NCBI GenBank assembly: GCA_026395965.1
Contig: JAPLXS010000006.1
Span: 118,683 to 182,682 of the forward strand
Direction of reading: 5' to 3'
DNA from: Candidatus Nomurabacteria bacterium
GTDB taxonomy: Bacteria; Patescibacteriota; Minisyncoccia; Phycocordibacterales; UBA9973
DNA: 64,000 nt
Part shown: one piece after another, positions 1 through 64,000 of the stretch
Position numbering within the stretch: the stretch's first letter is position 1
Layout: the number at the start of each line of letters is the position of its first letter
The notes under the pieces: model-generated
Told to the model about the DNA's origin: nothing
The model's input: the letters and a program-made list of their open reading frames with translations, nothing else
The model's database searches: none
Program-made: the position numbers and the translations under genes

Positions 1-108
1 CCTCAACTTAGCCCCAAAAATATTTATTTTTGGATTATTTTGAGACATTGACTTATATTAATATGTATCGTAAGATGAACAAAAATCATACTTTAACAAC
101 TAAATAAA

Positions 109-1431
109 ATGGAAAATCAAAAAAAACTAAAGATGTTCGTTCTGGATACAAACGTCGTCTTGCATGATTCCTCTTGTATTTATAAATTTCAAGAACATGA
201 TGTTGTAATACCTATTCAAGTAATAGAAGAAATTGATACCTTTAAAAAAGGCCTTGATGCAATAAACTGGCACGCCAGAGAATTTTGTCGAATAATTGAT
301 GATCTTTCTGAGGATCATATCTTTAATGGTGGTGTTTCTTTGGGTGAAGGTTCAGGTAAACTTACAATTGCAATGGCTAAACCACTGCAAGAAAAAGTTC
401 GAATGAATCTAAAAACTAAAAATGTAGATATGGAAATAATTAATCTAGCTTATTGCTTAAAAGAAGAGCGCCAAGATAGAGAGGTTGTTATTGTATCAAA
501 AGACATAAACCTTAGAATCAAATCAAAAGCCTTATGCATTCTTGCTCAAGACTTTATGCATGAAACAGTTTCAGATTTAAACATTTTATCTGAAAAAGTA
601 AAAACTATTGATGTTCCATCAAAAATAATCGATTTGCTTTATAAAGGTAAAATGCCTGTACCGTACAATATAAAAGACGCTACAGCGAATCAAAATTTTA
701 TCTTAAAAAGCGAGGTAGGAAATCAAACTGCTTTAGTATGTCACAGGAATGGTCTTTTAACATTAATATTAAAAGATTCTCAATCTGCATTTGGTATTAA
801 ATCTAAAAATTCAGAACAATCATTTGCTGTTAATGCACTCTTAGACACGACTATATCTTTAGTCGCTATTGAGGGTAAAGCTGGTACTGGTAAAACTCTT
901 CTTTCTTTAGCTTGTGGTTTATCACAGATGGAAAAAGATTTATACGATCAAGTCCTTTACTCAAGAGTAACAATTTCAATGGGAGATCGTGAAATTGGAT
1001 TTTTGCCTGGTGATGCAAATGACAAGATAGGTCCATTTATGAACGGTATGAATGACAACATCAATGTTATCATTTCTGCAAATACTGGAAATGTTGGAAA
1101 AATCGATGCATTCAAAAGAAATGAAAAACTTGTGATTGAGCCTTTGCCATTTATTAGAGGTAGGAGTATTCACAAATCATTATTTATTCTTGATGAGTGT
1201 CAAAACCTAACACCTCACGAAATCAAAACAATTGTAACTCGTGCAGGAGAAGGAACGAAAATAGTACTCATTGGTGATACACACCAGATAGACAACCCAT
1301 ATCTGGACCAAAAATCGAATGGTTTTAGTTATTTAATTCAAAAATTTCAAGACCAGGATTGTTATTGCTATGTGCATTTATTTAATGGAGTAAGATCATC
1401 TCTCGCTGAACTTGCTTCAAATTTGTTGTAA
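109..1431 (+). CDS. PhoH-like ATPase with N-terminal PIN domain (PhoH2/YlaK-like)
   Basis: The N-terminus has a PIN motif (FVLDTNVVLHD). Walker A GKAGTGKT and a PhoH-type C-terminal ATPase follow. A terminator hairpin lies downstream at 1449-1476. Confidence 0.85.
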   Translation: MENQKKLKMFVLDTNVVLHDSSCIYKFQEHDVVIPIQVIEEIDTFKKGLDAINWHAREFCRIIDDLSEDHIFNGGVSLGEGSGKLTIAMAKPLQEKVRMNLKTKNVDMEIINLAYCLKEERQDREVVIVSKDINLRIKSKALCILAQDFMHETVSDLNILSEKVKTIDVPSKIIDLLYKGKMPVPYNIKDATANQNFILKSEVGNQTALVCHRNGLLTLILKDSQSAFGIKSKNSEQSFAVNALLDTTISLVAIEGKAGTGKTLLSLACGLSQMEKDLYDQVLYSRVTISMGDREIGFLPGDANDKIGPFMNGMNDNINVIISANTGNVGKIDAFKRNEKLVIEPLPFIRGRSIHKSLFILDECQNLTPHEIKTIVTRAGEGTKIVLIGDTHQIDNPYLDQKSNGFSYLIQKFQDQDCYCYVHLFNGVRSSLAELASNLL

Positions 1432-1448
1432 AAGTTATTTAAATCTTT

Positions 1449-1476
1449 AAAACCCTGAATTTATTCAGGGTTTTTT
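1449..1476 (+). terminator. rho-independent terminator (aaaaccctgaatttattcagggtttttt)
   Basis: GC stem plus T-tract directly after the PhoH-like stop. Confidence 0.7.
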
Positions 1477-1482
1477 ATTTAT

Positions 1483-1518
1483 TACGGTTTTTAGACGTCC
1501 AACGTCTAAAAACCGTAA
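1483..1518. repeat. perfect palindrome ttacggtttttagacgtccaacgtctaaaaaccgtaa (AGACGT-CCA-ACGTCT core)
   Basis: Self-complementary 17-bp arms. The core is related to the TAGACGTCCGACA palindromes elsewhere in the window. Confidence 0.7.
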
Positions 1519-1587
1519 ATTCTTTGACTTATATCTATATTTATGTTATGTTATTGAAAATATTGACCAATTTAAAAAATTTTAAAG

Positions 1588-1857
1588 ATGCCAAGAACAT
1601 TGTTTTTTCCAAAAATGACAGACATGACAGAAGATGATATAGATAAAAATATCATTAAACTTGAAGGAGATTTACCAGTTTTAACTCCATTTCACCTTCT
1701 ACATGTCCGATACTTTAGTGCTCCCCATTCGCGTCACAATGGAACACTTATCAAAATAGATGGTGATAAAATCACTTGTAATTCTTACGACAAAGACGAA
1801 TCATGTTTATCGGAAGAACACCCAGACTGTGAGGTTTATGAACTACTCATGGCTTAG
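1588..1857 (+). CDS. hypothetical small protein (89 aa)
   Basis: ORF followed by a strong terminator at 1885-1912 (cctcc...ggagg plus T7). No recognisable domain. Confidence 0.35.
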   Translation: MPRTLFFPKMTDMTEDDIDKNIIKLEGDLPVLTPFHLLHVRYFSAPHSRHNGTLIKIDGDKITCNSYDKDESCLSEEHPDCEVYELLMA

Positions 1858-1884
1858 TTGATTTATCAGCTATTTTAAAAATAA

Positions 1885-1912
1885 AGCCTCCCCAAAAAGG
1901 AGGTTTTTTTAT
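1885..1912 (+). terminator. rho-independent terminator
   Basis: aaagcctccccaaaaaggaggttttttt. Confidence 0.7.
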
Positions 1913-2021
1913 TTAACTACTCTTTCGATTCTAAGCCATAAACCTATTGACTTTTTAACACAAAGTTGTAATATAACACAAAACAAACATAGTTCTACAT
2001 AACTAAAAAAATTAATATAAA

Positions 2022-2495
2022 ATGAAAAAAGCAAAGGTTATCATATTGAATTATAATGGTATAGATTTTTATAAAGTAGAAGAAGTCTATGCACATGCGA
2101 AAGACACAGAGGATTGGAAACTATGGGAGCTTGTATTTCAAACTGAACATTCTACCACCTATCTAAACTCACTTGAAGCTATAGTGCTTATACAGCTTGC
2201 CAAAAAGTACAACTACTGGCGGCTATGGCAAGAAGTCATGAAGAGAAAATTTGTGTTAGATTATTTGAAAAAATTAACACCAACAGATGCTATTGATCTT
2301 GCTAGCAAGATCAACGACTGGCATTTATGGAAAATAATAATTTCAAATCAAAAAGTTTTAGATTATCTTCAAAACCTTACACCAAATGATGCTGTCATTT
2401 ATTCAAGAAAACCTGGTCGTGATCCTTTATGGAAAAAAACCATAAACAGAAAAGATGTACAAGACTATTTGTGTGAAATCGAAAAAGTGGCATAA
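2022..2495 (+). CDS. hypothetical protein with internal repeats (VLDYLKKLTPTDA / VLDYLQNLTPNDA)
   Basis: ORF with repeated ~35-aa modules. Terminator at 2514-2546. Confidence 0.4.
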   Translation: MKKAKVIILNYNGIDFYKVEEVYAHAKDTEDWKLWELVFQTEHSTTYLNSLEAIVLIQLAKKYNYWRLWQEVMKRKFVLDYLKKLTPTDAIDLASKINDWHLWKIIISNQKVLDYLQNLTPNDAVIYSRKPGRDPLWKKTINRKDVQDYLCEIEKVA

Positions 2496-2513
2496 ACTTT
2501 CATTAAAAACAAC

Positions 2514-2546
2514 AAAACGATCCTATAATAGGGTCGTTTTTTTATA
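2514..2546 (+). terminator. rho-independent terminator
   Basis: aaaacgatcctataatagggtcgttttttt. Confidence 0.65.
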
Positions 2547-2557
2547 TTGATTTCAGA

Positions 2558-2824
2558 TTATTTTAAAAACACCTCGAGTGCACCTTCGCCACCGTCTTGT
2601 ATTTTAGATTGATTATATCGAGCATTATGAGATTTTAAATAGTTTTTAACAAAATTGGGTAGTATTGGTCCATTTGCACTATTGTTCCCTTTGCCGACTA
2701 TTATGCGTACATGTTTATATTTCCTATCTTTAAATAATGATTTTAAAATAACTTCTGATTCGGCTGTTGTATGTCCATGTAGATCTATTTCTTTTTCAGC
2801 TTTTTGTTCATACTTGTTTGCCAT
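2558..2824 (-). CDS. Smr (small MutS-related) domain protein
   Basis: IDLHG ... IIVGKGNNS motifs typical of Smr nuclease domains. Confidence 0.6.
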   Translation of the reverse strand: MANKYEQKAEKEIDLHGHTTAESEVILKSLFKDRKYKHVRIIVGKGNNSANGPILPNFVKNYLKSHNARYNQSKIQDGGEGALEVFLK

Positions 2825-2844
2825 GCGACTAGTATAACACCCTA

Positions 2845-2878
2845 ATTTTAGGGGTCCAACCCCTAAAAAAGGGGTCGT
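2845..2878. repeat. hairpin element ttttaggggtCCAacccctaaaa (GGGGTCCAACCCC family)
   Basis: Perfect 10-bp stem with a CCA loop in the divergent intergenic region. The same unit is duplicated in inverted orientation at 4312-4349. Confidence 0.65.
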
Positions 2879-2896
2879 TCACACAATCCCCCATCT

Positions 2897-3379
2897 ATGC
2901 TAGAATCAAAAAAACAACGTTCTCTTAAATACAAAATCATGGAAAATAAAAATGAGGTTCTATATATTGACCGCTCAATACCCTTTGACCTAGAAGAATT
3001 TATAGGCCATGGATGGTCTATAGTTGACCAAGACAACAAGGCCTTAGATATAAGTAGTATACTTATATCAGAGATTATACTAGAAAAAATATTTGGCGAA
3101 AAAAATGAAGACAAGATTAAATACTTAAATGAGCAAAACTATGTAGAGTTAGACCCTAAGGTACTTGAAGCATTCTGGAATAATCAAGAATTAATTCCCG
3201 AGGAATGGAAAAAAGAATCATATGTTTTTTTCGGTGCACTTGTTTTTAAAAACTGCTACGAAGGAGAACATCATTTTGTATTGTGCTTGTATTGGCGATT
3301 CAACCAATGGCATTGGGGATGCTACGATATTAGTCATGATTTTGTAAAGGCTAGCCCTTGTGCGATTATGCATATCTAA
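2897..3379 (+). CDS. hypothetical protein (160 aa)
   Basis: ORF with a terminator hairpin at 3407-3440. No recognisable domain. Confidence 0.35.
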   Translation: MLESKKQRSLKYKIMENKNEVLYIDRSIPFDLEEFIGHGWSIVDQDNKALDISSILISEIILEKIFGEKNEDKIKYLNEQNYVELDPKVLEAFWNNQELIPEEWKKESYVFFGALVFKNCYEGEHHFVLCLYWRFNQWHWGCYDISHDFVKASPCAIMHI

Positions 3380-3492
3380 TTATGCAAAAAATTTAAACAA
3401 TATCTTTACCCTTTGTATTTTACACAAAGGGTATTTTTATTTATTAATAAAAAAAGCTATCACATATGTGACAGCTTTTGTTTTAATTAGAC

Positions 3493-4251
3493 TTACTTTT
3501 TTGAATTAAAAAATAATGCAATTTTTTTAATAATGAAAAATCTTGCCTCAGAATAATGTGGGGGTGTATTTTTAAGTGCCTCCATTAATTCAACAACATT
3601 TTTAGCAATTATACCCTCATTCATAGAAATCTTTTCCCATTTTTTAAGAGCTTTAAATTTAGCATTAGAATTTTCCGGTGAAAGTTCGCAAACTTCTTTT
3701 ATTTCTTTGCTATTTTTAGCAACTTCTTCCATTTTCAACAAAATCATTGTTGCAACATAAGAATTTTTGTGAACAGTCCCAAGTAATTTTTTAAGGAGCT
3801 GATAATTTTTTCCAACTTTTAAGAACTGGTCCAAGGAAAGCGCCTCATTTTTTGCTAAAGCCACTTGTTTGGCTTCAGAATTTTGAGGTGATTCTCTTAA
3901 TACCTTTTTAAAATCCTCTTGTGTTTTAATTTTATTCGCTTCTATCAAAGATAGTTCATCCCACTTCTTAAAGGCCAGTGCTTCATAAATAGTACCTACA
4001 GACACATTTTTAAACACTTTTCTTGCTTCTGTAGGACTAGTAACAAAACTTAACCAATCAATAAGTGCTTGTAATCTTTCATCAGAATATGCATCAGCTG
4101 AAAGAAAATTAATTCTTGCTTCGTCTATATTTTTCGGTTTATTACTATTTGCTTTTAGCGGCAAACCTAAAGCGAATTCGATTGTTGGAACAGATATTTT
4201 GGTTACACTAGCCATTTCAGAAATATCTACATTATTCTCATTTGAATCCAT
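3493..4251 (-). CDS. hypothetical protein with internal SPxxSEAK/ARK repeats
   Basis: Repeated ~55-aa modules (TSPTEARKVF, SPQNSEAKQVALAK, SPENSNAKFKALKKW, TPPHYSEARFF). Bidirectional terminator at 3453-3486. Confidence 0.4.
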   Translation of the reverse strand: MDSNENNVDISEMASVTKISVPTIEFALGLPLKANSNKPKNIDEARINFLSADAYSDERLQALIDWLSFVTSPTEARKVFKNVSVGTIYEALAFKKWDELSLIEANKIKTQEDFKKVLRESPQNSEAKQVALAKNEALSLDQFLKVGKNYQLLKKLLGTVHKNSYVATMILLKMEEVAKNSKEIKEVCELSPENSNAKFKALKKWEKISMNEGIIAKNVVELMEALKNTPPHYSEARFFIIKKIALFFNSKK

Positions 4252-4311
4252 ATTATTTAGTTTTTAATTATTTTAATTAAAATAACACTATTTAAGATAA
4301 AAGTCAACTTA

Positions 4312-4349
4312 TAGGGGTCCAACCCCTACGTTAGGGGTTGGACCCCTAA
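4312..4349. repeat. double hairpin taggggtccaaccccta-cg-ttaggggttggaccccta
   Basis: Two inverted copies of the GGGGTCCAACCCC hairpin form a 38-bp perfect palindrome upstream of the 3493..4251 gene. Confidence 0.65.
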
Positions 4350-4393
4350 CAATTTAAAAAACAACCAATGTTATTGGTTGTTTTAATGAAATT

Positions 4394-4695
4394 AATATGA
4401 ATCTGGGTTCAGTCCATATGTATTTATTTGCCATTCTGTAAAAGAGAATCCGCTACCTTCTTGTGGGAGTTCTTCTTCTTTTGGTTGTTCTTTTTTGCTT
4501 ATTTTAGCTTTATTTTTCAAATTTATTACTGCACTTTTAAATGCTGATAATTCATTTGGTTTATAGCCAAAATAGCTACCATACTTCTAAAATAAATTTT
4601 TTAAGATTTTAAGATAAAAAGGCCCCTTTTCTCCTTTTTTTAAAAATGCTTTCTTCTTATGATATCTACTTGAGAGCTCATTAGAAACGTCTGCT
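4394..4695 (-). pseudogene. ORF interrupted by an in-frame TAG (METLADVSNELSSRYHKKKAFLKKGEKGPFYLKILKNLF*KYGSYFGYKPNELSAFKSAV...)
   Basis: A 39-codon ATG-initiated ORF runs in frame through TAG into a 65-codon ORF without its own start. An A7 homopolymer lies inside. Confidence 0.3.
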
Positions 4696-4870
4696 AATGT
4701 TTCCATCTTTATAATATTTAAGGATATATTTGTTTGTATTATAAGACAGATAGGCGATTGTTGTCAATATCTAGTCGAATTTTATAAATTCCTAATCTGT
4801 ACTATTGATTCATTAGAATCATCTATAAGGATAATTTCCTCCCTCACCTCATATATGTTAAAATACGCTT

Positions 4871-6166
4871 ATGAAAAATAGAGCATGGGTTATAGTACTG
4901 GGTGATTTTATTTCATTTATAACAGCATTTATACTCCTTATATTAATCCGTTTTAAGAAAGCAGACTATCTTTCTGCTGTAAATAGCCATACGGTACCAT
5001 TTATAATACTCTATATATCTTGGGTTCTTATTTTCTATATATTTGGGCTCTATGACCTGCTCAACATAAAGCCAACTATTCCATATTTCAATAGATGGAT
5101 ACTAGCTCTTATTTCCTCTTTTACTATGGGTTTGTTATTTTTCTACTTTGTGCCGATCTTTGGTATCAGCCCAAAACTAAATCTCGTAATCCAAGTTGTA
5201 GGGTTTGGATTTTTTTCATTTTTATTGAGAAGAATGGCATACAATCTCTTTGCTAGAGCTATAACTCAACCTGCTATACTTGTCGGTGATTCATCGTATC
5301 TTGCTGAATTAGAGAAAACTATTGCATCCAATCCACAAATAGGTCTCCATGCAATCAACCACTTTAAAACTATCGGTGAAGTAAATCTAAATTTGAAAAA
5401 TATAAAAAATCTTGTCATTATTTTAGATAAAAATATTGAGAATCAAAACCAAAACATTTTAGAATTTTACAAAGAAAATATAGAGATTATTGATACCGCA
5501 AAAGCTTACGAAAAATATTTATATAAAATACCAGTAGAATACATAGATGTATCTTTTATTGTTGAAAATATTAATACAAAAAAAGATGTTTTATACTCAT
5601 TCATAACTTTTTTACTAAATATAGTATTTTCTATAACAATACTTATACTTACTCTTCCTTTCGTGATTATATCTGCCATCTTTATATATCTATATGATTA
5701 CGGTCCAGTATTTTATACACAAAAAAGGGTTGGAATAAATGGTAAAATATTTAAACTCTACAAACTTCGCTCTATGATCACAGACTCTGAAAAAGACGGC
5801 GCAAAGTGGTCCACAGGTACATCGGATACACGTGTGACTCCTGTAGGTAAAATACTTCGTAAGCTACATATAGATGAACTCCCACAAATGATAAATATTC
5901 TAAAAGGTGACCTATCTCTAGTTGGTCCTCGTCCTGAGAGACCAGAATTTGTAAACATACTTGGAAATGATATCCCCTACTACACACTACGCCATATCAT
6001 ACGTCCAGGATTTACTGGCTGGGCTCAGATAAAGTACAGATATGCTGGTTCAACAAAAGATTCCAAAGAAAAGTTTGAATATGATTTGTATTACATTAAA
6101 AATAGAAATATCTTTATGGATTTTGGGATTATAATGAGAACAATACAAATAATATTTACACATTAA
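4871..6166 (+). CDS. polyprenyl-phosphate glycosyl-1-phosphate transferase (WbaP/WsaP-like initiating sugar transferase)
   Basis: N-terminal TM helices and a C-terminal bacterial sugar-transferase domain (KLRSM...DELPQMINILKGDLSLVGPRPERPEF). Confidence 0.85.
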   Translation: MKNRAWVIVLGDFISFITAFILLILIRFKKADYLSAVNSHTVPFIILYISWVLIFYIFGLYDLLNIKPTIPYFNRWILALISSFTMGLLFFYFVPIFGISPKLNLVIQVVGFGFFSFLLRRMAYNLFARAITQPAILVGDSSYLAELEKTIASNPQIGLHAINHFKTIGEVNLNLKNIKNLVIILDKNIENQNQNILEFYKENIEIIDTAKAYEKYLYKIPVEYIDVSFIVENINTKKDVLYSFITFLLNIVFSITILILTLPFVIISAIFIYLYDYGPVFYTQKRVGINGKIFKLYKLRSMITDSEKDGAKWSTGTSDTRVTPVGKILRKLHIDELPQMINILKGDLSLVGPRPERPEFVNILGNDIPYYTLRHIIRPGFTGWAQIKYRYAGSTKDSKEKFEYDLYYIKNRNIFMDFGIIMRTIQIIFTH

Positions 6167-6224
6167 ACAGCATTCAATAACAATCTTCTTAAGATAAAAA
6201 TGGGTTAATTTTATGTGTTTATTT

Positions 6225-6350
6225 ACAGTATTGACACTATGTGCGATAAAAGTATATACTTCATTAGTAACTAGCCATCAGGGACAAATTCCTCTTAGGA
6301 AAAGCGAAAGCTACCTGTATGCGCTGACCGCCCCGTAAGGGGCGGTTTTC
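6225..6350 (+). ncRNA. candidate small RNA / structured 3' UTR
   Basis: Promoter-like TTGACA-17nt-ATATAC at 6231-6259. About 85 nt downstream there is a strong terminator (accgccccgtaaggggcggttttctttt) at 6324-6350. No ORF. Confidence 0.3.
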
Positions 6351-6355
6351 TTTTA

Positions 6356-6901
6356 TTAGTCTGAAATAGTTATTGAAATCTTTTTTGAAACTAGGTGATA
6401 GATATTCTTAATATTTTCATTTGCTGGATTTTCATTATTAAATCTTACAACTCCTGCAACAGCATCAGCTACACGAAGAGCAGGATAACCCTCGTCATTC
6501 CCTGTTTTAAGTTTCTTAACAGATATACCTTTATCTCGTAAAATTTTCTTAAATTTTCTTTCGTAAGTTTTATTCTTTTTTCCATCAATAATTAAATTTG
6601 TAATATTTTTTTCAATAATCAAATGTTCCAAGGCATACTCATATGCTGTATTGCTTTTAAATGGATTCTTTATAAAAGCAATTTTGATAGAAAATTCATA
6701 TTTACATATTTCTTCAATAAATTTTTGCCTAACAGCCCAAGTGCTATGAGACCAGTGGAAGTGTTTAATCTTTAATTTTTTTTCTGTTTCAATAACAGCT
6801 GTTTGAATAATATCTAATTTATTTATTTCAAGATAAACTAAAGCAATTGAAGATTTGCCGTCTTGTTTGTTTATTCCGGATTCATCTATAAAAATATACA
6901 T
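6356..6901 (-). CDS. DUF3800 family protein
   Basis: N-terminal IFIDESG and C-terminal RVADAVAG motifs are characteristic of DUF3800. Confidence 0.5.
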   Translation of the reverse strand: MYIFIDESGINKQDGKSSIALVYLEINKLDIIQTAVIETEKKLKIKHFHWSHSTWAVRQKFIEEICKYEFSIKIAFIKNPFKSNTAYEYALEHLIIEKNITNLIIDGKKNKTYERKFKKILRDKGISVKKLKTGNDEGYPALRVADAVAGVVRFNNENPANENIKNIYHLVSKKISITISD

Positions 6902-7003
6902 GGGTATATTGTATCATTCATAACCTAGTGAGCAAGGCTTCGCCACCACCTCTCTTTGTATTTAAACCTAGAAAAAATGCTTTAAAAATGGTAATATATT
7001 TCC

Positions 7004-7831
7004 ATGAGCAACGGCCATATTACTATCATAAAACCAAAGAAACTCTTCAGTCTTTCTGACTTAAAGGAAGTCTGGGAATATAGAGAATTACTATATTTCT
7101 TTACATGGCGGGACTTAAAAGTTAGATACAAACAGACTGCTATTGGTGCACTGTGGGCAATATTTCAACCATTCATGACAATGGTTGTTTTTTCTGTTTT
7201 TTTTGGGGGATTACTTCAAATACCTTCAGATGGAGTACCCTATCCTATATTTGTCTACACAGGACTACTTTTTTGGCAATTTTTCTCTAGTGCACTTTCT
7301 GATACTAGTAATGTGCTTATCACCAATCAAGCAATAATTACAAAAGTATACTTCCCTCGTCTATTACTTCCTCTTTCTTCTGTAGCAACTAAGTTTATGG
7401 ATTTTGCCATAGCTGCAGTTATTCTAGTAGGTATGATGATTTATTATGGATACACTCCTCATATAACAGGACTACTTATTATTCCCCTACTCCTTCTAAT
7501 TACTTTTATGGCATCTGTAGGATTTGGACTTATCCTAGCATCAATAAACGTTAAATACAGAGACGTAAGATATGCTCTGCCATTCTTTATTCAAATACTT
7601 ATGTTCGTAACTCCTGTTATTTATCCTGCTTCTATTGCTGGTAAATACTCTTGGATACTAGCTCTAAATCCTATGATGGGAGTTATTCAGAGTGCTCGTG
7701 CAGCTCTACTGGGAACAACTGTTTTAAACTGGACACTTATAGGTATATCTCTAGCTGCCACAACAATATTGATGATATTTGGAATTTATACATTCAAGAA
7801 AACTGAACGTTATTTTGCAGATATAATATAA
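7004..7831 (+). CDS. ABC-2 type polysaccharide exporter permease (Wzm/TagG-like)
   Basis: Six predicted TM helices and the ABC-2 family signature. Immediately followed by its ATPase. Confidence 0.8.
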   Translation: MSNGHITIIKPKKLFSLSDLKEVWEYRELLYFFTWRDLKVRYKQTAIGALWAIFQPFMTMVVFSVFFGGLLQIPSDGVPYPIFVYTGLLFWQFFSSALSDTSNVLITNQAIITKVYFPRLLLPLSSVATKFMDFAIAAVILVGMMIYYGYTPHITGLLIIPLLLLITFMASVGFGLILASINVKYRDVRYALPFFIQILMFVTPVIYPASIAGKYSWILALNPMMGVIQSARAALLGTTVLNWTLIGISLAATTILMIFGIYTFKKTERYFADII

Positions 7832-7835
7832 AAAT

Positions 7836-9086
7836 ATGGAACCCATAATTACAGTTAAAAATATTGGAAAGAAATACAATATAAACCATCAAAAAGGTGG
7901 ATATATAACTCTTCGAGATATCATAACCAATGCATTTAAAAATCCTTTTTCATTTTTAAAAACAAAAACTAAAAATATTTTAGGAATAGAAACAAAAGAA
8001 ATATTTTGGGCTTTAAAAGACGTAAATTTTGAAGTTATGAAAGGTGAAGTTATCGGAATAATAGGACGCAACGGTGCAGGTAAATCCACCTTACTTAAAA
8101 TACTTTCACAAATTACACCTCCTACTACTGGAGAGATACGAATCAATGGTACAGTTGGAAGTCTACTTGAAGTAGGTACTGGTTTTCATCCAGAACTTAC
8201 AGGTAGAGAGAATATTTTCCTAAATGGAGCAATTCTTGGAATGAAGAAAAAAGATATCGCTAAAAAATTTGATGAAATTGTTAAATTCGCAGATATAGAA
8301 AAGTTCCTAGATACTCCTGTTAAATACTACTCTAGCGGAATGTACGTTCGTCTCGCCTTCTCTGTAGCAGCCCATATGGATACAGATATTTTAATAATTG
8401 ATGAAGTCCTCGCTGTTGGAGATGCAGAATTTCAAAAAAAGTGTTTGGGTAAGATGGAAGATATTACACAAAAAGAAGGTAGAACTATCCTTTTTGTTAG
8501 TCATGATATTAAAGCCATAAAACAACTTTGCAATAAAACAATACAGATTGGGAATGGTCAGATTATTAATTTTGGAGAAACTGAAAATGTTGTAGAAAAA
8601 TACCTATCTATATCAAATGATATTACCTTAGAAAAATGGGAAAATAATAAAAATGAATTTAATAATGATTATTTTAAACCAGAAAAATTTTATATATCAA
8701 AAGAAAAAAATGATGAATTATCTATTAACTTAGAGGCAATAATAGATAAAATTGATAATTCTTTAACTGTCGGATATGCTTTATATTCAGAAGACAATAC
8801 GCTACTTTATTGGTCATATCAAATAGATGGAGATAATACCGATATACCAAAATTACAAATAGGTAGAAACATTATCAAATCAATAATACCTGTAGAAATA
8901 TTAAATAATGGTAGATATACAATAGAACTTATTGGCGGAATACACAACAAAGAATGGTTATTTGAACCAAATAAAGGAAACCCTACATTAACAATAGAGA
9001 TAGATAGAAAATTCAATACTTCGCATCTGTGGACAAAAAAAAGACCTGGATTATTAGCACCAACAATTAACTGGAAAAATAAATAA
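7836..9086 (+). CDS. polysaccharide ABC exporter ATP-binding protein (Wzt/TagH-like) with extra C-terminal domain
   Basis: Walker A GRNGAGKST, signature YSSGMYVRLAF and Walker B ILIIDE. A ~160-aa C-terminal extension resembles Wzt carbohydrate-binding domains. Confidence 0.85.
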   Translation: MEPIITVKNIGKKYNINHQKGGYITLRDIITNAFKNPFSFLKTKTKNILGIETKEIFWALKDVNFEVMKGEVIGIIGRNGAGKSTLLKILSQITPPTTGEIRINGTVGSLLEVGTGFHPELTGRENIFLNGAILGMKKKDIAKKFDEIVKFADIEKFLDTPVKYYSSGMYVRLAFSVAAHMDTDILIIDEVLAVGDAEFQKKCLGKMEDITQKEGRTILFVSHDIKAIKQLCNKTIQIGNGQIINFGETENVVEKYLSISNDITLEKWENNKNEFNNDYFKPEKFYISKEKNDELSINLEAIIDKIDNSLTVGYALYSEDNTLLYWSYQIDGDNTDIPKLQIGRNIIKSIIPVEILNNGRYTIELIGGIHNKEWLFEPNKGNPTLTIEIDRKFNTSHLWTKKRPGLLAPTINWKNK

Positions 9087-9087
9087 T

Positions 9088-10551
9088 ATGAATGATTTCG
9101 CAAAATATAAAAAAAATATTACATCACAATGGGGAGAAGATGGCATTATTACAGAAATTTTTAAACGTATTGGCGTACAAGAAAAATTTTGTATTGAATT
9201 TGGAGCATGGGATGGCAAACATTTAAGTAATGTATGGAATTTATGGCATGAAATGAAATGGTCCGCGCTATTAATAGAAGGAGATAAAAATAAATGTAGA
9301 GACCTAGAGCAGTTTGTATCAGATTTTCCTAAGGTTAAACCATATTGTACATATGTTGAAGCAGAAGGAATAAATTCTCTAGATAAAATATTAGAAAAAA
9401 CATTTCCTAATAAAATAATTGATATTTTATCTATTGATATTGATGGAAATGATTATTATATATTTGAATCACTAAAAGCTAAACCAAGAGTTATAATTAT
9501 TGAATACAACCCTACTATTCCTCTTCATATAGATCTTGTACAAAAAACAGATGAATATTTTGGAGCATCAGCTCTTTCTATGTACAAACTTGCTCATAGT
9601 AAAGGATATAAACTAGTAACAATGACAGAAACAAACTTTTTTTTAATAAATGATAATGAATTTAAAAAATTAGGCATAAATGAACCTGCGCTGGAAGATA
9701 TTTTTTCTACAGACAATTTAACATATATAATGACTGCATATGATGGTACTCCTGCTTTAACTAAAATACCAACATACCACAACATCATTAAAAGAACAGA
9801 GAGAGAACTACATTTTAATGAAAATGAATTTATAACTATCAATTTAAAAAAATACAAACAGGAAAACCTGCTTATAAAACTATTTTTAAAACTACTTAAT
9901 AAAGTTTCTTTAAAGATTGATTTTTATACAAACAAAAACAATATTGATTTGCAATCAAAAAGAGTTATTCCTTGGTTTAAAATAAATGGAGATAAAACAT
10001 TAAGATTGGATTATCCCTTAAATTCTTCTTCTGTCGTAGTAGATGTGGGAGGATACGAAGGTCAATGGGCAAGTGACATATTTGCAAAATATAACTCTGA
10101 TATAATAATATTTGAACCTGTTAAACAATTTGCCCAACAGATAGAAGAAAGATTTTCTAAAAACAATAAAATAACTTGTTATAATGTAGGCCTTTCAAAT
10201 ATAGATAAAACTGAAAAAATATCACTCTTAGATGATAGTTCGTCATTATTTAAAAATAATACACAATTAGAAAATATTACATTAGTAAATACTAATAATT
10301 TTTTTGAGCAAAAAAATATTAATAGTATTGATCTTATAAAAATAAATATCGAAGGAGGTGAATATGATTTATTAGAAAATCTGATAGAAAATAAACTTAT
10401 TTCTAAAATAAAAAATATCCAAGTTCAATTTCACGACTTTGTCCCAAATGCAAAAGAAAGGATGGCAAATATACAAGAAAAACTGAAAGAAACTCATCAT
10501 ACAACATATCAATATGAATTTGTTTGGGAAAACTGGGAAAGAAATAATTAA
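9088..10551 (+). CDS. tandem FkbM-family methyltransferase (two MTase-like domains)
   Basis: Both halves carry the FkbM pattern: a DxGxxxG-like segment (CIEFGAWDG / VVDVGGYEG) and IDIDGNDYYIFESL / INIEGGEYDLLENL. Confidence 0.65.
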   Translation: MNDFAKYKKNITSQWGEDGIITEIFKRIGVQEKFCIEFGAWDGKHLSNVWNLWHEMKWSALLIEGDKNKCRDLEQFVSDFPKVKPYCTYVEAEGINSLDKILEKTFPNKIIDILSIDIDGNDYYIFESLKAKPRVIIIEYNPTIPLHIDLVQKTDEYFGASALSMYKLAHSKGYKLVTMTETNFFLINDNEFKKLGINEPALEDIFSTDNLTYIMTAYDGTPALTKIPTYHNIIKRTERELHFNENEFITINLKKYKQENLLIKLFLKLLNKVSLKIDFYTNKNNIDLQSKRVIPWFKINGDKTLRLDYPLNSSSVVVDVGGYEGQWASDIFAKYNSDIIIFEPVKQFAQQIEERFSKNNKITCYNVGLSNIDKTEKISLLDDSSSLFKNNTQLENITLVNTNNFFEQKNINSIDLIKINIEGGEYDLLENLIENKLISKIKNIQVQFHDFVPNAKERMANIQEKLKETHHTTYQYEFVWENWERNN

Positions 10552-10555
10552 TTTT

Positions 10556-11371
10556 ATGCAAACAAGAATTTCAGTTATAATACCTACATACAATGGAGCC
10601 AAAACACTTGAAGCAGTTATAAAAAGTTGTCTTAAACAAACATTACAACCAATTGAGATACTTGTATGTGACGATGGATCTACAGATGAAAGCAAAATAA
10701 TAGTAGAACGAATAAATGACAATCGTGTTATTTGGGTCCCCTCTCAACATAGTGGAACTCCAGCCGTACCTAGAAATAATGGTATGAAAATAAGCAAAGG
10801 AGAATGGATTGCTTTTTGTGATAGTGACGATGAATGGCTACCCACAAAACTAGAAAAACAAATAAATTTAGCAATAAAATTAAAACTCAAAGCTGCGTGT
10901 ACAAGTGCTCTTATAAAAATAAACGGTAACATTAAAAATGAATTGGTTTCTAATTGGAATAAGGAGAATATTACATTTAGTAATATTCTAAAAAGTAATG
11001 ATATTGTATGTAGTTCAGTTATTATTCATAAATCAATAATCAATAACATTGGTGAATTTTCTACAGAAATTAAAAATAGAAGTTTCGCTGATTATATATA
11101 CTGGCTAAGAGTACTAACAGAAACTAATTTTGCCTTTGTGGTTGAACCACTCGTTATATATGACGACCACCCTGAAACTAGCATACGAAATGATAGGATA
11201 TCAGATAAAGAACTACAAGAGACATCATTTAATGATTTAATATCCTGGATGAAGAAAGATAAAAAAAACAAACTTAAAATTTTATATTTTAAGATACAAA
11301 TCTATCTATACAAAGTAAAACAAAAAAATATTAACATGATTAAAAATCATGTTAAATTAATAATAAAATGA
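10556..11371 (+). CDS. family 2 glycosyltransferase
   Basis: ISVIIPTYNGAKTL ... CDDGSTDES (GT-A DXD region). I chose the start at MQTRISV to avoid overlap with the upstream gene. Confidence 0.75.
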   Translation: MQTRISVIIPTYNGAKTLEAVIKSCLKQTLQPIEILVCDDGSTDESKIIVERINDNRVIWVPSQHSGTPAVPRNNGMKISKGEWIAFCDSDDEWLPTKLEKQINLAIKLKLKAACTSALIKINGNIKNELVSNWNKENITFSNILKSNDIVCSSVIIHKSIINNIGEFSTEIKNRSFADYIYWLRVLTETNFAFVVEPLVIYDDHPETSIRNDRISDKELQETSFNDLISWMKKDKKNKLKILYFKIQIYLYKVKQKNINMIKNHVKLIIK

Positions 11372-12951
11372 AAATAGGAATCTTATACATTTGCACGGGT
11401 AAATATACTATCTTTTGGAAAGATTTCTATTTGAGTATGGAAAAGAATTTTATAGAGGATTCCGAAAAACATTATTTTGTTTTTACTGATAGTAATGATA
11501 TTGATTTTGAAAATGAAAATCCTCGTATTCATAGAATACACCAAAATGATTTAGGCTGGCCATATAATACACTAAAGCGTTTCCATATATTTCTAGAACA
11601 TGAAAAAGAGTTAGTAAATATGGATTATTTATTCTTTTTTAATGCCAATTTATTTGTTTTAGAAAAAATTAATTCTAAAGAATTTTTACCTATAGATAAA
11701 GAAAATTTAGTTGCAACATTACACCCTGGATTTTATGATAAAGAAAAGATTAAATTTACATATGACCGAAATACCAAATCAACCGCATATATACCAAAAG
11801 GTTATGGGGATTCCTATTTTGCTGGTGGTTTGAATGGTGGTAAAACTATCAAATTCATAGAGGCAATGAAAATAATACGTGACAATGTAGATATTGATAA
11901 TAAAAAAAATGTTATTGCCCTATGGCACGATGAATCACATTGGAATAAATATTTAATAGAAAGATCAGATGTCAAAATACTAACACCTTCATACTTATAT
12001 CCTGAAGGTTGGACCCTACCCTTTAAACCTATAATACTTATTCGTGACAAAAATAAATATGGTGGACACAATTTATTGCGAAATAGTAAAAATACTTTTT
12101 ATAATATATTAATAAATGCACTTAGAAATATATTTTCTAAAATTGTAAAAAAAATTCCTAATTTATGGATACTTTTTATATATCACAAAACAAAAAGCAT
12201 AATCGAAACACAAGGAATAAAAATTGAAAAAACTCCTTTGTTAATAATAACTATAGCTTTCAATAATATTGAAATACTAAAAACACAATATATTTATATA
12301 AAAAATAATTTACAAGATGATTTCATATATATGATTGCTGATAATTCATCAGTACAAAATATATCTAATGAAATAAAAAAATATTGTAAAGACAACAAAA
12401 TTCCATATGTTAAACTCCCACCTAATCCATACAATAATCCGAGTAAATCACACGGGATGGCGTTAAATTGGACATATAAAAATATAGTAAAAACATACGA
12501 GCCTGTTTTATTTGGTTTCATAGACCATGATATATTCCCCTATCAAAAAACTTCTATAATATCCAGCATAAATAGTGGAATTTTCGGCCTCATTCAAGTA
12601 CGAAATGAAAAATGGTATTTATGGCCTGGATTTTGTTTTTATAAATATATAGGATTGAAAACAATTAAAATAAACTTTATGCCTAAAAAAGGACTAGATA
12701 CGGGTGGGGCAAATTATTACACACTTTATAAAAATATAAACAAAGATTTATTGATAAAAATACCACAAATATATATAGATATAAATACAAATACAGAAGT
12801 AAAAGGTATCAATGACACAAACACAGCAAATACAGTAGAGTGTATTGGTGACTGGCTTCACCTAATGAGAGTTTCAAACTGGAATAATAAAAATAATAAT
12901 AAAATTCATTCAGTTGAAGAAATTATATCCAAAGTTAAAAAAATACTTTAA
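11368..12951 (+). CDS. two-domain glycosyltransferase (GT6-like N-domain plus GT-A-like C-domain)
   Basis: The N-domain has KIGILYICTGKY...HYFVFTD and ALWHDESHWNKYL, which resemble family-6 glycosyltransferases. The C-domain has FIDHD. Confidence 0.55.
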   Translation: MKIGILYICTGKYTIFWKDFYLSMEKNFIEDSEKHYFVFTDSNDIDFENENPRIHRIHQNDLGWPYNTLKRFHIFLEHEKELVNMDYLFFFNANLFVLEKINSKEFLPIDKENLVATLHPGFYDKEKIKFTYDRNTKSTAYIPKGYGDSYFAGGLNGGKTIKFIEAMKIIRDNVDIDNKKNVIALWHDESHWNKYLIERSDVKILTPSYLYPEGWTLPFKPIILIRDKNKYGGHNLLRNSKNTFYNILINALRNIFSKIVKKIPNLWILFIYHKTKSIIETQGIKIEKTPLLIITIAFNNIEILKTQYIYIKNNLQDDFIYMIADNSSVQNISNEIKKYCKDNKIPYVKLPPNPYNNPSKSHGMALNWTYKNIVKTYEPVLFGFIDHDIFPYQKTSIISSINSGIFGLIQVRNEKWYLWPGFCFYKYIGLKTIKINFMPKKGLDTGGANYYTLYKNINKDLLIKIPQIYIDINTNTEVKGINDTNTANTVECIGDWLHLMRVSNWNNKNNNKIHSVEEIISKVKKIL

Positions 12952-12955
12952 ATTA

Positions 12956-13804
12956 CTACCAATTCTTTTTGTAAAATTTAATTAATTTATTTAGAGAAAA
13001 TTTAATAGGTGATTTCAAAATCAAACCATAGACCACCAGTCTGGCATAAGAACGAATAATTGCTCCAAAATAATTGGGGTATTTATTTTTATAATTTTTA
13101 ATTAATTTTATATCTTTTTTAAATTGATCTATTTTATTGGTTGAGCTAATACTACCCTCTCTTGAGGTAAATTTAACTGCATATATAGGTAAATTGGCAA
13201 ACTTGCCTATTGTTCCTAGCTTAAGCCACAAATCATAATCCTCGACATGTCGTGTATCTTTTGATTCATCATATCCATTAAAACCCAGAACTGCATCTTT
13301 TTTAAACATTACGCTAGAGTGCACAAAACAATTTTTGCCTAGAATTTTATTTCTTATTTCTCTGTCACTTCCTGGTAATAAATATCTAAATAATTCATTA
13401 TTATTGTCATTTACCACAACAACCCCTGTACCTACTAAAACAATATCCAGATTGTTATTTAAAAATTCAACTTGTTTATGAAGCTTATCTTTATCTACCC
13501 ATTCATCGTCATCGTCAATGCGGGCAATATATTCCCCCTTTGCTTCTTTTAAGCCCCTATTTAGAGTTTTTTGAATTCCTAGATTTATTTTATTTTTGAA
13601 ATATTTTATTCTTTTGTCATCTTTTACTAAATTATCAATCACAAACTCTGTATTATCAATAGAACCATCATCTACCACTAAAAGCTCCCAGTTATCATAT
13701 GACTGGCTAATAATACTCTTTACCGCATCTACTATGCGACCTGAGCCATTATATGTAGGTAATATGATTGATACTAATTTATCCATAATTATATCCTTAT
13801 CCAT
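12956..13804 (-). CDS. family 2 glycosyltransferase
   Basis: VSIILPTYNGS ... LVVDDGSIDNT ... RIDDDDEW. Confidence 0.8.
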   Translation of the reverse strand: MDKDIIMDKLVSIILPTYNGSGRIVDAVKSIISQSYDNWELLVVDDGSIDNTEFVIDNLVKDDKRIKYFKNKINLGIQKTLNRGLKEAKGEYIARIDDDDEWVDKDKLHKQVEFLNNNLDIVLVGTGVVVVNDNNNELFRYLLPGSDREIRNKILGKNCFVHSSVMFKKDAVLGFNGYDESKDTRHVEDYDLWLKLGTIGKFANLPIYAVKFTSREGSISSTNKIDQFKKDIKLIKNYKNKYPNYFGAIIRSYARLVVYGLILKSPIKFSLNKLIKFYKKNW

Positions 13805-14667
13805 TCTTTTGGTATTAAATCATCACTGTTAATACTTGCATCTCCAAACCATTTTTTGGGAACAATAACTATTTTGTCTTTATGTACAGAAAGCCATGCA
13901 GCCCACCATGAAAACGAGCTATTGGGTATTATAAAACTATGACACGCAGACATCAAAGAAAAATGCCCTTCTGCTTTTATACCTGAATATTCTTCTCCTA
14001 CAAACATAACAGGAAAATCAAATTTCATATTATCTTCACACCATTTTACATCGTCAGAAAAAACATATATTTTGTCTATTTTTGTTTTTTCACTTAATAT
14101 TTTAATACCTTTATCATAATATTCTTTTCCTACTATTTCGTGATTTGAATTTCCTACATAGTCTCCTCTTCTCACATGAATACATAGTGAATTTTCTTTT
14201 TTTATTACTTCCATTAAATTTTTAATATTTAATGATAATTCATCTTTTAAAGTAAAATCTTTACGTATAATATCTTCTATATCAGCAAAATATTTATAGC
14301 TTTGCCAGTATCCATCTAGATAAGCATTTGAACCAATATTTAAAATAGTTAGGTCAAAGTTAAAACTTTTTTCTATACCTCTTAATCTAAAAAATTTCCT
14401 TCTAAAATAATCAAAATATAAACCAAATTTACCATTGAAATTTCTATACAAAAAAGGAATTTTTGATTGTGATACACGATCAACATTTATTATATTAAAA
14501 ATATCTAGATCATACTCTCTAAATGTAAAATTTGGACGTGGAGTTCTGTCCAACAAAAAACTTAAATCTAGTCCTAAGGAAGTGCCATATTTAACAGAAA
14601 GAGCCCTACCTAGAGCATATTGAAACATTTGATTCCCCATTCCACCTTTTAGTTTTGTAATAATCAT
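13789..14667 (-). CDS. alpha-1,2-fucosyltransferase (GT11)
   Basis: [19 protein letters not shown]-terminus and the HVRRGDY motif typical of GT11. Confidence 0.75.
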
Positions 14668-15599
14668 TTATTTATATTTTCTTTATACCATTCATAAGTT
14701 CTCTTTATACCATCATTCAAATTTATTTTAGGACTCCATCCGAGTGCTTTTAATTTGGAAATATCGAGCAATTTTCTAGGTGTTCCATCTGGTTTCGATG
14801 AATCCCATACAATACTACCTTTGTATCCAACAATATCTTTTATAGTATTTGCCAGTTCTAAAATAGACAAATCCTCTCCTGTACCAATATTTATAATCTC
14901 TGGACTCGAATAATTATTCATCAAAAAAATACAAGCAGAAGCTAAGTCGTCTACATGTAAAAATTCTCGCTTTGGACTACCGCTACCCCAAAGATTCACC
15001 TCATTTATATTATTCTTCACAGCATCGTCAAATTTCCTTATCATTGCTGGAAGTACATGAGAACTCTCTAAATCAAAATTGTCGTTTTCCCCGTACAGAT
15101 TTGTAGGCATAACGCTTATCGCATTCATACCGTATTCCTTTGCATATGACTGACACATAACTATACCTGCTATCTTTGCTATAGCATACGCCTTGTTTGT
15201 AGGTTCCAGTTCTCCTGTTAATAAATACTCCTCTTTTATGGGCTGTAGAGCTATCCTAGGGTATATACACGAGCTGCCTAGAAATAGTAGCTTCTTTGTA
15301 TTGTTCTTATAAGCAGAGTCTATTATATTGGTCTCCATCATTAGATTCTCAGCTATAAATGATGCTGGGTAACTATTATTGGCAACTATGCCACCAACTT
15401 TTGCAGCGGCAAGAAATACGTATTCTGGCTTCTCTTCTTGAAAGAATTTAGCCACACTTAGTTGCGAGGTTAAATCTAGTTCTGTATGAGTTTTGGATAT
15501 TATATTTGTATATCCATCTTTTTTTAGTTCACGAATAAGAGCAGATCCTACGAGCCCACTGTGTCCTGCTATATATATCTTTGAATTCTTTTCCATCAC
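14664..15599 (-). CDS. fcl: GDP-L-fucose synthase (GDP-4-keto-6-deoxymannose 3,5-epimerase/4-reductase)
   Basis: [14 protein letters not shown] Rossmann motif and the Fcl/WcaG family pattern. Adjacent to gmd. Confidence 0.85.
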
Positions 15600-15853
15600 G
15601 TATGAAATAGGAATCGTTTTAAACGTGAATTTAAATATCTTCTTCCCATTCCTGTTTTTAAGTATAATTCTCTCGACAGTGCGTCTTCTTTATTTAAGCA
15701 TGCTTCGTAATATATTATATCATATGGTCCTCGTCCTTTTGTATAAGTTGATTTACCTTTGTTATGTTGTTTAAAACGTTTCCGTAAGTCACTCGTATAT
15801 CCAATATACCATTTACCATCTTTTTTACTTTTTAGTACGTAAGTATAGAACAT
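15596..15853 (-). CDS. GIY-YIG nuclease domain protein (free-standing, 85 aa)
   Basis: [30 protein letters not shown] ... is a classical GIY-YIG motif. Confidence 0.8.
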
Positions 15854-15895
15854 ATTTTATTTCATACGTGATAAATCATAAATAGAAATATATTT

Positions 15896-16957
15896 TTATA
15901 CTAAATAATCCTTACTTGAAATACCTCTATCTTCAAACTCTTCTTTCATCATTAAAACAACTAAATCTTTAAATTTAATATTTGTATCCCAGTTTAGTTT
16001 CTCTTTTGCTTTTGTGCTATCACCCAAAAGTATATCTACTTCAGATGGTCTGTAATATGTGGGGTCGATACTCACCAACACTTTTCCAGATTTTTCGTCT
16101 ATACCCTCTTCATTTAAACCTTCGCCTCTCCATACTATTTTATAGCCCACAAGCGAAGCAGCCTCTTCTACAAACTCTCTCACTGTATGAGTCTCTCCTG
16201 TCGATATAACATAATCATCTGGGGTGTCTTGCTGCAACATGAGCCACATAGCCTCTACGTAGTCTTTTGCATAACCCCAGTCTCTCTTTGCTTCTAGATT
16301 TCCTAGAAATATCTTTTCTTTTTTACCAAGTTTTATATCGGCCAGACCTTCTACTATTTTTTTGGTTACAAAGGTTCTACCTCGTCTTGGGGACTCATGA
16401 TTAAAAAGTATTCCATTACAAATAAACATACCATATGAATCACGATAATTATTACATATCATATGTGAAAAAACTTTGGCACAACCATATGGACTTTGTG
16501 GATTAAATGGAGTTTTTTCACTCTGAGGAACTTCTGATACTTTTCCAAACATTTCACTAGAACCTGCTTGATAGAATTTTATTTTAGGATTGGCTTCTTT
16601 TATTACATCAAGCATGCGAAGAGTTCCAAGTGCGTCCACATTTGCAGTATATTCTGGAATATCAAAACTTACTCTCACATGACTCTGTGCTCCAAGATTG
16701 TATACCTCCTCTGGATTACTTAGTTTTATTACTCTTAAAATACTATTTGAGTCAGAAAGATCACCATAATGAAGTATTAGATTTTTATTGTCGGTATGGG
16801 GGTCTTGATATATTTTTTCCAATCTTTCGGTATTAAAACTTGATGACCGTCTTATCATTCCGTGAACTTCATACCCTTTTTCTAAAAGTAATTCTGCTAG
16901 ATATGAACCATCCTGACCTGTGATACCTATTATTAGTGCTCGTTTTTTTGTTTTCAT
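15896..16957 (-). CDS. gmd: GDP-mannose 4,6-dehydratase
   Basis: [27 protein letters not shown] and full-length Gmd family conservation. Confidence 0.9.
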
Positions 16958-17001
16958 AATTTATTATGGTTTATTTATTAATTACTATTATCGAAAAATA
17001 T

Positions 17002-17622
17002 TTATCGCCAGCTTTCTGGCAATACTATATCTCCAACAGAATCAGAAATAATACCAGCGAACTGACTTTCTTTCAAAACTCCTTCGCGAATCTTTTTAAC
17101 AAAAGAAGCGATCTTTTTTAATTCTATTGTGTTTTTTTCATATGGACTAATAACAACTACAGGTAAATTTAATTCTTCTATTACTATTTTTATTGGTTCT
17201 ACTAAATCAGAGTCATTGGAAATAACAATAGCCATATCATAAAGACCTTTATATCCATCATTTATTAAATGGGATGCTATATTAACATCTGTTCCTTTCT
17301 CTTCTGTTTTTATAACCTTTGTATATCCTTTTTCTTCAGCATTCTTCATCAAAATAGAATGAGTTAAAAAAGTCCCTTTTATAATTTCAACATTGGGTAA
17401 AGTTTTTAAAGCACGAAGATACACTTGTTGTCTATTTGGCTTGTCATAATCAGAATCATTTTCTCTTATTTTTACCAGAGCTGTAAAATATTTTATTTTT
17501 GAAATTTCATGATTTGGGAAAAGTAAACAAGATAATTTATTGATATTAAGCCATTTATATTTACTATTTTTAAAACAACCATAATATAGATTAAATCCGT
17601 CTATGTATACGTGGAGTCTCAT
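17002..17622 (-). CDS. NYN/PIN-like domain protein
   Basis: MRLHVYIDGFNLYYG is an NYN-type N-terminal motif. The acidic residues are conserved. Confidence 0.5.
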   Translation of the reverse strand: MRLHVYIDGFNLYYGCFKNSKYKWLNINKLSCLLFPNHEISKIKYFTALVKIRENDSDYDKPNRQQVYLRALKTLPNVEIIKGTFLTHSILMKNAEEKGYTKVIKTEEKGTDVNIASHLINDGYKGLYDMAIVISNDSDLVEPIKIVIEELNLPVVVISPYEKNTIELKKIASFVKKIREGVLKESQFAGIISDSVGDIVLPESWR

Positions 17623-17855
17623 TTCAATATAATACTAGTAAAATGCAGAAACCGCAACTTACGTTGCGGTTTCGCGTCCTGCCACCGAAGCAACAAGAGA
17701 TGTACTTATATATTACCATTATACTTTTACTAAAGTCAAGTAATTACTCTAATTTATATATGATAATATTCTCCAGTGATAAATGGACCTTTCCTTAGCA
17801 TTGTTTAATTATATTAAACCTATTACCCTTACGTAAGGACTGTCCTTGCAAGTTC

Positions 17856-20070
<2,215 letters not shown>

Positions 20071-20158
20071 CCATAAAGGATGGTTTTTTGTATAAATTTA
20101 AGGTTATATATCCTGGTTTAAACTTTTAGATTAAACCAATCCAACCAACATCTACAGA

Positions 20159-21922
20159 CTAGAAACTAGCTGTAAGTGTAAGTGCTGTAAGACCATTAGT
20201 TATAGATGCGCCAGTTGGAGTTCCTGAAGCTGTTCCATAATTGATTGCAGTAGCAGCAATTGTTGTTGTTGAATTTGATGCACCACGTAGAGCAGCTGCA
20301 AATGTAAATGTGCGAGCTGAACTTGCTGGTATTACATATGAAACGCCTGCTGTATCACCTACCATTGTTGATGGTGCTGATGCAGTTACGTTTGATAATG
20401 CTGTAGCATAACCTGTACCAGAAACTGTCATAAATGTAAGTGGTGTAGCACTTACATACAAGTCGTTGTTACTGTTGTTTGTTAGAGTAAATACATATGT
20501 TGCATTGTATCCAACTGTACTATTACCTTGTACAATTGCTGCACCTAGGGTTGCTGAAGAAGCACTTAGGGCAACTGCGTTTGTAGTTAGAGTAAGAGTA
20601 CTTGCTGTACGAGTACCAGCTGTTAATGTTGCTGTACCATAGTTAGCATCTGTTACAGTAATATTAGCTGCATCAAATGATGTAGCAACTGAAGCAGATC
20701 CTGGAAGTGCCTTTATATCAGCTTTGATAGTAAAGTCTGTCCAAACATCTAATGCTAAAGGAACAGTTAAGTTACTAAATGTAACAACACCTGTACTTGT
20801 ATTTAATGATCCACCTGCAACATCTGTTCCATTTACTATTAATCTAAAATTACTGAAGTCTGTTTTAGTTCCAGCAATTAAAGTAACTGGTAATGTGTTT
20901 AGTGTTGCTGTGTTGTTTGATGCCTTAATACTGAACACACCTAGAGTAGCACCAGCTGTTGTTTGTGTAAGAGAAACAATTTGCTGGCCTGCTAATGGTG
21001 ATGAAGGACTAAGTCTTGAGTATATAACTGCTACAGAACCTGTTGCAGTTAATGTTACTGTATTTTCTCCTGCTGGTGATACTGGATTAATAGTATCAAA
21101 GTAACCAACTTCACTTGTTGTTCTTATTCCATTCAAAGTAGTAGTAACATTTTGAGTTGTTATAATCTTGTCTGTTGCAGAAAGAACTGATGCACTAACA
21201 GCTAAGTCAGGATTTGTTCCTGGAGTAACTGTGTAGTTAAGACCATCAAATCTTACTAGATAGTCAGAACCAACTGTTATTTCTGTTGAATCAGCTGAAC
21301 TTGAAAGAGTCTTTGTTGCAAGAACTTTTCCACTGTTGTCATGAAGTGTAACTGTACTGAAGAACAACCATGGTCTTACAGAGAAGTGTGCATCAACACG
21401 AGAAACCTTAACTGGACCTGCTGTTGCTTGTAATCTTACTGCTGCTACATCTTTAGTTTCACCTTTCTTAATTGAAATAAGAGAAGCAACATATGATGAA
21501 GTTGAAGCTGTAAGTGATCCATCTGTATTACCTGTAGCTACTGTTGTAGCTGTAGTTCCACATGATGCACCTGTTGTTGAACTAAACAAAGCACCTGCTG
21601 TACATCCTGCTACTGTTGTAGTAGTTGTTGTAGTTGTAGTTGTAGTTGTAGTTGAACCTGCGTTTGCTTTAGCCATTGAAGCTTTACCAAACATTCCATC
21701 AGCTGTTAAACCGTTTGCTGCTTGCCAAACTTTAACTTTAGCTGCTGTCATTTTACCGAAAGAACCGTCTGCTGGTGAACCTACAAGAGTCTGAAGAGTC
21801 TTTACGTATTCACCTTTACTACCAACCTTTAGGGTCATAGTACCGAAATCATAAGAAGCGAATGCTGTTGTTGTAACAAGAGCAAATGCAACCAATGTTC
21901 CTACTAAATATTTTTTGAACAT
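20159..21922 (-). CDS. secreted Thr/Ser-rich surface protein with two N-terminal peptidoglycan-binding (PG_binding_1) domains
   Basis: Signal peptide. Two LKVGSKGEYVKTLQ...DGxFG modules, a poly-Thr linker (T13), then ~450 aa rich in T/S/A/G/V. Confidence 0.6.
   Translation of the reverse strand: MFKKYLVGTLVAFALVTTTAFASYDFGTMTLKVGSKGEYVKTLQTLVGSPADGSFGKMTAAKVKVWQAANGLTADGMFGKASMAKANAGSTTTTTTTTTTTTTVAGCTAGALFSSTTGASCGTTATTVATGNTDGSLTASTSSYVASLISIKKGETKDVAAVRLQATAGPVKVSRVDAHFSVRPWLFFSTVTLHDNSGKVLATKTLSSSADSTEITVGSDYLVRFDGLNYTVTPGTNPDLAVSASVLSATDKIITTQNVTTTLNGIRTTSEVGYFDTINPVSPAGENTVTLTATGSVAVIYSRLSPSSPLAGQQIVSLTQTTAGATLGVFSIKASNNTATLNTLPVTLIAGTKTDFSNFRLIVNGTDVAGGSLNTSTGVVTFSNLTVPLALDVWTDFTIKADIKALPGSASVATSFDAANITVTDANYGTATLTAGTRTASTLTLTTNAVALSASSATLGAAIVQGNSTVGYNATYVFTLTNNSNNDLYVSATPLTFMTVSGTGYATALSNVTASAPSTMVGDTAGVSYVIPASSARTFTFAAALRGASNSTTTIAATAINYGTASGTPTGASITNGLTALTLTASF
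21612..21656. repeat. (GTTGTA)n hexanucleotide microsatellite encoding the poly-Thr linker
   Basis: gttgtagtagttgttgtagttgtagttgtagttgtagttg inside 20159..21922. Confidence 0.7.
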
Positions 21923-22026
21923 AATGTTTTTATAATTGTATACACGTTTAAATTAATTTCGACTAATCTCTGGGTACGACTAATAATAATGTACTCAAAG
22001 AAAAAAATTAATGTGTGTGTATTTAA

Positions 22027-22106
22027 TAAGAATTAAGAATTAGGAATTAATAATTAGGAATTGATAAACAACTCAGAATTAATAATTAATAAAAATTAAT
22101 AATTAT
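22027..22106. repeat. (GAATTAR)n heptanucleotide tandem array
   Basis: taagaattaagaattaggaattaataattaggaattga...aattaataattaataaaaattaataatta. Confidence 0.7.
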
Positions 22107-22432
22107 CTTTTACTAATCTCTAAATAACAGAACTCTAGACCATGACCTCTTTCTCTATCAAAAAAAGTTGCAATGGTTTTAAAGAAATAATATTTAGAAT
22201 TGTAAACTAAACTAAATAACTCTGCCTGTCCTTACCCTTCTAAAGAATTTCTTACGAAAGTAAAGAAAAGACGAGACAAGCATATCTGCCTTGTCGACAG
22301 GGCCGATACCACATCTTGAATCGAGTATCGATATAGATTATTCTTTTGCGCTCCTCTATCAAAGCAGCACGAGAATAAAAAATAAAAACAAAAGAAACAA
22401 AACGGATCTGACCAGAGAGAACTCAATTGAGA

Positions 22433-22458
22433 AATTAAGAATTAGGAATTAGGAATCC
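22433..22458. repeat. (GAATTAR)n heptanucleotide array
   Basis: aattaagaattaggaattaggaatcc. Confidence 0.7.
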
Positions 22459-22697
22459 ACAAAGGACCACTAATTAAGAATTCAAAATAAATAATTCCGG
22501 CTACAAGCTATTTGGTATTAACAACTTATAGTATTAAATTTTCAATGATCTTCTCTTCCCAAATGTACTTATATAAAACAAGAACATAGGGATACTATAT
22601 ACTACCACATCTAGCAATAAAATACCAGGGGTAATACACATAAATATTATATATGGAGTCATTTAAATATGCAACATATATGACCCAATTACGGATT

Positions 22698-22724
22698 AAA
22701 AATTAGGAATTAAGAATTAGAAAT
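22698..22724. repeat. (GAATTAR)n heptanucleotide array
   Basis: aaattaggaattaagaattagaaatac. Confidence 0.7.
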
Positions 22725-22826
22725 ACGAGCATACAATGAGGCCGTAGTGGGACTTGAGGGTGATACTCAGCTATACCCCTGTTTTGTGATTACATATGGA
22801 TTAAATATCCACCTAGACATTCATTA

Positions 22827-22866
22827 AAACACTCCCCAGAAAGCTCCGCTTTCTGGGGAGTGTTTT
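22827..22866 (-). terminator. rho-independent terminator of the 22889..23743 gene
   Basis: aaaacactccccagaaagc-ggagctttctggggagtgtttt with a T-tract on the minus strand. Confidence 0.65.
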
Positions 22867-22870
22867 AATG

Positions 22871-22901
22871 ATTCATAATTCATAATTTTTAATTCGTAAT
22901 T
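22871..22901. repeat. heptanucleotide array (AATTAYG variants) overlapping the stop codon of the 22889..23743 gene
   Basis: Minus strand reads aattacgaattaaaaattatgaattatgaatc. The TAA stop and last codons (IITN*) lie inside the array. Confidence 0.6.
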
Positions 22902-23743
22902 ATACTATACCTGCTCCATCTTTTTGCACCTGTCTTTTTGATGTGTCCTTTAGAGATGAGGGTGTTTAATTCGCGTTGAATTGTCTTTTCTGAACAGTTC
23001 GTGAATGCCAGTGATATGTCTTTTATTGAAATTCCCTCTTCACCGATTTGTATGCCTTTCTTATCTTTTATCATGCTCAATATTTTTGCTGTTCGGTCAT
23101 TTCTGTCTGATAGATTTGTCTCATAAGATTTTATTTTTTGAGGATAAGAAAGCGATAAAGGACTCTTGCGATTTGTAAGAGACATTCCATCTAATGATGT
23201 CCCTTTGTTGTTTGAAAATTGCTCTTTATTGTGATTAAAACTATCTACATTTCCGAGAGATATTTCGCTCTCATTTTCCTCTGGCAGATGAAACATTTTG
23301 TCGTCCAATTTGAAAGTAAAATGTTTGTCTTTCTCTTGGCTTGATTTCAAATCAGAAGCTAGTATAGAGAACTCTTTTTTTAGTATTGAAGTATTCATCT
23401 CTGAGATGAAACCTATAGTATGAGCTATCTCTATAAAAGAAAGTAGTTCGTATATGTGAGTTAGTGATACAGAAATATAAGAATGCTTTTCTACTGGAGA
23501 CAATGTAGAGAGCTTATATATATCGGACAGAAGTTCTACACCTAGTAAACGAAGCTTCCCCTTTAGTGCATCGTCTGTGTCCATGCAATCAGAAACCAAA
23601 TACAAAGCTGTCACTAGCTTCTCTGTCTTTTTGTTTGCAAAATGAGAAACATGTATATTTGACAATGATTTTATATCAGAGACATCAGAATGTCCGTATG
23701 TATTTAAGCTTGTCTTTTGTATGTCTTTTTGATTATTTATCAT
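22889..23743 (-). CDS. hypothetical protein with C-terminal winged-helix-like segment
   Basis: The C-terminus (ISIKDISLAFTNCSEKTIQRELNTLISKGHIKKTGAKRWSRYSI) looks like a wHTH. The rest has no recognisable domain. Confidence 0.35.
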   Translation of the reverse strand: MINNQKDIQKTSLNTYGHSDVSDIKSLSNIHVSHFANKKTEKLVTALYLVSDCMDTDDALKGKLRLLGVELLSDIYKLSTLSPVEKHSYISVSLTHIYELLSFIEIAHTIGFISEMNTSILKKEFSILASDLKSSQEKDKHFTFKLDDKMFHLPEENESEISLGNVDSFNHNKEQFSNNKGTSLDGMSLTNRKSPLSLSYPQKIKSYETNLSDRNDRTAKILSMIKDKKGIQIGEEGISIKDISLAFTNCSEKTIQRELNTLISKGHIKKTGAKRWSRYSIITN

Positions 23744-23839
23744 GTCTTTTTAGTATCACTTGATGAGTACTTATGTCTTTAATGTGTCCATTATACACTC
23801 ATTTTTCTTGAGTGCAATAGGAAGAAAAATGAGTGTATA

Positions 23840-23875
23840 AAATTAATAATTAGGAATTAGGAATTAAGAATTGAA
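23840..23875. repeat. (GAATTAR)n heptanucleotide array
   Basis: aaattaataattaggaattaggaattaagaattgaa. Confidence 0.7.
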
Positions 23876-23936
23876 TACAGAAATAATTATAAAATAATTG
23901 AAAATTTGGAATTTTAAATACGAAACACAGGTTCAT

Positions 23937-23986
23937 TTTTTAGACGTCGGATATCTATTAGTAAACAGGTGTCCGACGTCTAAAAT
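23937..23986. repeat. TAGACGTCCGACA-family long palindrome
   Basis: tttagacgtcgga-tatctattagtaaacaggtg-tccgacgtctaaa. Confidence 0.7.
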
Positions 23987-24000
23987 TGAGCTCCTGATCA

Positions 24001-24033
24001 CATTCTTAATTGTTAATTCTTAATTTGTAATTG
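24001..24033. repeat. (GAATTAR)n heptanucleotide array (reverse orientation)
   Basis: cattcttaattgttaattcttaatttgtaattg. Confidence 0.65.
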
Positions 24034-24280
24034 ACCTTAAGTGTGGATAACTTTTACATTAATATAATCCCTAGATGAACAACACCCGAAGCCAATTTTG
24101 ATGTTGGAAGTCTTAAGATTTTAATAGATGGATATGCTATAATGCATACACAAATTGTGATCCAAATTGAGATGGTTTTAAGACAAATTACTGAGTGTTT
24201 TTTAGATTACTAAATTAAATATTATTAACTTAATTAACAAAAGATAGGACCCCACTTACCGAGGAAATATCCCAAGAGAA

Positions 24281-26518
24281 ATGGCAAAAAAAGATAAAGA
24301 AAAAGAAGATGTTGAGAGCACATCCAAACAAGGAAATAGGAAGAATAAAAATATTAAGAAAGTAGAAATGAGAGAAGAGATTCGCATGAGTATTTGGGGT
24401 ATAACTTTTATGTTTCTCGGTCTTTTGATAACCTTATCTGTTTTCAAAATGGCTGGTCCTGTGGGCGATTTTATTTACGATAAATTGAGTGCATTCTTTG
24501 GGCTTGGGTACTTTCTCCTACCTGTACTTCTAGTAGTGATAGGATATTCTTTTTTGAAAAAAGAAAGACCACAAGTTGCAAAAATTCACGCTATCTTTGG
24601 TCTCGCTACACTACTCTCTACACTAGGAATAATGGACCTCGCAGCCAATGGAAAAGAGGCATCGGTCAATATAACTTTTGGTGGGTATCTAGGTAGTATT
24701 GTCGCATGGCCATTCTTGAAACTTTTCGGAGTATATGCAGGGATACTTTTGCTTGGAGCAATACTCATTACCTCTCTTATTATCTTGTGTGACGAGAGAC
24801 CAAACTTGGTAGAACTATTTAAAAAGTTTTGGAGTTTTTTGAAGAGAGATATTCGTACACCAAAAATCGATAATGAAGAAGGGGAAGAAAATTACGAATT
24901 AGAAGAAAATAAAATAGAGACAAAAGAATCAGCAGTAAAAACAAATGTAGTAGAATACGATGAGAACCCCGTAGAAGAAAAACAAGAAGGTCGCGCTTCA
25001 AAGGACACTGCGCGACATGATTCTGCAGAATCAGATATGAAGGTAAAGAAATTTACTACTGACTACATACCTCCCCCAATGTCTCTCTTAGAAAAAGATA
25101 AGGGTAAGCCAAACACAGGAGACATGAAAGGCAACATGAATATAATACAGAGAACTCTCCTCACCTTCGGTGTATCCGTAGAAATGGATGAAGTAACTGT
25201 CGGACCAACTGTTACTCGCTACGCAATGAAACCTGCACAAGGAGTAAAACTCTCACGCATAGTAGGACTTCAAAATGAACTAGCACTAGCACTCTCTGCA
25301 CGTACTATACGTATCGAAGCACCTATCCCTGGAAAGTCACTTGTGGGTATCGAAATACCAAACAAAGTAAAATCTATGGTTGGACTCGCTACACTTCTAT
25401 CTGATGATTTATTCCAAAACTCTGCAAAGCCACTCACTGTCGCACTCGGACGTGGACTATCTGGAAAGTCAGTATTTGGAAACATAGCAAAAATGCCACA
25501 CTTGCTAGTAGCAGGAACAACTGGTTCTGGTAAGTCTGTAACAATACACTCAATCATCACTTCCCTACTCTACAAAAATGGACCAGAAGATTTGAGACTA
25601 ATACTAGTGGATCCAAAAAGAGTAGAACTAACTTTGTATAACAAAATCCCCCACTTACTCACTCCAGTTATTACTGACCCAAAGAAAACAATCTTGGCTC
25701 TAAAGTGGGCAGCAAAAGAAATGGATAGACGCTACGACTTACTCCAAGCTCATTCTGTGCAAAATATAGAATCATACCAATCTAATGTTTATGGAAAAGC
25801 AAAGAAAGATGAGGTTATAGAAAAACTCCCTTATATAGTTATCTTTATCGATGAACTTGCAGATATAATGCAGTCATACCCTAGAGAGCTAGAAAGTGCT
25901 ATCGTTCGTCTTGCTCAGATGTCTCGTGCTGTGGGAATACACTTAATACTATCTACACAGAGACCATCTGTGAATGTCATCACAGGACTAATCAAGGCCA
26001 ATATTCCTACTCGTGTAGCTCTACAGGTGTCATCACAGATAGACTCCCGAACTATTTTAGACCATGGTGGTGCCGAACTACTAGGTGCTGGAGACATGCT
26101 CTACTCTTGTGCAGAAACTCCTCACCCAGAGAGAATACAGAGTGCATTTATATCTGAAGAAGAAGTTAAAAAAGTGGTAGAATACTTACGTAAGGCTTAT
26201 ATAGATGAAATACCTAGTACAATAGAACTATCTGGAAGTATAGATAAAGGAGGAAACAATCTTTTCAATGACAGTATCGGTGGAGATGATGGAGATGATG
26301 ACCTATATGAAGATGCAAGAATGACAGTTATAGAGGCAGGCAAAGCATCTACTTCATACCTACAGAGAAAACTTGGTATCGGATACGCTCGCGCAGCTAA
26401 ACTCATAGATATGCTAGAAGAACGTCATGTAATAGGAGCTGGTAATGGAGCAAAACCAAGAGATGTACTAGAAAAAGGAGTGAATAATACAGATGATATG
26501 ATTATGGGTAAGGAATAA
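24281..26518 (+). CDS. ftsK: DNA translocase FtsK/SpoIIIE
   Basis: N-terminal TM helices, Walker A LLVAGTTGSGKS, and a C-terminal gamma wHTH domain (YLQRKLGIGYARAAKLIDMLEE). Confidence 0.9.
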   Translation: MAKKDKEKEDVESTSKQGNRKNKNIKKVEMREEIRMSIWGITFMFLGLLITLSVFKMAGPVGDFIYDKLSAFFGLGYFLLPVLLVVIGYSFLKKERPQVAKIHAIFGLATLLSTLGIMDLAANGKEASVNITFGGYLGSIVAWPFLKLFGVYAGILLLGAILITSLIILCDERPNLVELFKKFWSFLKRDIRTPKIDNEEGEENYELEENKIETKESAVKTNVVEYDENPVEEKQEGRASKDTARHDSAESDMKVKKFTTDYIPPPMSLLEKDKGKPNTGDMKGNMNIIQRTLLTFGVSVEMDEVTVGPTVTRYAMKPAQGVKLSRIVGLQNELALALSARTIRIEAPIPGKSLVGIEIPNKVKSMVGLATLLSDDLFQNSAKPLTVALGRGLSGKSVFGNIAKMPHLLVAGTTGSGKSVTIHSIITSLLYKNGPEDLRLILVDPKRVELTLYNKIPHLLTPVITDPKKTILALKWAAKEMDRRYDLLQAHSVQNIESYQSNVYGKAKKDEVIEKLPYIVIFIDELADIMQSYPRELESAIVRLAQMSRAVGIHLILSTQRPSVNVITGLIKANIPTRVALQVSSQIDSRTILDHGGAELLGAGDMLYSCAETPHPERIQSAFISEEEVKKVVEYLRKAYIDEIPSTIELSGSIDKGGNNLFNDSIGGDDGDDDLYEDARMTVIEAGKASTSYLQRKLGIGYARAAKLIDMLEERHVIGAGNGAKPRDVLEKGVNNTDDMIMGKE

Positions 26519-26582
26519 TTAGGAATTAGGAATTTAGAAACAATAAGAGGGGTAAAAAATTAGGAATTAAAATACAATAAGA
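26515..26582. repeat. two (GAATTAR)n heptanucleotide arrays abutting the ftsK stop
   Basis: aataattaggaattaggaatttag ... aaattaggaattaaaatac. The ftsK TAA stop lies at the array edge. Confidence 0.65.
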
Positions 26583-26596
26583 ATACAGATACAATT

Positions 26597-26992
26597 ATGC
26601 AATTAAAAACTATAAAAAATAAAAATATGAAATGGTGGCTAGGAACAATATCCTGCGTAACACTATTTTCTATTATTATGATTTTTGGTTATGAAAAAAT
26701 GTTCTTTATGTTCCATGGAGTAAAAATAGAAGCTAGTATGGTACAAAGTGTTGACTCTCCCCTAACGATAGTGTCTGGCAAAGCAGAGAAAGCTATATAC
26801 TTATCTCTAAACGGTAGAGAAATATTTATAGATAAAAAAGGAAACTTTTCTGAATCGATAGCAGTGCTTCCTGGATTTTCTGTAATCACACTTAGCGCTG
26901 AAGATAAATTTGGAAAGACCGCAGAGAAAAAGTTTGAAATGGTTAAAGAAGAAAGTGTGCCAGCAGTAGCATTAGCAGCAACTAGTAACTAG
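26597..26992 (+). CDS. hypothetical membrane-anchored protein (131 aa)
   Basis: Single N-terminal TM helix. No recognisable domain. Confidence 0.3.
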   Translation: MQLKTIKNKNMKWWLGTISCVTLFSIIMIFGYEKMFFMFHGVKIEASMVQSVDSPLTIVSGKAEKAIYLSLNGREIFIDKKGNFSESIAVLPGFSVITLSAEDKFGKTAEKKFEMVKEESVPAVALAATSN

Positions 26993-27000
26993 AAATAAGG

Positions 27001-27130
27001 AAACTAAATTTAAATTTAAAATATATCTTTCCAAAGGGTACGAAAATTTTTTACTAAAAATTTTCTGAAGTGTTCGTTTCGACAAACTCACAACCCCCTT
27101 TGATAAGAATATTTTAAATTTAAATTTAGT
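27001..27130. repeat. ~130-bp element bounded by perfect 23-bp inverted repeats (aactaaatttaaatttaaaatat)
   Basis: 27001-27023 is the exact reverse complement of 27108-27130. The core contains a nested palindrome gaaaatttttTACTaaaaattttc. It lies immediately upstream of recA. Confidence 0.65.
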
Positions 27131-27159
27131 TAGTAATTTATTAATTAACATAATCATAT

Positions 27160-28242
27160 ATGATAAAAAAAGCAAAAAAGGCTCCAAAAGAAACAGGTGG
27201 TGCAATAGAAGATACAATTAGATCAATCCAAACAAAGTTTGGAGAAGGTGCAATTATGAAACTTGGAGATGCTCCAAAGGTAGACATAGATGTCATTCCT
27301 ACTGGCTCAATAGGGCTAGATATGGCTCTAGGAGTAGGTGGAGTACCAAGAGGCCGTATGATAGAAATATATGGACCGGAATCATCTGGTAAGACTACCC
27401 TAGCACTACACATAGTAGCTGAAGCTCAAAAGAAAGGTGGTGTATGTGCTTATATAGATGCTGAACACGCAATGGATCCAGACTATGCTGCTAAACTAGG
27501 GGTAAACATAAAAGACCTGCTTATATCTCAACCAGACAATGGTGAACAAGGATTAGAGATTACAGAGAGTCTTATTCGCTCTGGCAAGATAGATGTTATC
27601 GTTATCGACTCAGTAGCAGCATTAACACCCAAAGATGAAATAGAGGGAGATATGGGTCAATCACACGTAGGTAAACAAGCACGTCTAATGTCTCAAGCTC
27701 TTAGAAAGCTTACTGCTATAGTTGCCCACTCAAAAACTGTAGTTATATTTATCAACCAGATTCGTATGCAAATAGGAGTCATGTTTGGTAATCCTGAAAC
27801 AACTCCAGGAGGAAAGGCATTGAAGTTTTATACTACTATCCGTCTAGATATTCGCCGTATTGCTCAGATAAAAAAAGGTGAAGAAGTAGTAGGAAGTAGA
27901 ACAAGAGTAAAAGTGGTAAAAAATAAAGTCGCTGCCCCATTTAAACAGACAGAGTTTGATATACTTTACGGTGAAGGAATTTCTCGAGAAGGAGAAATAA
28001 TGGCTCTAGGCGAAAAACTAGGAGTTATCAGTAAATCAAGTGGAGCTATATACACTTATCTTGGAACTGCAAAACAAAAAGAAAAAGGACCGGTAGAAGA
28101 AATAAAACTAGGTCGTGGATATGATGCAGCTCGTACTTTTCTTCGTGGAAACAAAAAACTCTCTGATGAAATACTAAAAGAAGTAAGATTGAGATTTGGA
28201 GAGATACAAAGTACTGGTGGAAGTTCAGGAGATGAAGAATAA
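27160..28242 (+). CDS. recA: recombinase RecA
   Basis: Walker [11 protein letters not shown]1/L2 loops, and full-length RecA conservation. Confidence 0.95.
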
Positions 28243-28277
28243 GAAGAATTAAGAATTTATAATTACGAATTAGGAAT
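28243..28277. repeat. heptanucleotide array immediately after the recA stop
   Basis: gaattaagaatttataattacgaattaggaatac. Confidence 0.65.
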
Positions 28278-28288
28278 ACAGAGTGGGT

Positions 28289-28322
28289 TGCCGAAGGCAA
28301 CCCACTCTGTATTTATTTGTGT
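28289..28322 (+). terminator. rho-independent terminator of recA
   Basis: acagagtgggttgccgaaggcaacccactctgtatttatttg. Confidence 0.7.
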
Positions 28323-28442
28323 CCCCTGTTTTAATTTATTAAATATCTATACTGATTCACTAAAATAACCTATGGTAAAATCAATAGATTGGCTTACATA
28401 TGCCATAGTAAATACTTAGCATTTAAAAAATATATTGAATAA

Positions 28443-28491
28443 AATAAACTAACTCACTTTACGCTATAGCGTAAAGTGAGTTAGTTTATTT
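28443..28491. repeat. palindrome with ACGCTATAGCGT core
   Basis: aataaactaactcactttacgctatagcgtaaagtgagttagtttatt. The core is shared with 54048-54095. Confidence 0.6.
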
Positions 28492-28629
28492 ATAAAATTA
28501 TTATATGCTAGAAATCTAACGATTCATAGGCTCAATGACCTCTAATATACCCATTAAATATTGCCTTGAGAATAGCAGTACATTCTGTTATAATCGACTT
28601 ATTATTAAATCGCTAGCAACTAATTATAT

Positions 28630-29208
28630 ATGCTTGAATACAGTGAAATTTGTACAAAAAAAATAATAATCTACGAGAATGAGCCATGTGAAGTTATGGA
28701 AAACCATGTAGCCCGTACTCAACAAAGAAAGCCTCAAAATCAGGTAAAGCTAAAGAGTTTACTATCTGGACGTACTTGGAATACAGTATTTCATGCATCA
28801 GACAAGGCAGAGGAAGCAGATATTAGTAAAAAAGAAGTTAAATTCTTATATGCTAGTAAAGATGAATTTTGGTTCTCAAGCCCTACTGATCCAAAAGACC
28901 GTTTTACAATTACAGCAAAAATCATTGGCGATGCATCTAAATTCTTAAAAGCCAACGAAAATGCAACTGCAGTAGTCTGGGATAATGATGGAGAGGAACA
29001 AATCATAAAGATATCTACTCCTATCAAAATGGAATTTGTAATCAAAGACTGTCCACCATCAATAAAAGGAAGTACTGCTTCAGGTGGAGGTAAACTTGCA
29101 ACACTTGAAAATGATGTAAAAGTTCAAGTTCCCTTCTTTATAGAAACTGGCGACAAGGTTATAGTAAATACTGAAACTGGTGAATATGTAGAAAGAGTAC
29201 AGAAATAA
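28630..29208 (+). CDS. efp: elongation factor P
   Basis: N-terminal KOW-like motif (QQRKPQNQVKLKSLLSG) and the C-terminal motif VPFFIETGDKVIVNTETGEYVERV. Confidence 0.8.
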   Translation: MLEYSEICTKKIIIYENEPCEVMENHVARTQQRKPQNQVKLKSLLSGRTWNTVFHASDKAEEADISKKEVKFLYASKDEFWFSSPTDPKDRFTITAKIIGDASKFLKANENATAVVWDNDGEEQIIKISTPIKMEFVIKDCPPSIKGSTASGGGKLATLENDVKVQVPFFIETGDKVIVNTETGEYVERVQK

Positions 29209-29270
29209 AAGTTAGTAACTAGGATTTAGAGACTAGGTACTAGCAAATACAAAATATACAGTTGGGATTA

Positions 29271-29308
29271 CCCATTCAAAGGCCGTCGGAAGACGGCCTT
29301 TGAAATTT
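29271..29308 (+). terminator. rho-independent terminator of efp
   Basis: ttcaaaggccgtcggaagacggcctttgaaattt. Confidence 0.7.
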
Positions 29309-29395
29309 ACAGTGATTAATCTTTCTTTACCGGTCTAAACCTATGGGTTTGATTTGGTAATCTATAAAATATTAAAATACCTGACGAAAAACAAT

Positions 29396-29425
29396 AAAAA
29401 CCACCCGGATGGGTGGTTTTTATAT
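29396..29425 (-). terminator. terminator of rplK (bidirectional hairpin)
   Basis: aaaaaccacccggatgggtggtttttat. Confidence 0.65.
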
Positions 29426-29432
29426 TTGAGTA

Positions 29433-29861
29433 TTAGTCTACTATTGTTATTCCTGCTGAGCGAGCTGAACCTTCTATTATTTTCATTGCTCCTTCTATGT
29501 TTTTAGCATTAAGGTCGGGCATTTTCTTAATAGCGATCTCTTTCACTTGAGCTTTTGTGATAGTACCTACTTTTGAAACGTTTGGTTTTCCTGAACCTTT
29601 CTCTACTCCTGCTGCTTTTAATATTAGTCCAGCAACTGGAGGAGTTTTGATTTTGATATCATAAGTTCTATCTTCAAAAACAGTAATAAGAACTCCAACT
29701 GTTTCCCCTGCCATAGCGGCAGTCATTGCGTTAAACTTTTGACAGAATTCGGCAATGTTTACTCCGGCTTGTCCTAGTGCAGGTCCAAGTGGTGGAGCTG
29801 GTGTAGCCTTTGCAGCTGCGATTTGTAATTTTACTTTCTTTATAATTTTTTTTGCTGCCAT
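29433..29861 (-). CDS. rplK: 50S ribosomal protein L11
   Basis: [36 protein letters not shown] is a canonical L11 N-terminus. Confidence 0.95.
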
Positions 29862-29869
29862 ATAAATAG

Positions 29870-29912
29870 ATAATTAAGAATTAATAATTAGGAATTAAGA
29901 ATCTAGTGATTA
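29870..29912. repeat. (GAATTAR)n heptanucleotide array in the rplK 5' leader
   Basis: taattaagaattaataattaggaattaagaatctag. Confidence 0.65.
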
Positions 29913-30116
29913 TTTTCTAGAAAATACTTAATAATTGAAGCTTAGCGTAACGGGTGTAATATAACATAATTGGGCTCATAATACAATGTAGTAAGGAGAA
30001 AGTAGCAGGTAGTAAGGATAAGTGTATTTTAATTAGTTTAAGATTTTTAAAAATCGATTAAATAGTATTAGATGCGAGGCAAAGATGGGCATTATGAATA
30101 TTTTATAATTGAATCA

Positions 30117-30163
30117 AAATAGACGTCCGACATCTGTTGGTACAGGTGTCGGACGTCTATTAA
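30117..30163. repeat. TAGACGTCCGACA-family long palindrome
   Basis: aatagacgtccgacatctg-ttggta-caggtgtcggacgtctatt. Confidence 0.7.
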
Positions 30164-30185
30164 GATGATGCTATTTTACTAATAG

Positions 30186-30311
30186 TAAAATTAAAAAAAT
30201 GGCATTAGATGCGAGGCGCAGGCGAGGATTGCGACCAAAATGTATATTGATACATTGCGGAAGCAACCGGAGCCTGCAACAAAGCAGATAATGCCATTTT
30301 TTTAATTTTAA
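30186..30311. repeat. ~125-bp element bounded by perfect 21-bp inverted repeats (aaaattaaaaaaatggcatta); right arm covers the nusG stop codon
   Basis: 30187-30207 is the reverse complement of 30289-30309. A degenerate partial copy of its left end (attagatgcgaggc) lies at 30065-30100. Confidence 0.65.
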
Positions 30312-30859
30312 AGTTTTTTGATTTGTAGGAAGTCTAGCTCAACTGGAGTCTCACGTCCGAACATTGAAACAAGGACTTTTATCTTACCGCGTTCACGGTC
30401 TACATCACTAACCTTGCCTTCAAGGTCTTTAAATGGACCATCTGCAATACGAACCATCTCTCCTACTTCTGTATCTATCTGGTGTTTATTTTTTGAATCA
30501 ACTTTTTCCATTCTACTGAAAAGTTCATCAACTTCATTTTTGGCCAATGGAACTGGATTTACCCCTGCTCCTACGAAACCTGTTACGCGAGGAGTATTTC
30601 TAACTACGTACCATGAGTTGTCGTCTACTATCATATCTACAAGTACATAACCTGGGTAAACTTTTTCCTCAACTTCAACACGCTTTCCAGCTTTTATTTT
30701 TATTTTCTTTTCAACCGGAACAACAACAGAAAATATCTTATCGTTCATTCCAAGTGAATCTATACGCTGTTTCAAATTACGCATAACTGCATTCTCATAA
30801 CCAGCATAAGTATGAATTGCGTACCAATTTCTTTCTCCTCTTAATTCTTGTTTTGCCAT
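30308..30859 (-). CDS. nusG: transcription termination/antitermination factor NusG
   Basis: NGN domain (WYAIHTYAGYENAV) and a C-terminal KOW (GKRVEV...GYVLV). Confidence 0.9.
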   Translation of the reverse strand: MAKQELRGERNWYAIHTYAGYENAVMRNLKQRIDSLGMNDKIFSVVVPVEKKIKIKAGKRVEVEEKVYPGYVLVDMIVDDNSWYVVRNTPRVTGFVGAGVNPVPLAKNEVDELFSRMEKVDSKNKHQIDTEVGEMVRIADGPFKDLEGKVSDVDRERGKIKVLVSMFGRETPVELDFLQIKKL

Positions 30860-30892
30860 AATATATTAAAAATCTGCCTACCGGCAGGAAGG

Positions 30893-31078
30893 TTATCTTG
30901 TTAATAATAATTTAAGACCTTGTCCAAATATAAAATCTAGAAAACCTAGATAGTACGCAACTATAGCAGATACTGCTAAAACAGAAATAGTAAAATATAT
31001 TGTTTGTTTTTGAGTTGGCCAGGTTACATTTTTACCTTCTGCTATTACTTCTTTTATGTATTCTTTAGTTTTATTCAT
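30893..31078 (-). CDS. secE: preprotein translocase subunit SecE
   Basis: 61 aa with a single C-terminal TM helix. Conserved position upstream of nusG. Confidence 0.7.
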   Translation of the reverse strand: MNKTKEYIKEVIAEGKNVTWPTQKQTIYFTISVLAVSAIVAYYLGFLDFIFGQGLKLLLTR

Positions 31079-31289
31079 CCCATCAGAGATAGTTTCGCCA
31101 AAGTTGAAACGTATCTAATTAAATATTGTTAATAATATAAGCTTTATAATTGTTTTTACTATCTATGTAGAAAATAAATCACACATCTCTAACAGGGACT
31201 TGTATATTTTCTTAGTTCTAGTAAAAAACACCCCGGGGGTGTATTAAATATATATTAACACTTTTATTGAGATAGCGCAATGTAGAACA

Positions 31290-31337
31290 AAATAGACGTC
31301 CGACACCTGCCGTAGCAGATGTCGGACGTCTATTTTT
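31290..31337. repeat. TAGACGTCCGACA-family long palindrome (followed by T-tract)
   Basis: aatagacgtccgacacctgc-cgtag-cagatgtcggacgtctattttt. Confidence 0.7.
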
Positions 31338-31347
31338 ATGATTTAAA

Positions 31348-32136
31348 CTATCTTATCTCGTAAGCTATAGATACATTTGAAGTTATTTTATTTTCTCCCT
31401 TGGGAAGAACAGGTGCTTCGGGAGCAGAAACTAAACTATCTACTGCCATGGTTTTTGCATATACTCCATAATTATTACCAGTATTTTCTGAAAAACTTAC
31501 AACCTTACCAAGAGTAACTCCAAGTTCTTTAGACAAAACTTCGGCTTTAGCTTTTGCATCTATTATAGCTTTTGAGCGTGCTTGATCTTTAAATGCTTCT
31601 TCATCATCTATAGAGAATGTTGGACCACTTATATCTGTCACACCAATAGCTGTTAATCCTGTGCGTACGATACTTGCATTGTCTACAACACGTATTTTTA
31701 TAGTTATAGATTGCATAGCTGTGTAACCTATTATTTTTGGTTCTTGGGTTGGACATGGGTAAACAAGACAAGCTACTTGCCCATAAGAATATTTTGGTGA
31801 GAGACCTCCGTATTCTGATTTAATATCTTTGTCTTCTATTTTTTGTTCTTTTAGATAAGCTAATGTTTTTGTAATTGATTCATTTAGAAGAGTTTGTGCT
31901 TCTTTTGCTGTCTTACCTTCTTTATTTAGATTTACTGTTAATGATGCAATATCTGAAACAGCTAGAATATCCCCTGTTCCACTTACTGATATAACATTGG
32001 CTGGCTGATTTCCACGACCTACATAAGCACTAGATTTAATCTCATTGTACAGTTTTACTACTGTAAGTAGAGAAATTACTATTATTAATGCAAAAATTGA
32101 ATTCTTTATTTTTTTCTCATTTAAAAATGTTTCCAT
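31348..32136 (-). CDS. SIMPL (DUF541, BP26/OMP28-like) domain protein
   Basis: N-terminal TM anchor, then the SIMPL pattern (ISVSGTGD...SLTVNL ... C-terminal region). Confidence 0.6.
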   Translation of the reverse strand: METFLNEKKIKNSIFALIIVISLLTVVKLYNEIKSSAYVGRGNQPANVISVSGTGDILAVSDIASLTVNLNKEGKTAKEAQTLLNESITKTLAYLKEQKIEDKDIKSEYGGLSPKYSYGQVACLVYPCPTQEPKIIGYTAMQSITIKIRVVDNASIVRTGLTAIGVTDISGPTFSIDDEEAFKDQARSKAIIDAKAKAEVLSKELGVTLGKVVSFSENTGNNYGVYAKTMAVDSLVSAPEAPVLPKGENKITSNVSIAYEIR

Positions 32137-32356
32137 ATTTTTTGTGATAGCTCATCAAAGACAAGACATATCTTATTGGTTATTGTTAATAATATTTAGT
32201 GTGACCCATATATTTATTATAGCACGGTCTCTATAAACTAGCTCTCTTGATCTGAGAATCAACTATATTTAACAAATCTATATGATTGAAATCAATATTC
32301 ACATATAAATCTGTGAGTGTTGACAAATATCCATAAAGTGATAGAGTACATAAAAA

Positions 32357-32989
32357 GTGCTCATCAATAACAAAATTAACAGCAAAATGGAAACAGAAAA
32401 ATTAATGCCCAAAAACATTTTAATAGAATTTATTTTCGGTGAAGAGATAATTCGTATTTTAGAAAAAAGAATGCCAATCAGAGAACTCAAAACAGAGTCA
32501 CCTTTATTTATGGACTACTACAAAATGATGCAGCCTAGCCTAATAGAACCATTGGCAAAACAAATTGCTATGAAAATACTTGCAGAAGGTAAAGGAATCG
32601 AGATTATTGCTGGAAGCACATCTCCAATCCTTGCATTTGAAGTTGCATCCATTCTTAGACTTCCATTTTTATGGGTAGTAAATGAAAAAATGCCAGAAGA
32701 GGTTAAGGGTAGAAAAGTTGCTTTTGTAACAGATAATATTTGCACAGGGAAACATACATTCGAGGCCTTGCATTATATTAAACACAATTACGCAAAATGC
32801 GAAGACGTGTATTGCGTTTTTGATTACAATTTCAATCTAAACAAAGGACTAAAAGATATAAACATCTTTTCTCTTCTTGAAATTGAAGATATCAAAGATT
32901 TAGAACAAATAAGTAAATGGAAAGAAAATTCCAGATACTTGTTTGGAAAAGAAAACAGGAAAGAAATCTCTCCTGCGATTGCTGGTTAA
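32357..32989 (+). CDS. phosphoribosyltransferase-like protein (type I PRTase fold)
   Basis: KVAFVTDNICTGKHT resembles the PRPP-binding motif (hydrophobic-D-D/N-x-x-TG-x-T). Confidence 0.35.
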   Translation: MLINNKINSKMETEKLMPKNILIEFIFGEEIIRILEKRMPIRELKTESPLFMDYYKMMQPSLIEPLAKQIAMKILAEGKGIEIIAGSTSPILAFEVASILRLPFLWVVNEKMPEEVKGRKVAFVTDNICTGKHTFEALHYIKHNYAKCEDVYCVFDYNFNLNKGLKDINIFSLLEIEDIKDLEQISKWKENSRYLFGKENRKEISPAIAG

Positions 32990-33029
32990 TTTTTAATTCA
33001 ATTAAGCCTTCTTTTATTAGAAGGCTTTT

Positions 33030-34304
33030 TTATTCTTTATTGAGAGCTTCTATGGGGTTTAATTTTGCTGCATTTTGTGCAGGAAATACTCCAAATATAA
33101 TACCTATAATACCCGATACAGAAACGGCAATAATTACACCCCAAATAGGTACTATGAACTTCCATGCTAATCCTAGACTCTGTGCTATTTTAGAAATAAC
33201 AAATGCGCCGAATGCTCCACCCATAACCCCTATAACACCACCTATGATAGTTAGTAGTATTGATTCGACTAAAAATTCATACATAATATCGCGATTGCGA
33301 GCACCAAGAGCTTTTTTTAATCCTATCTCTCCGATACGTTCTGTCACTATGACATACATAATATTCATAACCCCTACCCCACCTACAAGCAGAGATATAG
33401 AGGCAATAGCAATAAGCAAAAATGTAACTGCGCTCAATATAGTATCGAAAGTTCCTAAACTCTCTGACTGAGTAGTAACTTTAAAATCATCACGAATAGG
33501 GTCTGTAATATAATGATTTTTTCTTACAATATCTGCTACGTCTAGAGCTGTGGCATCTGCCTTGGTATTGTCTATCAATCCTATAACTGAATAAATAAGA
33601 TAATCTATGCCTTGAATTTTCTTTTGAAGAGTTGTGACTGGAATAAAAGCTTGGTCGTCGTCATTCATAGGACCAAATCCTCCTTTCTTTGCATATACCC
33701 CGATAACTTCAAAATTATAATTACCTATTCTTATCAACTTACCTACGGGATCAACTCCATCAAATAAACTTGTAGCTAGCGTGTTACCAAGTACTACAAC
33801 TTGGGCAAGAGCTTTGTCTTCTTGAGAAGAATAACCTCTACCTTCTTCGATGATTCCTTTATCAATATCAAATCTATCTGCACTTGCTCCAAAAATAAAA
33901 ACATTTTTTGAAACATTTTTATATGTTACTATTTGCTGACCGATAGAAGCTCCGTATGCATTTTTTACATTTGGAATATTTTTAATATCTTCTACATCTC
34001 TCATTTTCAAACTTGTGATTGGAATAGCATTTGAAGCAGAAGAATTTGCTTGTTTTGAACCTGATCCAGAGTTTGAACGTGCCTTTGTAGAATCAGGAAG
34101 TGAAGTTTCAAGAGTAATAATATTTGAACCAAAAGCATCTATTTGGGAATTTATATAACTCTTAAAACCCTCTCCTGCTGATAGTACAAGGATAACAGTA
34201 CCTATACCAATCATAATACCGAGAGTCGTCAAAAAAGTCCTAGAAGGATTTGATTTAACACCACGTATAGCTTGTTTGATATTGTTATTCATAACGTAAT
34301 GCAA
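33030..34304 (-). CDS. ABC transporter permease, MacB/FtsX-like
   Basis: N-terminal TM helix, a large periplasmic MacB_PCD-like domain, and a C-terminal FtsX 3-TM bundle. Confidence 0.8.
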   Translation of the reverse strand: MHYVMNNNIKQAIRGVKSNPSRTFLTTLGIMIGIGTVILVLSAGEGFKSYINSQIDAFGSNIITLETSLPDSTKARSNSGSGSKQANSSASNAIPITSLKMRDVEDIKNIPNVKNAYGASIGQQIVTYKNVSKNVFIFGASADRFDIDKGIIEEGRGYSSQEDKALAQVVVLGNTLATSLFDGVDPVGKLIRIGNYNFEVIGVYAKKGGFGPMNDDDQAFIPVTTLQKKIQGIDYLIYSVIGLIDNTKADATALDVADIVRKNHYITDPIRDDFKVTTQSESLGTFDTILSAVTFLLIAIASISLLVGGVGVMNIMYVIVTERIGEIGLKKALGARNRDIMYEFLVESILLTIIGGVIGVMGGAFGAFVISKIAQSLGLAWKFIVPIWGVIIAVSVSGIIGIIFGVFPAQNAAKLNPIEALNKE

Positions 34305-35568
34305 CTATTGGGTCGAGCTTAGCTGCTTTTAATGCGGGATAAAGACCAAATATAACTCCGGTAAGAATAGACACAAAAACAGCGAGTATTATAGCCATAG
34401 GTGAGATAATAAAAGCCCAATCATAACCTGCAAACCTCGCTCCGAGTGCAATCAAATAAGAAATTAATATTCCTGAAATAATACCTAAAATACCACCTGA
34501 AAGAGTCAGGACTATTGATTCAAATAGGAATTGATTTCTTATATTTCTTTTGGTTGCGCCTATTGCTTTTCGAAGACCTATCTCGCGTGTACGCTCTGAA
34601 ACTGTCACAAGCATAATATTCATAATACCAATACCTCCTACTATGAGCGATATGCCTGCCATTAAACTCAAAAATATACTAAGCGTACCTGTAATACTAG
34701 TCAGAATTTTTATTGCATCTACTAGATCGCGAACAGAAAAATCGTCATCTTCTGGGTTTTTAATATTGTGTTGTTCACGCAAAACACGAGCGACATCATC
34801 TATTGTTGTTTTTACATTTTGAGAATCATTTACTTTCAGTCTTAGAAATTGAATATAATCTATACCAAGTAACTGACGTTGTCCTATAGAAAAAGGTATA
34901 AAAACTTGGTCATCTTGGTTTTGAAAAGCCACAGTTCCCATTTTCTTTTGAACTCCTATAACTCTAAATGGAATACTACCTGTGTCTCCTGTCACAGCAG
35001 GATTATTGTTTGGTATTTTAATTTTAACAATCTTTCCAAGTTCATCACCATAAGGAAATAAATTGGTTGCTACGTCATACCCGAGAACCATAACATTGTT
35101 ACCTGCCCTGCCTTCTTCTTCAGAGAAAAATTGACCTTTTTCCATTTCTACATTCTGAACATTTGGATAGCTCCCATCTGTAGCTGTAAAAGTAGTATCT
35201 AGACTTTCTCTTCCAGATATCAAAGTTGCACTACCACGAACGGTAGCTGCAACTGCAGTAGCATAAGGAACATTGCCCTTATCTTTTATTGCTTCTACAT
35301 CGCGTAATTTTAATGTTTTTATTTGAATACCAAAAACAGAAGCTGGAGGACCATTTTCATTGCTCTTTCCAGGGAGTACCCCTACTAGATTGGTTCCTAG
35401 TTTGGTTACTTGTCCAAGCACTAGAGATTGTGCACCAGCACCAAGAGACATGATAATGATAACTCCAGCGACACCGATAATAATACCTAAAATAGTCAGA
35501 AAAGTTCTTCCTTTTCTTGAAAGTAAGTTTTTAACAGTTGTTTTAATTTCAGATAAAAAGTTTTGCAT
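34285..35568 (-). CDS. ABC transporter permease, MacB/FtsX-like (paralogue)
   Basis: Same architecture as 33030..34304. The two genes overlap by 20 nt. Confidence 0.8.
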   Translation of the reverse strand: MQNFLSEIKTTVKNLLSRKGRTFLTILGIIIGVAGVIIIMSLGAGAQSLVLGQVTKLGTNLVGVLPGKSNENGPPASVFGIQIKTLKLRDVEAIKDKGNVPYATAVAATVRGSATLISGRESLDTTFTATDGSYPNVQNVEMEKGQFFSEEEGRAGNNVMVLGYDVATNLFPYGDELGKIVKIKIPNNNPAVTGDTGSIPFRVIGVQKKMGTVAFQNQDDQVFIPFSIGQRQLLGIDYIQFLRLKVNDSQNVKTTIDDVARVLREQHNIKNPEDDDFSVRDLVDAIKILTSITGTLSIFLSLMAGISLIVGGIGIMNIMLVTVSERTREIGLRKAIGATKRNIRNQFLFESIVLTLSGGILGIISGILISYLIALGARFAGYDWAFIISPMAIILAVFVSILTGVIFGLYPALKAAKLDPIVALRYE

Positions 35569-35572
35569 TCAT

Positions 35573-36286
35573 TTAGTCTTCTATTTGCTTTGAGTGTACT
35601 CTATCTTTTTCTTCTACTTTGCGATCTGATACTATTTCTCCGTCGCGTATAGTCACTATACGTTTTGAATGATTAGCAACATTTAAATCGTGAGTAACTA
35701 AAATAATAGTGCGACCTTCTTTGTTTAGATTCTCTAAAATATGCATAACGGTACTACCACTTTTTGAGTCTAGGTTACCTGTAGGTTCATCGGCAAAAAT
35801 AACTTTTGGATTACAAACCAAAGCACGAGCTATAGCTACGCGTTGTTTTTGACCACCAGAAATCTGATTGCTCATGTAGTTCATTCTCTCAGTCAGGTTG
35901 ACTGCAGCTAGGGCTTCTTTGGCTTTTTTCTCGTGGCCGATTTTTGAATCACTATACAAAAGAGGTAGAATTACATTGTCCAAAACTGATGTTCTAGGCA
36001 AAAGATTGAAAGATTGAAAAACGAAACCAATATGTTTATTACGAATTACTGCCAACTGGTCATCATCTAGGTCTTTTGTATTTTCACCTTCAAAGATATA
36101 CTCACCTGAAGTAGGTCTATCCAAAAAACCAATAGTATGCATGAGCGTAGATTTACCTGATCCAGATGGACCAATGATAGCGATAAACTCCCCTTCTTCA
36201 ACAGTCAGGTTTATATCTTTAAGAACGTGAGTTATTACATCACCATTTTCGTAATTTTTTACAATATTTTTAAGTTCTATCAACAT
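35573..36286 (-). CDS. ABC transporter ATP-binding protein (MacB/LolD-type)
   Basis: Walker [10 protein letters not shown], signature [14 protein letters not shown], Walker [13 protein letters not shown]. Confidence 0.9.
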
Positions 36287-36379
36287 CGAGATACTAAAAT
36301 TTTAATAATAATTTATTTTCTATATTTAACTATTTATTTGATGTATAAATTTAATTAAGTAAAATTTACAAAAGAAAAA

Positions 36380-37924
36380 TTATTTAGTTTTTATCAAAAC
36401 AACAAATTCGTCATTTTCTTTCAAGCCACTTATAACTTCTATAGTACTTCCATCTCCTTCTAACCCAGTAGTAACAGGTACCTCTTTAAATGACTTAGTT
36501 CTTGTATTGTCTACAACACGAACAATCTTGTTGCCAGTATTGTCTGAGATAATAGCACGTGAAGGAATAGTTAGAACGTGATCTTTTTCTTTTAGCTTAA
36601 TAGTCATGTTTGCTGTCATACCTGGACGTAGATCACTCGCTTGTTCAACACTTGCAGTTATTTTATAGTTTACAACTCCTGAAACAAGTGTAGATGAAGG
36701 ATCTATCTTTGTTATACTACCTTTAAATATTTTATCTGAACCAAATGCATCATAACTAATATCTATAGGCATACCAATATTAACACCAGCAATATTTGCT
36801 TCATTTATATTTGCTTCAATATAAATATTTGAAACATCTTGAAGAACAATAACTTGTTTCAAAGCAGATGCTAGCTCACCTTGTTTTATATCTATACTTG
36901 TTATAGTTCCACCAAGTGGAGCAACAATAACAGTGTCATTGTATTTTGCTGTAGCTTGTTGAACCTGACCTTCTGCGGAAATAATATCAGCTTTAGCTAA
37001 ATCAATATCAGATGCACGAGCGTTTGCTTGCTTTAATGCGAGCTCGGCTCCCCTTTGATCGATTAGTGATTGAGAGGAAGACAAAGCAGATGCTTGAGTC
37101 TTGAGCGCAGATTGATAAGCGTTGTAATTTGTTAAATAATTTGATGCTTTTTTGTTTGGTATTTCAATTTTCCAATCAGTAACACTAATATTGCTAGATG
37201 GGAAACGAAGATACAAACCAGAATCTCCAATAGGTTGAGCTATTATAGAGTTACTTGAACCACTACCTTGAGCAAGCCCAGTCACACTGTAACTTGTACC
37301 ACTATTACTATAGTAAAACTTTAGCTTTATAGCTCCCTCTACTCCCAAGTTATAAGTACCACTAATAATAGGAGCAACATAGTCACTTGTGCCATTTTCT
37401 GGAATTGCTTCTGGAGATGAATTGAGTAAATTACTATATGCATTTTTAACCAATGTATCTTGTTGGGTTTTTGTATTTTCCAAATCTCTCTTTGCATTTG
37501 AAAGTGCAAGTTGTGAAAGAGTTATCTCTTCATTTGTTGCTCCTTCTAGGGTACGTTTATATCTAGCATTCGCCGCAGCTAGTGCTCCGCGAGCTGATGT
37601 AAGAGTAGCGAGTACAGAAGCTTGGTCGAGAGTAGCGAGTACTTGTCCTTCTTTTACTTTGTCCCCCACTTTTACTTTGATTGATTTAACTACACCATTT
37701 GTGTTGAAAGATAGATTTAGATCAGTACTTGAAACTACTTGTCCTGTTGCAAGAATAGTCTGCTTTAGATCAGTATATTTAGCAAAATCGGTAACTGTAT
37801 TTTTTGCATTATTATTTGACCTAAAGAAAAAGAACAATCCGAGTGATAAAACAATAACAAGCGGAATCCAAATACGCTTTTGCTTAATAACTTTATCTAT
37901 AAATAAATCTTTAACTTTTTTCAT
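36380..37924 (-). CDS. HlyD/MacA-family periplasmic adaptor (membrane fusion protein) with long coiled-coil
   Basis: N-terminal TM helix, biotinyl-lipoyl-like segments flanking a long alpha-helical hairpin, and a C-terminal beta-barrel region. Confidence 0.7.
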   Translation of the reverse strand: MKKVKDLFIDKVIKQKRIWIPLVIVLSLGLFFFFRSNNNAKNTVTDFAKYTDLKQTILATGQVVSSTDLNLSFNTNGVVKSIKVKVGDKVKEGQVLATLDQASVLATLTSARGALAAANARYKRTLEGATNEEITLSQLALSNAKRDLENTKTQQDTLVKNAYSNLLNSSPEAIPENGTSDYVAPIISGTYNLGVEGAIKLKFYYSNSGTSYSVTGLAQGSGSSNSIIAQPIGDSGLYLRFPSSNISVTDWKIEIPNKKASNYLTNYNAYQSALKTQASALSSSQSLIDQRGAELALKQANARASDIDLAKADIISAEGQVQQATAKYNDTVIVAPLGGTITSIDIKQGELASALKQVIVLQDVSNIYIEANINEANIAGVNIGMPIDISYDAFGSDKIFKGSITKIDPSSTLVSGVVNYKITASVEQASDLRPGMTANMTIKLKEKDHVLTIPSRAIISDNTGNKIVRVVDNTRTKSFKEVPVTTGLEGDGSTIEVISGLKENDEFVVLIKTK

Positions 37925-37928
37925 AATT

Positions 37929-38519
37929 TTATTGAATAGAAATTAACTCAACATCGAAAACCAAATCAGCATTTGCTGGTATACCTGAACCTGGAGGAGG
38001 ATTTGATCCGTAAGCCTGAGCTGCTGGGATAACAAGTCTGCGAGTACCACCTATCTTCATTCCTGGGATACCATCTGTCCATCCTTTTATAACTTGGCCA
38101 AGTGGAAATGTTACTGGAGTAGGACCAAAGTCTTTTGATGATTGGAATATTACACCTGTTGCTGCTACTGCTCCTGTATAATGCACACTAACCGTAGCGC
38201 CTGCTTTTACTTCTGCGCCAGTACCAACCACAACATCAATCTTTTGTAGATTTGCTGTTTTAGAAACTGGAGTAAAGTTGCTTAAAGTTTTTGAATTTGT
38301 TTCCATTTTATTTTTGGGTGGTAAAGATTCTTTTTCTGTTGTAGTTGTTGGATCAGTTGTAATGTCTTGAACTTCATTTTGATTTACTGAAGATACTTCT
38401 TCGGGTAAATTTTGTTCATATTTTTTATTGTTCATAATGATATAAACAAAAAGACCTATAACACAAGCTACAATTATAAAAGAAAATACGATACCATTTT
38501 TTTCTATTTGATTCTTCAT
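37929..38519 (-). CDS. FKBP-type peptidyl-prolyl cis-trans isomerase (membrane-anchored)
   Basis: FKBP_C motif VSVHYTGAVAATGVIFQSS...FPLGQVIKGWTDGIPGMKIGGTRRLVIP. Confidence 0.8.
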   Translation of the reverse strand: MKNQIEKNGIVFSFIIVACVIGLFVYIIMNNKKYEQNLPEEVSSVNQNEVQDITTDPTTTTEKESLPPKNKMETNSKTLSNFTPVSKTANLQKIDVVVGTGAEVKAGATVSVHYTGAVAATGVIFQSSKDFGPTPVTFPLGQVIKGWTDGIPGMKIGGTRRLVIPAAQAYGSNPPPGSGIPANADLVFDVELISIQ

Positions 38520-38582
38520 ATTTAGAAAAATTAATTAATAATATCTTTATATTTTAACATTTTTTTAAATATAAAGGAAATG

Positions 38583-38621
38583 AAAAATGCCCGCTCAGAC
38601 AGTAGTCTGAGCGGGCATTTT
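38583..38621 (-). terminator. rho-independent terminator of fusA
   Basis: aaaaatgcccgctcagacagtagtctgagcgggcatttt. Confidence 0.7.
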
Positions 38622-38633
38622 AAAAATTTTAAA

Positions 38634-40775
38634 TTATTTTCTTGATTCTATAATTGTAGTTGCAACGTTTTGAGGAACTATATCATAACGAGTAAATTCC
38701 ATAGTAAATGATGCTCTACCCTCTGTCATAGAACGGAGAGTTGTCATGTATCCAAACATTTCTGATAGAGGGACAATGGCTTTAACAGCTTGGTTCATAC
38801 CACGAGCTTCCATTCCTTCTATAAGTCCACGCTTTGATGACAGACTTCCTGTAACATCTCCCATGAATTTATCTGGAGTAACAACTTCAACTTTCATCAT
38901 AGGTTCCAAGATAACTGGGCGAGCCATTTTACATGCATCTTGCATAGCCATAGAAGCTGCGATTTTGAAAGCCATTTCGTTTGAGTCGACATCGTGGTAA
39001 CTTCCGTCCCATAGTTCAACTGATACGTTAACAATCTTAAATCCAGCAAGTACTCCGCGATCAAGACCTTCTTTGAATCCTTTTTCACAAGCAGGAATGT
39101 ATTCTTGTGGAATAGCTCCTCCTTTGATTGTATTGATAAATTCAAATCCTTTCTCTCTCTTTGTGTTTCTTGGTAGGTCTTCATCTTTGATAGACATATC
39201 CATTGGCTTGATCTTGATTTTAACGTGACCATAGTTTCCTCTTCCTCCTGATTGCTTGATGTATTTACCTTCTACACCAGCTTCACCAGTAATAGTTTCT
39301 CTGTATGCAACTTGAGGTTTACCAACATTTGTTTCAACAGAAAATTCACGCTTCATACGATCAACAATGATTTCAAGATGGAGTTCTCCCATTCCTGCAA
39401 TAATAGTTTCGTTTGTTTCAGCATCTGTAGTAACACGGAAAGTAGGATCTTCTTGTGCAAGACGAGATAATGCCATACCCATTTTTTCTTGGTCTGCTTT
39501 TGTTTTTGGTTCAACACGTAGAGAAATAACTGGTTCTGGGAATACAATACGGTAAAGTTCGATTGGGTGCTCTTCTTCACACATTGTGTCTGAAGTAATA
39601 GTATCTTTAAGACCAACCGCTGCTGCGATTTCTCCTGCATAAACTTTCTTTACTTCTTCACGATCGTTTGCGTGCATTCTCAAAATACGTCCAATACGTT
39701 CTTTGTTGCGAGTACGAGGGTTGTAAATATAACTTCCAGCAGAAAGACTACCTGAGTAAACTCTGAAGAAAATTATTTGTCCTACGAATGGGTCTGTGGC
39801 AACCTTGAAAGCAAGAGCTGAAAAAGGTTCTGCGTCTGAAGCCTTACGTTCAATAATTTCATCGGTATTTGGATCAATACCTCCGATAGGAGGAATATCT
39901 GTTGGACTTGGAAGGTAATCAATAACAGCATCAAGTACCAACTGAACTCCTTTATTTTTCAAAGCACTTCCTGCAAACACTGGGAAAATCTCGTTTGCTA
40001 TTACTCCCTTTCTCATTAATTTCTTTAGAGTCTCGTAATCAGGAACGATACCTTCAAAATACTCATTCATAGTTTTGTCGTCTTGTTCAACTATTTTTTC
40101 AATCAATTCTGCGTGGTATTTTTTGGCATCAGCCATCATATCTTCTGGAATTTCTTTTTCAATAACTCTTGAACCCATCTCTCCTTCAAAGTAATAAGCT
40201 TTCATCTTTAGAAGATCTACAACTCCATCGTGGTTTTCTTCAAGACCAATAGGAATCTGCATACGAATAGCCTTCTTTGTTAGGCGGTCTAAAATAGTAG
40301 CATATGAGTGTTCGAAAGATGCACCTGTTCTATCTAGTTTGTTTATAAAACAGATTCGTGGAACACTGGCTTCGTCGGCATAGCGCCAGTTTGTTTCTGA
40401 TTGAGGTTCTACTCCAGCAACTCCATCAAATACAACAACAGCTCCGTCTAGAACACGAAGAGAACGCTTTACTTCAACAGTAAAGTCGATGTGTCCTGGT
40501 GTATCGATAATATTGAAACGGTGTTTTTTTGTTTTGTCTGTAAGTGCGTATGTTGGAGTCCAAAAACAAGTAACAGCAGCAGAAGTAATAGTGATGCCTC
40601 TTTCTCTTTCTTGTTCCATCCAGTCTGTGGTAGTTTCCCCATCGTGAACTTCACCTATTTTGTGTGATACTCCTGTATAAAAAAGCACACGCTCTGTTGT
40701 AGTTGTTTTACCCGCATCGATGTGGGCAATGATTCCTATATTTCTAACTTTTTCTAACGGATAATCTCTTTCCAT
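38634..40775 (-). CDS. fusA: elongation factor G
   Basis: G domain ([21 protein letters not shown]) and full-length EF-G conservation. Confidence 0.95.
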
Positions 40776-41033
40776 GTTTATATATATAATTAATAAAAAT
40801 AAAACCTGCCTGCCGAAAGTCAGGTTTACCCACTCATATGTAGGCGACGATTAAGTCTTTTGTCCTCTGAATATACAACAAAAAAAGTAAATTTGCAACA
40901 AAAAATCCCTCATATTTTGTATGAGGGATTTTTTAATTTAGATTTGAATTTATTATCAAGAAAGTGAGGGACTCCGACTATAAAGCTTTATTTCATAAAG
41001 CTAAGACCTATATGCTCCACTTTGCACTGGCAT

Positions 41034-41062
41034 AAAAAAAATCCCCAGATGGGGATTTTTTT
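41034..41062 (-). terminator. hairpin plus T-tract directly after rpsG
   Basis: aaaaaaaatccccagatggggatttttttt. Confidence 0.6.
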
Positions 41063-41533
41063 CTACCAAGCAAAGTGAGCAAACGCCTTGTTTGATTCTG
41101 CCATTTTGTGAGTATCATCACGCTTCTTAACAGCAGTTCCTTCGTTTTTAGATGCAAGTATTAGTTCTTCAGCAAGCTTTTCGTGGATTGGAGCTCCCTT
41201 TTTACCGCGAGCAGCTAGTATTATCCATCTCATTGCTAATGCAGTACGTCTTTCAGGTCTAACTTCACGAGGAACCTGGTAGTTTGCACCACCGATACGA
41301 CGAGAACGAACTTCAACCATAGGACCAGCATTTTTGATAGCTGTATCAAACACTTCTAGAGGATTTGGATTACCTGTCTTTTCTTTGATTATTTCAAAAG
41401 CTTTGTAAACAGCTTTACGAGCTGTCTCCTTCTTTCCGTGTACCATGATATTGTTAATAAACTTCGCAAGTTTTTGAGAGTTATAAACTATATCTGGTTC
41501 TACTATATTTCTGTTTGTTATTTTTCTTCGCAT
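41063..41533 (-). CDS. rpsG: 30S ribosomal protein S7
   Basis: Canonical S7 sequence (IMVHGKKETARK...). Confidence 0.95.
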   Translation of the reverse strand: MRRKITNRNIVEPDIVYNSQKLAKFINNIMVHGKKETARKAVYKAFEIIKEKTGNPNPLEVFDTAIKNAGPMVEVRSRRIGGANYQVPREVRPERRTALAMRWIILAARGKKGAPIHEKLAEELILASKNEGTAVKKRDDTHKMAESNKAFAHFAW

Positions 41534-41545
41534 ATTATTTAGGAA

Positions 41546-41971
41546 TTATTTTTTTACAGCTGCTTTAGGTGTCTTTGTACCATATAGACTTCTGGATTGA
41601 CGACGCTTTTCAACTCCTGTTGTATCAAGACGACCACGAACTATGTGGTAACGTACTCCGATCAAGTCTTTAACACGTCCTCCGCGAATCATAACAACTG
41701 AGTGTTCTTGTAGGTTGTGACCTTCTCCTGGAATATAAGCAGTAACTTCCATTCCATTTGTTAGACGAACACGAGCTATCTTACGAAGAGCTGAGTTAGG
41801 TTTCTTTGGAGTAGTTGTTGATACTTTAGTACAAACACCACGCTTAAATGGAGCAGGATAAAATACTGGCTTATTTTTAATAGAATTAAAACCGCGAGCA
41901 AGAGCTACGGCCTTTGACTTTCTTTTTATTATTTTACGGTTCTTTCGAACCAATTGATTGATTGTAGGCAT
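41546..41971 (-). CDS. rpsL: 30S ribosomal protein S12
   Basis: [13 protein letters not shown] is a canonical S12 N-terminus. I placed the start at this internal Met of the longer ORF. Confidence 0.95.
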
Positions 41972-42081
41972 AATTAAACAAAAATAGTCGTAAATGACTA
42001 GTGACACTACTTTACTATAACAGAAACAAAAAAGCAAGCCCTACAAAAAGGATACTCTTTGAATACTTGAGTAATCCACCC

Positions 42082-43833
42082 TTATGACAATGGGCTTTTG
42101 TTATAACCATCTGTATTATATATTTTAAACTTATTATTTATATAACCTTTGGTTATTTTAATAGGATTTGAAGTATACACAACACTGTAAGTTCCATCTG
42201 CATTTATATTTTCTACCCTTACATAATAATCTCCGTTTGGTACCAAGCAATAATATTTGCCAGATTTATTTGCAACATTTTTTGCTATTTCGTGATCTAG
42301 CCAAACAGAATAAACTTTCATGACTCCAAATGATACTGGTTTGCCATTTCTCTTGTTTGTAACATAACCCAAAGGACTAGGATCAAAAATAAAATCTTTT
42401 AATATAAACAATAAAACATATAGACCGAAAATTATTAGATTGTATATATTATCTGAAACTAGAACTGATACAGATGACAACGCAAACCCAGAATAAAAGA
42501 CTACAATCAAAATATGATACATTATTAAATCAAAAGTAGAATAGAATTTCTTTGTTTTTGGATCTTGTTTTTTAGATTCATCCATATCAAATACAACTGG
42601 ATCAATAGGAATATTTCTTTTAACAATCTCCCCTTCTTTGATTGTTACCAATTCACTTCTATATATATTTATATACAACTCGTCGTCTATATTTTCTTTT
42701 ATTTTTTGTGATGGGAATTGATAATTATTTTTAATAACTATTATTTTGTATTTACCTTCAGGAACCATAAATCCATAACGTCCATCAATATCTGTAATAG
42801 CTGTTGCAATATTGTTGCCTTGTAAATCTTGCAAAACAACTTTTGCCATATCAATAGGTAATTTTGTAACACTACTGTAAACAACTCCCCATGGATGATT
42901 TCTCTTTAAAATAATAAAAGCCAAGAGCCATAAAATCAAAAGATAAATAATTATAGAAAATATTTTTAACAATGAAGAAAGTTTGGTGTGTAATACAGGA
43001 AACAAAGAAAGATAACTTGTTTCTGTTATTATTTTGGTTACGAAACCACTGGTTTTCGATTGAAATATTTCAGGTGGATTAATATTATTTAAAACAGGTT
43101 CAACAGTGGTAGTATCTATACTTGGAATTGTTTTTGGAACAACAGGAAGTACCGGGTAAGTAACTGGTGGGTTGGTTGGATTACAATCTGAACCTATACA
43201 TGACGAAGGCAAGCAAGTAGGATCGGTTGGATGAAGAACACAGAAAGATATACTTCCCCCATTGTTGTCGGGTGGAGTTACTACCACAACATCTGAACCA
43301 GGACGCCAGTCTGTAGTAACACAATAGCTAGGACTTGAGCAGTCAAATTTTATCCAACCATTGTTTTGACTCCAAGCATACCCGTTGAATTGACCTAAAT
43401 TATTTATAACAACAGGTGTTGCGGAGCTATTTGAAAATGGACCAAAATTCACCCATCCTGAAGTCTGCCCCCATGCGTATCCAGATAACTGACCACTAGT
43501 ATTGTTTGCGACTTTAAAATTGCCATTTATACTACCACAACCACTTGTTGTATTTGAGCAGTTTAGAACCACCCAACCGAAAGACGCTCCCCAGATATAA
43601 CCAGAAAGAGAATCGCTAGTAACATGAACATTTGATGCAGGATTATTTGTAAAATAACCAAAATTTATAGGTGAAGTAACAGTGACTAAACATGCCGCTG
43701 TCTCACACACCTGAGCAGTGTGATTTGTACTATCTATCGTACCGTTTGTAGTGGATGCTCTAACTTGAAACGACCCCAACAAAAGTATCGAAAGGAAAAT
43801 ATATTTAAGATATTTTTTATAGTTTATTTGCAT
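42082..43833 (-). CDS. secreted Cys-rich polytopic membrane protein with GYxWG...GWxxF repeats and two carboxypeptidase-regulatory-like beta-sandwich segments
   Basis: Signal peptide, three SGYAWGxxxGWVNF-type repeats, many Cys, three internal TM helices, and DIDGRYGFMVPEGKYKIIV / KSGKYYCLVPNGDYYVRV motifs. Confidence 0.5.
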   Translation of the reverse strand: MQINYKKYLKYIFLSILLLGSFQVRASTTNGTIDSTNHTAQVCETAACLVTVTSPINFGYFTNNPASNVHVTSDSLSGYIWGASFGWVVLNCSNTTSGCGSINGNFKVANNTSGQLSGYAWGQTSGWVNFGPFSNSSATPVVINNLGQFNGYAWSQNNGWIKFDCSSPSYCVTTDWRPGSDVVVVTPPDNNGGSISFCVLHPTDPTCLPSSCIGSDCNPTNPPVTYPVLPVVPKTIPSIDTTTVEPVLNNINPPEIFQSKTSGFVTKIITETSYLSLFPVLHTKLSSLLKIFSIIIYLLILWLLAFIILKRNHPWGVVYSSVTKLPIDMAKVVLQDLQGNNIATAITDIDGRYGFMVPEGKYKIIVIKNNYQFPSQKIKENIDDELYINIYRSELVTIKEGEIVKRNIPIDPVVFDMDESKKQDPKTKKFYSTFDLIMYHILIVVFYSGFALSSVSVLVSDNIYNLIIFGLYVLLFILKDFIFDPSPLGYVTNKRNGKPVSFGVMKVYSVWLDHEIAKNVANKSGKYYCLVPNGDYYVRVENINADGTYSVVYTSNPIKITKGYINNKFKIYNTDGYNKSPLS

Positions 43834-43856
43834 TAAATATATTATTTACTAAATAT

Positions 43857-46800
43857 TTATAAAACTGGCAGAGCAGGAGTTTCAGTAGTATCTGCTGGTG
43901 GTGGAACTACGGCAGCAGGAGTTTCTACTGCTGGTGGTACTACTTCGACAGGAGGAATATTTGTATCCCCAGGAACGACAACTGAAGCGTCAACAGGAGG
44001 TGTATCTGAAGTTGTTGTATCTGTTATTGATGTTGCACCTGTTGTTGCAGATGAGCCTGATGTTGATGGAATTAATTGTTTTAATTTAATAAGATCAGTC
44101 TTGTTGATACACTCATACGAACCATCTGGGTCAGTAAGACAAATCTCTCCAGTAAAGATGCGAGTTATCTTATTTGCCGCATTAGATAACCATGCAAAGA
44201 GACTATCTCTCCATGTATTTTGTATAGTCATATCAGCTATTCCTGTTATTTTTAGATTCATCTCTCTTATCGCTTCTACTATGATAGGTGTCATCTGCGC
44301 GTAGTACACGGACTTGTACCCTTGTGAATCTGTTGCTACGAGTTGAGGAAAATATTGCTCCAAATCTTGAGCGAGGAATCCAACTTGTTGTGGAGATGCT
44401 GGATTTTCCAACCAGTTATAAGTAACTGTTTTTACTTTCAACAAGTTATCTAAAGTATTATCAGATAGATTTATAATATTTGTCTTTAGTCTTTCATCTG
44501 AAGTACAAGCGATACCTGTACCAGTAGTGATAGTACACTGAGTAGAAGAAGAGCCATTTATACGAGTAGTATTTATCGGTCTATTGGCAGAACCTACTAT
44601 AAACTGATTTGCGGCTGTATTGGTTGCGTATGCACCTATTGCTATACTGTTTGAAAAGCTTCCTGCGCTCGTGGCATGACCAATTAGGATAGAAGTATCG
44701 GCGAATGTAGTAGTGTCATTGTATACAGCTGTATTGTTGACTGTATTATTGTATCCTGAATTTCTACCAATAAATATTGAGTTGGCAGCATTTGTAGCAT
44801 TGTACCCTGCACTACTTCCAAAGAAATTTGAGTTAATAGCGTTAGCTGCACCATACCCTGACAATAAACCAAAAAAGTTTGAGTTATTGGCTGAAGTAGC
44901 ACCACTTCCGGAATTTTTTCCAAAGAAGTTTGAATATGAAGCAGTAGTTGCACCACTTCCTGCATTCGGACCAAAGAAGTTTGAGTTAATAGCTGAGGTT
45001 GCATTATACCCTGTAGCTCCTCCAAAGAAATTAGAGTTGTTAGCTGAGGTTGCACCATATCCTGAAAGTGCCCCAAAGAAATTAGAAGAAAAAGCACTAG
45101 TTGCATTTTGTCCGGCGCCGTTTCCCATAAAGATGGTACCATTAGCAGATGCTGTACCTTGGTTGCCACCAATAAAAATTGAGTTGATCTGTCTGTTAAC
45201 AGAACCTACCATAAACTGATTTGCGGCTGTATTGGTTGCGTATGCACCTATTGCAATACTGTTTGAGTACCCTCCTGTACCAGTACCATGGCCTAGGAGG
45301 ATTGAAGTATTGGCAAAAGTAGTTACATCGTCATATACAGAAGTATTAACAACGGTATCATTTAAGCCTGAATTTGTACCTATAAATATTGAGTTGGCTG
45401 CACTAGTTGCACTATGTCCTGCATCTGTTCCAAAGAAATTTGAATAAGCAGCAGAACCAGCTTGATTTCCTGCGTTTAATCCGAAGAAGTTTGAGTTGTT
45501 AGCGGAATTAGCACTACTTCCTGCATATGATCCAAAGAAATTTGAATCATGGGCATTGACAGAACTACTTCCTGCACTTGTTCCAAAGAAGCTTGATTGA
45601 TTCGCATAAGTTGCACCATTTCCTGCATTAGAACCAAAGAAATTTGAATTCGAAGCACCGGTTGCTAGTACTCCTGTATTAACTCCAAAGAAGTTTGATG
45701 CATAAGCACCAGTAGCACCCCATCCCGCCCAATACCCGAAAAAGTTTGAGCTATTAGCATTGGTTGCATTTATTCCCGATTTTACACCAAAGAAGTTTGA
45801 GCCATAGGCACTAGTTGCTGATAATCCCGCATCAGCACCAAAGAAGTTTGATGCACTAGCACCAGTAGCAAGCTTTCCTGCATTAGAACCAAAGAAGTTT
45901 GAACTATTAGAACTGGTTGCACCATATCCTGCACTATGACCAAAGAAGTTTGAGTTATTTGCACTGGTTGCACCATTTCCTGCATCTGTACCAAAGAAGT
46001 TTGAATATGGAGCAGAACTAGCATGATACCCCGCAAGATAACCAAAGAAGTTGGAAGCATCAGAATTTGTGGCTCCGTCACCTGCATTTGATCCAAAAAA
46101 GTTTGAGCTATTAGCATTGGTTGCGCCATTTCCTGCATATGATCCAAAGAAATTTGAACCACTTGCATTGGTTGCACTATTCCCTGCATTAATTCCAAAG
46201 AAGTTTGAAACATTGGCAAGAGAAGCATTAAGTCCTGCATTAACTCCAAAGAAGTTTGAATTAGATGCGCCAGTTGCACCACTTCCTGCATCTGTTCCAA
46301 AGAAGTTTGAATTATCTGCACTAGTTGCATTTTTACCCGCACTATTACCCATAAAGATTGTATTTTGAACAGATGCTGTGCCTTGATTGCCTCCAATAAA
46401 AATTGAGTTAATTGGTCTGTTAGCAGAACCTACCATAAACTGATTGGAATATGTATTGGTTGTATACGCACCTAATGCAATACTATTTGAGTACCCTCCA
46501 GTGCTAGTACTATGACCAATGAGGATGGAGGTGTCGGCGAAGGTAGTAGTCTCATTGTACAATGCAGTATTGTTTACAAGATCATTATTACCTGAATTAG
46601 TACCTATAAATATTGAGTTGGCAGCATTGGTTGCAGAATAACCCGCAGAAGAACCAAAGAAATTTGAATTAAATGCAAAAGTAGCTGTGCTTCCTGCACT
46701 TGGTCCAAAGAAGTTTGACGCAAGGGCATTTGTTGCGTTTGTTCCCGCAGAAGAACCGAAGAAATTTGAGCTACTGGCCTCAGTTGCACCATGACCTGAA

Positions 46801-49493
46801 TCTGTTCCAAAGAAGTTTGAGCCATTTGCATTTGTGGCACCATCACCTGCATTTGCTCCAAAGAAATTAGAATAATAAGCATTATAAGCATTGAGTCCTG
46901 AGCTTGATCCAAAGAAGTTGGAGTTATTTGCAGCAGTTGCATTTTCACCTGCACTTACGCCAAAAAAGTTTGAGGCAGTGGCGACAGTTGCATTTCTTCC
47001 TGCACTTAATCCAAAGAAGTTTGATTGGTTAGATAAACTTGCTCCATCTCCGGCATAACTTCCAAAAAAGTTTGAGTTGTTGGCATCAGTTGCATTTTGA
47101 CCAGAAAATGTACCAAAGAAGTTTGAGCTGTAAGCATTAGTTGCACTTATTCCTGAAAAATTTCCAAAGAAGTTTGAATTATTGGCACCACTAGCATTTT
47201 GACCAGAAAATGTACCAAAGAAGTTTGAGTGGTCGGCTGCATTTGCACCGTCACCTGCATTTTGTCCAAAGAAGTTAGAGTTATTGGCAGCAGTTGCATT
47301 TAGTCCAGAATTAAGTCCTAAAAAGTTTGAATAAGAAGCATCGGTAGCACTAAGTCCTGCATTCGCTCCCGAGAAGTTTGAATCATTTGCTTTTGTTGCA
47401 CCGTTTCCTGCACTTGGTCCAAAGAAGTTGGATGAGTAAGCTGAATTTGCACCTAAACCTGTGCTTGATCCAAAGAAATTTGAGTTGTTGGCACTAGTTG
47501 CACCATTTCCTGCGTCTGTACCAAAGAAGTTTGAGTTTGAGGCGGAAGCTGCATTCAATCCTGCGTTATTTCCCATAAAGATTGTACCAATTACTGATGC
47601 TGTGCCTTTGTTTCCGCCAATAAAAATAGAATTTATAGGTCTGTTATCAGAACCTACCACAAACTGATTGGGTGCTGTGTTGGTTGAGTATGCACCTATT
47701 GCAATACTATTTGAGAAACCACCAGTATTTGTATTGTGACCAAGGAGAATGGATGTATCAGCGAAGGTGGTAGTATCATCATACACTGCAGTATTGTTTA
47801 CTGTATCATTGTATCCTGAATTTTTACCAATAAATATTGAATTGGCGGCATTGATTGCATGATTTCCCGCATAATAACCAAAGAAATTTGAATCATAAGA
47901 ATTGTTTAAATTATTGGAATCTCCTCTTCCTGCATTTGATCCAAAAAAGTTTGAATTAGAAGCATTATTAGAATAAATTCCTGAGGAAGGTCCAAAGAAG
48001 TTTGAACTACTAGCACCATTTGCACTATTACCTGCACTATACCCAAAGAAGTTTGAGTAAGTAGAATTTATAGCTCCATATCCTGCTGTTTGTCCAAAAA
48101 AGTTTGAATAAGATGCACCTTCAGCAATTTTACCAGCTCTATCTCCAAAAAAATTTGAACCATCAAGACCTAAAATTCCCTCCCCAGCACTTCTACCAAA
48201 AAGGTTTGAACTAATTATATTTACTCCACCATTACCTGCATCTCTTCCAAAGAAGTTAGATTCGTAAGCATATATAGCTCCTAGGCCAGCACCTTCTCCA
48301 AAAAAATTTGAGTTGTAAGCACCAATTCCACCGCTTCCTGCATTTAGTCCAAAGAAGTTTGAACTTGTAGCATCAGTTGCATTCAATCCTGCGTTTGTTC
48401 CAAAGAAGTTTGAGTTAGCTGCGTTAGTAGCACTACTTCCTGCGCTTGTTCCAAAGAAATTGGAGTTAGCAGCAGCAGTTGCACTATTACCTGCGCTTGG
48501 TCCAAAGAAATTGGAGCTATTAGCACCAGTTGCACCAAACCCTGAATTGTCTCCAAAGAAGTTTGAATTATCTGCATTAGTTGCACCACTTCCTGCACTT
48601 AATCCAAAGAAATTTGATTTAGCAGCATTGGTTGCACCATCTCCTGCATTTGATCCAAAGAAGTTGGAACTACTCGCATTGGTTGCATTTGATCCAGATG
48701 CATAGCCTAAGAAGTTTGAGAAGGAGGCAGAAGCTGCATTCAATCCCGCATTTGTTCCAAAGAAGTTTGAATTAGAGGCGCCAGTGGCACCACTTCCAGC
48801 ATTATTTCCAAAGAAGTTTGACGAGAAGGCATTGGTTCCATTCAACCCAGCTCCATAACCTAAGAAGTTTGAATTATCAGCATTGGTCGCACCACTTCCT
48901 GCATTTTTTCCAAAGAAGTTTGAGTAAGTAGCAGACGAGCTTGATCCTGAGCCTGTTAGTCCTGTAGAAAAAAGTGATGTGGTGTTTTGTACTGTAATAG
49001 GTGAAGACACTACTGTCCCCCATGCTATATCTGTACCGTTGGTAGTGAGAAATTGACCCGCAATACCAGAGACAGATGGGATAACAACTTTCCAATCTGA
49101 AGATAAAGTAAGACAACGATTTTGATTGGCATCCAAAGAAGAGTCAGTGACAGTTGTTGTACAAGCTGGGTACCCTCCGCGGTTTGTAACTAGACGATAA
49201 GTTGCTGTCTGATTTCCTGCTGTGCCAGAGTCGGTATCTATAACAGTTGCTATCATTCCTAGAGATCTTCTTTCACTTGTGATAGCAAGTAGAGCTGTCA
49301 TATCTGCTACTTGCATGTGTCCTCCTTGGAGGTAGTTTGTATCAGCGATAGCAAAGTAACCGTTCCCTACTCCGAGAGTAGTAGGTACAGCTAGACCTCC
49401 GTTTTGAGAATAAGCTCGATATGAAAATGAACCAACCATAAGTAGGACGGTTGTAATAAAAAATATTTTTGTTTTAAGGTCTATTATTTTCAT
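43857..49493 (-). CDS. giant (1878 aa) secreted tail-fibre-like repeat protein with C-terminal Peptidase_S74 intramolecular chaperone domain
   Basis: Signal peptide. N-terminal fibre-like motif GQFLTTNGTDIAWGTV. More than 90 tandem 15-aa repeats (SNFFGxxAGxGATxA). Four higher-order ~100-aa modules (SIFIG.NSG...FADTSIL.GH...NQF.VGS.NRPINSIFIGGN). TSDERLKTNI...YNW...GF.AQDLEQ..P.LV matches the S74 autoproteolytic chaperone. A Pro/Thr/Val-rich tail follows. Confidence 0.7.
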   Translation of the reverse strand: MKIIDLKTKIFFITTVLLMVGSFSYRAYSQNGGLAVPTTLGVGNGYFAIADTNYLQGGHMQVADMTALLAITSERRSLGMIATVIDTDSGTAGNQTATYRLVTNRGGYPACTTTVTDSSLDANQNRCLTLSSDWKVVIPSVSGIAGQFLTTNGTDIAWGTVVSSPITVQNTTSLFSTGLTGSGSSSSATYSNFFGKNAGSGATNADNSNFLGYGAGLNGTNAFSSNFFGNNAGSGATGASNSNFFGTNAGLNAASASFSNFLGYASGSNATNASSSNFFGSNAGDGATNAAKSNFFGLSAGSGATNADNSNFFGDNSGFGATGANSSNFFGPSAGNSATAAANSNFFGTSAGSSATNAANSNFFGTNAGLNATDATSSNFFGLNAGSGGIGAYNSNFFGEGAGLGAIYAYESNFFGRDAGNGGVNIISSNLFGRSAGEGILGLDGSNFFGDRAGKIAEGASYSNFFGQTAGYGAINSTYSNFFGYSAGNSANGASSSNFFGPSSGIYSNNASNSNFFGSNAGRGDSNNLNNSYDSNFFGYYAGNHAINAANSIFIGKNSGYNDTVNNTAVYDDTTTFADTSILLGHNTNTGGFSNSIAIGAYSTNTAPNQFVVGSDNRPINSIFIGGNKGTASVIGTIFMGNNAGLNAASASNSNFFGTDAGNGATSANNSNFFGSSTGLGANSAYSSNFFGPSAGNGATKANDSNFSGANAGLSATDASYSNFLGLNSGLNATAANNSNFFGQNAGDGANAADHSNFFGTFSGQNASGANNSNFFGNFSGISATNAYSSNFFGTFSGQNATDANNSNFFGSYAGDGASLSNQSNFFGLSAGRNATVATASNFFGVSAGENATAANNSNFFGSSSGLNAYNAYYSNFFGANAGDGATNANGSNFFGTDSGHGATEASSSNFFGSSAGTNATNALASNFFGPSAGSTATFAFNSNFFGSSAGYSATNAANSIFIGTNSGNNDLVNNTALYNETTTFADTSILIGHSTSTGGYSNSIALGAYTTNTYSNQFMVGSANRPINSIFIGGNQGTASVQNTIFMGNSAGKNATSADNSNFFGTDAGSGATGASNSNFFGVNAGLNASLANVSNFFGINAGNSATNASGSNFFGSYAGNGATNANSSNFFGSNAGDGATNSDASNFFGYLAGYHASSAPYSNFFGTDAGNGATSANNSNFFGHSAGYGATSSNSSNFFGSNAGKLATGASASNFFGADAGLSATSAYGSNFFGVKSGINATNANSSNFFGYWAGWGATGAYASNFFGVNTGVLATGASNSNFFGSNAGNGATYANQSSFFGTSAGSSSVNAHDSNFFGSYAGSSANSANNSNFFGLNAGNQAGSAAYSNFFGTDAGHSATSAANSIFIGTNSGLNDTVVNTSVYDDVTTFANTSILLGHGTGTGGYSNSIAIGAYATNTAANQFMVGSVNRQINSIFIGGNQGTASANGTIFMGNGAGQNATSAFSSNFFGALSGYGATSANNSNFFGGATGYNATSAINSNFFGPNAGSGATTASYSNFFGKNSGSGATSANNSNFFGLLSGYGAANAINSNFFGSSAGYNATNAANSIFIGRNSGYNNTVNNTAVYNDTTTFADTSILIGHATSAGSFSNSIAIGAYATNTAANQFIVGSANRPINTTRINGSSSTQCTITTGTGIACTSDERLKTNIINLSDNTLDNLLKVKTVTYNWLENPASPQQVGFLAQDLEQYFPQLVATDSQGYKSVYYAQMTPIIVEAIREMNLKITGIADMTIQNTWRDSLFAWLSNAANKITRIFTGEICLTDPDGSYECINKTDLIKLKQLIPSTSGSSATTGATSITDTTTSDTPPVDASVVVPGDTNIPPVEVVPPAVETPAAVVPPPADTTETPALPVL
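44700..48950. repeat. intragenic 45-bp tandem repeat region (ccaaagaagtttga... units) encoding SNFFG repeats
   Basis: The recurring motifs ccaaagaagtttgag / ccaaagaaatttga are visible throughout the giant gene. Confidence 0.75.
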
Positions 49494-49512
49494 TATTTAT
49501 ATAACTTGCAAA

Positions 49513-50112
49513 CTATTTTATCGTGAACACAGATGAAACTCCTGTGTCTCTTGATCTATAAACATAATACTCTTGAGAGTCGTAAGACTGCACAGATCTA
49601 ACCATTACAGGATACGCTCCGATAGGTGTCATAAAACAAGTAGTATAGGTAGATGCGTCGTGACTGCACCCCTGCTCGGGTTCAAATGATTTTAGCCAAG
49701 CAAAGTAAATATACTCTGAACTTTTGGCATTGAATGATTGAGTACCTATAGAAGTTCTTGAAGTTCCGAAAACAGAGGAAACTGGTGTAAGGTTTGAAAA
49801 TTTGACTAGGGTTCCGTCGGGCTCTGCACTATAACCATAAAATACTTTTCCATTACCTTTTATTATTTTATTTATAGTGTCACTTTCTGTATTTTTTGTA
49901 TTTACATCTGTTGTTGTCTTCTCTCCAACACCAAGCAAAGTACCACTATTGATATTTAAATCTTTATTTTCAGCAAATGAAATATCTTGAATCTTTGTGT
50001 CTGGAGAATAATTTATTTTATATTTTTGATAAAAGAATATACACAAAACAATAATTATTGTAATTAGTATTATTATCTTTAAAAAATTTTTATCTTTCAT
50101 GTAATTTTTCAT
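49513..50112 (-). CDS. membrane-anchored secreted protein; paralogue of 50116..51258 (shared ~110-aa C-terminal Cys-pair domain)
   Basis: N-terminal TM anchor. The C-terminal domain (KVFYGYSAEPDGTLV...YIYFAWLKSF...GCSHD...CFMTPIGAY...YYVYRSRD) aligns with the neighbour. Confidence 0.5.
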   Translation of the reverse strand: MKNYMKDKNFLKIIILITIIIVLCIFFYQKYKINYSPDTKIQDISFAENKDLNINSGTLLGVGEKTTTDVNTKNTESDTINKIIKGNGKVFYGYSAEPDGTLVKFSNLTPVSSVFGTSRTSIGTQSFNAKSSEYIYFAWLKSFEPEQGCSHDASTYTTCFMTPIGAYPVMVRSVQSYDSQEYYVYRSRDTGVSSVFTIK

Positions 50113-50115
50113 AAT

Positions 50116-51258
50116 TTATTGGATTGTATAGGTTGCACTTGGGTTAATATCGTATGATCTATAAACCCAGTAAAGAATACCATTTCTTGTCTGTTGCGTA
50201 CGAACAAAGTTTGAGACATATCCAAGTGGTGTAGAGAAACAATCGGCTGCTCCTAGCCCATCGTGCTTACAGATTGTACCGGCATCAAAAGCTTGAGGCC
50301 AAGCAAAGTAAATATAATTTCCACCAGAGAGATTAAATGTACGACTTGCAGGAATAGATGTTCTAGCTGTAGAACTAGCAAGAGCAACAGATGTAAGAGT
50401 ATTCAAGTCTACAAGTGTTCCGTCAGATTGTGTAGATGAACCATAAAATACTTTTGATCTATAAACCACAGTTGATGTAGCAGCGACAACATTTGGTGGG
50501 TTTACACCACTTGCAACAGAACCAGCTCCACTAGACTGAGTACAAGATCCGGCTGCTGCTTGGAGTGCGCTACAAGGATAAGCTGTAAATGAAAATGTAG
50601 CTGTGCCGTTTAGAGTATTGTATGCAGCTGAGTTTGCAATATAAACCAAAGTACCAGAACCACTAGCTGCCCCACCTGAAATAGTTGAAGGCTGAGGACC
50701 AGAAGAGTATGTTGCATTTGAAGGAGTCACAGAACTTGCTCCGTAAATATAGAAACTGTTTCCATCACTATCTGCGGGACTTTTAGATAGAGACCAACCC
50801 AAAGAAATGTTTGTTGAATCTCCAACTTCTCTGACTGTAGTGGTAGCTGTATTGGATGCAATAATATTGCCAGATGGAGCCACGTATACAAATAATAATT
50901 TCTTTATGAAATCGTGCATTGAGGTAGCAGATGTTGGAGTATGAGTAGCTCCATTTGCGAGTGTAATTCCTGTAACACTTTTGTTCAGAAGATCAGAAAA
51001 ATCACTTTCCCATGATACGCCACCAACTCCGTTGGAAACAAGATTTTGATTTAGAATACCACCAGATGGAAAAATACTAACAAAACAATTTGGATCTCCT
51101 GGTGCACAAGCTGGGTCTAAAGTTTCTCCAGGTCCATAAGGACTTCCAGTCGCAAAGATTTTAAAGTATGCACCAAAAAGTATAACAATGAGAATTATGG
51201 CTACAAATTTTGGCCAGTGTTTAGATATAAAATTAAAATAGATGGAATCTCTTTTCAT
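50116..51258 (-). CDS. membrane-anchored secreted protein with S/T/A/G-rich spacer; paralogue of 49513..50112
   Basis: N-terminal TM anchor. The C-terminal domain (KVFYGSSTQSDGTLV...YIYFAWPQAF...CKHD...CFSTPLGY...YWVYRSYD) is shared. Confidence 0.5.
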   Translation of the reverse strand: MKRDSIYFNFISKHWPKFVAIILIVILFGAYFKIFATGSPYGPGETLDPACAPGDPNCFVSIFPSGGILNQNLVSNGVGGVSWESDFSDLLNKSVTGITLANGATHTPTSATSMHDFIKKLLFVYVAPSGNIIASNTATTTVREVGDSTNISLGWSLSKSPADSDGNSFYIYGASSVTPSNATYSSGPQPSTISGGAASGSGTLVYIANSAAYNTLNGTATFSFTAYPCSALQAAAGSCTQSSGAGSVASGVNPPNVVAATSTVVYRSKVFYGSSTQSDGTLVDLNTLTSVALASSTARTSIPASRTFNLSGGNYIYFAWPQAFDAGTICKHDGLGAADCFSTPLGYVSNFVRTQQTRNGILYWVYRSYDINPSATYTIQ

Positions 51259-51322
51259 TAATTATATTATACACCATTTATGCACAAAACCTATAATTTT
51301 TAAACCTAAAAAGTGGATAACA

Positions 51323-51985
51323 CTAAAAATAAATCCCCGTTAGTAGAGAAAAAACAACATACACAATTGGAGAAACTCTACTCCATAAAAATAGTATAAA
51401 GAAAAGTAAAAAAAACATCCCCCATCTTTCTAAAAAGTTTTCTATGTAGCGATATTTAAACGGAAGAAATGAAAATATTATCTTTGAACCATCAAGTGGT
51501 GGTATGGGAATAATATTGAACAGAGCAAGAACTAAATTCATTATTACTATGATTGAAGAAATTTTATAAAAAGGATGTAGTAGTAATGGTGTTGGATTGT
51601 ATGCAGGTATTCCAAATATTGGCGCAAATCTTATAAGGAGACCAAAGAAAATAGCAATAGTTAGGTTTGCGGCTATTCCTGAAAAGGCTACTATCATATT
51701 GCCCCACTTACCTTTTCTTAAATTGTTTGGATTGTAAGGCACAGGACGAGCCCAACCTATTAAAAAACTCCCTGCGGTTGATAGATACAGCAACAAAGGC
51801 AAAATAACAGAACCAAAAGGGTCTAAATGTTTGAGAGGATTTAAGGTAAGTCGTCCTTGTAGACGAGCAGTGTCATCTCCAAGAAGATACGCAGAATACC
51901 CATGAGCCACTTCGTGAATCACGATTGACATGATCAAAACTGACACATAAAATATTCCATCTATAAATTGTACTTGCATAGGCAT
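51323..51985 (-). CDS. peptidase M50 (site-2 protease family) membrane metalloprotease
   Basis: HEVAHGYSAYLLGD (HExxH) inside a TM helix. Polytopic. Confidence 0.65.
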   Translation of the reverse strand: MPMQVQFIDGIFYVSVLIMSIVIHEVAHGYSAYLLGDDTARLQGRLTLNPLKHLDPFGSVILPLLLYLSTAGSFLIGWARPVPYNPNNLRKGKWGNMIVAFSGIAANLTIAIFFGLLIRFAPIFGIPAYNPTPLLLHPFYKISSIIVIMNLVLALFNIIPIPPLDGSKIIFSFLPFKYRYIENFLERWGMFFLLFFILFLWSRVSPIVYVVFSLLTGIYF

Positions 51986-52012
51986 GATATATATGATAGC
52001 ATACCTCTACAT

Positions 52013-52258
52013 ATGGCGAAAGTTTGTGATATAACTAAAAAGGGCTCAAAGATGGCAGGAGGATACTCCAACGTTGTTCGTGCTACCAAGTTCAACCCTA
52101 CAGGTATGGTTCGTAAATATACCAATCTTCAAAAGAAGAGAATATATGTTCCTGAACTTAAAAAGTACTTCCCTCTTACACTATCTACTAAAGCAATCAA
52201 AACAATCAACAAAAACGGTGCTTACAAAGTATTAAAGAAAGCAGGAATCATTAAATAA
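52013..52258 (+). CDS. rpmB: 50S ribosomal protein L28
   Basis: MAKVCDITKKGSKMAGGYSNVVRATKF is an L28 N-terminus. I placed the start at this internal Met. Terminator at 52258-52290. Confidence 0.8.
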   Translation: MAKVCDITKKGSKMAGGYSNVVRATKFNPTGMVRKYTNLQKKRIYVPELKKYFPLTLSTKAIKTINKNGAYKVLKKAGIIK

Positions 52259-52290
52259 AAATCCCCACGAATAAATCGAGGGGATTTTTT
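52258..52290 (+). terminator. rho-independent terminator of rpmB
   Basis: aaatccccacgaataaatcgaggggatttttt. Confidence 0.7.
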
Positions 52291-52312
52291 ATTGATGATT
52301 AAAGTTACTTTA

Positions 52313-52447
52313 AATAATTTATTTTTAATCAAAAATAGTCTTTGTAAAATACATTGCGTAGGTTGTCGAGCCGAGCATAGCAAAAAATAAACAGATTTTT
52401 ATGCGCGTATTTTGAGAAGAGCTATTTTTGATTAAAAATAAATTATT
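52313..52447. repeat. ~135-bp element bounded by perfect 26-bp inverted repeats (aataatttatttttaatcaaaaatag)
   Basis: 52313-52338 is the exact reverse complement of 52422-52447, flanking an 83-bp core. It lies between convergent genes. Confidence 0.65.
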
Positions 52448-52451
52448 CCTC

Positions 52452-53315
52452 TTAATACACCAAATTTACTCCATCACTTTTAAATAAAATATTTCCTATT
52501 TCAGATGTATTCATAAATGGTATTTTTAAAGACGATAGTCTATTTAATGTTTCTTCGCTTGGATGCCCGTATTTATTATTCTTTCCAGCAGAAACAATAG
52601 CAACTTTTGGATTTACTTTCTCGAGCCACAAAATACTTGATGCTGTTTTTGCACCATGGTGTCCGAGCTTTAAAACATCTGAATGTATTGTCGCATCACT
52701 TTCATTCCATTCTATTAGATTCTCTACATAAAGACTTGCATCTCCTGTCAGCATAAAAGAATTATTTCCATAAACTAGCTTTCCTACTATTGATCCATCA
52801 TTACTTTCTAGTTTTGATATATCACGATCTGGATATAAAATATCAATATAAATATTATTCTTTTCATCTAAAATAATATGCATGCCGCGATGTGCAATAA
52901 TTTTATTTATTTTATTTTTTATAATTTTATTTTCCAAACTTGAAAATATTTTAGTATTAGATATATTTCCATTTTCTATAATACTTGCAACCTTGTAGCT
53001 ATCTAACAACAAAGGAAATCCTCCTATGTGATCCATATCTCCATGTGTTGCTATTATCATATCTATAGACCTATCTGCAAAAGGCATAACTTTCGATAGG
53101 CTCGAAAGTAGCTTAGAATCAGGTCCACCATCTACTAGAACTTGTTTTCCATTTGGTGCTTCTATGTATATAGCATCCCCTTGCCCAACATCCAAAAACA
53201 CAACCTTTAAATACTTGTTGTCGTGATTTTGAAAAGAGTTAAATAGAAGAGCAAATCCAACAGATAAAAGAATAATTATTAAAATATATGGTAAATATTT
53301 CTTGAGGTATTTCAT
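52452..53315 (-). CDS. MBL-fold metallo-hydrolase, ComEC C-terminal (lactamase_B) domain-like, membrane-anchored
   Basis: VVFLDVGQGDAIYIE...IATHGDMDHIGG...GHHGA are metallo-beta-lactamase motifs as found in ComEC/Rec2 C-terminal domains. Confidence 0.7.
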   Translation of the reverse strand: MKYLKKYLPYILIIILLSVGFALLFNSFQNHDNKYLKVVFLDVGQGDAIYIEAPNGKQVLVDGGPDSKLLSSLSKVMPFADRSIDMIIATHGDMDHIGGFPLLLDSYKVASIIENGNISNTKIFSSLENKIIKNKINKIIAHRGMHIILDEKNNIYIDILYPDRDISKLESNDGSIVGKLVYGNNSFMLTGDASLYVENLIEWNESDATIHSDVLKLGHHGAKTASSILWLEKVNPKVAIVSAGKNNKYGHPSEETLNRLSSLKIPFMNTSEIGNILFKSDGVNLVY

Positions 53316-53352
53316 GATATAATATACATATTAACATTAAACTTTAATTTAC

Positions 53353-53943
53353 ATGAAAGAAATATACACACCCAAAACATTTTCTATCCCCGAACTAGCT
53401 GGAATAGGCAAGATAAATATAGAAGAGCACTTGAAGCTATACAAAGGATACGTAACTAATACAAATTTAATTATAAATAAAATAGAAGAATACGAAAAAG
53501 ACAGAGAAGGAAATGCATATGTACTTGGCGAACTTCACAGACGTTTTGCTTTTGAATTTGATGGTATGAGAAACCATGAGTACTATTTTGCTTCTTTTGA
53601 AGGAGGTAAAAAAGAAATAAATACAAATGGTGAACTATATAAAAGCATAGAAAAAGAATGGGGTTCATTTGAAAACTGGCTAACTCAATACAAAGGTATG
53701 GCCATGACTCGTGGGGTTGGTTGGGTTATTTTATACAATGACAAACAAACAGGTCGTCTGATGAACCAGTGGGTAGATGAACAGCACCTAGGACACCTCA
53801 CAGGGCTTTCTCCCGTACTTTGCCTAGATATGTGGGAACATGCTTATGTTTATGACTACCCTACTAGTGAGAAGAAAAAATACATAGAAGCATTTTTTGA
53901 AAATTTGAACTGGAACGCAGCAGAAAAAAATTACGAATTATAA
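53353..53943 (+). CDS. sod: superoxide dismutase (Fe/Mn family)
   Basis: DMWEHAYVYDY signature and metal-ligand His residues. Confidence 0.9.
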   Translation: MKEIYTPKTFSIPELAGIGKINIEEHLKLYKGYVTNTNLIINKIEEYEKDREGNAYVLGELHRRFAFEFDGMRNHEYYFASFEGGKKEINTNGELYKSIEKEWGSFENWLTQYKGMAMTRGVGWVILYNDKQTGRLMNQWVDEQHLGHLTGLSPVLCLDMWEHAYVYDYPTSEKKKYIEAFFENLNWNAAEKNYEL

Positions 53944-53995
53944 AAATATAATTCTAAATCAAGAATCAAAAAAAATAGGAGTTAGAGATTACAAT

Positions 53996-54028
53996 ATGAG
54001 CCAAATTGACGAAGTCAATTTGGCTCAT
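53996..54028 (+). terminator. terminator hairpin after sod
   Basis: atgagccaaattgacgaagtcaatttggctcat followed by a T-rich stretch. Confidence 0.6.
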
Positions 54029-54047
54029 ATTTATAAACAGCAAATTA

Positions 54048-54095
54048 ACCACTCTAACCCAACTTACGCTATAGCGTAAGTTGGGTTAGAGTGGT
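54048..54095. repeat. palindrome with ACGCTATAGCGT core
   Basis: aaccactctaacccaacttacgctatagcgtaagttgggttagagtggtgg. Confidence 0.6.
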
Positions 54096-54145
54096 GGCTA
54101 CAATTTAAAATTACTGATTTTTAATCTGTGATTGTAAATTGTGAT

Positions 54146-54176
54146 TGCGAATTTTCTAATTCCTAATTCCTAATTT
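54146..54176. repeat. (GAATTAR)n heptanucleotide array overlapping the ComEC stop codon
   Basis: Minus strand reads aaaaattaggaattaggaattagaaaattc. The final ComEC codons R-N-stop are encoded by aggaattag within the array. Confidence 0.65.
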
Positions 54177-55460
54177 TTTTCCAAATATCCACCAAAATAA
54201 AAATATATAAATAATAACAGTTAGAAAAAGTGGAAAGGTTTGAATGGTAACACTAGCAAATGATAGTGTTCCAAAAAAATGAATAACAGAAAGAATATAT
54301 AAAAGTATTAGATAGGATAAATACCCAAAAATAACAGACAGTGGTGTAAAGATAAAACCAAAGATTCCTGTTATAAATACAAAGAGCATCGCTATTGGAA
54401 TAAACAAAAGTATTAAAATATTTGCAGGAAGTGAAACAAAAGAAAAAATACCAGTTAGATAGAGAAGTAGGGGCAAGACTGCAATAGTTGCAGCAACGGT
54501 AGATGAAAACATTTCTCTTATACCAAAACGCATTGGTAGAAATTTAAACCAATTTAATATTTTTGGTGTTAAATACAAAACTCCGCCTGTAGCTACAAAT
54601 GACAGCTGAAATGACATATCCGCGAGAACTCTAGGATCATATGCAAACATGAGTAAACCTGCGATGACAAGCGCCCTACCTGCCATATAGCTTCTACCTG
54701 TCATACGACCAACAAGCATGATAGTGACCATTATCCCTGCACGAATGGCAGTAGCACTAGCACCGGTCATAAGTATAAATAAAAGTATAATAAAAATACC
54801 ACAAATAATAGATAGGGTTTGTGATAATACCATACTAAAAGTTTTCATAACACCCTCAGCAACTATAGAAACATTGTACCCAGAGAGTGCAACTATATGT
54901 ATAGTACCTGTCTCAATAAACTCATCTCTCATTTCCTCATCAAAACCTCCCTTCTCTCCAAGTATTAACCCGTTTGCTAAATCACTTTCTGGTATTGAAA
55001 TAACCTGATTAATATTTTCCATAAAAGAATTTCTTAATTTATACAATAGCGATTTTATCTTACTACCATTATCGTGCGAGATTATTTTTATATCTGCATT
55101 TTTAATAATAAAATAAATATCTTGGTTTGCTAAATATCTTTTATAATTAAATTCTTTTCCCGAAGATGTGATAAAATTATCTGGCTCAACCAATACTCCT
55201 CTTGCAACAACAATATCTCCATAAGAAACTTCTGTATCTCTTCCCACTATGACTAAAATATTTATATCTTTATCAAGTATTTTTATGTTTAAATGCTTAT
55301 TTTTTAACCGTATATCTGGGTCATCATTTACTATTCCTTCTATATCTACAATCTTCCCTATCGCATTGTTATATAAAGGTATATTAGGTGTAAAAAACAA
55401 AAAACGCACAACTGCGATAATAAATAAAATAATTATTATAATAATTTCTTTTTTATTCAA
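54156..55460 (-). CDS. ComEC/Rec2-like competence membrane protein (N-terminal OB and polytopic competence domain, no MBL domain)
   Basis: N-terminal TM, a DUF4131-like region (GKIVDIEGIVNDDPDI), then at least 8 TM helices typical of the Competence domain. Confidence 0.6.
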   Translation of the reverse strand: MNKKEIIIIIILFIIAVVRFLFFTPNIPLYNNAIGKIVDIEGIVNDDPDIRLKNKHLNIKILDKDINILVIVGRDTEVSYGDIVVARGVLVEPDNFITSSGKEFNYKRYLANQDIYFIIKNADIKIISHDNGSKIKSLLYKLRNSFMENINQVISIPESDLANGLILGEKGGFDEEMRDEFIETGTIHIVALSGYNVSIVAEGVMKTFSMVLSQTLSIICGIFIILLFILMTGASATAIRAGIMVTIMLVGRMTGRSYMAGRALVIAGLLMFAYDPRVLADMSFQLSFVATGGVLYLTPKILNWFKFLPMRFGIREMFSSTVAATIAVLPLLLYLTGIFSFVSLPANILILLFIPIAMLFVFITGIFGFIFTPLSVIFGYLSYLILLYILSVIHFFGTLSFASVTIQTFPLFLTVIIYIFLFWWIFGKKLGIRN

Positions 55461-55551
55461 AGTATTATAAGTATATCAATTTATTATTAATAACATCAAA
55501 TAAAAAAACTACAGGATTATAAAATCTTGTAGTTTTTAATAAATTAAAAAT

Positions 55552-55812
55552 CTAATTAAATGATGAGCGAAAAAATAAATTTGCAGAATTAGAAAGTATA
55601 AATAAATCTCCTGAAGAATAAAAATTAAGAGCCAACAATGGATTTATTGAAGTATCTAAGTTCGACAATAATTCACTTTGTTGAAAAATACCTAAATTTT
55701 TAAAATAAGATTTTTTACCATCCCTATCTTTGCTTACTTCCCAAAAATAACCTACCGTTATTTCTGAACTGTTTTCGTTCGTACCTTCCGGTAAATCTTC
55801 TGATTTTCCCAT
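55552..55812 (-). CDS. hypothetical protein (86 aa)
   Basis: ORF only. Confidence 0.25.
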   Translation of the reverse strand: MGKSEDLPEGTNENSSEITVGYFWEVSKDRDGKKSYFKNLGIFQQSELLSNLDTSINPLLALNFYSSGDLFILSNSANLFFRSSFN

Positions 55813-55921
55813 TTTTTTTGATTTTTATTTGTTTATAAATAGCTATATACTCAATTATATTAGAGCATATTTTATACAAAATGTTAAGTAAATTGTGTTT
55901 TTATACAAAAATTATTTGATA

Positions 55922-56389
55922 CTATGCTGTATGTATCTTTTGTCCCGATGAACACTTTGTTGCAATTTCATCAGCTTTTTCATTATATATATGCCCTGAA
56001 TGTCCTTTCACTTTTTGCCATGATAGATTGACCCCAAACTCTCTCACAAGAGTGATAAGTTCTTGCCATAAATCCTTGTTTAGAACAGGTTTTTTATTTG
56101 CAGTTTTCCAATTATTTTTTTCCCAATTGTGAATCCAAGATGTTATACCAAGAAGAACATAAGTTGAGTCTGTATGTATAATAACAGGTCCATCGGGATA
56201 CTTTTTTATAATATGTTTTAGTGTTTCGATTACAGCTTGGAGCTCCATACGATTGTTTGTAGTTTCTGATTCATACCCACCAAACTCTTTTACAATCTCA
56301 GAGTTAATTACAACAACAGCACCCCACCCACCAGGACCAGGATTACCGAGAGATGAACCGTCTGTAAATATTTCAATATTTTTATTCAT
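55922..56389 (-). CDS. rnhA: ribonuclease HI
   Basis: IFTDGSSLGNPGPGGWGAVV...HTDS...GH.GH..NE.AD are RNase H catalytic motifs. Confidence 0.9.
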   Translation of the reverse strand: MNKNIEIFTDGSSLGNPGPGGWGAVVVINSEIVKEFGGYESETTNNRMELQAVIETLKHIIKKYPDGPVIIHTDSTYVLLGITSWIHNWEKNNWKTANKKPVLNKDLWQELITLVREFGVNLSWQKVKGHSGHIYNEKADEIATKCSSGQKIHTA

Positions 56390-56401
56390 ACTGTATAAAT
56401 T

Positions 56402-58684
56402 TTAAACAGCTGGTTTTGAAAGCGAATCAATAGCAGCATTTATATCCTGATTATTGGGTGATATTTTATTTAAAATGTTGAATTGAACTAAAGCATCATT
56501 GTTTCTTCCAACTTTTTGATAAGATAATCCCAAGAAATAACGGGCATTCCAATAACTATTATCAATCAAAACTGCTTGTTCAAATGAACTAACTGCATTG
56601 ATATAATCAGAATTGTTGTATCTCAACAAACCAAGACGGAAAAATATAGTTGAATCATTTGGATTTATTGCACTTGCTTTCTCTACTTGTTTTACAGCAG
56701 CTGACATGTTTCCTTCATCTACTTCAATCTTGGCAAGAAGAAACAATGCATCAGTGTAATTTGGTTTAATAACTAGAGCTTTCTCGATAAAATTTCTAGC
56801 CTCGGTATTATTTTTATTTGTAATTTCTAGATTTGCTAGATCAAGAAAAATAGATGGATTATTTGGTGCTAACTCTTGTGCTTTTTTATATGAATTAGAT
56901 GCATTACTATAACTACCATCCACAGAAAACAAAACAAGAGAGCTGTAAATATTACCCATATTCACATAATTTAAATATTGTTTTGGATTTTGATTTATAG
57001 CAAGAGAAGCAGAATTTAATGACAAGTTTATCAACTGTTGTAAGTTTGATTTAAGTACATCACTAGACAATTTATTGTCTTTTACCAAAAGTCCTATTTG
57101 TCCTACATATATTTGAGAAAGTGCCCTATAATAAACATCACTTTTGTTTAGAGAAATTGCACTTTTAATCATTTTTTCAGAAATAGAAAGTGACTGCATT
57201 GTATTATCTGTTTTTATTGCTTTTGAGAAATACAAAATAGAAACAAACTTTTCTATTTGTAAATATGTTACAGACAATGTAGTAATCATTAAAAATACCA
57301 ACAAAAGAATTGTGAAAAAACTTTTTCTAGGATCATCTAAGAAATAAAATTCTTTAACACTTACAACCTTTTTACTAACCAATATTCCTATAAAAACACC
57401 GCTTGAAATAAAAGCCAACATCAAAATCAAAACACCTGGAGAATAGAAAATAAAAGAAATCCATGAATATATTGATATCAATAATATTGAAAAAATATAA
57501 TAATTTGAAAGTGAATCTTTTGATGCTATGCGTGATGACTGTACTCCCCTTATCACAAAAACAATAAAGAAAATTACCCATGCAAGCAAACCAACAATAC
57601 CAGTAGTCGCAACAAAAGTAGACAGCATACTAACTCCATTTGGAAAATCAATACTCCAAAAAATTGTCTGTGCTACTTCTTTTGGTTGCCACAAAACCCA
57701 ATCCATAGAAAAAGTATTCGGACTTGTTCCAAATAAAGGATTATGTTTAATGGATTTCCAAACAATACCAGAAGTAGCTGAAATAGAAGGTCGAACTTCT
57801 GAATTTGAAATATTTATATATTTAGATACTAGATTACTTACAGCACCCCCACCAACCAAAAAAACAAAAGAGATTAGTACTACAACAAGTGCACTAAAAG
57901 GAAATCTTTTTTTGCCATCTCCTTTGTGAACTAAATGCATACCAGAATGCTGAGTAGAAATACTATATACAAATATAATTATTGAGAATATTCCAACCAA
58001 AAACCATACAAATGGTGTGTTTATTATGGCAATAAACATCAATCCAGTAACTAACAAGAAATATTGAATTGTGGTAAAAATTTTATTTAATTTTAGAAAT
58101 TCCAAATTAAATATAGACAACAAAATAATTAATCCGAAAAATAGAGCAAAATCATTCCAGTTTCCAATCAAATTGCCAGCAGATAGATTAACAAGGAATC
58201 CCCCAGGAAGATTGCCTAAAATAACAACTATATTAAAAATCTCAAATATTGAAATAAGTAACGCGCCAATAAATAATGCTCCAATAAAATACCATAATCT
58301 TTTTTCTGTTTGAAAAAATATTGACGATAAAAAAAATAACAAAAACATTATAAGGATTGAACCAAATGTCCCAAGTTCAAAACCATTACCCCAAAGTGAA
58401 GAGTTTAATGATGACGAAAAAAATGATGAAATTAAAAAAACCAAAGGTATCAAAGCCGCATAAACAATCAATCTGTCTTTAGGAAAGACAAATTTTCCTT
58501 CTCCCAATCGAGATATAAGCCAGAAAAAACAAGATAGTGTAACACCAAAAGAAATGATAAACCCCTTACTATCGTCTAAACTCATGGAAACATATGGTAT
58601 AAAGAAAAAGAGTGACAATAAAAACGTAGATAATAGTGTGATAAATGAGAGTTTATTGAAAAACTTTATACTTTTTGATTCCAT
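56402..58684 (-). CDS. polytopic membrane protein, Wzy_C-like, with C-terminal TPR repeats (paralogue of 17953..20070)
   Basis: About 12 TM helices, then a C-terminal ~250 aa with TPR-like repeats (YYRALSQIY..., NAAIDSL). Confidence 0.5.
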   Translation of the reverse strand: MESKSIKFFNKLSFITLLSTFLLSLFFFIPYVSMSLDDSKGFIISFGVTLSCFFWLISRLGEGKFVFPKDRLIVYAALIPLVFLISSFFSSSLNSSLWGNGFELGTFGSILIMFLLFFLSSIFFQTEKRLWYFIGALFIGALLISIFEIFNIVVILGNLPGGFLVNLSAGNLIGNWNDFALFFGLIILLSIFNLEFLKLNKIFTTIQYFLLVTGLMFIAIINTPFVWFLVGIFSIIIFVYSISTQHSGMHLVHKGDGKKRFPFSALVVVLISFVFLVGGGAVSNLVSKYINISNSEVRPSISATSGIVWKSIKHNPLFGTSPNTFSMDWVLWQPKEVAQTIFWSIDFPNGVSMLSTFVATTGIVGLLAWVIFFIVFVIRGVQSSRIASKDSLSNYYIFSILLISIYSWISFIFYSPGVLILMLAFISSGVFIGILVSKKVVSVKEFYFLDDPRKSFFTILLLVFLMITTLSVTYLQIEKFVSILYFSKAIKTDNTMQSLSISEKMIKSAISLNKSDVYYRALSQIYVGQIGLLVKDNKLSSDVLKSNLQQLINLSLNSASLAINQNPKQYLNYVNMGNIYSSLVLFSVDGSYSNASNSYKKAQELAPNNPSIFLDLANLEITNKNNTEARNFIEKALVIKPNYTDALFLLAKIEVDEGNMSAAVKQVEKASAINPNDSTIFFRLGLLRYNNSDYINAVSSFEQAVLIDNSYWNARYFLGLSYQKVGRNNDALVQFNILNKISPNNQDINAAIDSLSKPAV

Positions 58685-58777
58685 ATTTTATATTTTATAT
58701 TTTAATAATACTAAGTATAATTATATATCAAAATAGCAACAAATACTACGTATTTGTATTAAATATGTGTAAAAACA

Positions 58778-60463
58778 TTATATAATATCGGTAATTCTTA
58801 GTCTTAGTTCAGTACGGCCAGCAAAAGTACTTTTCTCAAAGGTTGCAACGAGATTAATAACGGAGCCCAACTCAAGTGCAGGGTCAAAACTTAATCTAGT
58901 TTTAAAAAATGATATAGCTTTTACGATGCGTCCCCTATCGGTCTTAAATGATAACTCAAGGTGATTTTTTTCTTTTCCAAATTCTTTTATGGAAAATATT
59001 TTTATCCCTTCAAATAAAAAAGTGGGTTTAGGGTTACCCATTCCAAATGGAGCAAGCTTGTTTATGATATTAAAATTTTCAATGTTAACATCATCTATTG
59101 CAATAGGTGCATCAATAAAATATTCTTTCTCATTTTTTTCATCTATTACACTATTATTAAAAACAGCAACAAGTCTTTCTTCTAGAAAGTGAACCTCTTC
59201 GTGTGAGACAGAAAACCCACCAGCACCTTTATGCCCCCCAAAACCAAGTAAACTATTTTCAGGGAGTAGTGTCATCATCTCTACAAGGTTCGCATTACCA
59301 TAACCACGACACGATCCTTTTATATCTCCATTTCCATCGCCTCCCCAAACGAAAGCAGGACATTTATATTCATCTACTATTTTTGATGCAATTATCCCTA
59401 AAACCCCTATCCTCCAAGTTGGATTACCTATCACTATTAGTGATTTTATCTCTCTTTTATGTAAAATATTTTTTACATCTTTCATTATATGAGCAACAAC
59501 TATTTTTCTTTCATCATTTATTTTTGCCAAATAATCTGCCAGTACTCGAGCTTCAACAAGATCAGTAGTAGAGAGCATACCATACGCTTTTGAAGGGTCT
59601 GACATACGAGATGCTGCATTTATGCGTGGAGCCAAGGTAAAAGTAACATCTTCTTCGTTTAGTTTTGTAATATCAACAGATGCTTTTTTGAAAAGTTCCA
59701 CAAGGCCGGGACGTCTTCCTTTTTGTAAAACTTTCAAACCAAAATATGCGAGAACTCTATTTTCATCTATGAGTGGAACCTGGTCAGAAAGAGTAGCTAC
59801 TCCTGCCATATCGAGTAACCATTTTTCCCAACCATTATTTATTTTCCAATATTCACCATATTTTATTATTAATGCTTGTAAGAGTTTGAAGGCAACACCA
59901 GCTCCGCAGAGCATTTTATCTGGATACATACAACCTATCTGTTTTGGATTTAAAATAGCGTAAGCTCTAGGAATATCTGCTTGTGGTAAATGGTGGTCTG
60001 TAATAATTACATCTATGCCAGATGCTTGTGCATGAGCAACTTCTTCTACAGCAGTAATACCTAAATCAAAAGTAATTAATAGATTTACATTATTATCAAT
60101 AAACTTATCTATGGCATCACGATGTAGACCATACCCTTCGTCGTGACGATCTGGAATATAAATAGAAAAATTAGCATAACCAATTTTTGTAAAAAAATCA
60201 TGCATTATTACTGCCGCGGGAATACCATCACAATCATAATCACTATATACAACTATCTTTTCATTTGCTTCTACGCTTTCAAAAATACGCACACAAACAC
60301 GCTCCATATTTTTCATTAAATATGGGTCATAAAGATGCTTTTCATAAGATGGATTTAAAAATCGGTCTCTTTCCTCTATTGGTATACCTCTATTTGTCAG
60401 TAAAAGGTCAAGCAATTCAATATTATTTGGCATACAAGAGATTGTACCATATAATGTATGCAT
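58778..60463 (-). CDS. recJ: single-stranded-DNA-specific exonuclease RecJ
   Basis: DHH motifs (VVYSDYDCDGI, ITDHH) and DHHA1 (GGHKGAGG). No C-terminal OB-fold domain recognised. Confidence 0.85.
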   Translation of the reverse strand: MHTLYGTISCMPNNIELLDLLLTNRGIPIEERDRFLNPSYEKHLYDPYLMKNMERVCVRIFESVEANEKIVVYSDYDCDGIPAAVIMHDFFTKIGYANFSIYIPDRHDEGYGLHRDAIDKFIDNNVNLLITFDLGITAVEEVAHAQASGIDVIITDHHLPQADIPRAYAILNPKQIGCMYPDKMLCGAGVAFKLLQALIIKYGEYWKINNGWEKWLLDMAGVATLSDQVPLIDENRVLAYFGLKVLQKGRRPGLVELFKKASVDITKLNEEDVTFTLAPRINAASRMSDPSKAYGMLSTTDLVEARVLADYLAKINDERKIVVAHIMKDVKNILHKREIKSLIVIGNPTWRIGVLGIIASKIVDEYKCPAFVWGGDGNGDIKGSCRGYGNANLVEMMTLLPENSLLGFGGHKGAGGFSVSHEEVHFLEERLVAVFNNSVIDEKNEKEYFIDAPIAIDDVNIENFNIINKLAPFGMGNPKPTFLFEGIKIFSIKEFGKEKNHLELSFKTDRGRIVKAISFFKTRLSFDPALELGSVINLVATFEKSTFAGRTELRLRITDII

Positions 60464-60526
60464 GAATAATAACCCCGAATGAATTTTTCATTATTACTCA
60501 TATTTTCGGGAATTAAAAAATATATT

Positions 60527-60952
60527 ATGACCATAAACGACATCAAAAATTCTGACGGGGCAAGCTGTATTTTTTGTAAAATTATAGCAAAAGAAATTCC
60601 AAGTCATATAGTATACGATGACTCCAATTTTTTATGCTTTTTAGACAACAATCCAGTAGTTAAAGGGCATAGTCTCTTAATACCAAAAGAACATCATGTT
60701 TGGATGCATGAAACCCCAGATGAATTAATCTCTGAAACTTTTATTACAGCCAAAAAAATTATGAATATAATGAGAAAAGGTATACCTTGCGATTATGTCC
60801 AAATGGTTGTTGTGGGTAAAGATGTACCCCATTTTCACATACACCTAATGCCTCGTTTGTTAAACGATAACCTCCCTCAACTTATAAATATAAAATATGA
60901 AAGTGAGGAAGAAGAAAAATACTATGCTTCTAAAATAAAAAACGCCATCTAA
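60527..60952 (+). CDS. HIT family hydrolase
   Basis: CIFCKI N-terminus and the histidine triad HFHIHLMPR. I placed the start at MTINDIKN. Confidence 0.8.
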   Translation: MTINDIKNSDGASCIFCKIIAKEIPSHIVYDDSNFLCFLDNNPVVKGHSLLIPKEHHVWMHETPDELISETFITAKKIMNIMRKGIPCDYVQMVVVGKDVPHFHIHLMPRLLNDNLPQLINIKYESEEEEKYYASKIKNAI

Positions 60953-60964
60953 GGCGTTTTTTAT
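60936..60964 (+). terminator. terminator hairpin overlapping the HIT stop
   Basis: aaaaacgccatctaaggcgtttttta. Confidence 0.65.
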
Positions 60965-60971
60965 TTTAATA

Positions 60972-62093
60972 TTATTTTAAAACTCTGATACCTGGCAGTG
61001 TTCCTTTTGATAAGAAATCAAGAGTAGCTCCACCTCCTGTAGATACAAAACCCAGCTTATCTTCTATTTTTAGTTTTGCTACCAGAGCAGCAGTATCTCC
61101 TCCACCTATTACACTTTTTGCTTTACTCTTTGAAATAAGTTTAAGGACTTCTTCTGTTGCTCCCCCAAAACCACTTTCGTATTTACCTAGTGGACCATTC
61201 CATAAAATAAATTCTGCTTTATTTATTAGGTCTTTCAATTGAGAAATTGTTTGTGGACCAACATCAACAATATTTTCGTCTGGCATTACATCACTTGCTC
61301 TAGTAAAATGATTTTTTGAATTTTTAGTAACTTCAACATCAATAGGAAGTATCAGATTTTTGCTCTTCATAATAAGAGGAACTTGAAAATTTACAGGACC
61401 AACTAGTGATGTACCTATCTCATAACCCTTTGCTCTAAAAAAGTCGTTTGCTATTGCACCTGCTATAAATATAGTGTCTGCTGTTCTAAGGTATTTCTTT
61501 ATTAGAGGAATTTTTGTATCAAATTTTGCACCTCCCAAAATAAATAAAAATGGATGTGTTGGAGTAAAAACTTTTGATAGATTTTCTATCTCTGTCATAA
61601 ATTGAAAACCAGCATAACCAGGAAGATATTTGGTAATACCAACAACAGAAGCATGCTCTCTGTGAGAAACTGAAAATGCATCATTTACATATATTTCACC
61701 ATAACGAGATAGAGCTCTTGCAAATGAAGGTGAATTCTTTTTTTCTCCTGTTTCTCGGCGAAGGTTTTCAAGTAAAACTATATCTCCATTTTTCAGAGCT
61801 TTTATTCTTTTTTCAGTTTCATCTGAAAAAATTGGTGTTCCAATAAATTCAACTTCTTTAATAGATTTTTTTAGTTTTACAGCAACAGGAAGAAGACTTT
61901 CTTTGCCCTCATCTCCAATATGCGAAATTATAATAACTTTTGCTCCTTTTTTCTGTAAATACTCGATTGTTGGAATAACTTTTTTGATTCTAAAATCGTC
62001 AAGAACTTTACCATCTTTTATTGGAACATTAAAATCTGCTCTTAAGATAACACTCTTCCCTGCCAAACTTTTCAAATCTTTTATTGATTTCAT
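60972..62093 (-). CDS. pgk: phosphoglycerate kinase
   Basis: Full-length Pgk conservation (ILRADFNVP..., GGGDT). Confidence 0.95.
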   Translation of the reverse strand: MKSIKDLKSLAGKSVILRADFNVPIKDGKVLDDFRIKKVIPTIEYLQKKGAKVIIISHIGDEGKESLLPVAVKLKKSIKEVEFIGTPIFSDETEKRIKALKNGDIVLLENLRRETGEKKNSPSFARALSRYGEIYVNDAFSVSHREHASVVGITKYLPGYAGFQFMTEIENLSKVFTPTHPFLFILGGAKFDTKIPLIKKYLRTADTIFIAGAIANDFFRAKGYEIGTSLVGPVNFQVPLIMKSKNLILPIDVEVTKNSKNHFTRASDVMPDENIVDVGPQTISQLKDLINKAEFILWNGPLGKYESGFGGATEEVLKLISKSKAKSVIGGGDTAALVAKLKIEDKLGFVSTGGGATLDFLSKGTLPGIRVLK

Positions 62094-62098
62094 ATTAT

Positions 62099-62851
62099 TT
62101 AATTTAGGGCGCTTAATACTGCACCGAATTTTTTAGGATTAATACTGTCGCGACCCACAAGTAAACCATCAGCTCCTCCATCTTGTATAAAAGATCTAGT
62201 ATTTAGAGGGTTAACTGAACCACCGTAAATAATAATAATACTATGTGCTATTTTAGGAGTATAAATATCTGAAACTACTTTTTTTATGAAAATTTTCATT
62301 TCCATAAATTCTTCTTTTGTTGCTTCTCGAGTTGCATTCTTTCCTATTGCCCATATTGGCTCATAAGCAACAATAATATTTTTCATCTGAGCACCTGAAA
62401 CTCCTATCAATGATTTTTTGATTTGTTCTTCTACCAATAAAAGAAATGACCCATTGGCATCTCTAACACTCTCTCCAACGCAAAGAATCGGTGTAAGTTT
62501 ATATTTAAGTAAGTTTAATATTTTTTGATTTATAATTTCATTGGTTTCTCCAAGACGACGACTCTCTCCGTGCCCTACTATAGTATAGCTAACACCCATA
62601 TCTTTTAGCATTTTGGGTGAGACTTCTCCAGTATAAGACCCCTCTGTTTTAGTTGATACATTTTGAGAACCAAGAGAAATATTTTTGTTTTTGAATTTTT
62701 TAGAAACAAAAAGGAATGGAAATGGTGGGCAAAGAATTATTTTAGTATTTTTGATATTTTTTGCTAAAGAATATGACTCCTTAAAAAGAACCTCTGCCTC
62801 TTTTTGAGATTGGGGGTTCATTTTCCAATTAGCAACAACTATTCTATTCAT
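62099..62851 (-). CDS. tpiA: triosephosphate isomerase
   Basis: VVANWKMN, VAYEPIWAIG and GGS motifs. Confidence 0.95.
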   Translation of the reverse strand: MNRIVVANWKMNPQSQKEAEVLFKESYSLAKNIKNTKIILCPPFPFLFVSKKFKNKNISLGSQNVSTKTEGSYTGEVSPKMLKDMGVSYTIVGHGESRRLGETNEIINQKILNLLKYKLTPILCVGESVRDANGSFLLLVEEQIKKSLIGVSGAQMKNIIVAYEPIWAIGKNATREATKEEFMEMKIFIKKVVSDIYTPKIAHSIIIIYGGSVNPLNTRSFIQDGGADGLLVGRDSINPKKFGAVLSALN

Positions 62852-62920
62852 ATTACTATTATACCATATAATCCTTGTTTTACTTCATTAAAACAAATAA
62901 TCATGTATTTATAAGGAGTT

Positions 62921-62988
62921 AATTAGTAAAAAGGTCATATTTATAAAATATGACCTTTTTACTAAAACCAGACGTTGGACGTCTATTT
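62921..62988. repeat. palindromic terminator region containing short AGACGT-TGG-ACGTCT palindrome
   Basis: agtaaaaaggtcatat-ttataa-aatatgacctttttact, followed by ccagacgttggacgtctattt at 62967-62988. Confidence 0.6.
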
Positions 62989-63562
62989 AATTTAACCTAG
63001 AAATATATTTATAATTCAAAAGAATTGAAATAATAAATAATGACAGAGTAAGTGCCATAACTGGCATAGACACATAACCAAATTCATAAATATATCTAAT
63101 AGCACAAGATACCTCGGTAGTACTTGTTGGGTTTAGGGTTGCACAAGAAAGACTAGATGTTCCTCCATTTTCTATATATATATGATACAAAGAAGTAAGA
63201 GAACCAAGAGACGCGAAAGCAATACTAAAATCAACAATCGAGCGGTCTTTCTTATATAACTCCATTCCAAAAAGAACTAGCTGTGGATATAAAAATATTC
63301 TTTGTATCCAACAAAGTTCACATGGTGGGTATCCTACTATTTGAGAATAAAATAATGAAGTAACGACTGCACCAAGTGCAATTAAAAATCCAAAGATAAA
63401 TGTATATCTTTTGAAAAAGATTAAAGTTTTATTACTACGATTGCGAGCAAAAATTAAATTCGATACTAAAAGTATGATTATTAGTTGAATAATAATTGTC
63501 CCAATAGAAAGTATTTTATTTATTATATCTACGTATATTGGCATATTATTGAGTATAAGCAC
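62987..63562 (-). CDS. disulfide bond formation protein B-like (DsbB/BdbC family)
   Basis: Four TM helices and a periplasmic CxxC loop (PPCELCWIQR). Confidence 0.65.
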   Translation of the reverse strand: MLILNNMPIYVDIINKILSIGTIIIQLIIILLVSNLIFARNRSNKTLIFFKRYTFIFGFLIALGAVVTSLFYSQIVGYPPCELCWIQRIFLYPQLVLFGMELYKKDRSIVDFSIAFASLGSLTSLYHIYIENGGTSSLSCATLNPTSTTEVSCAIRYIYEFGYVSMPVMALTLSLFIISILLNYKYISRLN

Positions 63563-63923
63563 ACTGTGTTTTGCTTGCTAAAGTAACGAGAGATAATTCT
63601 CCGGATAGACGGCTTGCGTCTGCAAAAATCCATGTTGGATATCCCTCTATTTTTTTATCTTTACAGATTTGATTTACACCTTGGCCGTCTGCAGTAGAAC
63701 ATTCGATATAAGGAAGATATTGTTTAGAAAAACCAAATAATTCTTTTTGTTTTTGGCAATGAGGACACCAAAATGCTCCATAAAACTCAGCACCGGAAGA
63801 TTTCAAACACTGAGCAAACCCATCCAACTTTCCAGGACCTTGTGTTCTTGTTCCAGAATAAATTCCAAGACCTCCGACAATAAGAACTGTTAATACTATA
63901 AATATAATAAATTTTGTTTTCAT
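63546..63923 (-). CDS. secreted thioredoxin-fold thiol-disulfide oxidoreductase (DsbA-like)
   Basis: Signal/TM anchor and the WCPHC active site. Overlaps the DsbB-like gene. Confidence 0.6.
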   Translation of the reverse strand: MKTKFIIFIVLTVLIVGGLGIYSGTRTQGPGKLDGFAQCLKSSGAEFYGAFWCPHCQKQKELFGFSKQYLPYIECSTADGQGVNQICKDKKIEGYPTWIFADASRLSGELSLVTLASKTQCAYTQ

Positions 63924-64000
63924 TTATCTATTGTATCAAAAACCTAGACGATACCATAGCCAAGAAAATGGGGCCTTTATTTTAATGACTATTTTATGAA

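Follow-up and report, generated by a model that had tools for sequence, protein, structure and literature searches.

A candidate ABC-exported, fucosylated surface glycan and a putative WaaL-fold ligase encoded in and beside a variable island of Candidatus Nomurabacteria

A strain-variable surface-glycan island lies beside a conserved ligase gene on the chromosome of a Candidatus Nomurabacteria bacterium (Patescibacteria/CPR), a very small (ultra-small) cell type without LPS, and its product is probably a fucosylated, methyl-capped surface sugar chain that resembles blood group A or B. In the reading that we consider the best explanation overall, with a probability of about 0.5, an ABC transporter exports the capped glycan and a WaaL-fold ligase moves it to surface proteins, with a Thr-rich protein encoded next to the ligase as the prime candidate acceptor. 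This reading builds on what was observed at the locus: its gene families and folds, its conserved residues, and its patterns of synteny and co-occurrence. Systems of this type, similar to those for S-layer glycans and O antigens, are already known; the phylum Patescibacteria is new for them. We use "the window" for the whole 64,000-nucleotide stretch of DNA that was analyzed. All open reading frames (ORFs) of a preliminary description of this DNA are present where it placed them (Table 1), and profile searches reproduced every one of its family calls, with corrections on details.

Table 1. Positions of the glycan genes and of the inserted elements in the window
Position	Strand	Feature	Supporting match
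4871..6166	+	initiating polyprenyl-phosphate hexose-1-phosphate transferase, large WbaP/WcaJ-type PGT	Pfam Bac_transf 3e-61
6267..6329	+	DUF3800-II RNA motif, part of insertion, outside pathway	Rfam RF02961, 49 bits (gathering score 43.2)
6356..6901	-	DUF3800 protein, inserted between PGT and wzm	Pfam DUF3800 5e-7
7004..7831	+	Wzm, ABC-2 permease of glycan exporter	Pfam ABC2_membrane 1.6e-16
7836..9086	+	Wzt, exporter ATPase, 416 aa	ABC_tran 5e-22; TagH/Wzt-type NCBIfam matches
9088..10551	+	two-part FkbM-family methyltransferase, candidate chain-end capping enzyme	TIGR01444, Methyltransf_21
10514..11371	+	GT2 glycosyltransferase (a)	Glycos_transf_2 2.4e-30
11368..12951	+	GT6 alpha-1,3-Gal/GalNAc transferase, bacterial metal-independent type	NF041524, 303 bits (cutoff 250)
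12956..13804	-	GT2 glycosyltransferase (b)	Glycos_transf_2 9e-35
13789..14667	-	GT11 alpha-1,2-fucosyltransferase	Pfam Glyco_transf_11 1.1e-30 (cutoff 23.9 bits)
14664..15599	-	GDP-L-fucose synthase (fcl)	NF047922 2e-148, 494 bits
15596..15853	-	small GIY-YIG nuclease ORF, insertion	Pfam GIY-YIG 4e-17
15896..16957	-	GDP-mannose 4,6-dehydratase (gmd)	TIGR01472, 556 bits (cutoff 415)
16959..17858	-	inserted cassette with NYN-domain ORF (17002-17622)	Pfam NYN 3e-7
17953..20070	-	WaaL-fold (Wzy_C) membrane enzyme, candidate glycan ligase/O-oligosaccharyltransferase	Wzy_C, 56 bits (cutoff 31.7)
20159..21922	-	secreted peptidoglycan-anchored surface protein, candidate acceptor	Pfam PG_binding_1 7e-8

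The span had been described as a surface-glycan and O-glycosylation locus. The pathway families are there, but the DUF3800, GIY-YIG, and NYN ORFs among them fall outside the pathway; these three selfish-looking insertions, the first with its own RNA, break up the cluster. The DUF3800-II RNA motif ends in a terminator-like hairpin (6326-6347), and a homolog of the DUF3800 protein was found in 0 of 77 related loci. The GIY-YIG ORF is flanked by 30-nt inverted repeats (15595-15624 and 15843-15872). The NYN cassette, which contains a strong terminator-like hairpin (17673..17648), sits between two 94-nt stretches of the gmd 5' end that are repeated in direct orientation (16865-16958 and 17859-17952, 97% identical), of which the upstream one codes for 33 aa of gmd; in orthologous loci, gmd directly follows the Wzy_C gene.

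The biosynthesis and export half of the pathway held up, with a WbaP-type initiator, Wzm/Wzt, and GDP-fucose synthesis all present. The initiating phosphoglycosyl transferase (PGT) also scores above the cutoff for TIGR03025 in an NCBIfam profile search (307 bits versus 295), and Wzm has orthologs in seven of the related loci at 77 to 88% identity. The claimed C-terminal extension of Wzt was found as well: the nucleotide-binding domain (NBD; aa 1-257) is followed by ∼160 aa (DNA 8601-9083). This domain on its own gives E 0.014 against Pfam Wzt_C (15.8 bits, below the 30.4-bit threshold), and a PDB sequence search with it returned no match. Its family has 329 representatives in a library of 1.8 billion proteins, and Wzt_C (PF14524) was matched by 18 of 30 full-length members (best 1.3e-8). 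Such family-level similarity supports a divergent Wzt_C carbohydrate-binding domain as the putative identity of the extension.

The candidate capping enzyme was first described as a tandem FkbM protein. The claim stands for the C-terminal half, which matches TIGR01444 strongly (2.9e-21); the N-terminal half has a weak and partial match to Methyltransf_21 (5e-5). FkbM enzymes may methylate internal sugars instead of capping a chain, which counts against the cap reading. Among related loci, a Wzt C-domain of the window type and the FkbM C-terminal half occur together in seven of eight, and an FkbM domain occurs in none of five with a different or short Wzt (Fisher p ∼0.005, with phylogeny ignored). 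This co-occurrence agrees with published work in which the carbohydrate-binding domain of Wzt recognizes the chain cap (PMC9445017; for S-layer glycans, PMC2943079).

Four glycosyltransferases including a GT11 enzyme had been proposed; the GT11 and two GT2 assignments hold, and the remaining enzyme is a GT6, which had not been recognized. Its GT6 domain (aa 1-239) has an NAN motif, matches the Bacteroides ovatus blood-group-A synthase BoGT6a (4AYJ) at 2e-82 with 56% identity, and keeps five of the six contacts of BoGT6a with the acceptor 2'-fucosyllactose (contacts from PMC3516806). The fused C-terminal domain (∼260 aa) is without family assignment and showed no relation in Pfam, in the PDB, or to GT2, and the fusion is also kept in two related loci, L006 and L008. 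GT6 is present in 2 of 77 related loci versus 23 for GT11, and GT2 (b) comes after GT11 in many of them. Both GDP-fucose genes, gmd and fcl, were corroborated, the fcl score being slightly below the 500-bit cutoff of its model. GT11 followed by a BoGT6a-like GT6 would be expected to yield a Fuc-alpha-1,2-Gal unit bearing alpha-1,3-Gal/GalNAc, so that the glycan, judged from sequence, probably carries an epitope like histo-blood-group A/B.

The TPR domain reported for the Wzy_C membrane protein was confirmed by PDB profile matches. The true start of this protein is probably ATG 20034 (693 aa; NCBI call and orthologs), not GTG 20070; it shares 100% identity with a Candidatus Nomurabacteria protein at NCBI and has >190 homologs in Patescibacteria. 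WaaL (7TPG) is its only PDB match with E<1e-3, and its AF2 model has a pLDDT of 90. Residues R242, R309, and H360 align with E. coli WaaL R215, R288, and H338 and are invariant or nearly so across 26 orthologs; these WaaL residues are also conserved in PglL (PMC3643930). The layout runs from 12 transmembrane (TM) helices through a Lys-rich loop and TM13 to the TPR domain, and the 13th helix should put the TPR on the exterior of the cell, on the same side as the catalytic loop. A C-terminal TPR motif has been described for PglL and the predicted S-layer O-oligosaccharyltransferase (O-OTase) WsfB, and a TPR protein is encoded beside WsaB (PMC2943079). A Pfam search found no match to PglL_A, the PglL-specific motif. 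At its fixed position, the enzyme keeps 40 to 60% identity while the downstream glycosyltransferases and export route change, with Wzm/Wzt in ∼8 loci and Wzx in ∼10. This conservation beside variable ABC-type and Wzx-type glycan genes argues for ligase or oligosaccharyltransferase behavior and not that of a polymerase; along with the WaaL match, the Arg/Arg/His residues, and the outward TPR, it favors the role originally suggested. Most likely, the enzyme attaches the chain to surface proteins, though lipid or another glycan would be an equally possible acceptor for a TPR-bearing enzyme of the WaaL fold.

The neighboring protein is secreted and rich in Ser and Thr (S+T = 0.30), as had been claimed, with one peptidoglycan-binding domain where two had been counted: a single PG_binding_1 match (aa 49-83) lies within one modeled three-helix bundle (aa 30-88). 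Signal peptide and bundle are followed by a disordered S/T/P/A/G-rich linker (aa 89-132) with a run of 13 Thr and one Cys-pair motif, and then by four Ig-like beta-sandwich domains (AF2 pLDDT 84; linker <50), for which PDB matches include PrgB Ig-like domains, integrin leg domains, and Cna. The label "S-layer-like" finds no support in this wall-anchored Ig-like chain, which has no SLH or S-layer signature. Homologs in Patescibacteria number >260, and the poly-Thr run is specific to this strain (longest S/T run 14, versus 1 to 9 in 35 homologs). The gene lies upstream of the Wzy_C gene, co-oriented, with a gap of 88 bp and no terminator-like site between them; a strong one follows the Wzy_C gene. 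In ∼27 of 33 orthologous loci from close relatives, the same position holds an adjacent, co-oriented gene for a 600- to 720-aa S/T-rich signal-peptide protein. Homologs at 38 to 44% identity keep the EF-P/RecA/FtsK/hypothetical/PG_binding block and have no Wzy_C neighbor, so the adjacency is clade-specific, and it may only mark the insertion site of the island. Placement of an OTase gene beside its acceptor gene has precedent in 21 of 31 pglL homologs, which are paired with pilins (PMC3643930). In our view, the chain goes to Ser/Thr residues within flexible, low-complexity stretches of surface proteins, with the Thr-rich protein as the foremost candidate.

From these observations, we infer which sugars are used, that the methyl cap ends the chain, which way the transfer runs, and what the acceptor is. 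The WbaP-type transferase would place hexose-1-phosphate on polyprenyl phosphate at the inner membrane face, and the two GT2 enzymes, GT11, and the GT6 with its additional domain would extend the chain, drawing on GDP-fucose from gmd and fcl and building the blood-group-like unit. FkbM would modify the growing end, and the Wzt C-terminal domain would recognize the finished, modified chain for export by Wzm/Wzt. At the outer face, the WaaL-fold enzyme would use its Arg/Arg/His site to move the chain from its lipid carrier to an acceptor chosen by the TPR domain, namely Ser/Thr of flexible surface-protein segments, chiefly in the wall-anchored Ig-domain neighbor.

The same biosynthesis and export could instead end in ligation to a membrane glycolipid (a lipoglycan that takes the functional place of LPS in a monoderm), to peptidoglycan, or to a different wall polymer, with the Thr-rich protein a mere neighbor; we hold this to be possible, if rather unlikely. 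It would suit an enzyme that has no PglL_A motif and whose nearest solved structure is a lipid-A-core ligase. In lineages further removed, members of the Thr-rich family also occur with no Wzy_C beside them, and the Wzy_C family is robustly tied to glycan clusters, not to the Thr-rich protein outside the clade. To our knowledge, however, the enzymes that join Und-PP-linked polymers to peptidoglycan in known monoderms are LCP enzymes and not Wzy_C proteins; the scan of window ORFs turned up no LCP-type ligase. The CPR cell envelope is undescribed, but the CPR genomes studied are without lipid A/LPS genes (PMC5220378), which leaves a WaaL-type enzyme without its canonical acceptor. The outward TPR, moreover, is a protein-binding module reported for WsfB and PglL, O-OTases that are either predicted or known (PMC2943079).

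If the chain does go to proteins, its main acceptors could be others than the Thr-rich neighbor, which would then be secondary. One possibility is type IV pilins, which CPR bacteria have in abundance and with which PglL, TfpO, and PilO usually pair. Genes for type IV pili are present in Parcubacteria (PMC5220378), the pglL precedent above concerns pilins (PMC3643930), and the window also encodes a large fiber protein, secreted and 1878 aa long, with an S/T-rich tail (43857-49493). The clade-specific adjacency of the Thr-rich gene fits such acceptors too. Yet no pilin gene adjoins the enzyme in the window or the related loci examined, and the co-oriented Thr-rich neighbor, with no intervening terminator, is kept in most orthologous loci, which makes this version improbable. 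More improbable still is a role of the enzyme as Wzy-type polymerase, chain-length factor, or assembly factor. Pfam Wzy_C does include some polymerases, no other Wzy-like gene was seen in Wzx-type orthologous clusters such as L078, and TPR-less Wzy_C paralogs stand in tandem in several loci, which indicates that the family is functionally diversified. However, the window cluster depends on an ABC transporter, a route that works without Wzy; polymerases are specific to a repeat unit and change from cluster to cluster, whereas this enzyme stays conserved in place, keeps the WaaL/PglL residues, and strongly matches WaaL alone in the PDB.

Among the closest known systems are the S-layer glycan (slg) clusters found in Geobacillus stearothermophilus NRS 2004/3a and in Paenibacillus alvei CCM 2051T. 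These share with the island an initiator like WbaP-type Gal-1-P-transferases (WsaP), Wzm/Wzt, a methyltransferase (WsaE) for a terminal cap that Wzt recognizes, a multidomain glycosyltransferase, and, likened by description, a Wzy_C enzyme that either carries a TPR module (WsfB) or has one beside it (WsaA/WsaB) (PMC2943079). In these monoderms, the glycan goes onto Ser/Thr/Tyr residues of a surface protein (PMC2943079), and a transfer of this kind is proposed here. In contrast, the present locus belongs to Patescibacteria, its methyltransferase is free-standing and FkbM-type, its sugars are fucose/GT6-based instead of rhamnan or ManNAc-based, and its candidate acceptor is a PG_binding_1-anchored Ig-like chain, not an SLH-type S-layer protein.

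ABC-dependent O-polysaccharide systems (E. coli O8/O9a, Klebsiella, Aquifex WzmWzt) likewise build the chain in the cytoplasm on a polyprenol carrier and have a chain-end modifying enzyme encoded beside the transporter, a Wzt C-terminal carbohydrate-binding domain, and final transfer by a WaaL-fold enzyme (PMC9445017, PMC3482155). They differ in their lipid A-core acceptor, absent in the CPR cell (PMC5220378), in having WecA and not a Bac_transf PGT, in a WbdD kinase-methyltransferase with a coiled-coil ruler where the island has an FkbM-type enzyme, and in a ligase without the extra TM helix and TPR domain. Proteobacterial O-OTases (PglL/TfpO/PilO) have a Wzy_C core with the same Arg/Arg/His, couple in a relaxed manner to differing glycan pathways, are often encoded adjacent to and co-oriented with the acceptor gene, and modify flexible low-complexity segments (PMC3643930), for which the linker is a candidate here. 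PglL_A and PglL_B were not detected here, and PilO also goes without them; the candidate acceptor differs in not being a pilin, and the donor is probably a long capped polymer versus a short oligosaccharide.

The glycan itself may recall bacterial mimics of histo-blood-group antigens, of which E. coli O86 and Helicobacter mustelae are further examples besides Bacteroides ovatus. The relatives of our organism come from lakes and groundwater, according to database record titles, and not from vertebrates; GT6 is rare among related loci and is fused here to its unassigned second domain, and its candidate donor may be Gal, GalNAc, or Glc. The likeness lies in the pairing of GT11 with a metal-independent NXN-type GT6 such as BoGT6a, which makes the A antigen from 2'-fucosyllactose (PMC3516806).

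All of the open reading frames that the preliminary description assigned to a surface-glycan and protein O-glycosylation locus are present, and profile searches reproduced their family calls. The glycosyltransferase calls hold at the family level, but one enzyme had been missed, namely a GT6 domain (aa 1-239) fused to a C-terminal domain of ~260 aa. Of the tandem FkbM arrangement proposed for the methyltransferase, the C-terminal unit stood firmly, and the N-terminal one did not. The reading of the locus as a biosynthesis and export cluster is well supported. The window has a GC content of ~30%.

Features of the glycan locus and of other parts of the window, with the evidence for each call
Feature	Position	Strand	Evidence
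Large WbaP/WcaJ-type polyprenyl-phosphate glycosyl-phosphate transferase	4871-6166	+	Bac_transf 3e-61; TIGR03025 above cutoff
DUF3800-II RNA and DUF3800 gene	6267-6901
Wzm	7004-7831	+	ABC2_membrane 1.6e-16
Wzt, 416 aa	7836-9086	+	ABC_tran 5e-22
FkbM-family methyltransferase	9088-10551	+	C-terminal domain strong; N-terminal match weak, partial
GT2	10514-11371	+	Glycos_transf_2
GT6 fusion	11368-12951	+	NF041524, 303 bits vs 250 cutoff
GT6 fusion, C-terminal domain (aa 265-527)	12160-12948	+
GT2	12956-13804	-	Glycos_transf_2
GT11	13789-14667	-	Glyco_transf_11, 107 bits vs 23.9 cutoff
GDP-fucose synthase (fcl)	14664-15599	-	NF047922
GIY-YIG ORF bracketed by inverted repeats	15595-15872
GDP-mannose dehydratase (gmd)	15896-16957	-	TIGR01472
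NYN cassette flanked by direct repeats	16865-17952
Wzy_C protein, C-terminal TPR	17953-20070	-	Wzy_C (PF04932), 56.3 bits vs 31.7 cutoff; PDB TPR matches
Secreted protein, S+T = 0.30, 13-Thr run	20159-21922	-	Composition scan
MacB/HlyD-type gene set	33030-37924	-
Region encoding a 1878-aa secreted protein	42082-49493	-
Second multi-TM + TPR protein, 760 aa	56402-58684	-

The wzm and wzt genes are adjacent within the glycosyltransferase cluster, and TagH/Wzt NCBIfam models match at 1e-54 to 1e-61, under their equivalog cutoffs. Taken alone, the 160-aa C-terminal extension of Wzt falls below threshold against Wzt_C (PF14524; E 0.014, 15.8 vs 30.4 bits), and a PDB search with a profile of this domain gave no match at E<=10. 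A word-index protein search returned 4 close matches only; family size was taken from exhaustive phmmer, which gathered 329 representatives with matches down to 1e-31, always at the C terminus of Wzt-length (~420-aa) proteins. Because 18 of 30 full-length members of this family match Wzt_C (best 1.3e-8), the extension in the window is a divergent Wzt_C member, by transitive homology, and sugar binding is predicted. Exporters of O antigens and S-layer glycans use Wzt_C to bind sugar and to read the modified end of the chain (PMC9445017, PMC2943079). The FkbM methyltransferase gene lies directly 3' of wzt. A homologue of its C-terminal domain is present in 7 of the 8 related loci whose Wzt bears the window-type C-domain and in 0 of the 5 whose Wzt has another C-extension or none, although these loci are not phylogenetically independent. 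This co-occurrence supports cap-and-read coupling; we infer the substrate of the methyltransferase and its role as a chain terminator.

A role as ligase or oligosaccharyltransferase is likely for the Wzy_C-TPR enzyme. The AlphaFold (AF2) model (pLDDT 90) has 12 TM helices bearing a large loop at aa 292-361, followed by a Lys-rich loop, TM13, and TPR helical repeats at aa 496-682; a PDB profile search placed TPR matches at profile positions ~490-675. WaaL (7TPG) was the sole PDB match with E<1e-3 in a fold search (E 6e-5, target TM 0.58), and a PDB search with the whole alignment profile had only TPR proteins among the 60 matches listed. The WaaL relation is seen by fold and by a low-probability, in-register hhalign alignment only (overall probability 7.5%), whose register fits all three residues needed by the Escherichia coli enzyme: R215, R288, and H338 correspond to R242, R309, and H360 in the numbering of the 693-aa form. 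Both R309 and H360 are invariant among 26 orthologues, in which conservation of R242 reaches at least 90%. The termini of WaaL are cytoplasmic. Together with the basic character of the loop preceding TM13, this would put the TPR repeats outside, on the same side as the catalytic loop.

The three WaaL residues are conserved in PglL as well (PMC3643930). A Pfam scan found only PF04932 at E<=0.01 and neither the PglL_A nor the PglL_B motif, and without PglL_A the protein falls outside the PglL family as strictly defined. However, PilO also lacks both motifs (PMC3643930), so their absence lowers the case for a PglL and not the case for an enzyme that works like an O-oligosaccharyltransferase (O-OTase). 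The protein shows 100% identity to an NCBI entry from a Candidatus Nomurabacteria MAG (333-kb contig), and its more than 190 homologues are all from Patescibacteria. No LPS genes were seen within the window, and the Parcubacteria genome studied in PMC5220378 is without lpxC and kdsA for lipid A/LPS synthesis. The window also encodes a second multi-TM protein with TPR repeats, of the same architecture (hhalign 97%, 574 columns), which has Ser and Gln at the positions of Arg309 and His360 and no Pfam Wzy_C match; perhaps it is a paralogue that is inactive or acts differently.

We compared 77 related loci from lake and groundwater MAGs, in which the order FtsK, hypothetical wHTH protein, PG_binding/Ig protein (the Thr-rich neighbour), and Wzy_C-TPR is conserved. 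The genes beyond Wzy_C-TPR are hypervariable. Nearly the entire cluster of the window recurs in two loci, L006 and L008; ~8 loci are of the Wzm/Wzt type, and ~10 are of the Wzx type, such as L078, with a flippase, GT1, GT2, GT1, and PGT. Could the Wzy_C-TPR enzyme be a polymerase instead? We rank this reading low. The enzyme is 40 to 60% identical among loci and is kept at a fixed position even where it is joined by a different export route and other glycosyltransferases, which is the behavior of a ligase or oligosaccharyltransferase, not of a repeat-unit-specific polymerase. Some loci (L002, L003, L004, L012, L022, L024, L036, L037, L042, and L044) carry tandem Wzy_C paralogues beside the Wzy_C-TPR gene; they are 23 to 49% identical to the window enzyme, several have no detectable TPR, and their role may be that of polymerases or of ligases with another specificity.

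If the Wzy_C-TPR enzyme is a ligase, what does it modify? The preliminary description gave its neighbour two peptidoglycan-binding domains, which is rejected here, and suggested an S-layer-like glycoprotein system, which the fold does not support. In this protein, a signal peptide precedes one PG_binding_1 domain, after which come a disordered linker (aa 89-132, modeled with pLDDT under 50) and four sandwiches of the Ig-like type that resemble the Ig-like domains of PrgB, integrin leg domains, and Cna. The peptidoglycan-binding part is a single Pfam stretch and, in the model, a single three-helix bundle (aa 30-88); an SLH domain is absent. The modeled fold points to a wall-anchored Ig-domain surface protein and not a recognizable S-layer protein.

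Several observations bear on this protein as an acceptor. Its gene runs in the same direction as the Wzy_C gene, 88 bp upstream of it, with no terminator-like site between the two and a strong one after the Wzy_C gene. The same position is held by a 600- to 720-aa, S/T-rich signal-peptide protein in about 27 of 33 orthologous loci; in the exceptions, an inserted ORF or a Wzy_C paralogue lies between. PglL-type enzymes modify flexible low-complexity segments, and OTase genes often adjoin acceptor genes (PMC3643930). Among 36 homologues, the linker is hypervariable (18 to 90 aa, S+T 0.14 to 0.65, 0 to 3 Cys-pair motifs), and the poly-Thr run is peculiar to the window strain. The Cys-pair motif (aa 104-122; columns ~200 to 290 of alignment A2), e.g., GC[TP]xGxxFSxTTGxxC or CPxG[YF]TCT, could not be matched to any family. 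Adjacency as proof of an acceptor is weakened by homologues at 38 to 44% identity, which keep the EF-P/RecA/FtsK/hypothetical/PG_binding block and are followed by ribosomal or other genes, with no Wzy_C. The PG_binding/Ig protein belongs to a conserved core block, which the ligase and the island adjoin only within this clade. In all, the neighbour is plausible but unproven as the acceptor, and that the glycan is attached to a protein is our best guess, at roughly even odds. Elsewhere in the window, a 1878-aa secreted protein with a Peptidase_S74 (endosialidase-chaperone) domain near its C terminus and an S/T-rich tail adjoins a 583-aa CarboxypepD_reg-domain protein. The two may together form a large surface fibre, and the former is another possible glycosylation target.

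The glycan itself can be predicted in part. The GT6 domain is 56% identical to BoGT6a of Bacteroides ovatus (E 2e-82), which makes the blood-group A antigen on Fuc-alpha-1,2-Gal (PMC3516806), and its FFFNANL motif has the bacterial N-X-N instead of D-X-D. When the alignment to BoGT6a is read against Table 2 of PMC3516806, 5 of 6 contacts to 2'-fucosyllactose are kept (H119, K125, T131, W186, and E189), and BoGT6a E132 is Lys. The GT11 enzyme falls in the alpha-1,2-fucosyltransferase family, from which its linkage is predicted, and gmd and fcl in the same cluster supply GDP-fucose. Because GT11 and GDP-fucose synthesis share the cluster with a BoGT6a-like GT6, a blood-group A/B-like epitope is the most economical prediction. 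GT11 occurs in 23 of the 77 related loci and the GT6 fusion in just 2, L006 and L008, where its architecture is kept; GT6 is a rare add-on. Its C-terminal domain has no Pfam match at E<=10, no NCBIfam match, and no meaningful PDB match, and hhalign finds no relation to the GT2 enzymes of the cluster; a GT-A-like fold, suggested by eye from a DHD motif, is unsupported. By analogy with polymerising enzymes of ABC-dependent pathways, the domain might serve as another glycosyltransferase module. With its GT6/GT11 pair, the locus carries blood-group-like glycan synthesis into a CPR lineage that is free-living in freshwater, which bears on the debate over horizontal transfer of GT6 genes (PMC3516806).

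Within the span of the locus lie three ORFs that do not belong to the pathway, encoding a DUF3800 protein (with an Rfam DUF3800-II RNA), a GIY-YIG nuclease, and an NYN-domain protein. The RNA (RF02961, 49 bits) ends in a strong hairpin and is head-to-head with the DUF3800 gene, and the pair is an insertion between the initiating transferase and wzm that all 77 related loci lack. No homologues of the DUF3800 and NYN ORFs were found in the 77 related loci. The 994-bp NYN cassette carries the ORF and a terminator-like hairpin. On either side of it stands a 94-nt copy of the gmd 5' end, the two forming direct repeats (97% identical); the upstream copy directly follows the Wzy_C stop and codes for a 33-aa piece of gmd. 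The whole looks like a mobile cassette inserted at an ancestral Wzy_C-gmd junction. Between fcl and gmd, the 85-aa GIY-YIG ORF lies within a pair of imperfect inverted repeats of 30 nt (77% complementary), an arrangement that suggests a small selfish element; it has a homologue in one related locus only (L051). Farther along the window, two MacB-type permeases, an ABC ATPase, and an HlyD-type membrane-fusion protein are encoded together, a set typical of diderm tripartite efflux, yet the organism is thought to be without an outer membrane.

Taken as a whole, the locus could mean that the ultra-small, LPS-free Nomurabacteria rely on a conserved WaaL-fold/TPR oligosaccharyltransferase to attach a hypervariable, serotype-like glycan to a conserved peptidoglycan-anchored Ig-domain surface protein, and perhaps to others; the glycan here would be a methyl-capped, fucosylated, blood-group-A/B-like polymer. 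We give this joint reading a probability of roughly 0.3. If true, the candidate phyla radiation would have an "O-antigen" carried on protein, encoded in a fixed-site glycan island that phage or host-recognition pressure had shaped and that selfish insertions had entered repeatedly, and the reading would explain surface variation in these episymbionts. Glyco-engineering would also gain a compact O-oligosaccharyltransferase whose TPR acceptor module is built in. The locus is a concrete, testable model, in which the ligase gene and the candidate acceptor are fixed and a swap-in island alternates between ABC and Wzx types in relatives.

The formation and structure of the CPR envelope are unclear; lipid A/LPS genes are absent from the Parcubacteria genomes studied, and glycoproteins or a glycosylated S-layer have only been speculated on (PMC5220378). 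Our literature search found no paper linking Patescibacteria/CPR to an O-antigen ligase, S-layer glycosylation, or protein O-glycosylation. We thus describe a known kind of glycan system in a phylum for which the literature searched holds no such system. Among known systems, the slg clusters of Geobacillus and Paenibacillus come closest. The window differs from them in the neighbour, which has PG_binding_1 and four Ig-like domains in place of an SLH-anchored S-layer protein. It resembles them in that its Wzy_C transferase bears a TPR module: WsfB and PglL, both O-OTases, have been described with a C-terminal TPR, and a TPR protein, WsaA, is encoded beside WsaB (PMC2943079).

What the first reader, a model, noticed from the sequence alone, without database searches (positions are those of the whole stretch)
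21923..24280. Unusually large non-coding island (about 1 kb plus 0.5 kb) enclosing a lone wHTH-like gene
The genome is otherwise about 90% coding. Here 966 bp (21923-22888) and 537 bp (23744-24280) lack convincing ORFs. The only candidate is a 64-aa low-complexity ORF that I rejected. Both stretches are packed with heptamer arrays and one long palindrome. The enclosed 284-aa protein has only a C-terminal wHTH-like segment. Possibilities are an origin or terminus-like region, a remnant of an integrated element, or a locus encoding unannotated ncRNAs. I could not recognise RNase P, tmRNA, SRP or 6S signatures by eye.
Basis: seen in the sequence. Interest (0 to 1): 0.5.

Follow-up and report, generated by a model that had tools for sequence, protein, structure and literature searches.

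The report
Conserved structured leader RNA in Paceibacteria
The "empty" 1-kb gap is the template of a roughly 720-nucleotide, highly structured RNA that matches no catalogued RNA family, is conserved across a whole class of ultra-small (CPR) bacteria, and runs from its own promoter into the gene for a secreted cell-wall-binding protein.

Summary
Gaps 21923-22888 (966 bp) and 23744-24280 (537 bp) are the largest and third-largest in a window that is about 89% coding. They contain heptamer arrays and palindromes.

The 966-bp gap is not junk, an origin or an element remnant. About 170 related Nomurabacteria/Paceibacteria contigs keep the order: ftsK (divergent), the 284-aa gene, a 0.5-1.2 kb non-coding stretch, then a gene for a signal-peptide plus peptidoglycan-binding protein.

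On the window's minus strand the stretch carries:
- a conserved promoter (TTGCAT-17-TATAAT, 22646-22674), usually preceded in relatives by a perfect DnaA box;
- a 5'-terminal hairpin;
- an invariant boxA-like GAUCAUUGAAAA;
- at least eight helices, five of them tested for covariation, the others compensatory in the alignments;
- 1-7 hairpins with a GAUAGA loop (473 forward versus 1 reverse occurrence);
- a 31-nt invariant hairpin;
- a structured element ending 17 nt before the ATG.

No Rfam family matches. I read it as a new long 5' leader RNA, or possibly a free large ncRNA. The heptamer arrays are fillers present in only some lineages. The 284-aa protein is an Avd-like four-helix bundle fused to a DeoR-type winged helix. 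The 537-bp gap is a divergent promoter region, and only about 80 bp of it is widely conserved.

The parts
22889..23743 (-). Gene for the 284-aa protein: N-terminal Avd-like / 23S-rRNA-IVS-type four-helix bundle (residues 32-141), disordered linker, C-terminal DeoR-type winged helix (residues 208-281).
23788..23817 (-). Promoter of the 284-aa gene (TTGCAC-16-TATAAT), followed by the conserved 5'UTR start GGACACATTAAAGAC (23775-23789). One arm of the 23791-23840 palindrome overlaps it.
   Evidence: This is the only widely conserved part of the 537-bp spacer. It has the same architecture as P1.
22821..22871 (.). Perfect 24-bp-arm hairpin directly after the 284-aa gene. It looks like a terminator on both strands.
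   Evidence: (I6). Relatives carry different GC-rich hairpins at the same place.
22646..22674 (-). Promoter P1: -35 TTGCAT (22669-22674), 17-nt spacer, -10 TATAAT (22646-22651). The predicted start is about 22639.
   Evidence: The consensus ATTGCATATTT-N17/18-GTATATAAT was recognised in 113 loci, with core positions at least 90% conserved. In relatives a perfect DnaA box lies 6-29 nt upstream. That box is lost in the window.
22597..22639 (-). Branched hairpin at the 5' end of the RNA, beginning at the predicted +1.
   Evidence: 14 pairs, 8 with compensatory changes, many G-U pairs.
22557..22592 (-). Hairpin 2 (CCC...GGG stem, variable top). It sits where boxB sits in an rRNA leader.
   Evidence: Stems differ between relatives but stay complementary, by reading the alignment. 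It also appears in the single-sequence fold. No pair statistics were run on it.
22539..22550 (-). Invariant GAUCAUUGAAAA (boxA-like), followed by UUUAAUAC.
   Evidence: Identical in 27 of 27 aligned sequences. Exactly one copy is present in 149 of 171 held loci. It may pair with UUUUCAUUGGUC about 110 nt downstream.
22501..22531 (-). Hairpin 3, with the conserved loop UUAAUACCAA.
   Evidence: 11 pairs, 10 with compensatory changes, 95.6% paired.
22398..22417 (-). Conserved CUCUGGUCAGAUCC plus the 5' strand (CGUUUUG) of the helix that closes the multi-hairpin domain.
   Evidence: Partner strands co-vary, for example CAUUUAG/CUAAAUG and CAUUUCG/CGAAGUG.
22340..22376 (-). GAUAGA-loop hairpin, copy 1 (loop motif at 22354-22360).
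22280..22318 (-). 3' strand of the closing helix (22312-22318), then the invariant hairpin GGUAUCGGCCCUGUCGACAAGGCAGAUAUGC (22280-22310).
   Evidence: No substitution in 26 aligned sequences. The 22-mer was found exactly in 112 metagenome contigs, once in each, and is unique in the window.
22224..22281 (-). Hairpin of variable length that follows the invariant block.
   Evidence: Stem sequences differ but stay complementary across relatives, by reading the alignment. It is also present in the fold. No pair statistics were run on it.
22192..22212 (-). Conserved stretch GUUUAGUUUACAAUUCUAAAU.
22141..22175 (-). GAUAGA-loop hairpin, copy 2 (loop motif at 22153-22159).
22107..22127 (-). Conserved stretch UUAUUUAGAGAUUAGUAAAAG.
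21940..22022 (-). Structured element next to the start codon: outer helix AUACAC/GUGUAU, helix AUUAAUUUU/GAAAUUAAU, an inner hairpin, and two UUAGUCG repeats. It ends 17 nt before the ATG at 21922.
   Evidence: 18 pairs, 10 compensatory, 93.5% paired against 31-46% when the partners are slid.
20159..21922 (-). Downstream gene: 587 aa with a signal peptide, a PG_binding_1 domain, a Thr-rich linker and a long Thr/Ser/Ala-rich C-terminal body that matched no Pfam family. It is the likely cargo of the leader.
   Evidence: Pfam PF01471. PDB hits cover only the PG-binding domain. In 65 of 72 metagenome loci the next ORF lies on the same strand. In the 11 most divergent loci, where the translation was read, it encodes a signal-peptide plus PG-binding protein of 630-1216 aa.
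20061..20089 (-). Intrinsic terminator after the 587-aa gene (CCAUCC-UUUAU-GGGUGG followed by a U run). The unit therefore appears monocistronic.
   Evidence: Read directly from the sequence. The scan tool did not list it. Terminator-like hairpins occur at the equivalent place in relatives.
22027..22100 (+). Heptamer array (AATTARR units as read on the + strand). It falls in a variable linker between the multi-hairpin domain and the start-codon-proximal element.
   Evidence: This part of the alignment is variable in relatives.
22433..22456 (+). Heptamer array in the variable linker between hairpin 3 and the multi-hairpin domain.
   Evidence: Present in L003, L006, L022, L031 and L030. The whole segment is absent in L002, L010, L013, L016 and L023.
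22687..22724 (+). Heptamer array just upstream of P1, at the place where relatives carry the DnaA box.
22871..22901 (-). Heptamer array overlapping the stop codon of the 284-aa gene.
   Evidence: Relatives have other stop-rich heptamers here, such as TAGTGAT and TAAGAAT.
23841..24032 (.). Two inverted heptamer arrays (23841-23877 and 24002-24032) bracketing a long hairpin (23938-23985). Close relatives share them; the wider family does not.
   Evidence: (I4, I15).
24042..24050 (-). The only perfect DnaA box (TTATCCACA) in the window. It lies in the ftsK / 284-aa-gene spacer.
   Evidence: Twenty-seven relatives also have a perfect box in this spacer.
24138..24143 (+). Conserved TATAAT, the likely -10 element of the ftsK promoter.
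   Evidence: The block TGTATGCATTATATCAC is conserved in six relatives.

Best explanation
The 966-bp gap is the template of one long, highly structured RNA on the minus strand.

Transcription starts at a strong, conserved sigma-70-type promoter (P1, 22646-22674) about 215 bp after the 284-aa gene. It runs about 717 nt without a recognisable terminator to the ATG at 21922 of a monocistronic gene. That gene encodes a secreted protein with a peptidoglycan-binding domain and ends at the terminator at 20061-20089.

I read the RNA as a long 5' leader with several tasks.
1. A hairpin at +1 protects the 5' end.
2. The invariant GAUCAUUGAAAA, placed as boxA is in rRNA leaders (after a hairpin, near the promoter), recruits Nus factors so that about 0.7 kb of untranslated RNA escapes Rho.
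3. A closed domain displays two (in relatives 1-7) hairpins with a GAUAGA loop, next to a 31-nt invariant hairpin. Together they form a multivalent docking site for a protein not yet identified.
4. A structured element ending 17 nt before the ATG sets translation or stability.

In most relatives a DnaA box next to P1 ties expression to DnaA. The neighbouring Avd-like/DeoR-wHTH protein, whose recognition helix is as invariant as the RNA, is the obvious candidate regulator of the unit.

What is shown: conservation, base-pairing with covariation, the strand, the promoter consensus and the synteny. What is inferred: the transcript ends, boxA function, protein binding, the DnaA link and the role of the neighbouring protein.

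The heptamer arrays are AT-rich, stop-codon-rich fillers in variable linkers and are found in only some lineages. The 537-bp gap is a divergent promoter region with similar filler.
For: Conservation:
- blastn and MAFFT of the gap against 58 genome loci show conserved blocks from q207 to q966 (q counts from the 284-aa gene's stop at window 22888 downstream on the minus strand; window coordinate = 22889 - q). Forty-nucleotide stretches are 100% identical in loci where the flanking protein is only 52-53% identical.
- The 22-mer occurs exactly, once each, in 112 metagenome contigs. All 75 contigs with enough upstream sequence carry the 284-aa gene.
- In 65 of 72 the next ORF is on the same strand. 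In the 11 most divergent loci it encodes a signal-peptide plus PG-binding protein of 630-1216 aa.

Not coding: six-frame peptides from the conserved block hit relatives in all frames on both strands.

Structure:
- A3: 25 pairs, 93.3% paired, covariation 0.607 against 0.313 shuffled (0 of 500 shuffles reach it), and 31-50% paired when partners are slid.
- A2: 18 pairs, 93.5% paired, 0.369 against 0.235.
- GAUAGA hairpins: 0.419 against 0.233.
- The closing helix co-varies.

Strand:
- GATAGAG occurs 473 times forward and once in reverse inside the locus, against 63 and 68 outside it.
- G-U pairs are abundant.
- The minus strand folds to -177.9 kcal/mol (z -7.9). The plus strand folds to -126.6 kcal/mol (z -4.7).

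Promoter: TTGCAT-17/18-TATAAT recognised in 113 loci, with the hairpin starting at +1. The neighbouring gene's promoter has the same design.

No consistent intrinsic terminator lies between P1 and the ORF in 131 loci. A terminator follows the ORF.

DnaA box: 172 perfect boxes in 1.09 Mb against about 14 expected, and 94 of them lie just upstream of P1.

Long untranslated RNAs are Rho substrates, and BoxA protects them (PMC7665894).
Against: - There are no transcript data, so the 5' and 3' ends are inferred. A terminator of unusual type, or RNA processing, could release a free RNA.
- The boxA reading rests on resemblance (10 of 12 positions to the Firmicute rRNA boxA GUUCUUUGAAAA, recalled from memory). 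It could not be checked against an rRNA leader from this clade, because no rRNA gene lies in any held sequence. The motif may instead be one strand of a long-range helix.
- Rho and NusB were not checked in this genome.
- A 31-nt block with no substitution at all is unusual for a mere leader. It is also an imperfect DNA palindrome and could be an operator.
- The four-helix-bundle domain of the neighbouring protein is not basic (pI 6.6). This speaks against Avd-style RNA binding by that domain.
- A weak promoter-like match (TCGAAA-16-TACAAT, 21935-21962) lies inside the last element, so a second start cannot be excluded.
Confidence: 0.55

Rival explanations
1. The RNA, or its 5' 0.5-0.6 kb, is a free, trans-acting large structured non-coding RNA. 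It would form a particle with one or more proteins, possibly the co-located Avd-like/wHTH protein. Only the last ~80-nt element would belong to the mRNA of the downstream gene.
For: - The sequence invariance is at the level of rRNA or SRP RNA: 31 nt unchanged while the neighbouring protein drops to 22% identity.
- A modular domain carries 1-7 identical-loop hairpins, as in protein-sponge RNAs.
- The strong promoter and the 5' hairpin fit a stable RNA.
- The 284-aa gene is always adjacent (75 of 75).
- The loop of the invariant hairpin is self-complementary (GUCGAC), which would allow dimerisation. This last point is inference.
Against: - No conserved terminator or obvious 3' end lies before the ORF.
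- The RNA is always followed, on the same strand, by the same class of gene, even where that protein has diverged beyond BLAST detection.
- The last structured element needs an upstream start, and no conserved promoter precedes it.
- The four-helix bundle is not basic.
Confidence: 0.27
2. The key conserved blocks act as DNA, not RNA. The invariant imperfect palindrome TATCGGCCCTG-TCGA-CAAGGCAGATA would be the operator of the neighbouring DeoR-type wHTH protein. The DnaA boxes would mark a replication-linked control region or even the origin.
For: - The palindrome has 11-bp half-sites that match at 9 of 11 positions (I20, 35).
- The wHTH recognition helix is as invariant as the site, and the wHTH domain is basic (pI 9.8).
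- Perfect DnaA boxes are enriched 12-fold and are position-specific.
- ftsK is adjacent.
Against: - Helices on both sides of the block co-vary as RNA.
- The strand asymmetry of GATAGAG (473 to 1) and the G-U pairs are RNA signatures.
- There is one DnaA box per promoter, not a cluster. Boxes with at most 1 mismatch are not enriched in the window.
- There is no lasting skew switch and no dnaA in 64 kb.
- An operator role for the palindrome is not excluded and could coexist with the RNA.
Confidence: 0.1
3. The island is debris of a mobile or integrated element (for example MITE-like units bounded by inverted heptamer arrays) and has no function of its own.
For: - Inverted arrays bracket 125-145-bp hairpin-containing segments at 22687-22901 and 23841-24032 (I1, I4).
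- Relatives carry REP-like GAGGTCCAAC palindromes at these places.
- The arrays vary between lineages.
Against: - This could explain only the filler. The core RNA, the promoter and the synteny are conserved in about 170 contigs.
- The two bracketed segments are unrelated in sequence.
- No transposase or integrase is present.
- The motif gave no viral hit.
Confidence: 0.04
4. The gap hides small protein genes, for example the 42-aa hydrophobic ORF 22534-22662 (-) or the 64-aa ORF 22232-22426 (-).
For: Both ORFs exist on the transcribed strand. The 42-aa ORF gives weak matches in 8 relatives.
Against: - Other frames and the opposite strand of the same blocks match just as many relatives.
- The 42-aa ORF overlaps P1 and the co-varying 5' hairpins.
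- No frame is preferentially preserved.
Confidence: 0.03

Closest known systems
rRNA operon leader with boxB-boxA-boxC (Nus-factor antitermination); also BoxA leaders of CRISPR arrays (PMC7665894)
   Same: Both have a strong promoter, then a hairpin, then a short invariant single-stranded motif resembling boxA (GAUCAUUGAAAA against the Firmicute GUUCUUUGAAAA). A long untranslated transcript follows and would otherwise be a Rho target.
   Different: No rRNA or CRISPR array follows. The motif differs at 2 of 12 positions from the version I recall. It may be base-paired. The rRNA boxA of this clade could not be compared.
Long stabilising 5' UTRs of S-layer and major surface-protein genes (Lactobacillus slpA and similar; from my own knowledge)
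   Same: Both are monocistronic units with a strong promoter, a hairpin at the 5' end, a strong terminator and a secreted wall-anchored protein.
   Different: Those leaders are about 100-200 nt and are not conserved beyond a genus. This one is 0.5-1.1 kb and is conserved across a class, with invariant blocks and repeated loop motifs. That the 587-aa protein is an S-layer protein has not been shown.
CsrB/RsmZ-type RNAs and CsrA-bound leaders
   Same: Both carry several hairpins presenting the same short loop motif, in variable copy number. This suggests multivalent binding of one protein.
   Different: The loop is GAUAGA, not GGA. No csrA link is known. The hairpins here sit in a closed domain of a longer RNA.
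Large structured bacterial ncRNAs (OLE, GOLLD, ROOL, raiA motif)
   Same: Similar size class (0.5-0.7 kb), many co-varying helices interspersed with invariant nucleotides, restriction to one lineage, and unknown biochemistry.
   Different: No Rfam model matches. This RNA is fixed immediately upstream of one gene class, which suggests a cis role.
Avd (accessory variability determinant of diversity-generating retroelements) and 23S-rRNA-intervening-sequence four-helix-bundle proteins (PF05635)
   Different: There is no reverse transcriptase and no template/variable repeat pair nearby. The domain is not basic (pI 6.6). It is fused to a DeoR-type wHTH, which Avd lacks.
Bacterial oriC
   Same: A perfect DnaA box, AT-rich repeats, a large non-coding region and divergent genes at 23.7/24.3 kb.
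   Different: There is a single box rather than a cluster. No dnaA or dnaN is nearby, and no lasting skew switch is seen. The conserved content is a transcribed structured RNA.

Membership tests
Any Rfam 15 family (including RNase P, tmRNA, SRP, 6S, OLE, GOLLD, ROOL, raiA, riboswitches) | Covariance-model score at or above the family's gathering threshold. | tested here: not met
   The whole window gave only DUF3800-II at 6267-6329. The island at E up to 10 gave only microRNA or snoRNA hairpin noise. Sixteen relatives at gathering threshold gave 0 hits. Seven relatives at E up to 1 gave nothing inside the locus. ARAGORN found no tRNA or tmRNA.
BoxA / Nus-factor antitermination leader | A motif matching the boxA consensus of the organism's own rRNA leader. 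| not testable with these tools
   No rRNA gene lies in the window or in the 1.18 Mb of held loci. PMC7665894 uses exactly this comparison as the test.
BoxA / Nus-factor antitermination leader | A short conserved motif close to the promoter, after a hairpin, in a long untranslated transcript. | tested here: met
   GAUCAUUGAAAA is invariant, single-copy, and 70-130 nt (mode 91-96) after the -10 element, following hairpin 2. The untranslated length is about 717 nt.
BoxA / Nus-factor antitermination leader | Sequence similarity to known boxA. | tested here: inconclusive
   10 of 12 positions match GUUCUUUGAAAA (the Firmicute form, from memory). The match to E. coli GCUCUUUAACAA is poorer. No model was available to score it.
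Replication origin (oriC) | A cluster of several DnaA boxes. | tested here: not met
   The island has one perfect and one 1-mismatch box. The window has 11 boxes with at most 1 mismatch against 22 expected. Relatives have single boxes at two fixed places.
Replication origin (oriC) | A GC-skew sign change or cumulative minimum at the site. | tested here: not met
   There is a local minimum near 20 kb, but the skew turns negative again from 30 kb. The window minimum is at 64 kb, and the profile tracks gene orientation. The full contig was not available.
Replication origin (oriC) | Adjacency to dnaA or dnaN. | tested here: not met
   No ORF in the window carries the DnaA signature. This was a motif search only.
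CsrB/Rsm sponge RNAs | Repeated GGA / ANGGA loop motifs. | tested here: not met
   The loops are GAUAGA, closed by a U-G pair.
Avd / PF05635 four-helix-bundle proteins | Four-helix-bundle fold matching solved members. | tested here: met
Avd / PF05635 four-helix-bundle proteins | Pfam sequence match. | tested here: not met
   Only 1 of 25 members matches, at E = 0.0078 and below the family cut-off. The window protein has no hit.
Diversity-generating retroelement | A reverse transcriptase plus a template/variable repeat pair. | tested here: not met
   No direct repeat links the gap to the downstream gene. No RT-like ORF lies in the conserved neighbourhood. No dedicated RT search was run.
DeoR-type winged helix-turn-helix | Pfam PF08220 match and the wHTH fold. 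| tested here: met
   PF08220 matches 15 of 25 members, best E = 8.7e-6. The model shows H-H-H-beta-beta at residues 208-281. The window protein itself reaches only RPA_C and HTH_36 weakly.
MITE or integrated element | Several related copies, terminal repeats, and absence from relatives. | tested here: not met
   The bracketed segments are unrelated to each other. The locus is present in all relatives. The motif gave no viral hit.
dif (XerCD) site | A 28-bp site with two 11-bp arms that form an inverted repeat at their inner ends. | tested here: not met
   By hand, window 22180-22207 matches the B. subtilis dif (recalled from memory) at 8 of 11 positions in the XerD arm. It matches at only 4 of 11 in the XerC arm, and the inner ends are not symmetric.

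The most novel reading that the evidence does not exclude
A previously undescribed class of large structured RNA (about 0.5-0.7 kb) that is universal in Paceibacteria (CPR). It would be expressed from a DnaA-box-linked promoter next to ftsK. It would work as a ribonucleoprotein: its array of GAUAGA-loop hairpins and its invariant hairpin with a self-complementary loop would bind, and perhaps oligomerise with, the co-conserved Avd-like/wHTH protein or another core factor. This would couple envelope-protein production to the cell cycle.
Probability: 0.3. Interest if true: 0.85.

Novelty: new variant of a known kind. Interest (0 to 1): 0.62.

Why it matters
CPR bacteria have tiny genomes with little room for non-coding DNA. 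Yet this lineage keeps 0.5-1.2 kb of untranslated, intricately folded RNA at one fixed locus, and parts of it are more conserved than any neighbouring protein. Few large structured RNAs are known in bacteria, and each one found has opened new biochemistry.

This one comes with testable handles: a defined promoter, a candidate antitermination signal, a repeated loop motif, an invariant hairpin, and a co-conserved DNA/RNA-binding protein of unknown function with an Avd-like fold. It is likely to control the main wall-anchored surface protein of organisms that live attached to other cells. It also gives annotators a family to model, so that this "gap" is no longer left blank in hundreds of genomes.

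Tried and rejected
- **Rfam and ARAGORN.** Rfam at gathering and at permissive thresholds, on the window and on 23 relatives, found nothing in the locus.
- **SRP RNA.** CUGGUCAGAUCC and ACAAGGCAGAU recall the two strands of 4.5S domain IV. The GNRA loop and the AGCAGC strand are missing, 70-250 nt intervene, and no model hit was found.
- **RNase P and tmRNA.** ACAGGGCCGAUA on the plus strand resembles the RNase P P4 region, and UUGUCGACAGGG on the plus strand resembles the tmRNA 5' motif. Both are on the wrong strand, lack a partner strand and have no model hit.
- **A second promoter ("P2").** The candidate (CTGGTA...TGGTAGTAT) is instead the co-varying 5' hairpin.
- **TTGATAGAG as a promoter element.** Read as a -35 or an extended -10 element, it lacks the final T of the hexamer, and its flanks co-vary as stems.
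- **DGR.** No template/variable repeat and no RT were found.
- **dif site.** The hand comparison failed.
- **Hidden small ORFs.** Rejected by the six-frame test.
- **Literature.** Searches for CPR structured RNAs and for the loop motif returned nothing relevant.
- **Viral contigs.** A scan for the invariant motif gave 0 hits.
- **Internal terminators.** My own scan for terminators inside the leader found no consistent site.
- **Heptamer arrays versus gene ends.** My period-7 scan across loci was too strict to be informative: 92 arrays, 3 of them inside ORFs and 13 at or just after stop codons.

Full report
**Observation.** The window is an AT-rich (about 31% GC) stretch of a Candidatus Nomurabacteria (Paceibacterota, CPR) genome. 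ORF listings show no ORF of 100 aa or more in 21923-22888 (966 bp) or 23744-24280 (537 bp). These are the largest and third-largest gaps in a window that is about 89% coding.

The heptamer arrays are real. RAATTARRAATTA occurs 13 times against 0.39 expected, and 9 of the 13 fall in the island (arrays). So are the palindromes: 22821-22871 has perfect 24-nt arms, and 23791-23840 and 23938-23985 are shorter. Rfam and ARAGORN find nothing in the island.

**The gap is conserved.** The 284-aa protein has 1826 homologs, all from Nomurabacteria/Paceibacterota. A genome scan returned 58 loci. Nearly all have the same order:
- ftsK, divergent;
- the 284-aa gene;
- a 0.5-1.2 kb stretch without long ORFs;
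- a gene of about 600-1100 aa on the same strand.

blastn of the window's 966-bp gap against these loci shows DNA conservation over q207-966, where q counts from the 284-aa gene's stop (window 22888) downstream on the minus strand (window coordinate = 22889 - q). Some blocks are 100% identical over 40 nt in genomes whose flanking protein is only 52-53% identical (alignments). Six-frame peptides from the best block hit relatives equally in all frames and on both strands, so the conservation is not protein-coding.

An exact scan of metagenome contigs for the invariant 22-mer found 112 contigs with one copy each.
- All 75 contigs with at least 1.5 kb upstream carry the 284-aa gene, down to 22% identity.
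- 61 of 73 show a detectable homolog of the downstream protein.
- In 65 of 72 the next ORF lies on the same strand.
- In the 11 most divergent loci, where I read the translation, that ORF encodes a protein with a signal peptide and a PG-binding motif, 630-1216 aa.

**Anatomy on the minus strand (coordinates).**
1. *Promoter P1.* TTGCAT-17-TATAAT at 22646-22674. The consensus ATTGCATATTT-N17/18-GTATATAAT was recognised in 113 loci. The 284-aa gene's own promoter has the same design.
2. *5' hairpin.* A branched hairpin at 22597-22639 begins at the predicted +1.
3. *Hairpin 2* at 22557-22592.
4. *Invariant GAUCAUUGAAAA* at 22539-22550.
5. *Hairpin 3* at 22501-22531, with the loop UUAAUACCAA.
6. 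*Variable linker*, which in this genome and some relatives holds a heptamer array.
7. *Closed domain.* CUCUGGUCAGAUCC and a helix (CGUUUUG/CAAGAUG) close a domain that contains hairpins with a GAUAGA loop.
8. *Invariant hairpin* GGUAUCGGCCCUGUCGACAAGGCAGAUAUGC at 22280-22310.
9. *Variable hairpin, two conserved stretches and a second GAUAGA hairpin.*
10. *A second array-filled linker.*
11. *Start-proximal element.* An 83-nt structured element at 21940-22022 ends 17 nt before the ATG.

**Evidence that this is RNA, and on which strand.** RNAalifold and explicit pair counts give the following.
- Modules 2 and 5: 25 pairs, 18 with compensatory changes, 93.3% paired. The covariation score is 0.607 against 0.313 in shuffles (0 of 500 reach it), and only 31-50% are paired when partners are slid.
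- Module 11: 18 pairs, 10 compensatory, 93.5% paired, 0.369 against 0.235.
- GAUAGA hairpins, from an ungapped alignment of 100 instances: 0.419 against 0.233, with the maximum at slide 0.
- The closing helix co-varies, for example CAUUUAG/CUAAAUG, CAUUUCG/CGAAGUG and CACUUUUAGU/AUUAGAAGUG.

Hairpin 2 and the variable hairpin after the invariant block were judged only by reading the alignments; no pair statistics were run on them.

GATAGAG occurs 473 times in the gene orientation and once in reverse within the locus (173 kb pooled). Outside it the counts are 63 and 68 in 918 kb. Copy number is 1-7 per locus, and the window has two. G-U pairs are frequent. The window's minus strand folds to -177.9 kcal/mol (z -7.9) and the plus strand to -126.6 kcal/mol (z -4.7). 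The single-sequence fold reproduces the comparative helices.

**Transcript extent (inferred).** I found no consistent intrinsic terminator between P1 and the ORF in 131 loci. The last element is base-paired to within 17 nt of the ATG, and no conserved promoter precedes it. An intrinsic terminator follows the 587-aa gene at 20061-20089, and the next gene has its own TGTATAAT. Terminator-like hairpins lie at the same place in relatives. This suggests a monocistronic unit of about 2.6 kb with a 5' leader of about 717 nt.

**Likely mechanism.** What is shown is a conserved promoter, a conserved multi-domain RNA structure, and obligatory linkage to a gene for a secreted PG-binding protein. The rest is inferred.
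- The +1 hairpin stabilises the transcript.
- GAUCAUUGAAAA sits after a hairpin near the promoter, like boxA in rRNA leaders. It matches 10 of 12 positions of the Firmicute form as I recall it. It may recruit Nus factors to protect 0.7 kb of untranslated RNA from Rho, as shown for rRNA and CRISPR leaders (PMC7665894).
- The GAUAGA hairpins and the invariant hairpin form a multivalent protein-binding platform.
- The element next to the ATG tunes translation or stability.

The boxA assignment could not be tested, because no rRNA leader from this clade is in any held sequence. RNAalifold also pairs the motif with UUUUCAUUGGUC.

**DnaA boxes and the origin idea.** Across 156 loci (1.09 Mb) there are 172 perfect TTATCCACA boxes against about 14 expected. 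Ninety-four lie just upstream of P1, 6-29 nt from the -35 element. Twenty-seven lie in the ftsK / 284-aa-gene spacer.

The window has lost the P1 box (close relatives retain TTATCCC). It keeps one perfect box at 24042-24050. This pattern of one box per promoter fits DnaA acting as a regulator, not an origin. Boxes with at most 1 mismatch are not enriched in the window (11 against 22 expected). The skew follows gene orientation without a lasting switch, and no dnaA-like ORF is present.

No template/variable repeat is present, so this is not a DGR. The bundle is near neutral (pI 6.6) and the wHTH is basic (pI 9.8). The recognition helix SEKTIQREL and the wing KRWxRY persist at 22-25% overall identity. 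The protein therefore probably recognises an equally invariant nucleic-acid target. The invariant block, which is also an imperfect DNA palindrome, is a candidate. This is untested.

**The 537-bp spacer.** Only about 80 bp next to the 284-aa gene (its promoter and 5'UTR start) is widely conserved. A TATAAT at 24138-24143 upstream of ftsK is also conserved in six relatives. The two inverted arrays, the 23938-23985 hairpin and the DnaA box are shared with close relatives only (L016, L150). At the same place those relatives carry REP-like GAGGTCCAAC palindromes.

**Heptamer arrays.** They lie in variable linkers and next to promoters or terminators. They are present in some relatives and absent in others at the same position. 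Elsewhere in the window they sit at or after stop codons. Each unit carries TAG or TAA, and TAA on the other strand, so an array stops all six frames. Their function is unknown, and I treat them as filler that varies between lineages.

**Comparison and novelty.** No Rfam 15 model matches the window or 23 relatives, and my limited literature searches found no description. The nearest analogues are functional only: rRNA/CRISPR BoxA leaders, stabilising leaders of S-layer genes, CsrB-like multi-hairpin RNAs, and large structured ncRNAs such as OLE, ROOL and raiA.

I rate it a new variant of a known kind, namely a long structured leader or large ncRNA. About 0.9 confidence that a conserved structured minus-strand RNA is encoded here, 0.55 that it is the leader of the downstream gene, and about 0.3 that it acts as an autonomous RNP-forming RNA.

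Noticed in passing
window 6267-6329 (+): The only Rfam hit in the window: DUF3800-II RNA (RF02961, 49 bits; gathering threshold 43.2). It lies next to ORF 6356-6901 (-), which begins MYIFIDESG and looks DUF3800-like (I judged this from memory of the family).
   Followed up: no
window 26517-26537, 28244-28277, 29872-29899, 54155-54175: AATTARR heptamer arrays outside the island. Three sit exactly at or just after stop codons, in the sense orientation of the gene (ftsK; ORF 27160-28242; ORF 54156-55460). Every unit carries TAG or TAA, and TAA on the other strand, so an array stops all six frames. Relatives use other stop-rich heptamers (TAGTGAT, TAAGAAT) after the 284-aa gene.
   Followed up: partly
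window 20041-20089 (-): An intrinsic terminator (20061-20089) after the 587-aa gene, followed by a TGTATAAT -10 element (within 20041-20050). The GTG start at 20070 listed for ORF 17953-20070 lies inside the terminator, so that gene's real start is probably a downstream ATG.
   Followed up: partly
L016 about 3391-4003 and 4829-5000; L150; L019: Relatives carry short REP-like palindromes (GAGGTCCAAC...GTTGGACCTC), several per intergenic region. They are often bracketed by heptamer arrays, at the places where the window has other hairpins.
   Followed up: no
window 24042-24050 and 24138-24143: A perfect DnaA box about 90 bp upstream of a conserved TATAAT that probably serves ftsK. Twenty-seven relatives also keep a perfect box in this spacer, which suggests DnaA also regulates ftsK or the 284-aa gene.
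   Followed up: partly
window 43857-49493 (-): A giant 1878-aa ORF built largely from 51-bp (17-aa) tandem repeats. TRF reports arrays of up to 17 copies with periods of 51, 102 and 153 bp.
   Followed up: no
window 4252-4870: The second-largest gap without long ORFs (619 bp). It has no Rfam hit at gathering threshold and was not examined further.
   Followed up: no
window 32310-32356 (+): A near-consensus promoter, TTGACA-17-TAGAGT (with TGATAGAGT), a short distance upstream of ORF 32357-32989. This is a chance occurrence of TGATAGAG outside the RNA locus and has no hairpin context.
   Followed up: partly
window 22646-22674 and 23788-23817; loci L002-L171: The clade's promoter consensus appears to be TTGCA-N16/17-(G)TATATAAT. 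It is seen both at P1 and at the 284-aa gene across relatives and could help annotate transcription units in Paceibacteria.
   Followed up: partly

What the first reader, a model, noticed from the sequence alone, without database searches (positions are those of the whole stretch)
22027..24033. Dispersed (GAATTAR)n heptanucleotide tandem arrays concentrated in a 2.3-kb non-coding island
Tandem 7-bp units (GAATTAG / GAATTAA, with TAATTAG and GAATTGA variants) occur in 3-11 copies at 22027-22106, 22433-22458, 22698-22724, 22871-22901, 23840-23875 and 24001-24033. That is six arrays inside 2 kb around a single wHTH-like gene, in both orientations. Further copies lie at 26515-26582, 28243-28277, 29870-29912 and 54146-54176. 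Ten or more independent sites with the same period and consensus is far beyond chance, even in AT-rich DNA. Possible roles are binding-site arrays for a DNA-binding protein such as the enclosed wHTH protein, a nucleoid or boundary element, or a slippage-prone contingency element. I am not aware of a described function.
Basis: seen in the sequence. Interest (0 to 1): 0.65.

Follow-up and report, generated by a model that had tools for sequence, protein, structure and literature searches.

The report
Seven-base repeat arrays at gene ends
Short runs of a seven-letter DNA motif (GAATTAG/GAATTAA) sit in the gaps next to gene ends of this small-genome Nomurabacteria bacterium; they are real, change quickly, and belong to a long-known but still unexplained class of bacterial seven-base repeats, with no sign that the neighbouring gene's protein binds them.

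Summary
The window has 8 arrays of at least 3 GAATTAR units against about 0.03 expected. All lie in intergenic DNA, and 11 of 13 lie in the long spacers between 21.9 and 30.3 kb. The source is a Candidatus Nomurabacteria (CPR) MAG.

The arrays are heptanucleotide simple-sequence repeats. This is the same kind as cyanobacterial STRRs, Beggiatoaceae TAACTGA repeats and Xanthomonas/Nostoc GGGAATC repeats.

- **Period:** only period 7 is enriched in this clade.
- **Copy number:** a 99.4%-identical strain differs by exactly one 7-bp unit after recA.
- **Turnover:** relatives with the same gene order have 0 to 8 arrays. Some carry a different heptamer at the same site, for example (TAAGTAG)x11.7 after ftsK.
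- **Position:** arrays abut ORFs with the purine-rich strand as sense strand after stop codons (60:10 across phyla, 22:0 in this clade). ORFs often end inside an array.
- **Inverted pairs:** these zip into long stems around terminator-like hairpins.

The enclosed wHTH gene is a conserved core gene that is also present in relatives without arrays, so it is unlikely to be their binding partner.

Most likely they are slippage-born repeats filtered by selection, with incidental or weak effects in untranslated regions. This is a new member of a known kind.

The parts
22030..22106 (+). Array of 5 clean units (GAATTAA GAATTAG GAATTAA TAATTAG GAATTGA, 22030-22064), followed by a degenerate TAATTAA-type tail. 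It lies 105 nt upstream of the PG_binding gene (- strand), with its 5' end facing that ORF.
   Evidence: A homologous array is present in L122 and L568 and absent in L561 and L565.
22432..22484 (+). Arrays of 3 units (22432-22452) and 2 units (22471-22484). They lie in a variable gap between two conserved non-coding blocks.
   Evidence: At the same alignment position L122 has AGTAGAA/AGTAGTA units, L568 has TAATTAA/GAATTAA units, and L561 has none.
22693..22720 (+). Array of 4 units. It is the left arm of an inverted pair with 22871-22901.
22823..22870 (.). Terminator-like perfect hairpin between the two arms, immediately downstream of the wHTH gene. It is also present in L570, which lacks the arrays.
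   Evidence: (hairpin alignment)
22871..22901 (-). Variant array (…TAATTAC GAATTAA AAATTAT GAATTAT GAATC on the - strand). It overlaps the last codons and the stop codon of the wHTH gene, whose tail …SIITN* is encoded by array units. It is the right arm of the inverted pair.
22889..23743 (-). 284-aa gene with a weak C-terminal winged-helix match. It is a conserved hypothetical family of Paceibacterota. I do not count it as part of the repeat system.
23840..23874 (+). Array of 5 units, 97 nt upstream of the wHTH start on its non-coding strand. It is the left arm of a second inverted pair.
23941..23982 (.). REP-like palindrome (TAGACGTCGGA…TCCGACGTCTA) enclosed by the second pair. It belongs to a dispersed family in this window.
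24002..24032 (-). Array of 3 to 4 units, 255 nt upstream of ftsK on its non-coding strand. It is the right arm of the second pair.
   Evidence: A homologous array is present in L122 at 7027-7063.
26516..26570 (+). Two arrays (3 and 2 units) that fill the ftsK-to-next-gene spacer. The ftsK stop codon TAA is the first triplet of the array.
   Evidence: Orthologous spacers are 17-27 nt in relatives without arrays. In L122 the spacer holds (TAAGTAG)x11.7.
28244..28277 (+). Degenerate array directly after the recA stop codon. It runs into the stem of a terminator-like hairpin (28274-28314). Its copy number is polymorphic.
   Evidence: L001 carries one extra GAATTAG unit.
29212..29246 (+). Five heptads after the efp stop codon (TTAGTAA CTAGGAT TTAGAGA CTAGGTA CTAGCAA). 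Only YTAG is kept from unit to unit.
   Evidence: sequence. The same CTAG-core family follows the wHTH stop in other lineages.
29871..29902 (+). Array of 4 to 5 units, 9 nt upstream of the rplK start (- strand) on its non-coding strand.
   Evidence: The same unit order occurs in L564 and L568, and the array is absent in L122 and L565. An assembly contig of the same population ends inside it.
54156..54176 (-). Array of 3 units that encodes the last 7 codons (…KKLGIRN) and the TAG stop codon of comEC.

Best explanation
The arrays are heptanucleotide microsatellites of the STRR / long-SSR type, not a dedicated protein-binding system.

**Shown:**
- The units are head-to-tail 7-mers with a conserved AATT core and a variable, purine-rich 3-nt linker.
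- Period 7 alone is enriched in this clade.
- Copy number changes by whole units between near-identical strains.
- Between related species the arrays are gained, lost, or replaced by another heptamer family (GTAG or CTAG core) at the same spacer.
- They are confined to untranslated DNA and abut ORFs.
- The purine-rich, C-poor, TAA/TAG-bearing strand is the sense strand just after stop codons.
- ORFs frequently run into an array and end at its first in-frame stop codon.

**Inferred:**
- The arrays arise and resize by replication slippage, which favours 7-nt units.
- Selection then decides where and in which orientation they survive. A unit that is not a multiple of three and that closes all three frames cannot persist inside genes. 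Arrays therefore expand up to, and a few codons into, gene ends.
- Orientation is filtered at the transcript level: a purine-rich strand is tolerated in 3' untranslated regions, and its complement in 5' leaders.
- Their effects are by-products or weak co-options. They donate stop codons and short C-terminal tails, lengthen spacers, provide AU-rich leaders without a Shine-Dalgarno sequence (rplK), and, as inverted pairs, add long AU-rich stems around terminator hairpins.
For: - Enrichment: 8 arrays against about 0.03 expected.
- Period specificity: in 166 kb of Nomurabacteria sequence, period 7 gives 12 arrays against 0 expected, and periods 8 and 10-12 give 0.
- Strain polymorphism: one 7-bp unit differs between strains that are 99.4% identical. 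A contig breaks inside an array.
- Turnover: syntenic relatives carry 9, 8, 8, 2, 0 and 0 arrays. L570, at 87-90% nucleotide identity, has none around the wHTH gene.
- The ftsK spacer is 17-27 nt without arrays and 78-89 nt with GAATTAG (window) or (TAAGTAG)x11.7 (L122).
- Of 71 distinct orthologous wHTH gene ends, 17 carry in-phase heptads of three core families, against 0.025 in shuffles.
- Only 5 of 192 arrays lie deep inside ORFs.
- ORFs end inside arrays in all three registers. The C-terminal tails of wHTH and ComEC are array-encoded.
- Orientation after stop codons is 60 forward to 10 reverse. In this clade it is 22 to 0.
- The 5' end of the purine-rich strand is nearer an ORF in 106 of 144 cases. 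This is the rule published for GGGAATC repeats (PMC4692102).
- Other AT-rich heptamers also form long arrays in public data, so no special partner for GAATTAR is required.
- Published precedent: heptanucleotides are the commonest long SSR class, and slippage was proposed as the cause (cited in PMC4679880, and PMC4692102).
Against: - Pure slippage should amplify whatever local 7-mer is available. Yet one unit dominates this window, and only two or three core families (AATT, GTAG, CTAG) make up 59 of 65 arrays in 537 kb of related genomes.
- Within arrays, the AATT core is about ten times better conserved than the linker positions: 9, 24, 4 and 25 mismatches against 171, 104 and 60.
- The same AT-rich unit occurs in genomes of 61-67% GC.
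- The rplK-upstream array keeps its unit order in three species whose FtsK proteins are only 76-80% identical.
- The ORF-proximal polarity has no demonstrated mechanism. I found no clear decay gradient along arrays.
Confidence: 0.55

Rival explanations
1. The arrays are binding platforms for a trans-acting nucleic-acid-binding protein. One dimer or domain would bind per heptad, either on DNA (as the ribbon-helix-helix omega/ParB protein of pSM19035 binds contiguous heptads) or on RNA (S1-, Csp- or CsrA-like proteins, as proposed for TAACTGA repeats). This would form a genome-wide regulatory or architectural network.
For: - A conserved AATT core with a variable linker.
- One dominant unit per genome and few core families per clade.
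- Presence in high-GC genomes.
- Conservation of the rplK-leader array across species.
- Consistent polarity relative to ORFs.
- Contiguous heptads in direct and inverted orientation match the anatomy of omega operators (PMC9499535).
Against: - No candidate partner was identified. The enclosed wHTH gene is kept in relatives without arrays and is restricted to Paceibacterota, whereas the arrays occur in many phyla.
- Close relatives with the same genes have no arrays, or a different heptamer at the same site.
- Copy number is unconstrained, from 2 to 20 units.
- The flanking genes share no functional theme.
Confidence: 0.2
2. The arrays act at the RNA level as structural modules. Inverted pairs would form long AU-rich duplexes that extend terminator hairpins, stabilise 3' ends, or serve as double-strand-specific (RNase III-type) processing sites between cistrons. 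Single arrays would be unpaired remnants of such pairs.
For: - The two window modules fold with the arrays as outer stems around an inner hairpin (z = -8.5 and -7.4).
- At least 12 comparable '-> ... <-' pairs occur in other phyla.
- In a Chloroflexia MAG, five intercistronic spacers of the S3-L16-S17-L14-L24-L5-S8-L6 ribosomal operon each carry a '<- loop ->' pair just before the Shine-Dalgarno sequence and ATG.
- The orientation bias at stop codons points to a transcript-level effect.
Against: - Most arrays are unpaired. Among arrays that share a spacer, direct pairs are about as common as inverted ones.
- Strong hairpins are no more frequent after arrays than after other gene ends (38% against 42%).
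- The arrays are dispensable in close relatives that keep the terminator hairpin.
Confidence: 0.12
3. The arrays are written or spread by an active sequence-specific process, such as a mobile-element-like copy-and-paste, ectopic template switching between arrays, or templated repeat addition. Local slippage alone would not be the source.
For: - The same unit occurs at about 10 loci in 64 kb, while an 87-90% identical relative lacks it at three of them.
- A shared 14-nt higher-order unit (GAATTAA TAATTAG) appears at several loci.
- The unit recurs in phages and in distant phyla.
- The polarity is unexplained.
Against: - Paired arrays share no conserved internal or flanking sequence, no target-site duplications and no terminal motifs.
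- No transposase or reverse transcriptase was seen among the window ORFs scanned.
- Control heptamers are equally easy to find in viral contigs.
Confidence: 0.07
4. The arrays are contingency (phase-variation) switches. Changes in unit number would turn adjacent genes on or off.
For: Copy number does vary between strains, and some arrays lie in likely leader or promoter regions (rplK, ftsK, PG_binding gene).
Against: - The arrays lie outside ORFs, so they cannot shift reading frames.
- The neighbouring genes are housekeeping genes (recA, ftsK, rplK, efp, comEC).
- Most arrays follow stop codons rather than sit between promoter elements.
- The same conclusion was reached for GGGAATC repeats (PMC4692102).
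Confidence: 0.04

Closest known systems
GGGAATC / GGGGA(C/T)T heptamer repeats of Xanthomonas and Nostoc (Rehm et al. 2015, PMC4692102)
   Same: - Tandem 7-mers spread over the genome.
- Strong bias to non-coding DNA.
- Variable unit number and sequence between close relatives at the same intergenic sites.
- Occasional inverted pairs.
- No link to particular gene functions or to mobile elements.
- The same positional rule: next to the 5'-neighbouring ORF, on the coding strand after stop codons (including overlap with the stop codon) and on the non-coding strand before start codons. I reproduced this rule here.
   Different: The unit here is AT-rich (GAATTAR) with at most two adjacent G, so the G-quadruplex rationale and the preference for four units do not carry over. 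The host is a CPR bacterium with a small, compact genome. Several heptad families alternate at the same gene end.
TAACTGA direct repeats of marine Beggiatoaceae, Cyanobacteria and some Bacteroidetes (MacGregor 2015, PMC4679880)
   Same: - Intergenic heptamer arrays of 2 to 6 units, occasionally dozens.
- A unit that contains stop codons.
- Presence in phylogenetically scattered lineages.
- Presence next to ribosomal protein genes and in leaders without a Shine-Dalgarno sequence.
- Function unknown.
   Different: TAACTGA arrays lie mostly in forward orientation just upstream of start codons. GAATTAR arrays are forward after stop codons and, in this clade, on the non-coding strand before start codons.
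STRR (short tandemly repeated repetitive) heptamers of heterocystous cyanobacteria (my own knowledge: Mazel et al. 1990; STRRs inside the RNase P RNA gene, Vioque 1997; mentioned in papers listed)
   Same: A few genome-specific heptamer families, dispersed in non-coding DNA and tolerated inside variable parts of non-coding sequence.
   Different: The unit sequences differ. Whether the conserved 22.1-22.7 kb non-coding region here is an RNA gene is unproven.
Heptad operator / parS arrays bound by the omega (ParB, ribbon-helix-helix) protein of plasmid pSM19035 (PMC9499535)
   Same: Contiguous 7-bp units in direct and inverted orientation, in arrays of about 4 to 10 units.
   Different: Those arrays lie upstream of a few plasmid promoters next to the gene for their binding protein. 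Here the arrays are chromosomal, follow stop codons, turn over quickly, and have no identified partner.
REP/BIME-type intergenic palindromes
   Same: Located in 3' untranslated or intercistronic regions. Inverted pairs form stems close to stop codons and terminators.
   Different: REPs are single conserved imperfect palindromes, not tandem heptads. This window has its own REP-like family (TAGACGTCCGACA), which is distinct from the arrays.

Membership tests
Heptanucleotide long simple-sequence repeats (STRR / LSSR type) | Head-to-tail tandem units of exactly 7 bp, far more frequent than composition predicts | tested here: met
   TRF. There are 8 arrays against about 0.03 expected. Only period 7 is enriched in 166 kb of the clade.
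Heptanucleotide long simple-sequence repeats (STRR / LSSR type) | Confined to non-coding DNA | tested here: met
   All window arrays are intergenic or overlap only the last codons of an ORF. Only 5 of 192 arrays in 121 loci lie deep inside ORFs.
Heptanucleotide long simple-sequence repeats (STRR / LSSR type) | Unit-number variation between strains and species at the same locus | tested here: met
   One extra unit after recA in L001. L568 has one extra unit in the rplK array, and arrays are present or absent among relatives.
Heptanucleotide long simple-sequence repeats (STRR / LSSR type) | One or a few dominant unit sequences per genome | tested here: met
   This holds for the window and for 537 kb of related genomes. 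The rest of this genome was not available.
Heptanucleotide long simple-sequence repeats (STRR / LSSR type) | ORF-proximal strand polarity as reported for GGGAATC repeats | tested here: met
   106 of 144 arrays lie nearer the 5' neighbour. Orientation after stop codons is 60 forward to 10 reverse.
G-quadruplex-forming heptamer repeats (GGGNATC) | A run of at least 3 G in each unit and a preference for four units | tested here: not met
   Units have at most GG across the unit junction, and GAATTAA units have a single G. Unit counts show no peak at four.
Contingency (phase-variable) SSR loci | The repeat lies inside an ORF or between promoter elements of a surface or virulence gene, so that unit changes switch expression | tested here: not met
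   The arrays lie outside ORFs, mostly after stop codons, beside recA, ftsK, rplK, efp and comEC.
Iterons of a Rep-type replication origin | Direct repeats next to a mobile rep gene, with DnaA boxes or an unwinding element | tested here: not met
   The wHTH gene is a syntenic chromosomal core gene. There is no DnaA-box cluster: 11 matches against 22 expected. Arrays are also dispersed beside other genes.
Omega/RHH-type heptad operators | Contiguous heptads in direct and inverted orientation | tested here: met
Omega/RHH-type heptad operators | A cognate heptad-binding protein that binds cooperatively | not testable with these tools
No ribbon-helix-helix gene was looked for systematically. The adjacent wHTH gene does not co-vary with the arrays.
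MITE / REP-type mobile palindromes | Conserved internal sequence among copies, terminal inverted repeats and target-site duplication | tested here: not met
   The inner segments of paired arrays differ within one genome (L109; window). No shared flanks were seen.

The most novel reading that the evidence does not exclude
Heptad arrays may form a sequence-constrained code at ORF boundaries rather than being junk microsatellites. A few core families (AATT, GTAG, CTAG plus a 3-nt linker) would be maintained or written by an unidentified trans-acting system. They would be placed so that 5' leaders carry the pyrimidine strand and 3' trailers carry the complementary purine, stop-rich strand. That arrangement closes all reading frames at gene ends and would allow pairing between leader and trailer, or trailer and trailer, across many bacterial phyla and their phages.
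Probability: 0.12. Interest if true: 0.75.

Novelty: new member of a known kind. Interest (0 to 1): 0.42.

Why it matters
Heptanucleotide arrays have been noted in bacteria since 1990, and nobody knows what they do. This case adds four things.

- It extends the phenomenon to the streamlined CPR bacteria, where every non-coding base is conspicuous.
- It shows that the positional rule published for G-rich GGGAATC repeats also holds for an AT-rich unit in more than 100 genomes of many phyla. That argues against G-quadruplex formation as the general explanation.
- It provides one orthologous gene end (after the KRWSRY motif of a conserved Paceibacterota protein) where three different heptad families have repeatedly overwritten the C-terminal codons. 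This is a natural experiment for separating slippage from selection.
- It names cultivable carriers in which deletion or inversion tests are feasible.

On the practical side, the arrays break short-read assemblies and can shift predicted stop codons.

Tried and rejected
- **Known RNA families.** No Rfam family reached its threshold in the island or in the syntenic regions of five relatives, at either gathering or E-value thresholds. ARAGORN found no tRNA or tmRNA.
- **Replication origin or iterons.** There is no DnaA-box cluster, and the CTCTATCAA motif is not significant in the window.
- **Altered genetic code.** Stop codon use is TAA 39, TAG 10, TGA 2 with intact long ORFs, so the standard code is likely.
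- **Is GAATTAR uniquely widespread?** This could not be decided. My 'reversed' control was invalid because GAATTAA reversed is a rotation of itself. The control heptamers do form true long arrays.
- **Stop-codon content as the cause of the orientation bias.** It is confounded with purine richness: 78 to 35 when both strands carry stop codons, against 33 to 15 for sense-only versus antisense-only.
- **Polar decay of arrays.** Only a slight asymmetry between 5' and 3' flanks was seen.
- **Specific association with terminators.** None was found (38% against 42%).
- **Promoter-like sites in the region.** There are fewer than in shuffles.
- **wHTH protein identity.** Only weak winged-helix matches in Pfam and NCBIfam, and no PDB sequence relative. 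I did not predict its structure.
- **Covariation in the conserved non-coding region.** Five sequences were too few. The minus strand folds better, but the signal is weak.
Full report
**Observation.**
Tandem Repeats Finder reports period-7 arrays at every listed site. A scan for consecutive units within one mismatch of GAATTAR gives these arrays:
- + strand: 22030-22064 (5 units), 22432-22452 (3), 22693-22720 (4), 23840-23874 (5), 26516-26536 (3), 29871-29898 (4).
- - strand: 24006-24026 (3) and 54156-54176 (3).
- Shorter or degenerate runs: 22076, 22471, 26557, 28246/28264, and 22871-22901 on the - strand.

There are 8 arrays of at least 3 units. Sequences simulated from order-1, order-3 or order-5 Markov models of the window give 0.02-0.05, and never more than one.

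The window holds about 7 kb of intergenic DNA in 34 spacers. Arrays occupy 8 of these spacers. Eleven of 13 arrays lie in the spacers between 21.9 and 30.3 kb, which hold 38% of the intergenic DNA (p = 7e-4).

Two details need correcting. No array has more than 5 clean units. The 'island' also consists of an 855-bp gene and two spacers, and the 966-bp spacer carries conserved blocks.

**Organism and genes.**
Exact protein look-ups place the window on a 333-kb contig of a Candidatus Nomurabacteria MAG in the CPR/Patescibacteria. The genes flanking the arrays are a PG_binding protein, a 284-aa protein with a weak winged-helix match, FtsK, RecA, EF-P, L11, NusG and ComEC. Stop codon use is TAA 39, TAG 10, TGA 2, so the standard genetic code is likely.

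**Anatomy relative to genes.**
- The ftsK stop codon is the first triplet of its array.
- The recA stop codon is followed directly by an array that runs into a terminator-like hairpin.
- comEC ends …KKLGIRN* inside an array.
- The wHTH gene ends …SIITN* in array units.
- The rplK array ends 9 nt from the start codon, on the non-coding strand.
- Two pairs of inverted arrays (22693-22720 with 22871-22901, and 23840-23874 with 24002-24032) bracket a terminator-like hairpin and a REP-like palindrome. Each module folds with the arrays as an outer stem (z = -8.5 and -7.4 against shuffles).

**Dynamics.**
- L001, a contig from run SRR20698642 that is 99.4% identical over 2.8 kb, differs from the window by exactly one extra GAATTAG unit after recA.
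- Another contig from the same run is 100% identical to the window and ends inside the rplK array.
- Five syntenic relatives were compared (RecA 90-96% and FtsK 69-82% identical to the window). All keep the gene order, including the wHTH gene and the roughly 0.9-kb spacer. They carry 8, 8, 2, 0 and 0 heptad arrays, against 9 in the window.
- L570, at 87-90% nucleotide identity, has no GAATTAR array around the wHTH gene but keeps the terminator hairpin.
- The ftsK-to-next-gene spacer is 17-27 nt in relatives without arrays. It is 78 nt in the window (GAATTAG units) and 89 nt in L122, where it is filled by a perfect (TAAGTAG)x11.7 array.
- The rplK-leader array keeps its unit order in the window, L564 and L568, and is absent in L122 and L565.

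Arrays are therefore gained, lost, resized and replaced on short evolutionary timescales, although some persist.

**A natural experiment.**
A metagenome scan with an alignment of the wHTH protein family returned 80 loci. Their 537 kb hold 65 heptad arrays, and these fall almost entirely into a few families:
- AATT core: 40 arrays.
- GTAG core: 19 arrays.
- A CTAG-core family is also visible at the wHTH gene ends.

I then looked at the gene end after the invariant KRWSRY motif. Of 71 distinct gene ends, 17 carry at least three in-phase heptads, against 0.025 in shuffles. In these, the C-terminal tail and the stop codon are encoded by the array. Examples are …ITN* from AATT units, …VESSK* from GTAG units and …GSSN* from CTAG units. 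GTAG-core arrays that abut a stop codon are on the sense strand 11 times and on the antisense strand never. GAATTAR arrays give the same 11 to 0. The window itself has a five-unit YTAG array after efp at 29212-29246.

**Beyond this clade.**
The hits come from Bacteroidota, Ignavibacteria, Cyanobacteria, Verrucomicrobia, Acidobacteriota, Chloroflexia, Treponema, Clostridia, Thioploca and several CPR groups. They include genomes of 61-67% GC, and arrays reach 20 units. Viral contigs carry the arrays too.

This does not show that GAATTAR is special. Two control heptamers of the same composition also saturate the scan and form true long arrays. A third control was invalid.

Across 192 arrays in 121 bacterial loci:
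- Only 5 lie deep inside ORFs.
- Arrays next to a stop codon are forward 60 times and reverse 10 times.
- ORFs end inside arrays in all three registers.
- The 5' end of the purine-rich strand is nearer an ORF than the 3' end in 106 of 144 cases, with medians of 25 and 137 nt, whatever the orientation of that ORF (p = 1e-8).

The orientation bias tracks purine richness at least as much as stop-codon content. Hairpins are not enriched after arrays.

Within arrays, the AATT core is about tenfold better conserved than the three linker positions.

In a Chloroflexia MAG, five spacers of the S3-L16-S17-L14-L24-L5-S8-L6 operon each carry an inverted GAATTAA pair just before the Shine-Dalgarno sequence and ATG.

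**Literature.**
- MacGregor 2015 (PMC4679880) describes TAACTGA heptamer arrays shared by Beggiatoaceae, Cyanobacteria and Bacteroidetes, with unknown function. The paper also relays the earlier finding that heptanucleotides are the commonest long SSR class and that slippage was proposed as the cause.
- Rehm et al. 2015 (PMC4692102) describe GGGAATC / GGGGAYT arrays in Xanthomonas and Nostoc. They report the positional rule found here, variation between close relatives at conserved sites, transcription of most arrays, no link to gene function or mobile elements, and no established role.
- A Nostoc preprint reports modest reporter effects of other heptamers.
- No bacterial paper in the library prints the GAATTAR array, and none links heptamer repeats with Patescibacteria.

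**Interpretation.**
The best-supported reading is that these are STRR-type heptanucleotide microsatellites. Replication slippage makes and resizes them. That step is inferred from the whole-unit polymorphism, the period-7 specificity and the rapid turnover. Selection then limits where they survive.

Because every unit carries TAA or TAG and 7 is not a multiple of 3, arrays cannot persist inside genes. They expand until they meet, or slightly overwrite, a gene end. This part is shown.

The strand rule suggests filtering at the transcript level. This part is inferred, and the mechanism is unknown.

Three features are not explained by slippage alone: the conserved AATT core, the small number of core families, and the presence in GC-rich genomes. 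They keep a trans-acting binding partner and an RNA-structural role alive as rivals.

Its family is confined to Paceibacterota and is retained unchanged in relatives that lack arrays.

**Verdict.**
This is a real feature and a new member of a known, functionally unresolved class. Interest is moderate.

Noticed in passing
window 22100-22700 (block 22275-22310 GACAAGCATATCTGCCTTGTCGACAGGGCCGATACC; also 22514-22552): The spacer between the PG_binding gene and the wHTH gene contains near-invariant blocks. The 36-mer is found with 0-1 mismatches in most of the 49 (of 80) related loci that carry it, always about 450-650 nt downstream of the wHTH stop codon. No Rfam family, tRNA or tmRNA matches. The minus strand folds better. 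It may be an undescribed Paceibacterota RNA or regulatory region. The heptad arrays sit in the variable gaps between the blocks.
   Followed up: partly
window 23941-23982, 30120-30159, 31293-31332; half-sites at 1492 and 62973: A REP-like palindrome family (TAGACGTCCGACA … TGTCGGACGTCTA) gives 10 matches against 0.34 expected. Copies also occur in the spacers of relative L570.
   Followed up: partly
L122 9306-9389: A perfect (TAAGTAG)x11.7 array fills the ftsK-to-next-gene spacer of a sister species, exactly where the window has GAATTAG units. The same unit follows the recA stop codon in L568.
   Followed up: yes
L109 640-5750 (Chloroflexia MAG, GC 58%): Five intercistronic spacers of the ribosomal protein operon (S3, L16, S17, L14, L24, L5, S8, L6) each carry an inverted pair (AATTCTT)n-loop-(AAGAATT)n directly before the Shine-Dalgarno sequence and ATG. 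These would form 25-35 bp AU-rich hairpins inside an essential polycistronic mRNA.
   Followed up: partly
L122 7759-7794 (inside ftsK); window FtsK residues ~200-215: AATTACG-type heptads lie in frame within the variable FtsK linker, where they encode …TNYELPITNDELE…. This shows that heptads whose reading frame has no stop codon can enter coding sequence.
   Followed up: partly
window 6267-6329 (+): Rfam DUF3800-II RNA motif above the gathering score (49 bits against 43.2).
   Followed up: no
window 43857-49493 (-): A 1878-aa ORF built largely of 51-bp (17-aa) tandem repeats with a C-terminal Peptidase_S74 (endosialidase chaperone) domain. It resembles a fibre or adhesin protein.
   Followed up: no
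window ~26060-26065 versus L001 373-376: A 3-bp in-frame indel in ftsK between the two co-occurring strains, in addition to the 7-bp array indel.
   Followed up: no
L561 9221-9419 and 5500-5770: A relative without GAATTAR arrays has its own short intergenic repeat family (…GACACGAATGG… / CGAATGR units) in the corresponding spacers.
   Followed up: no
window 54115-54153: A second tandem repeat (period 13-14, TGATTGTAAATCTG) lies directly beside the comEC array, followed by a long terminator-like hairpin at about 54040-54095.
   Followed up: no
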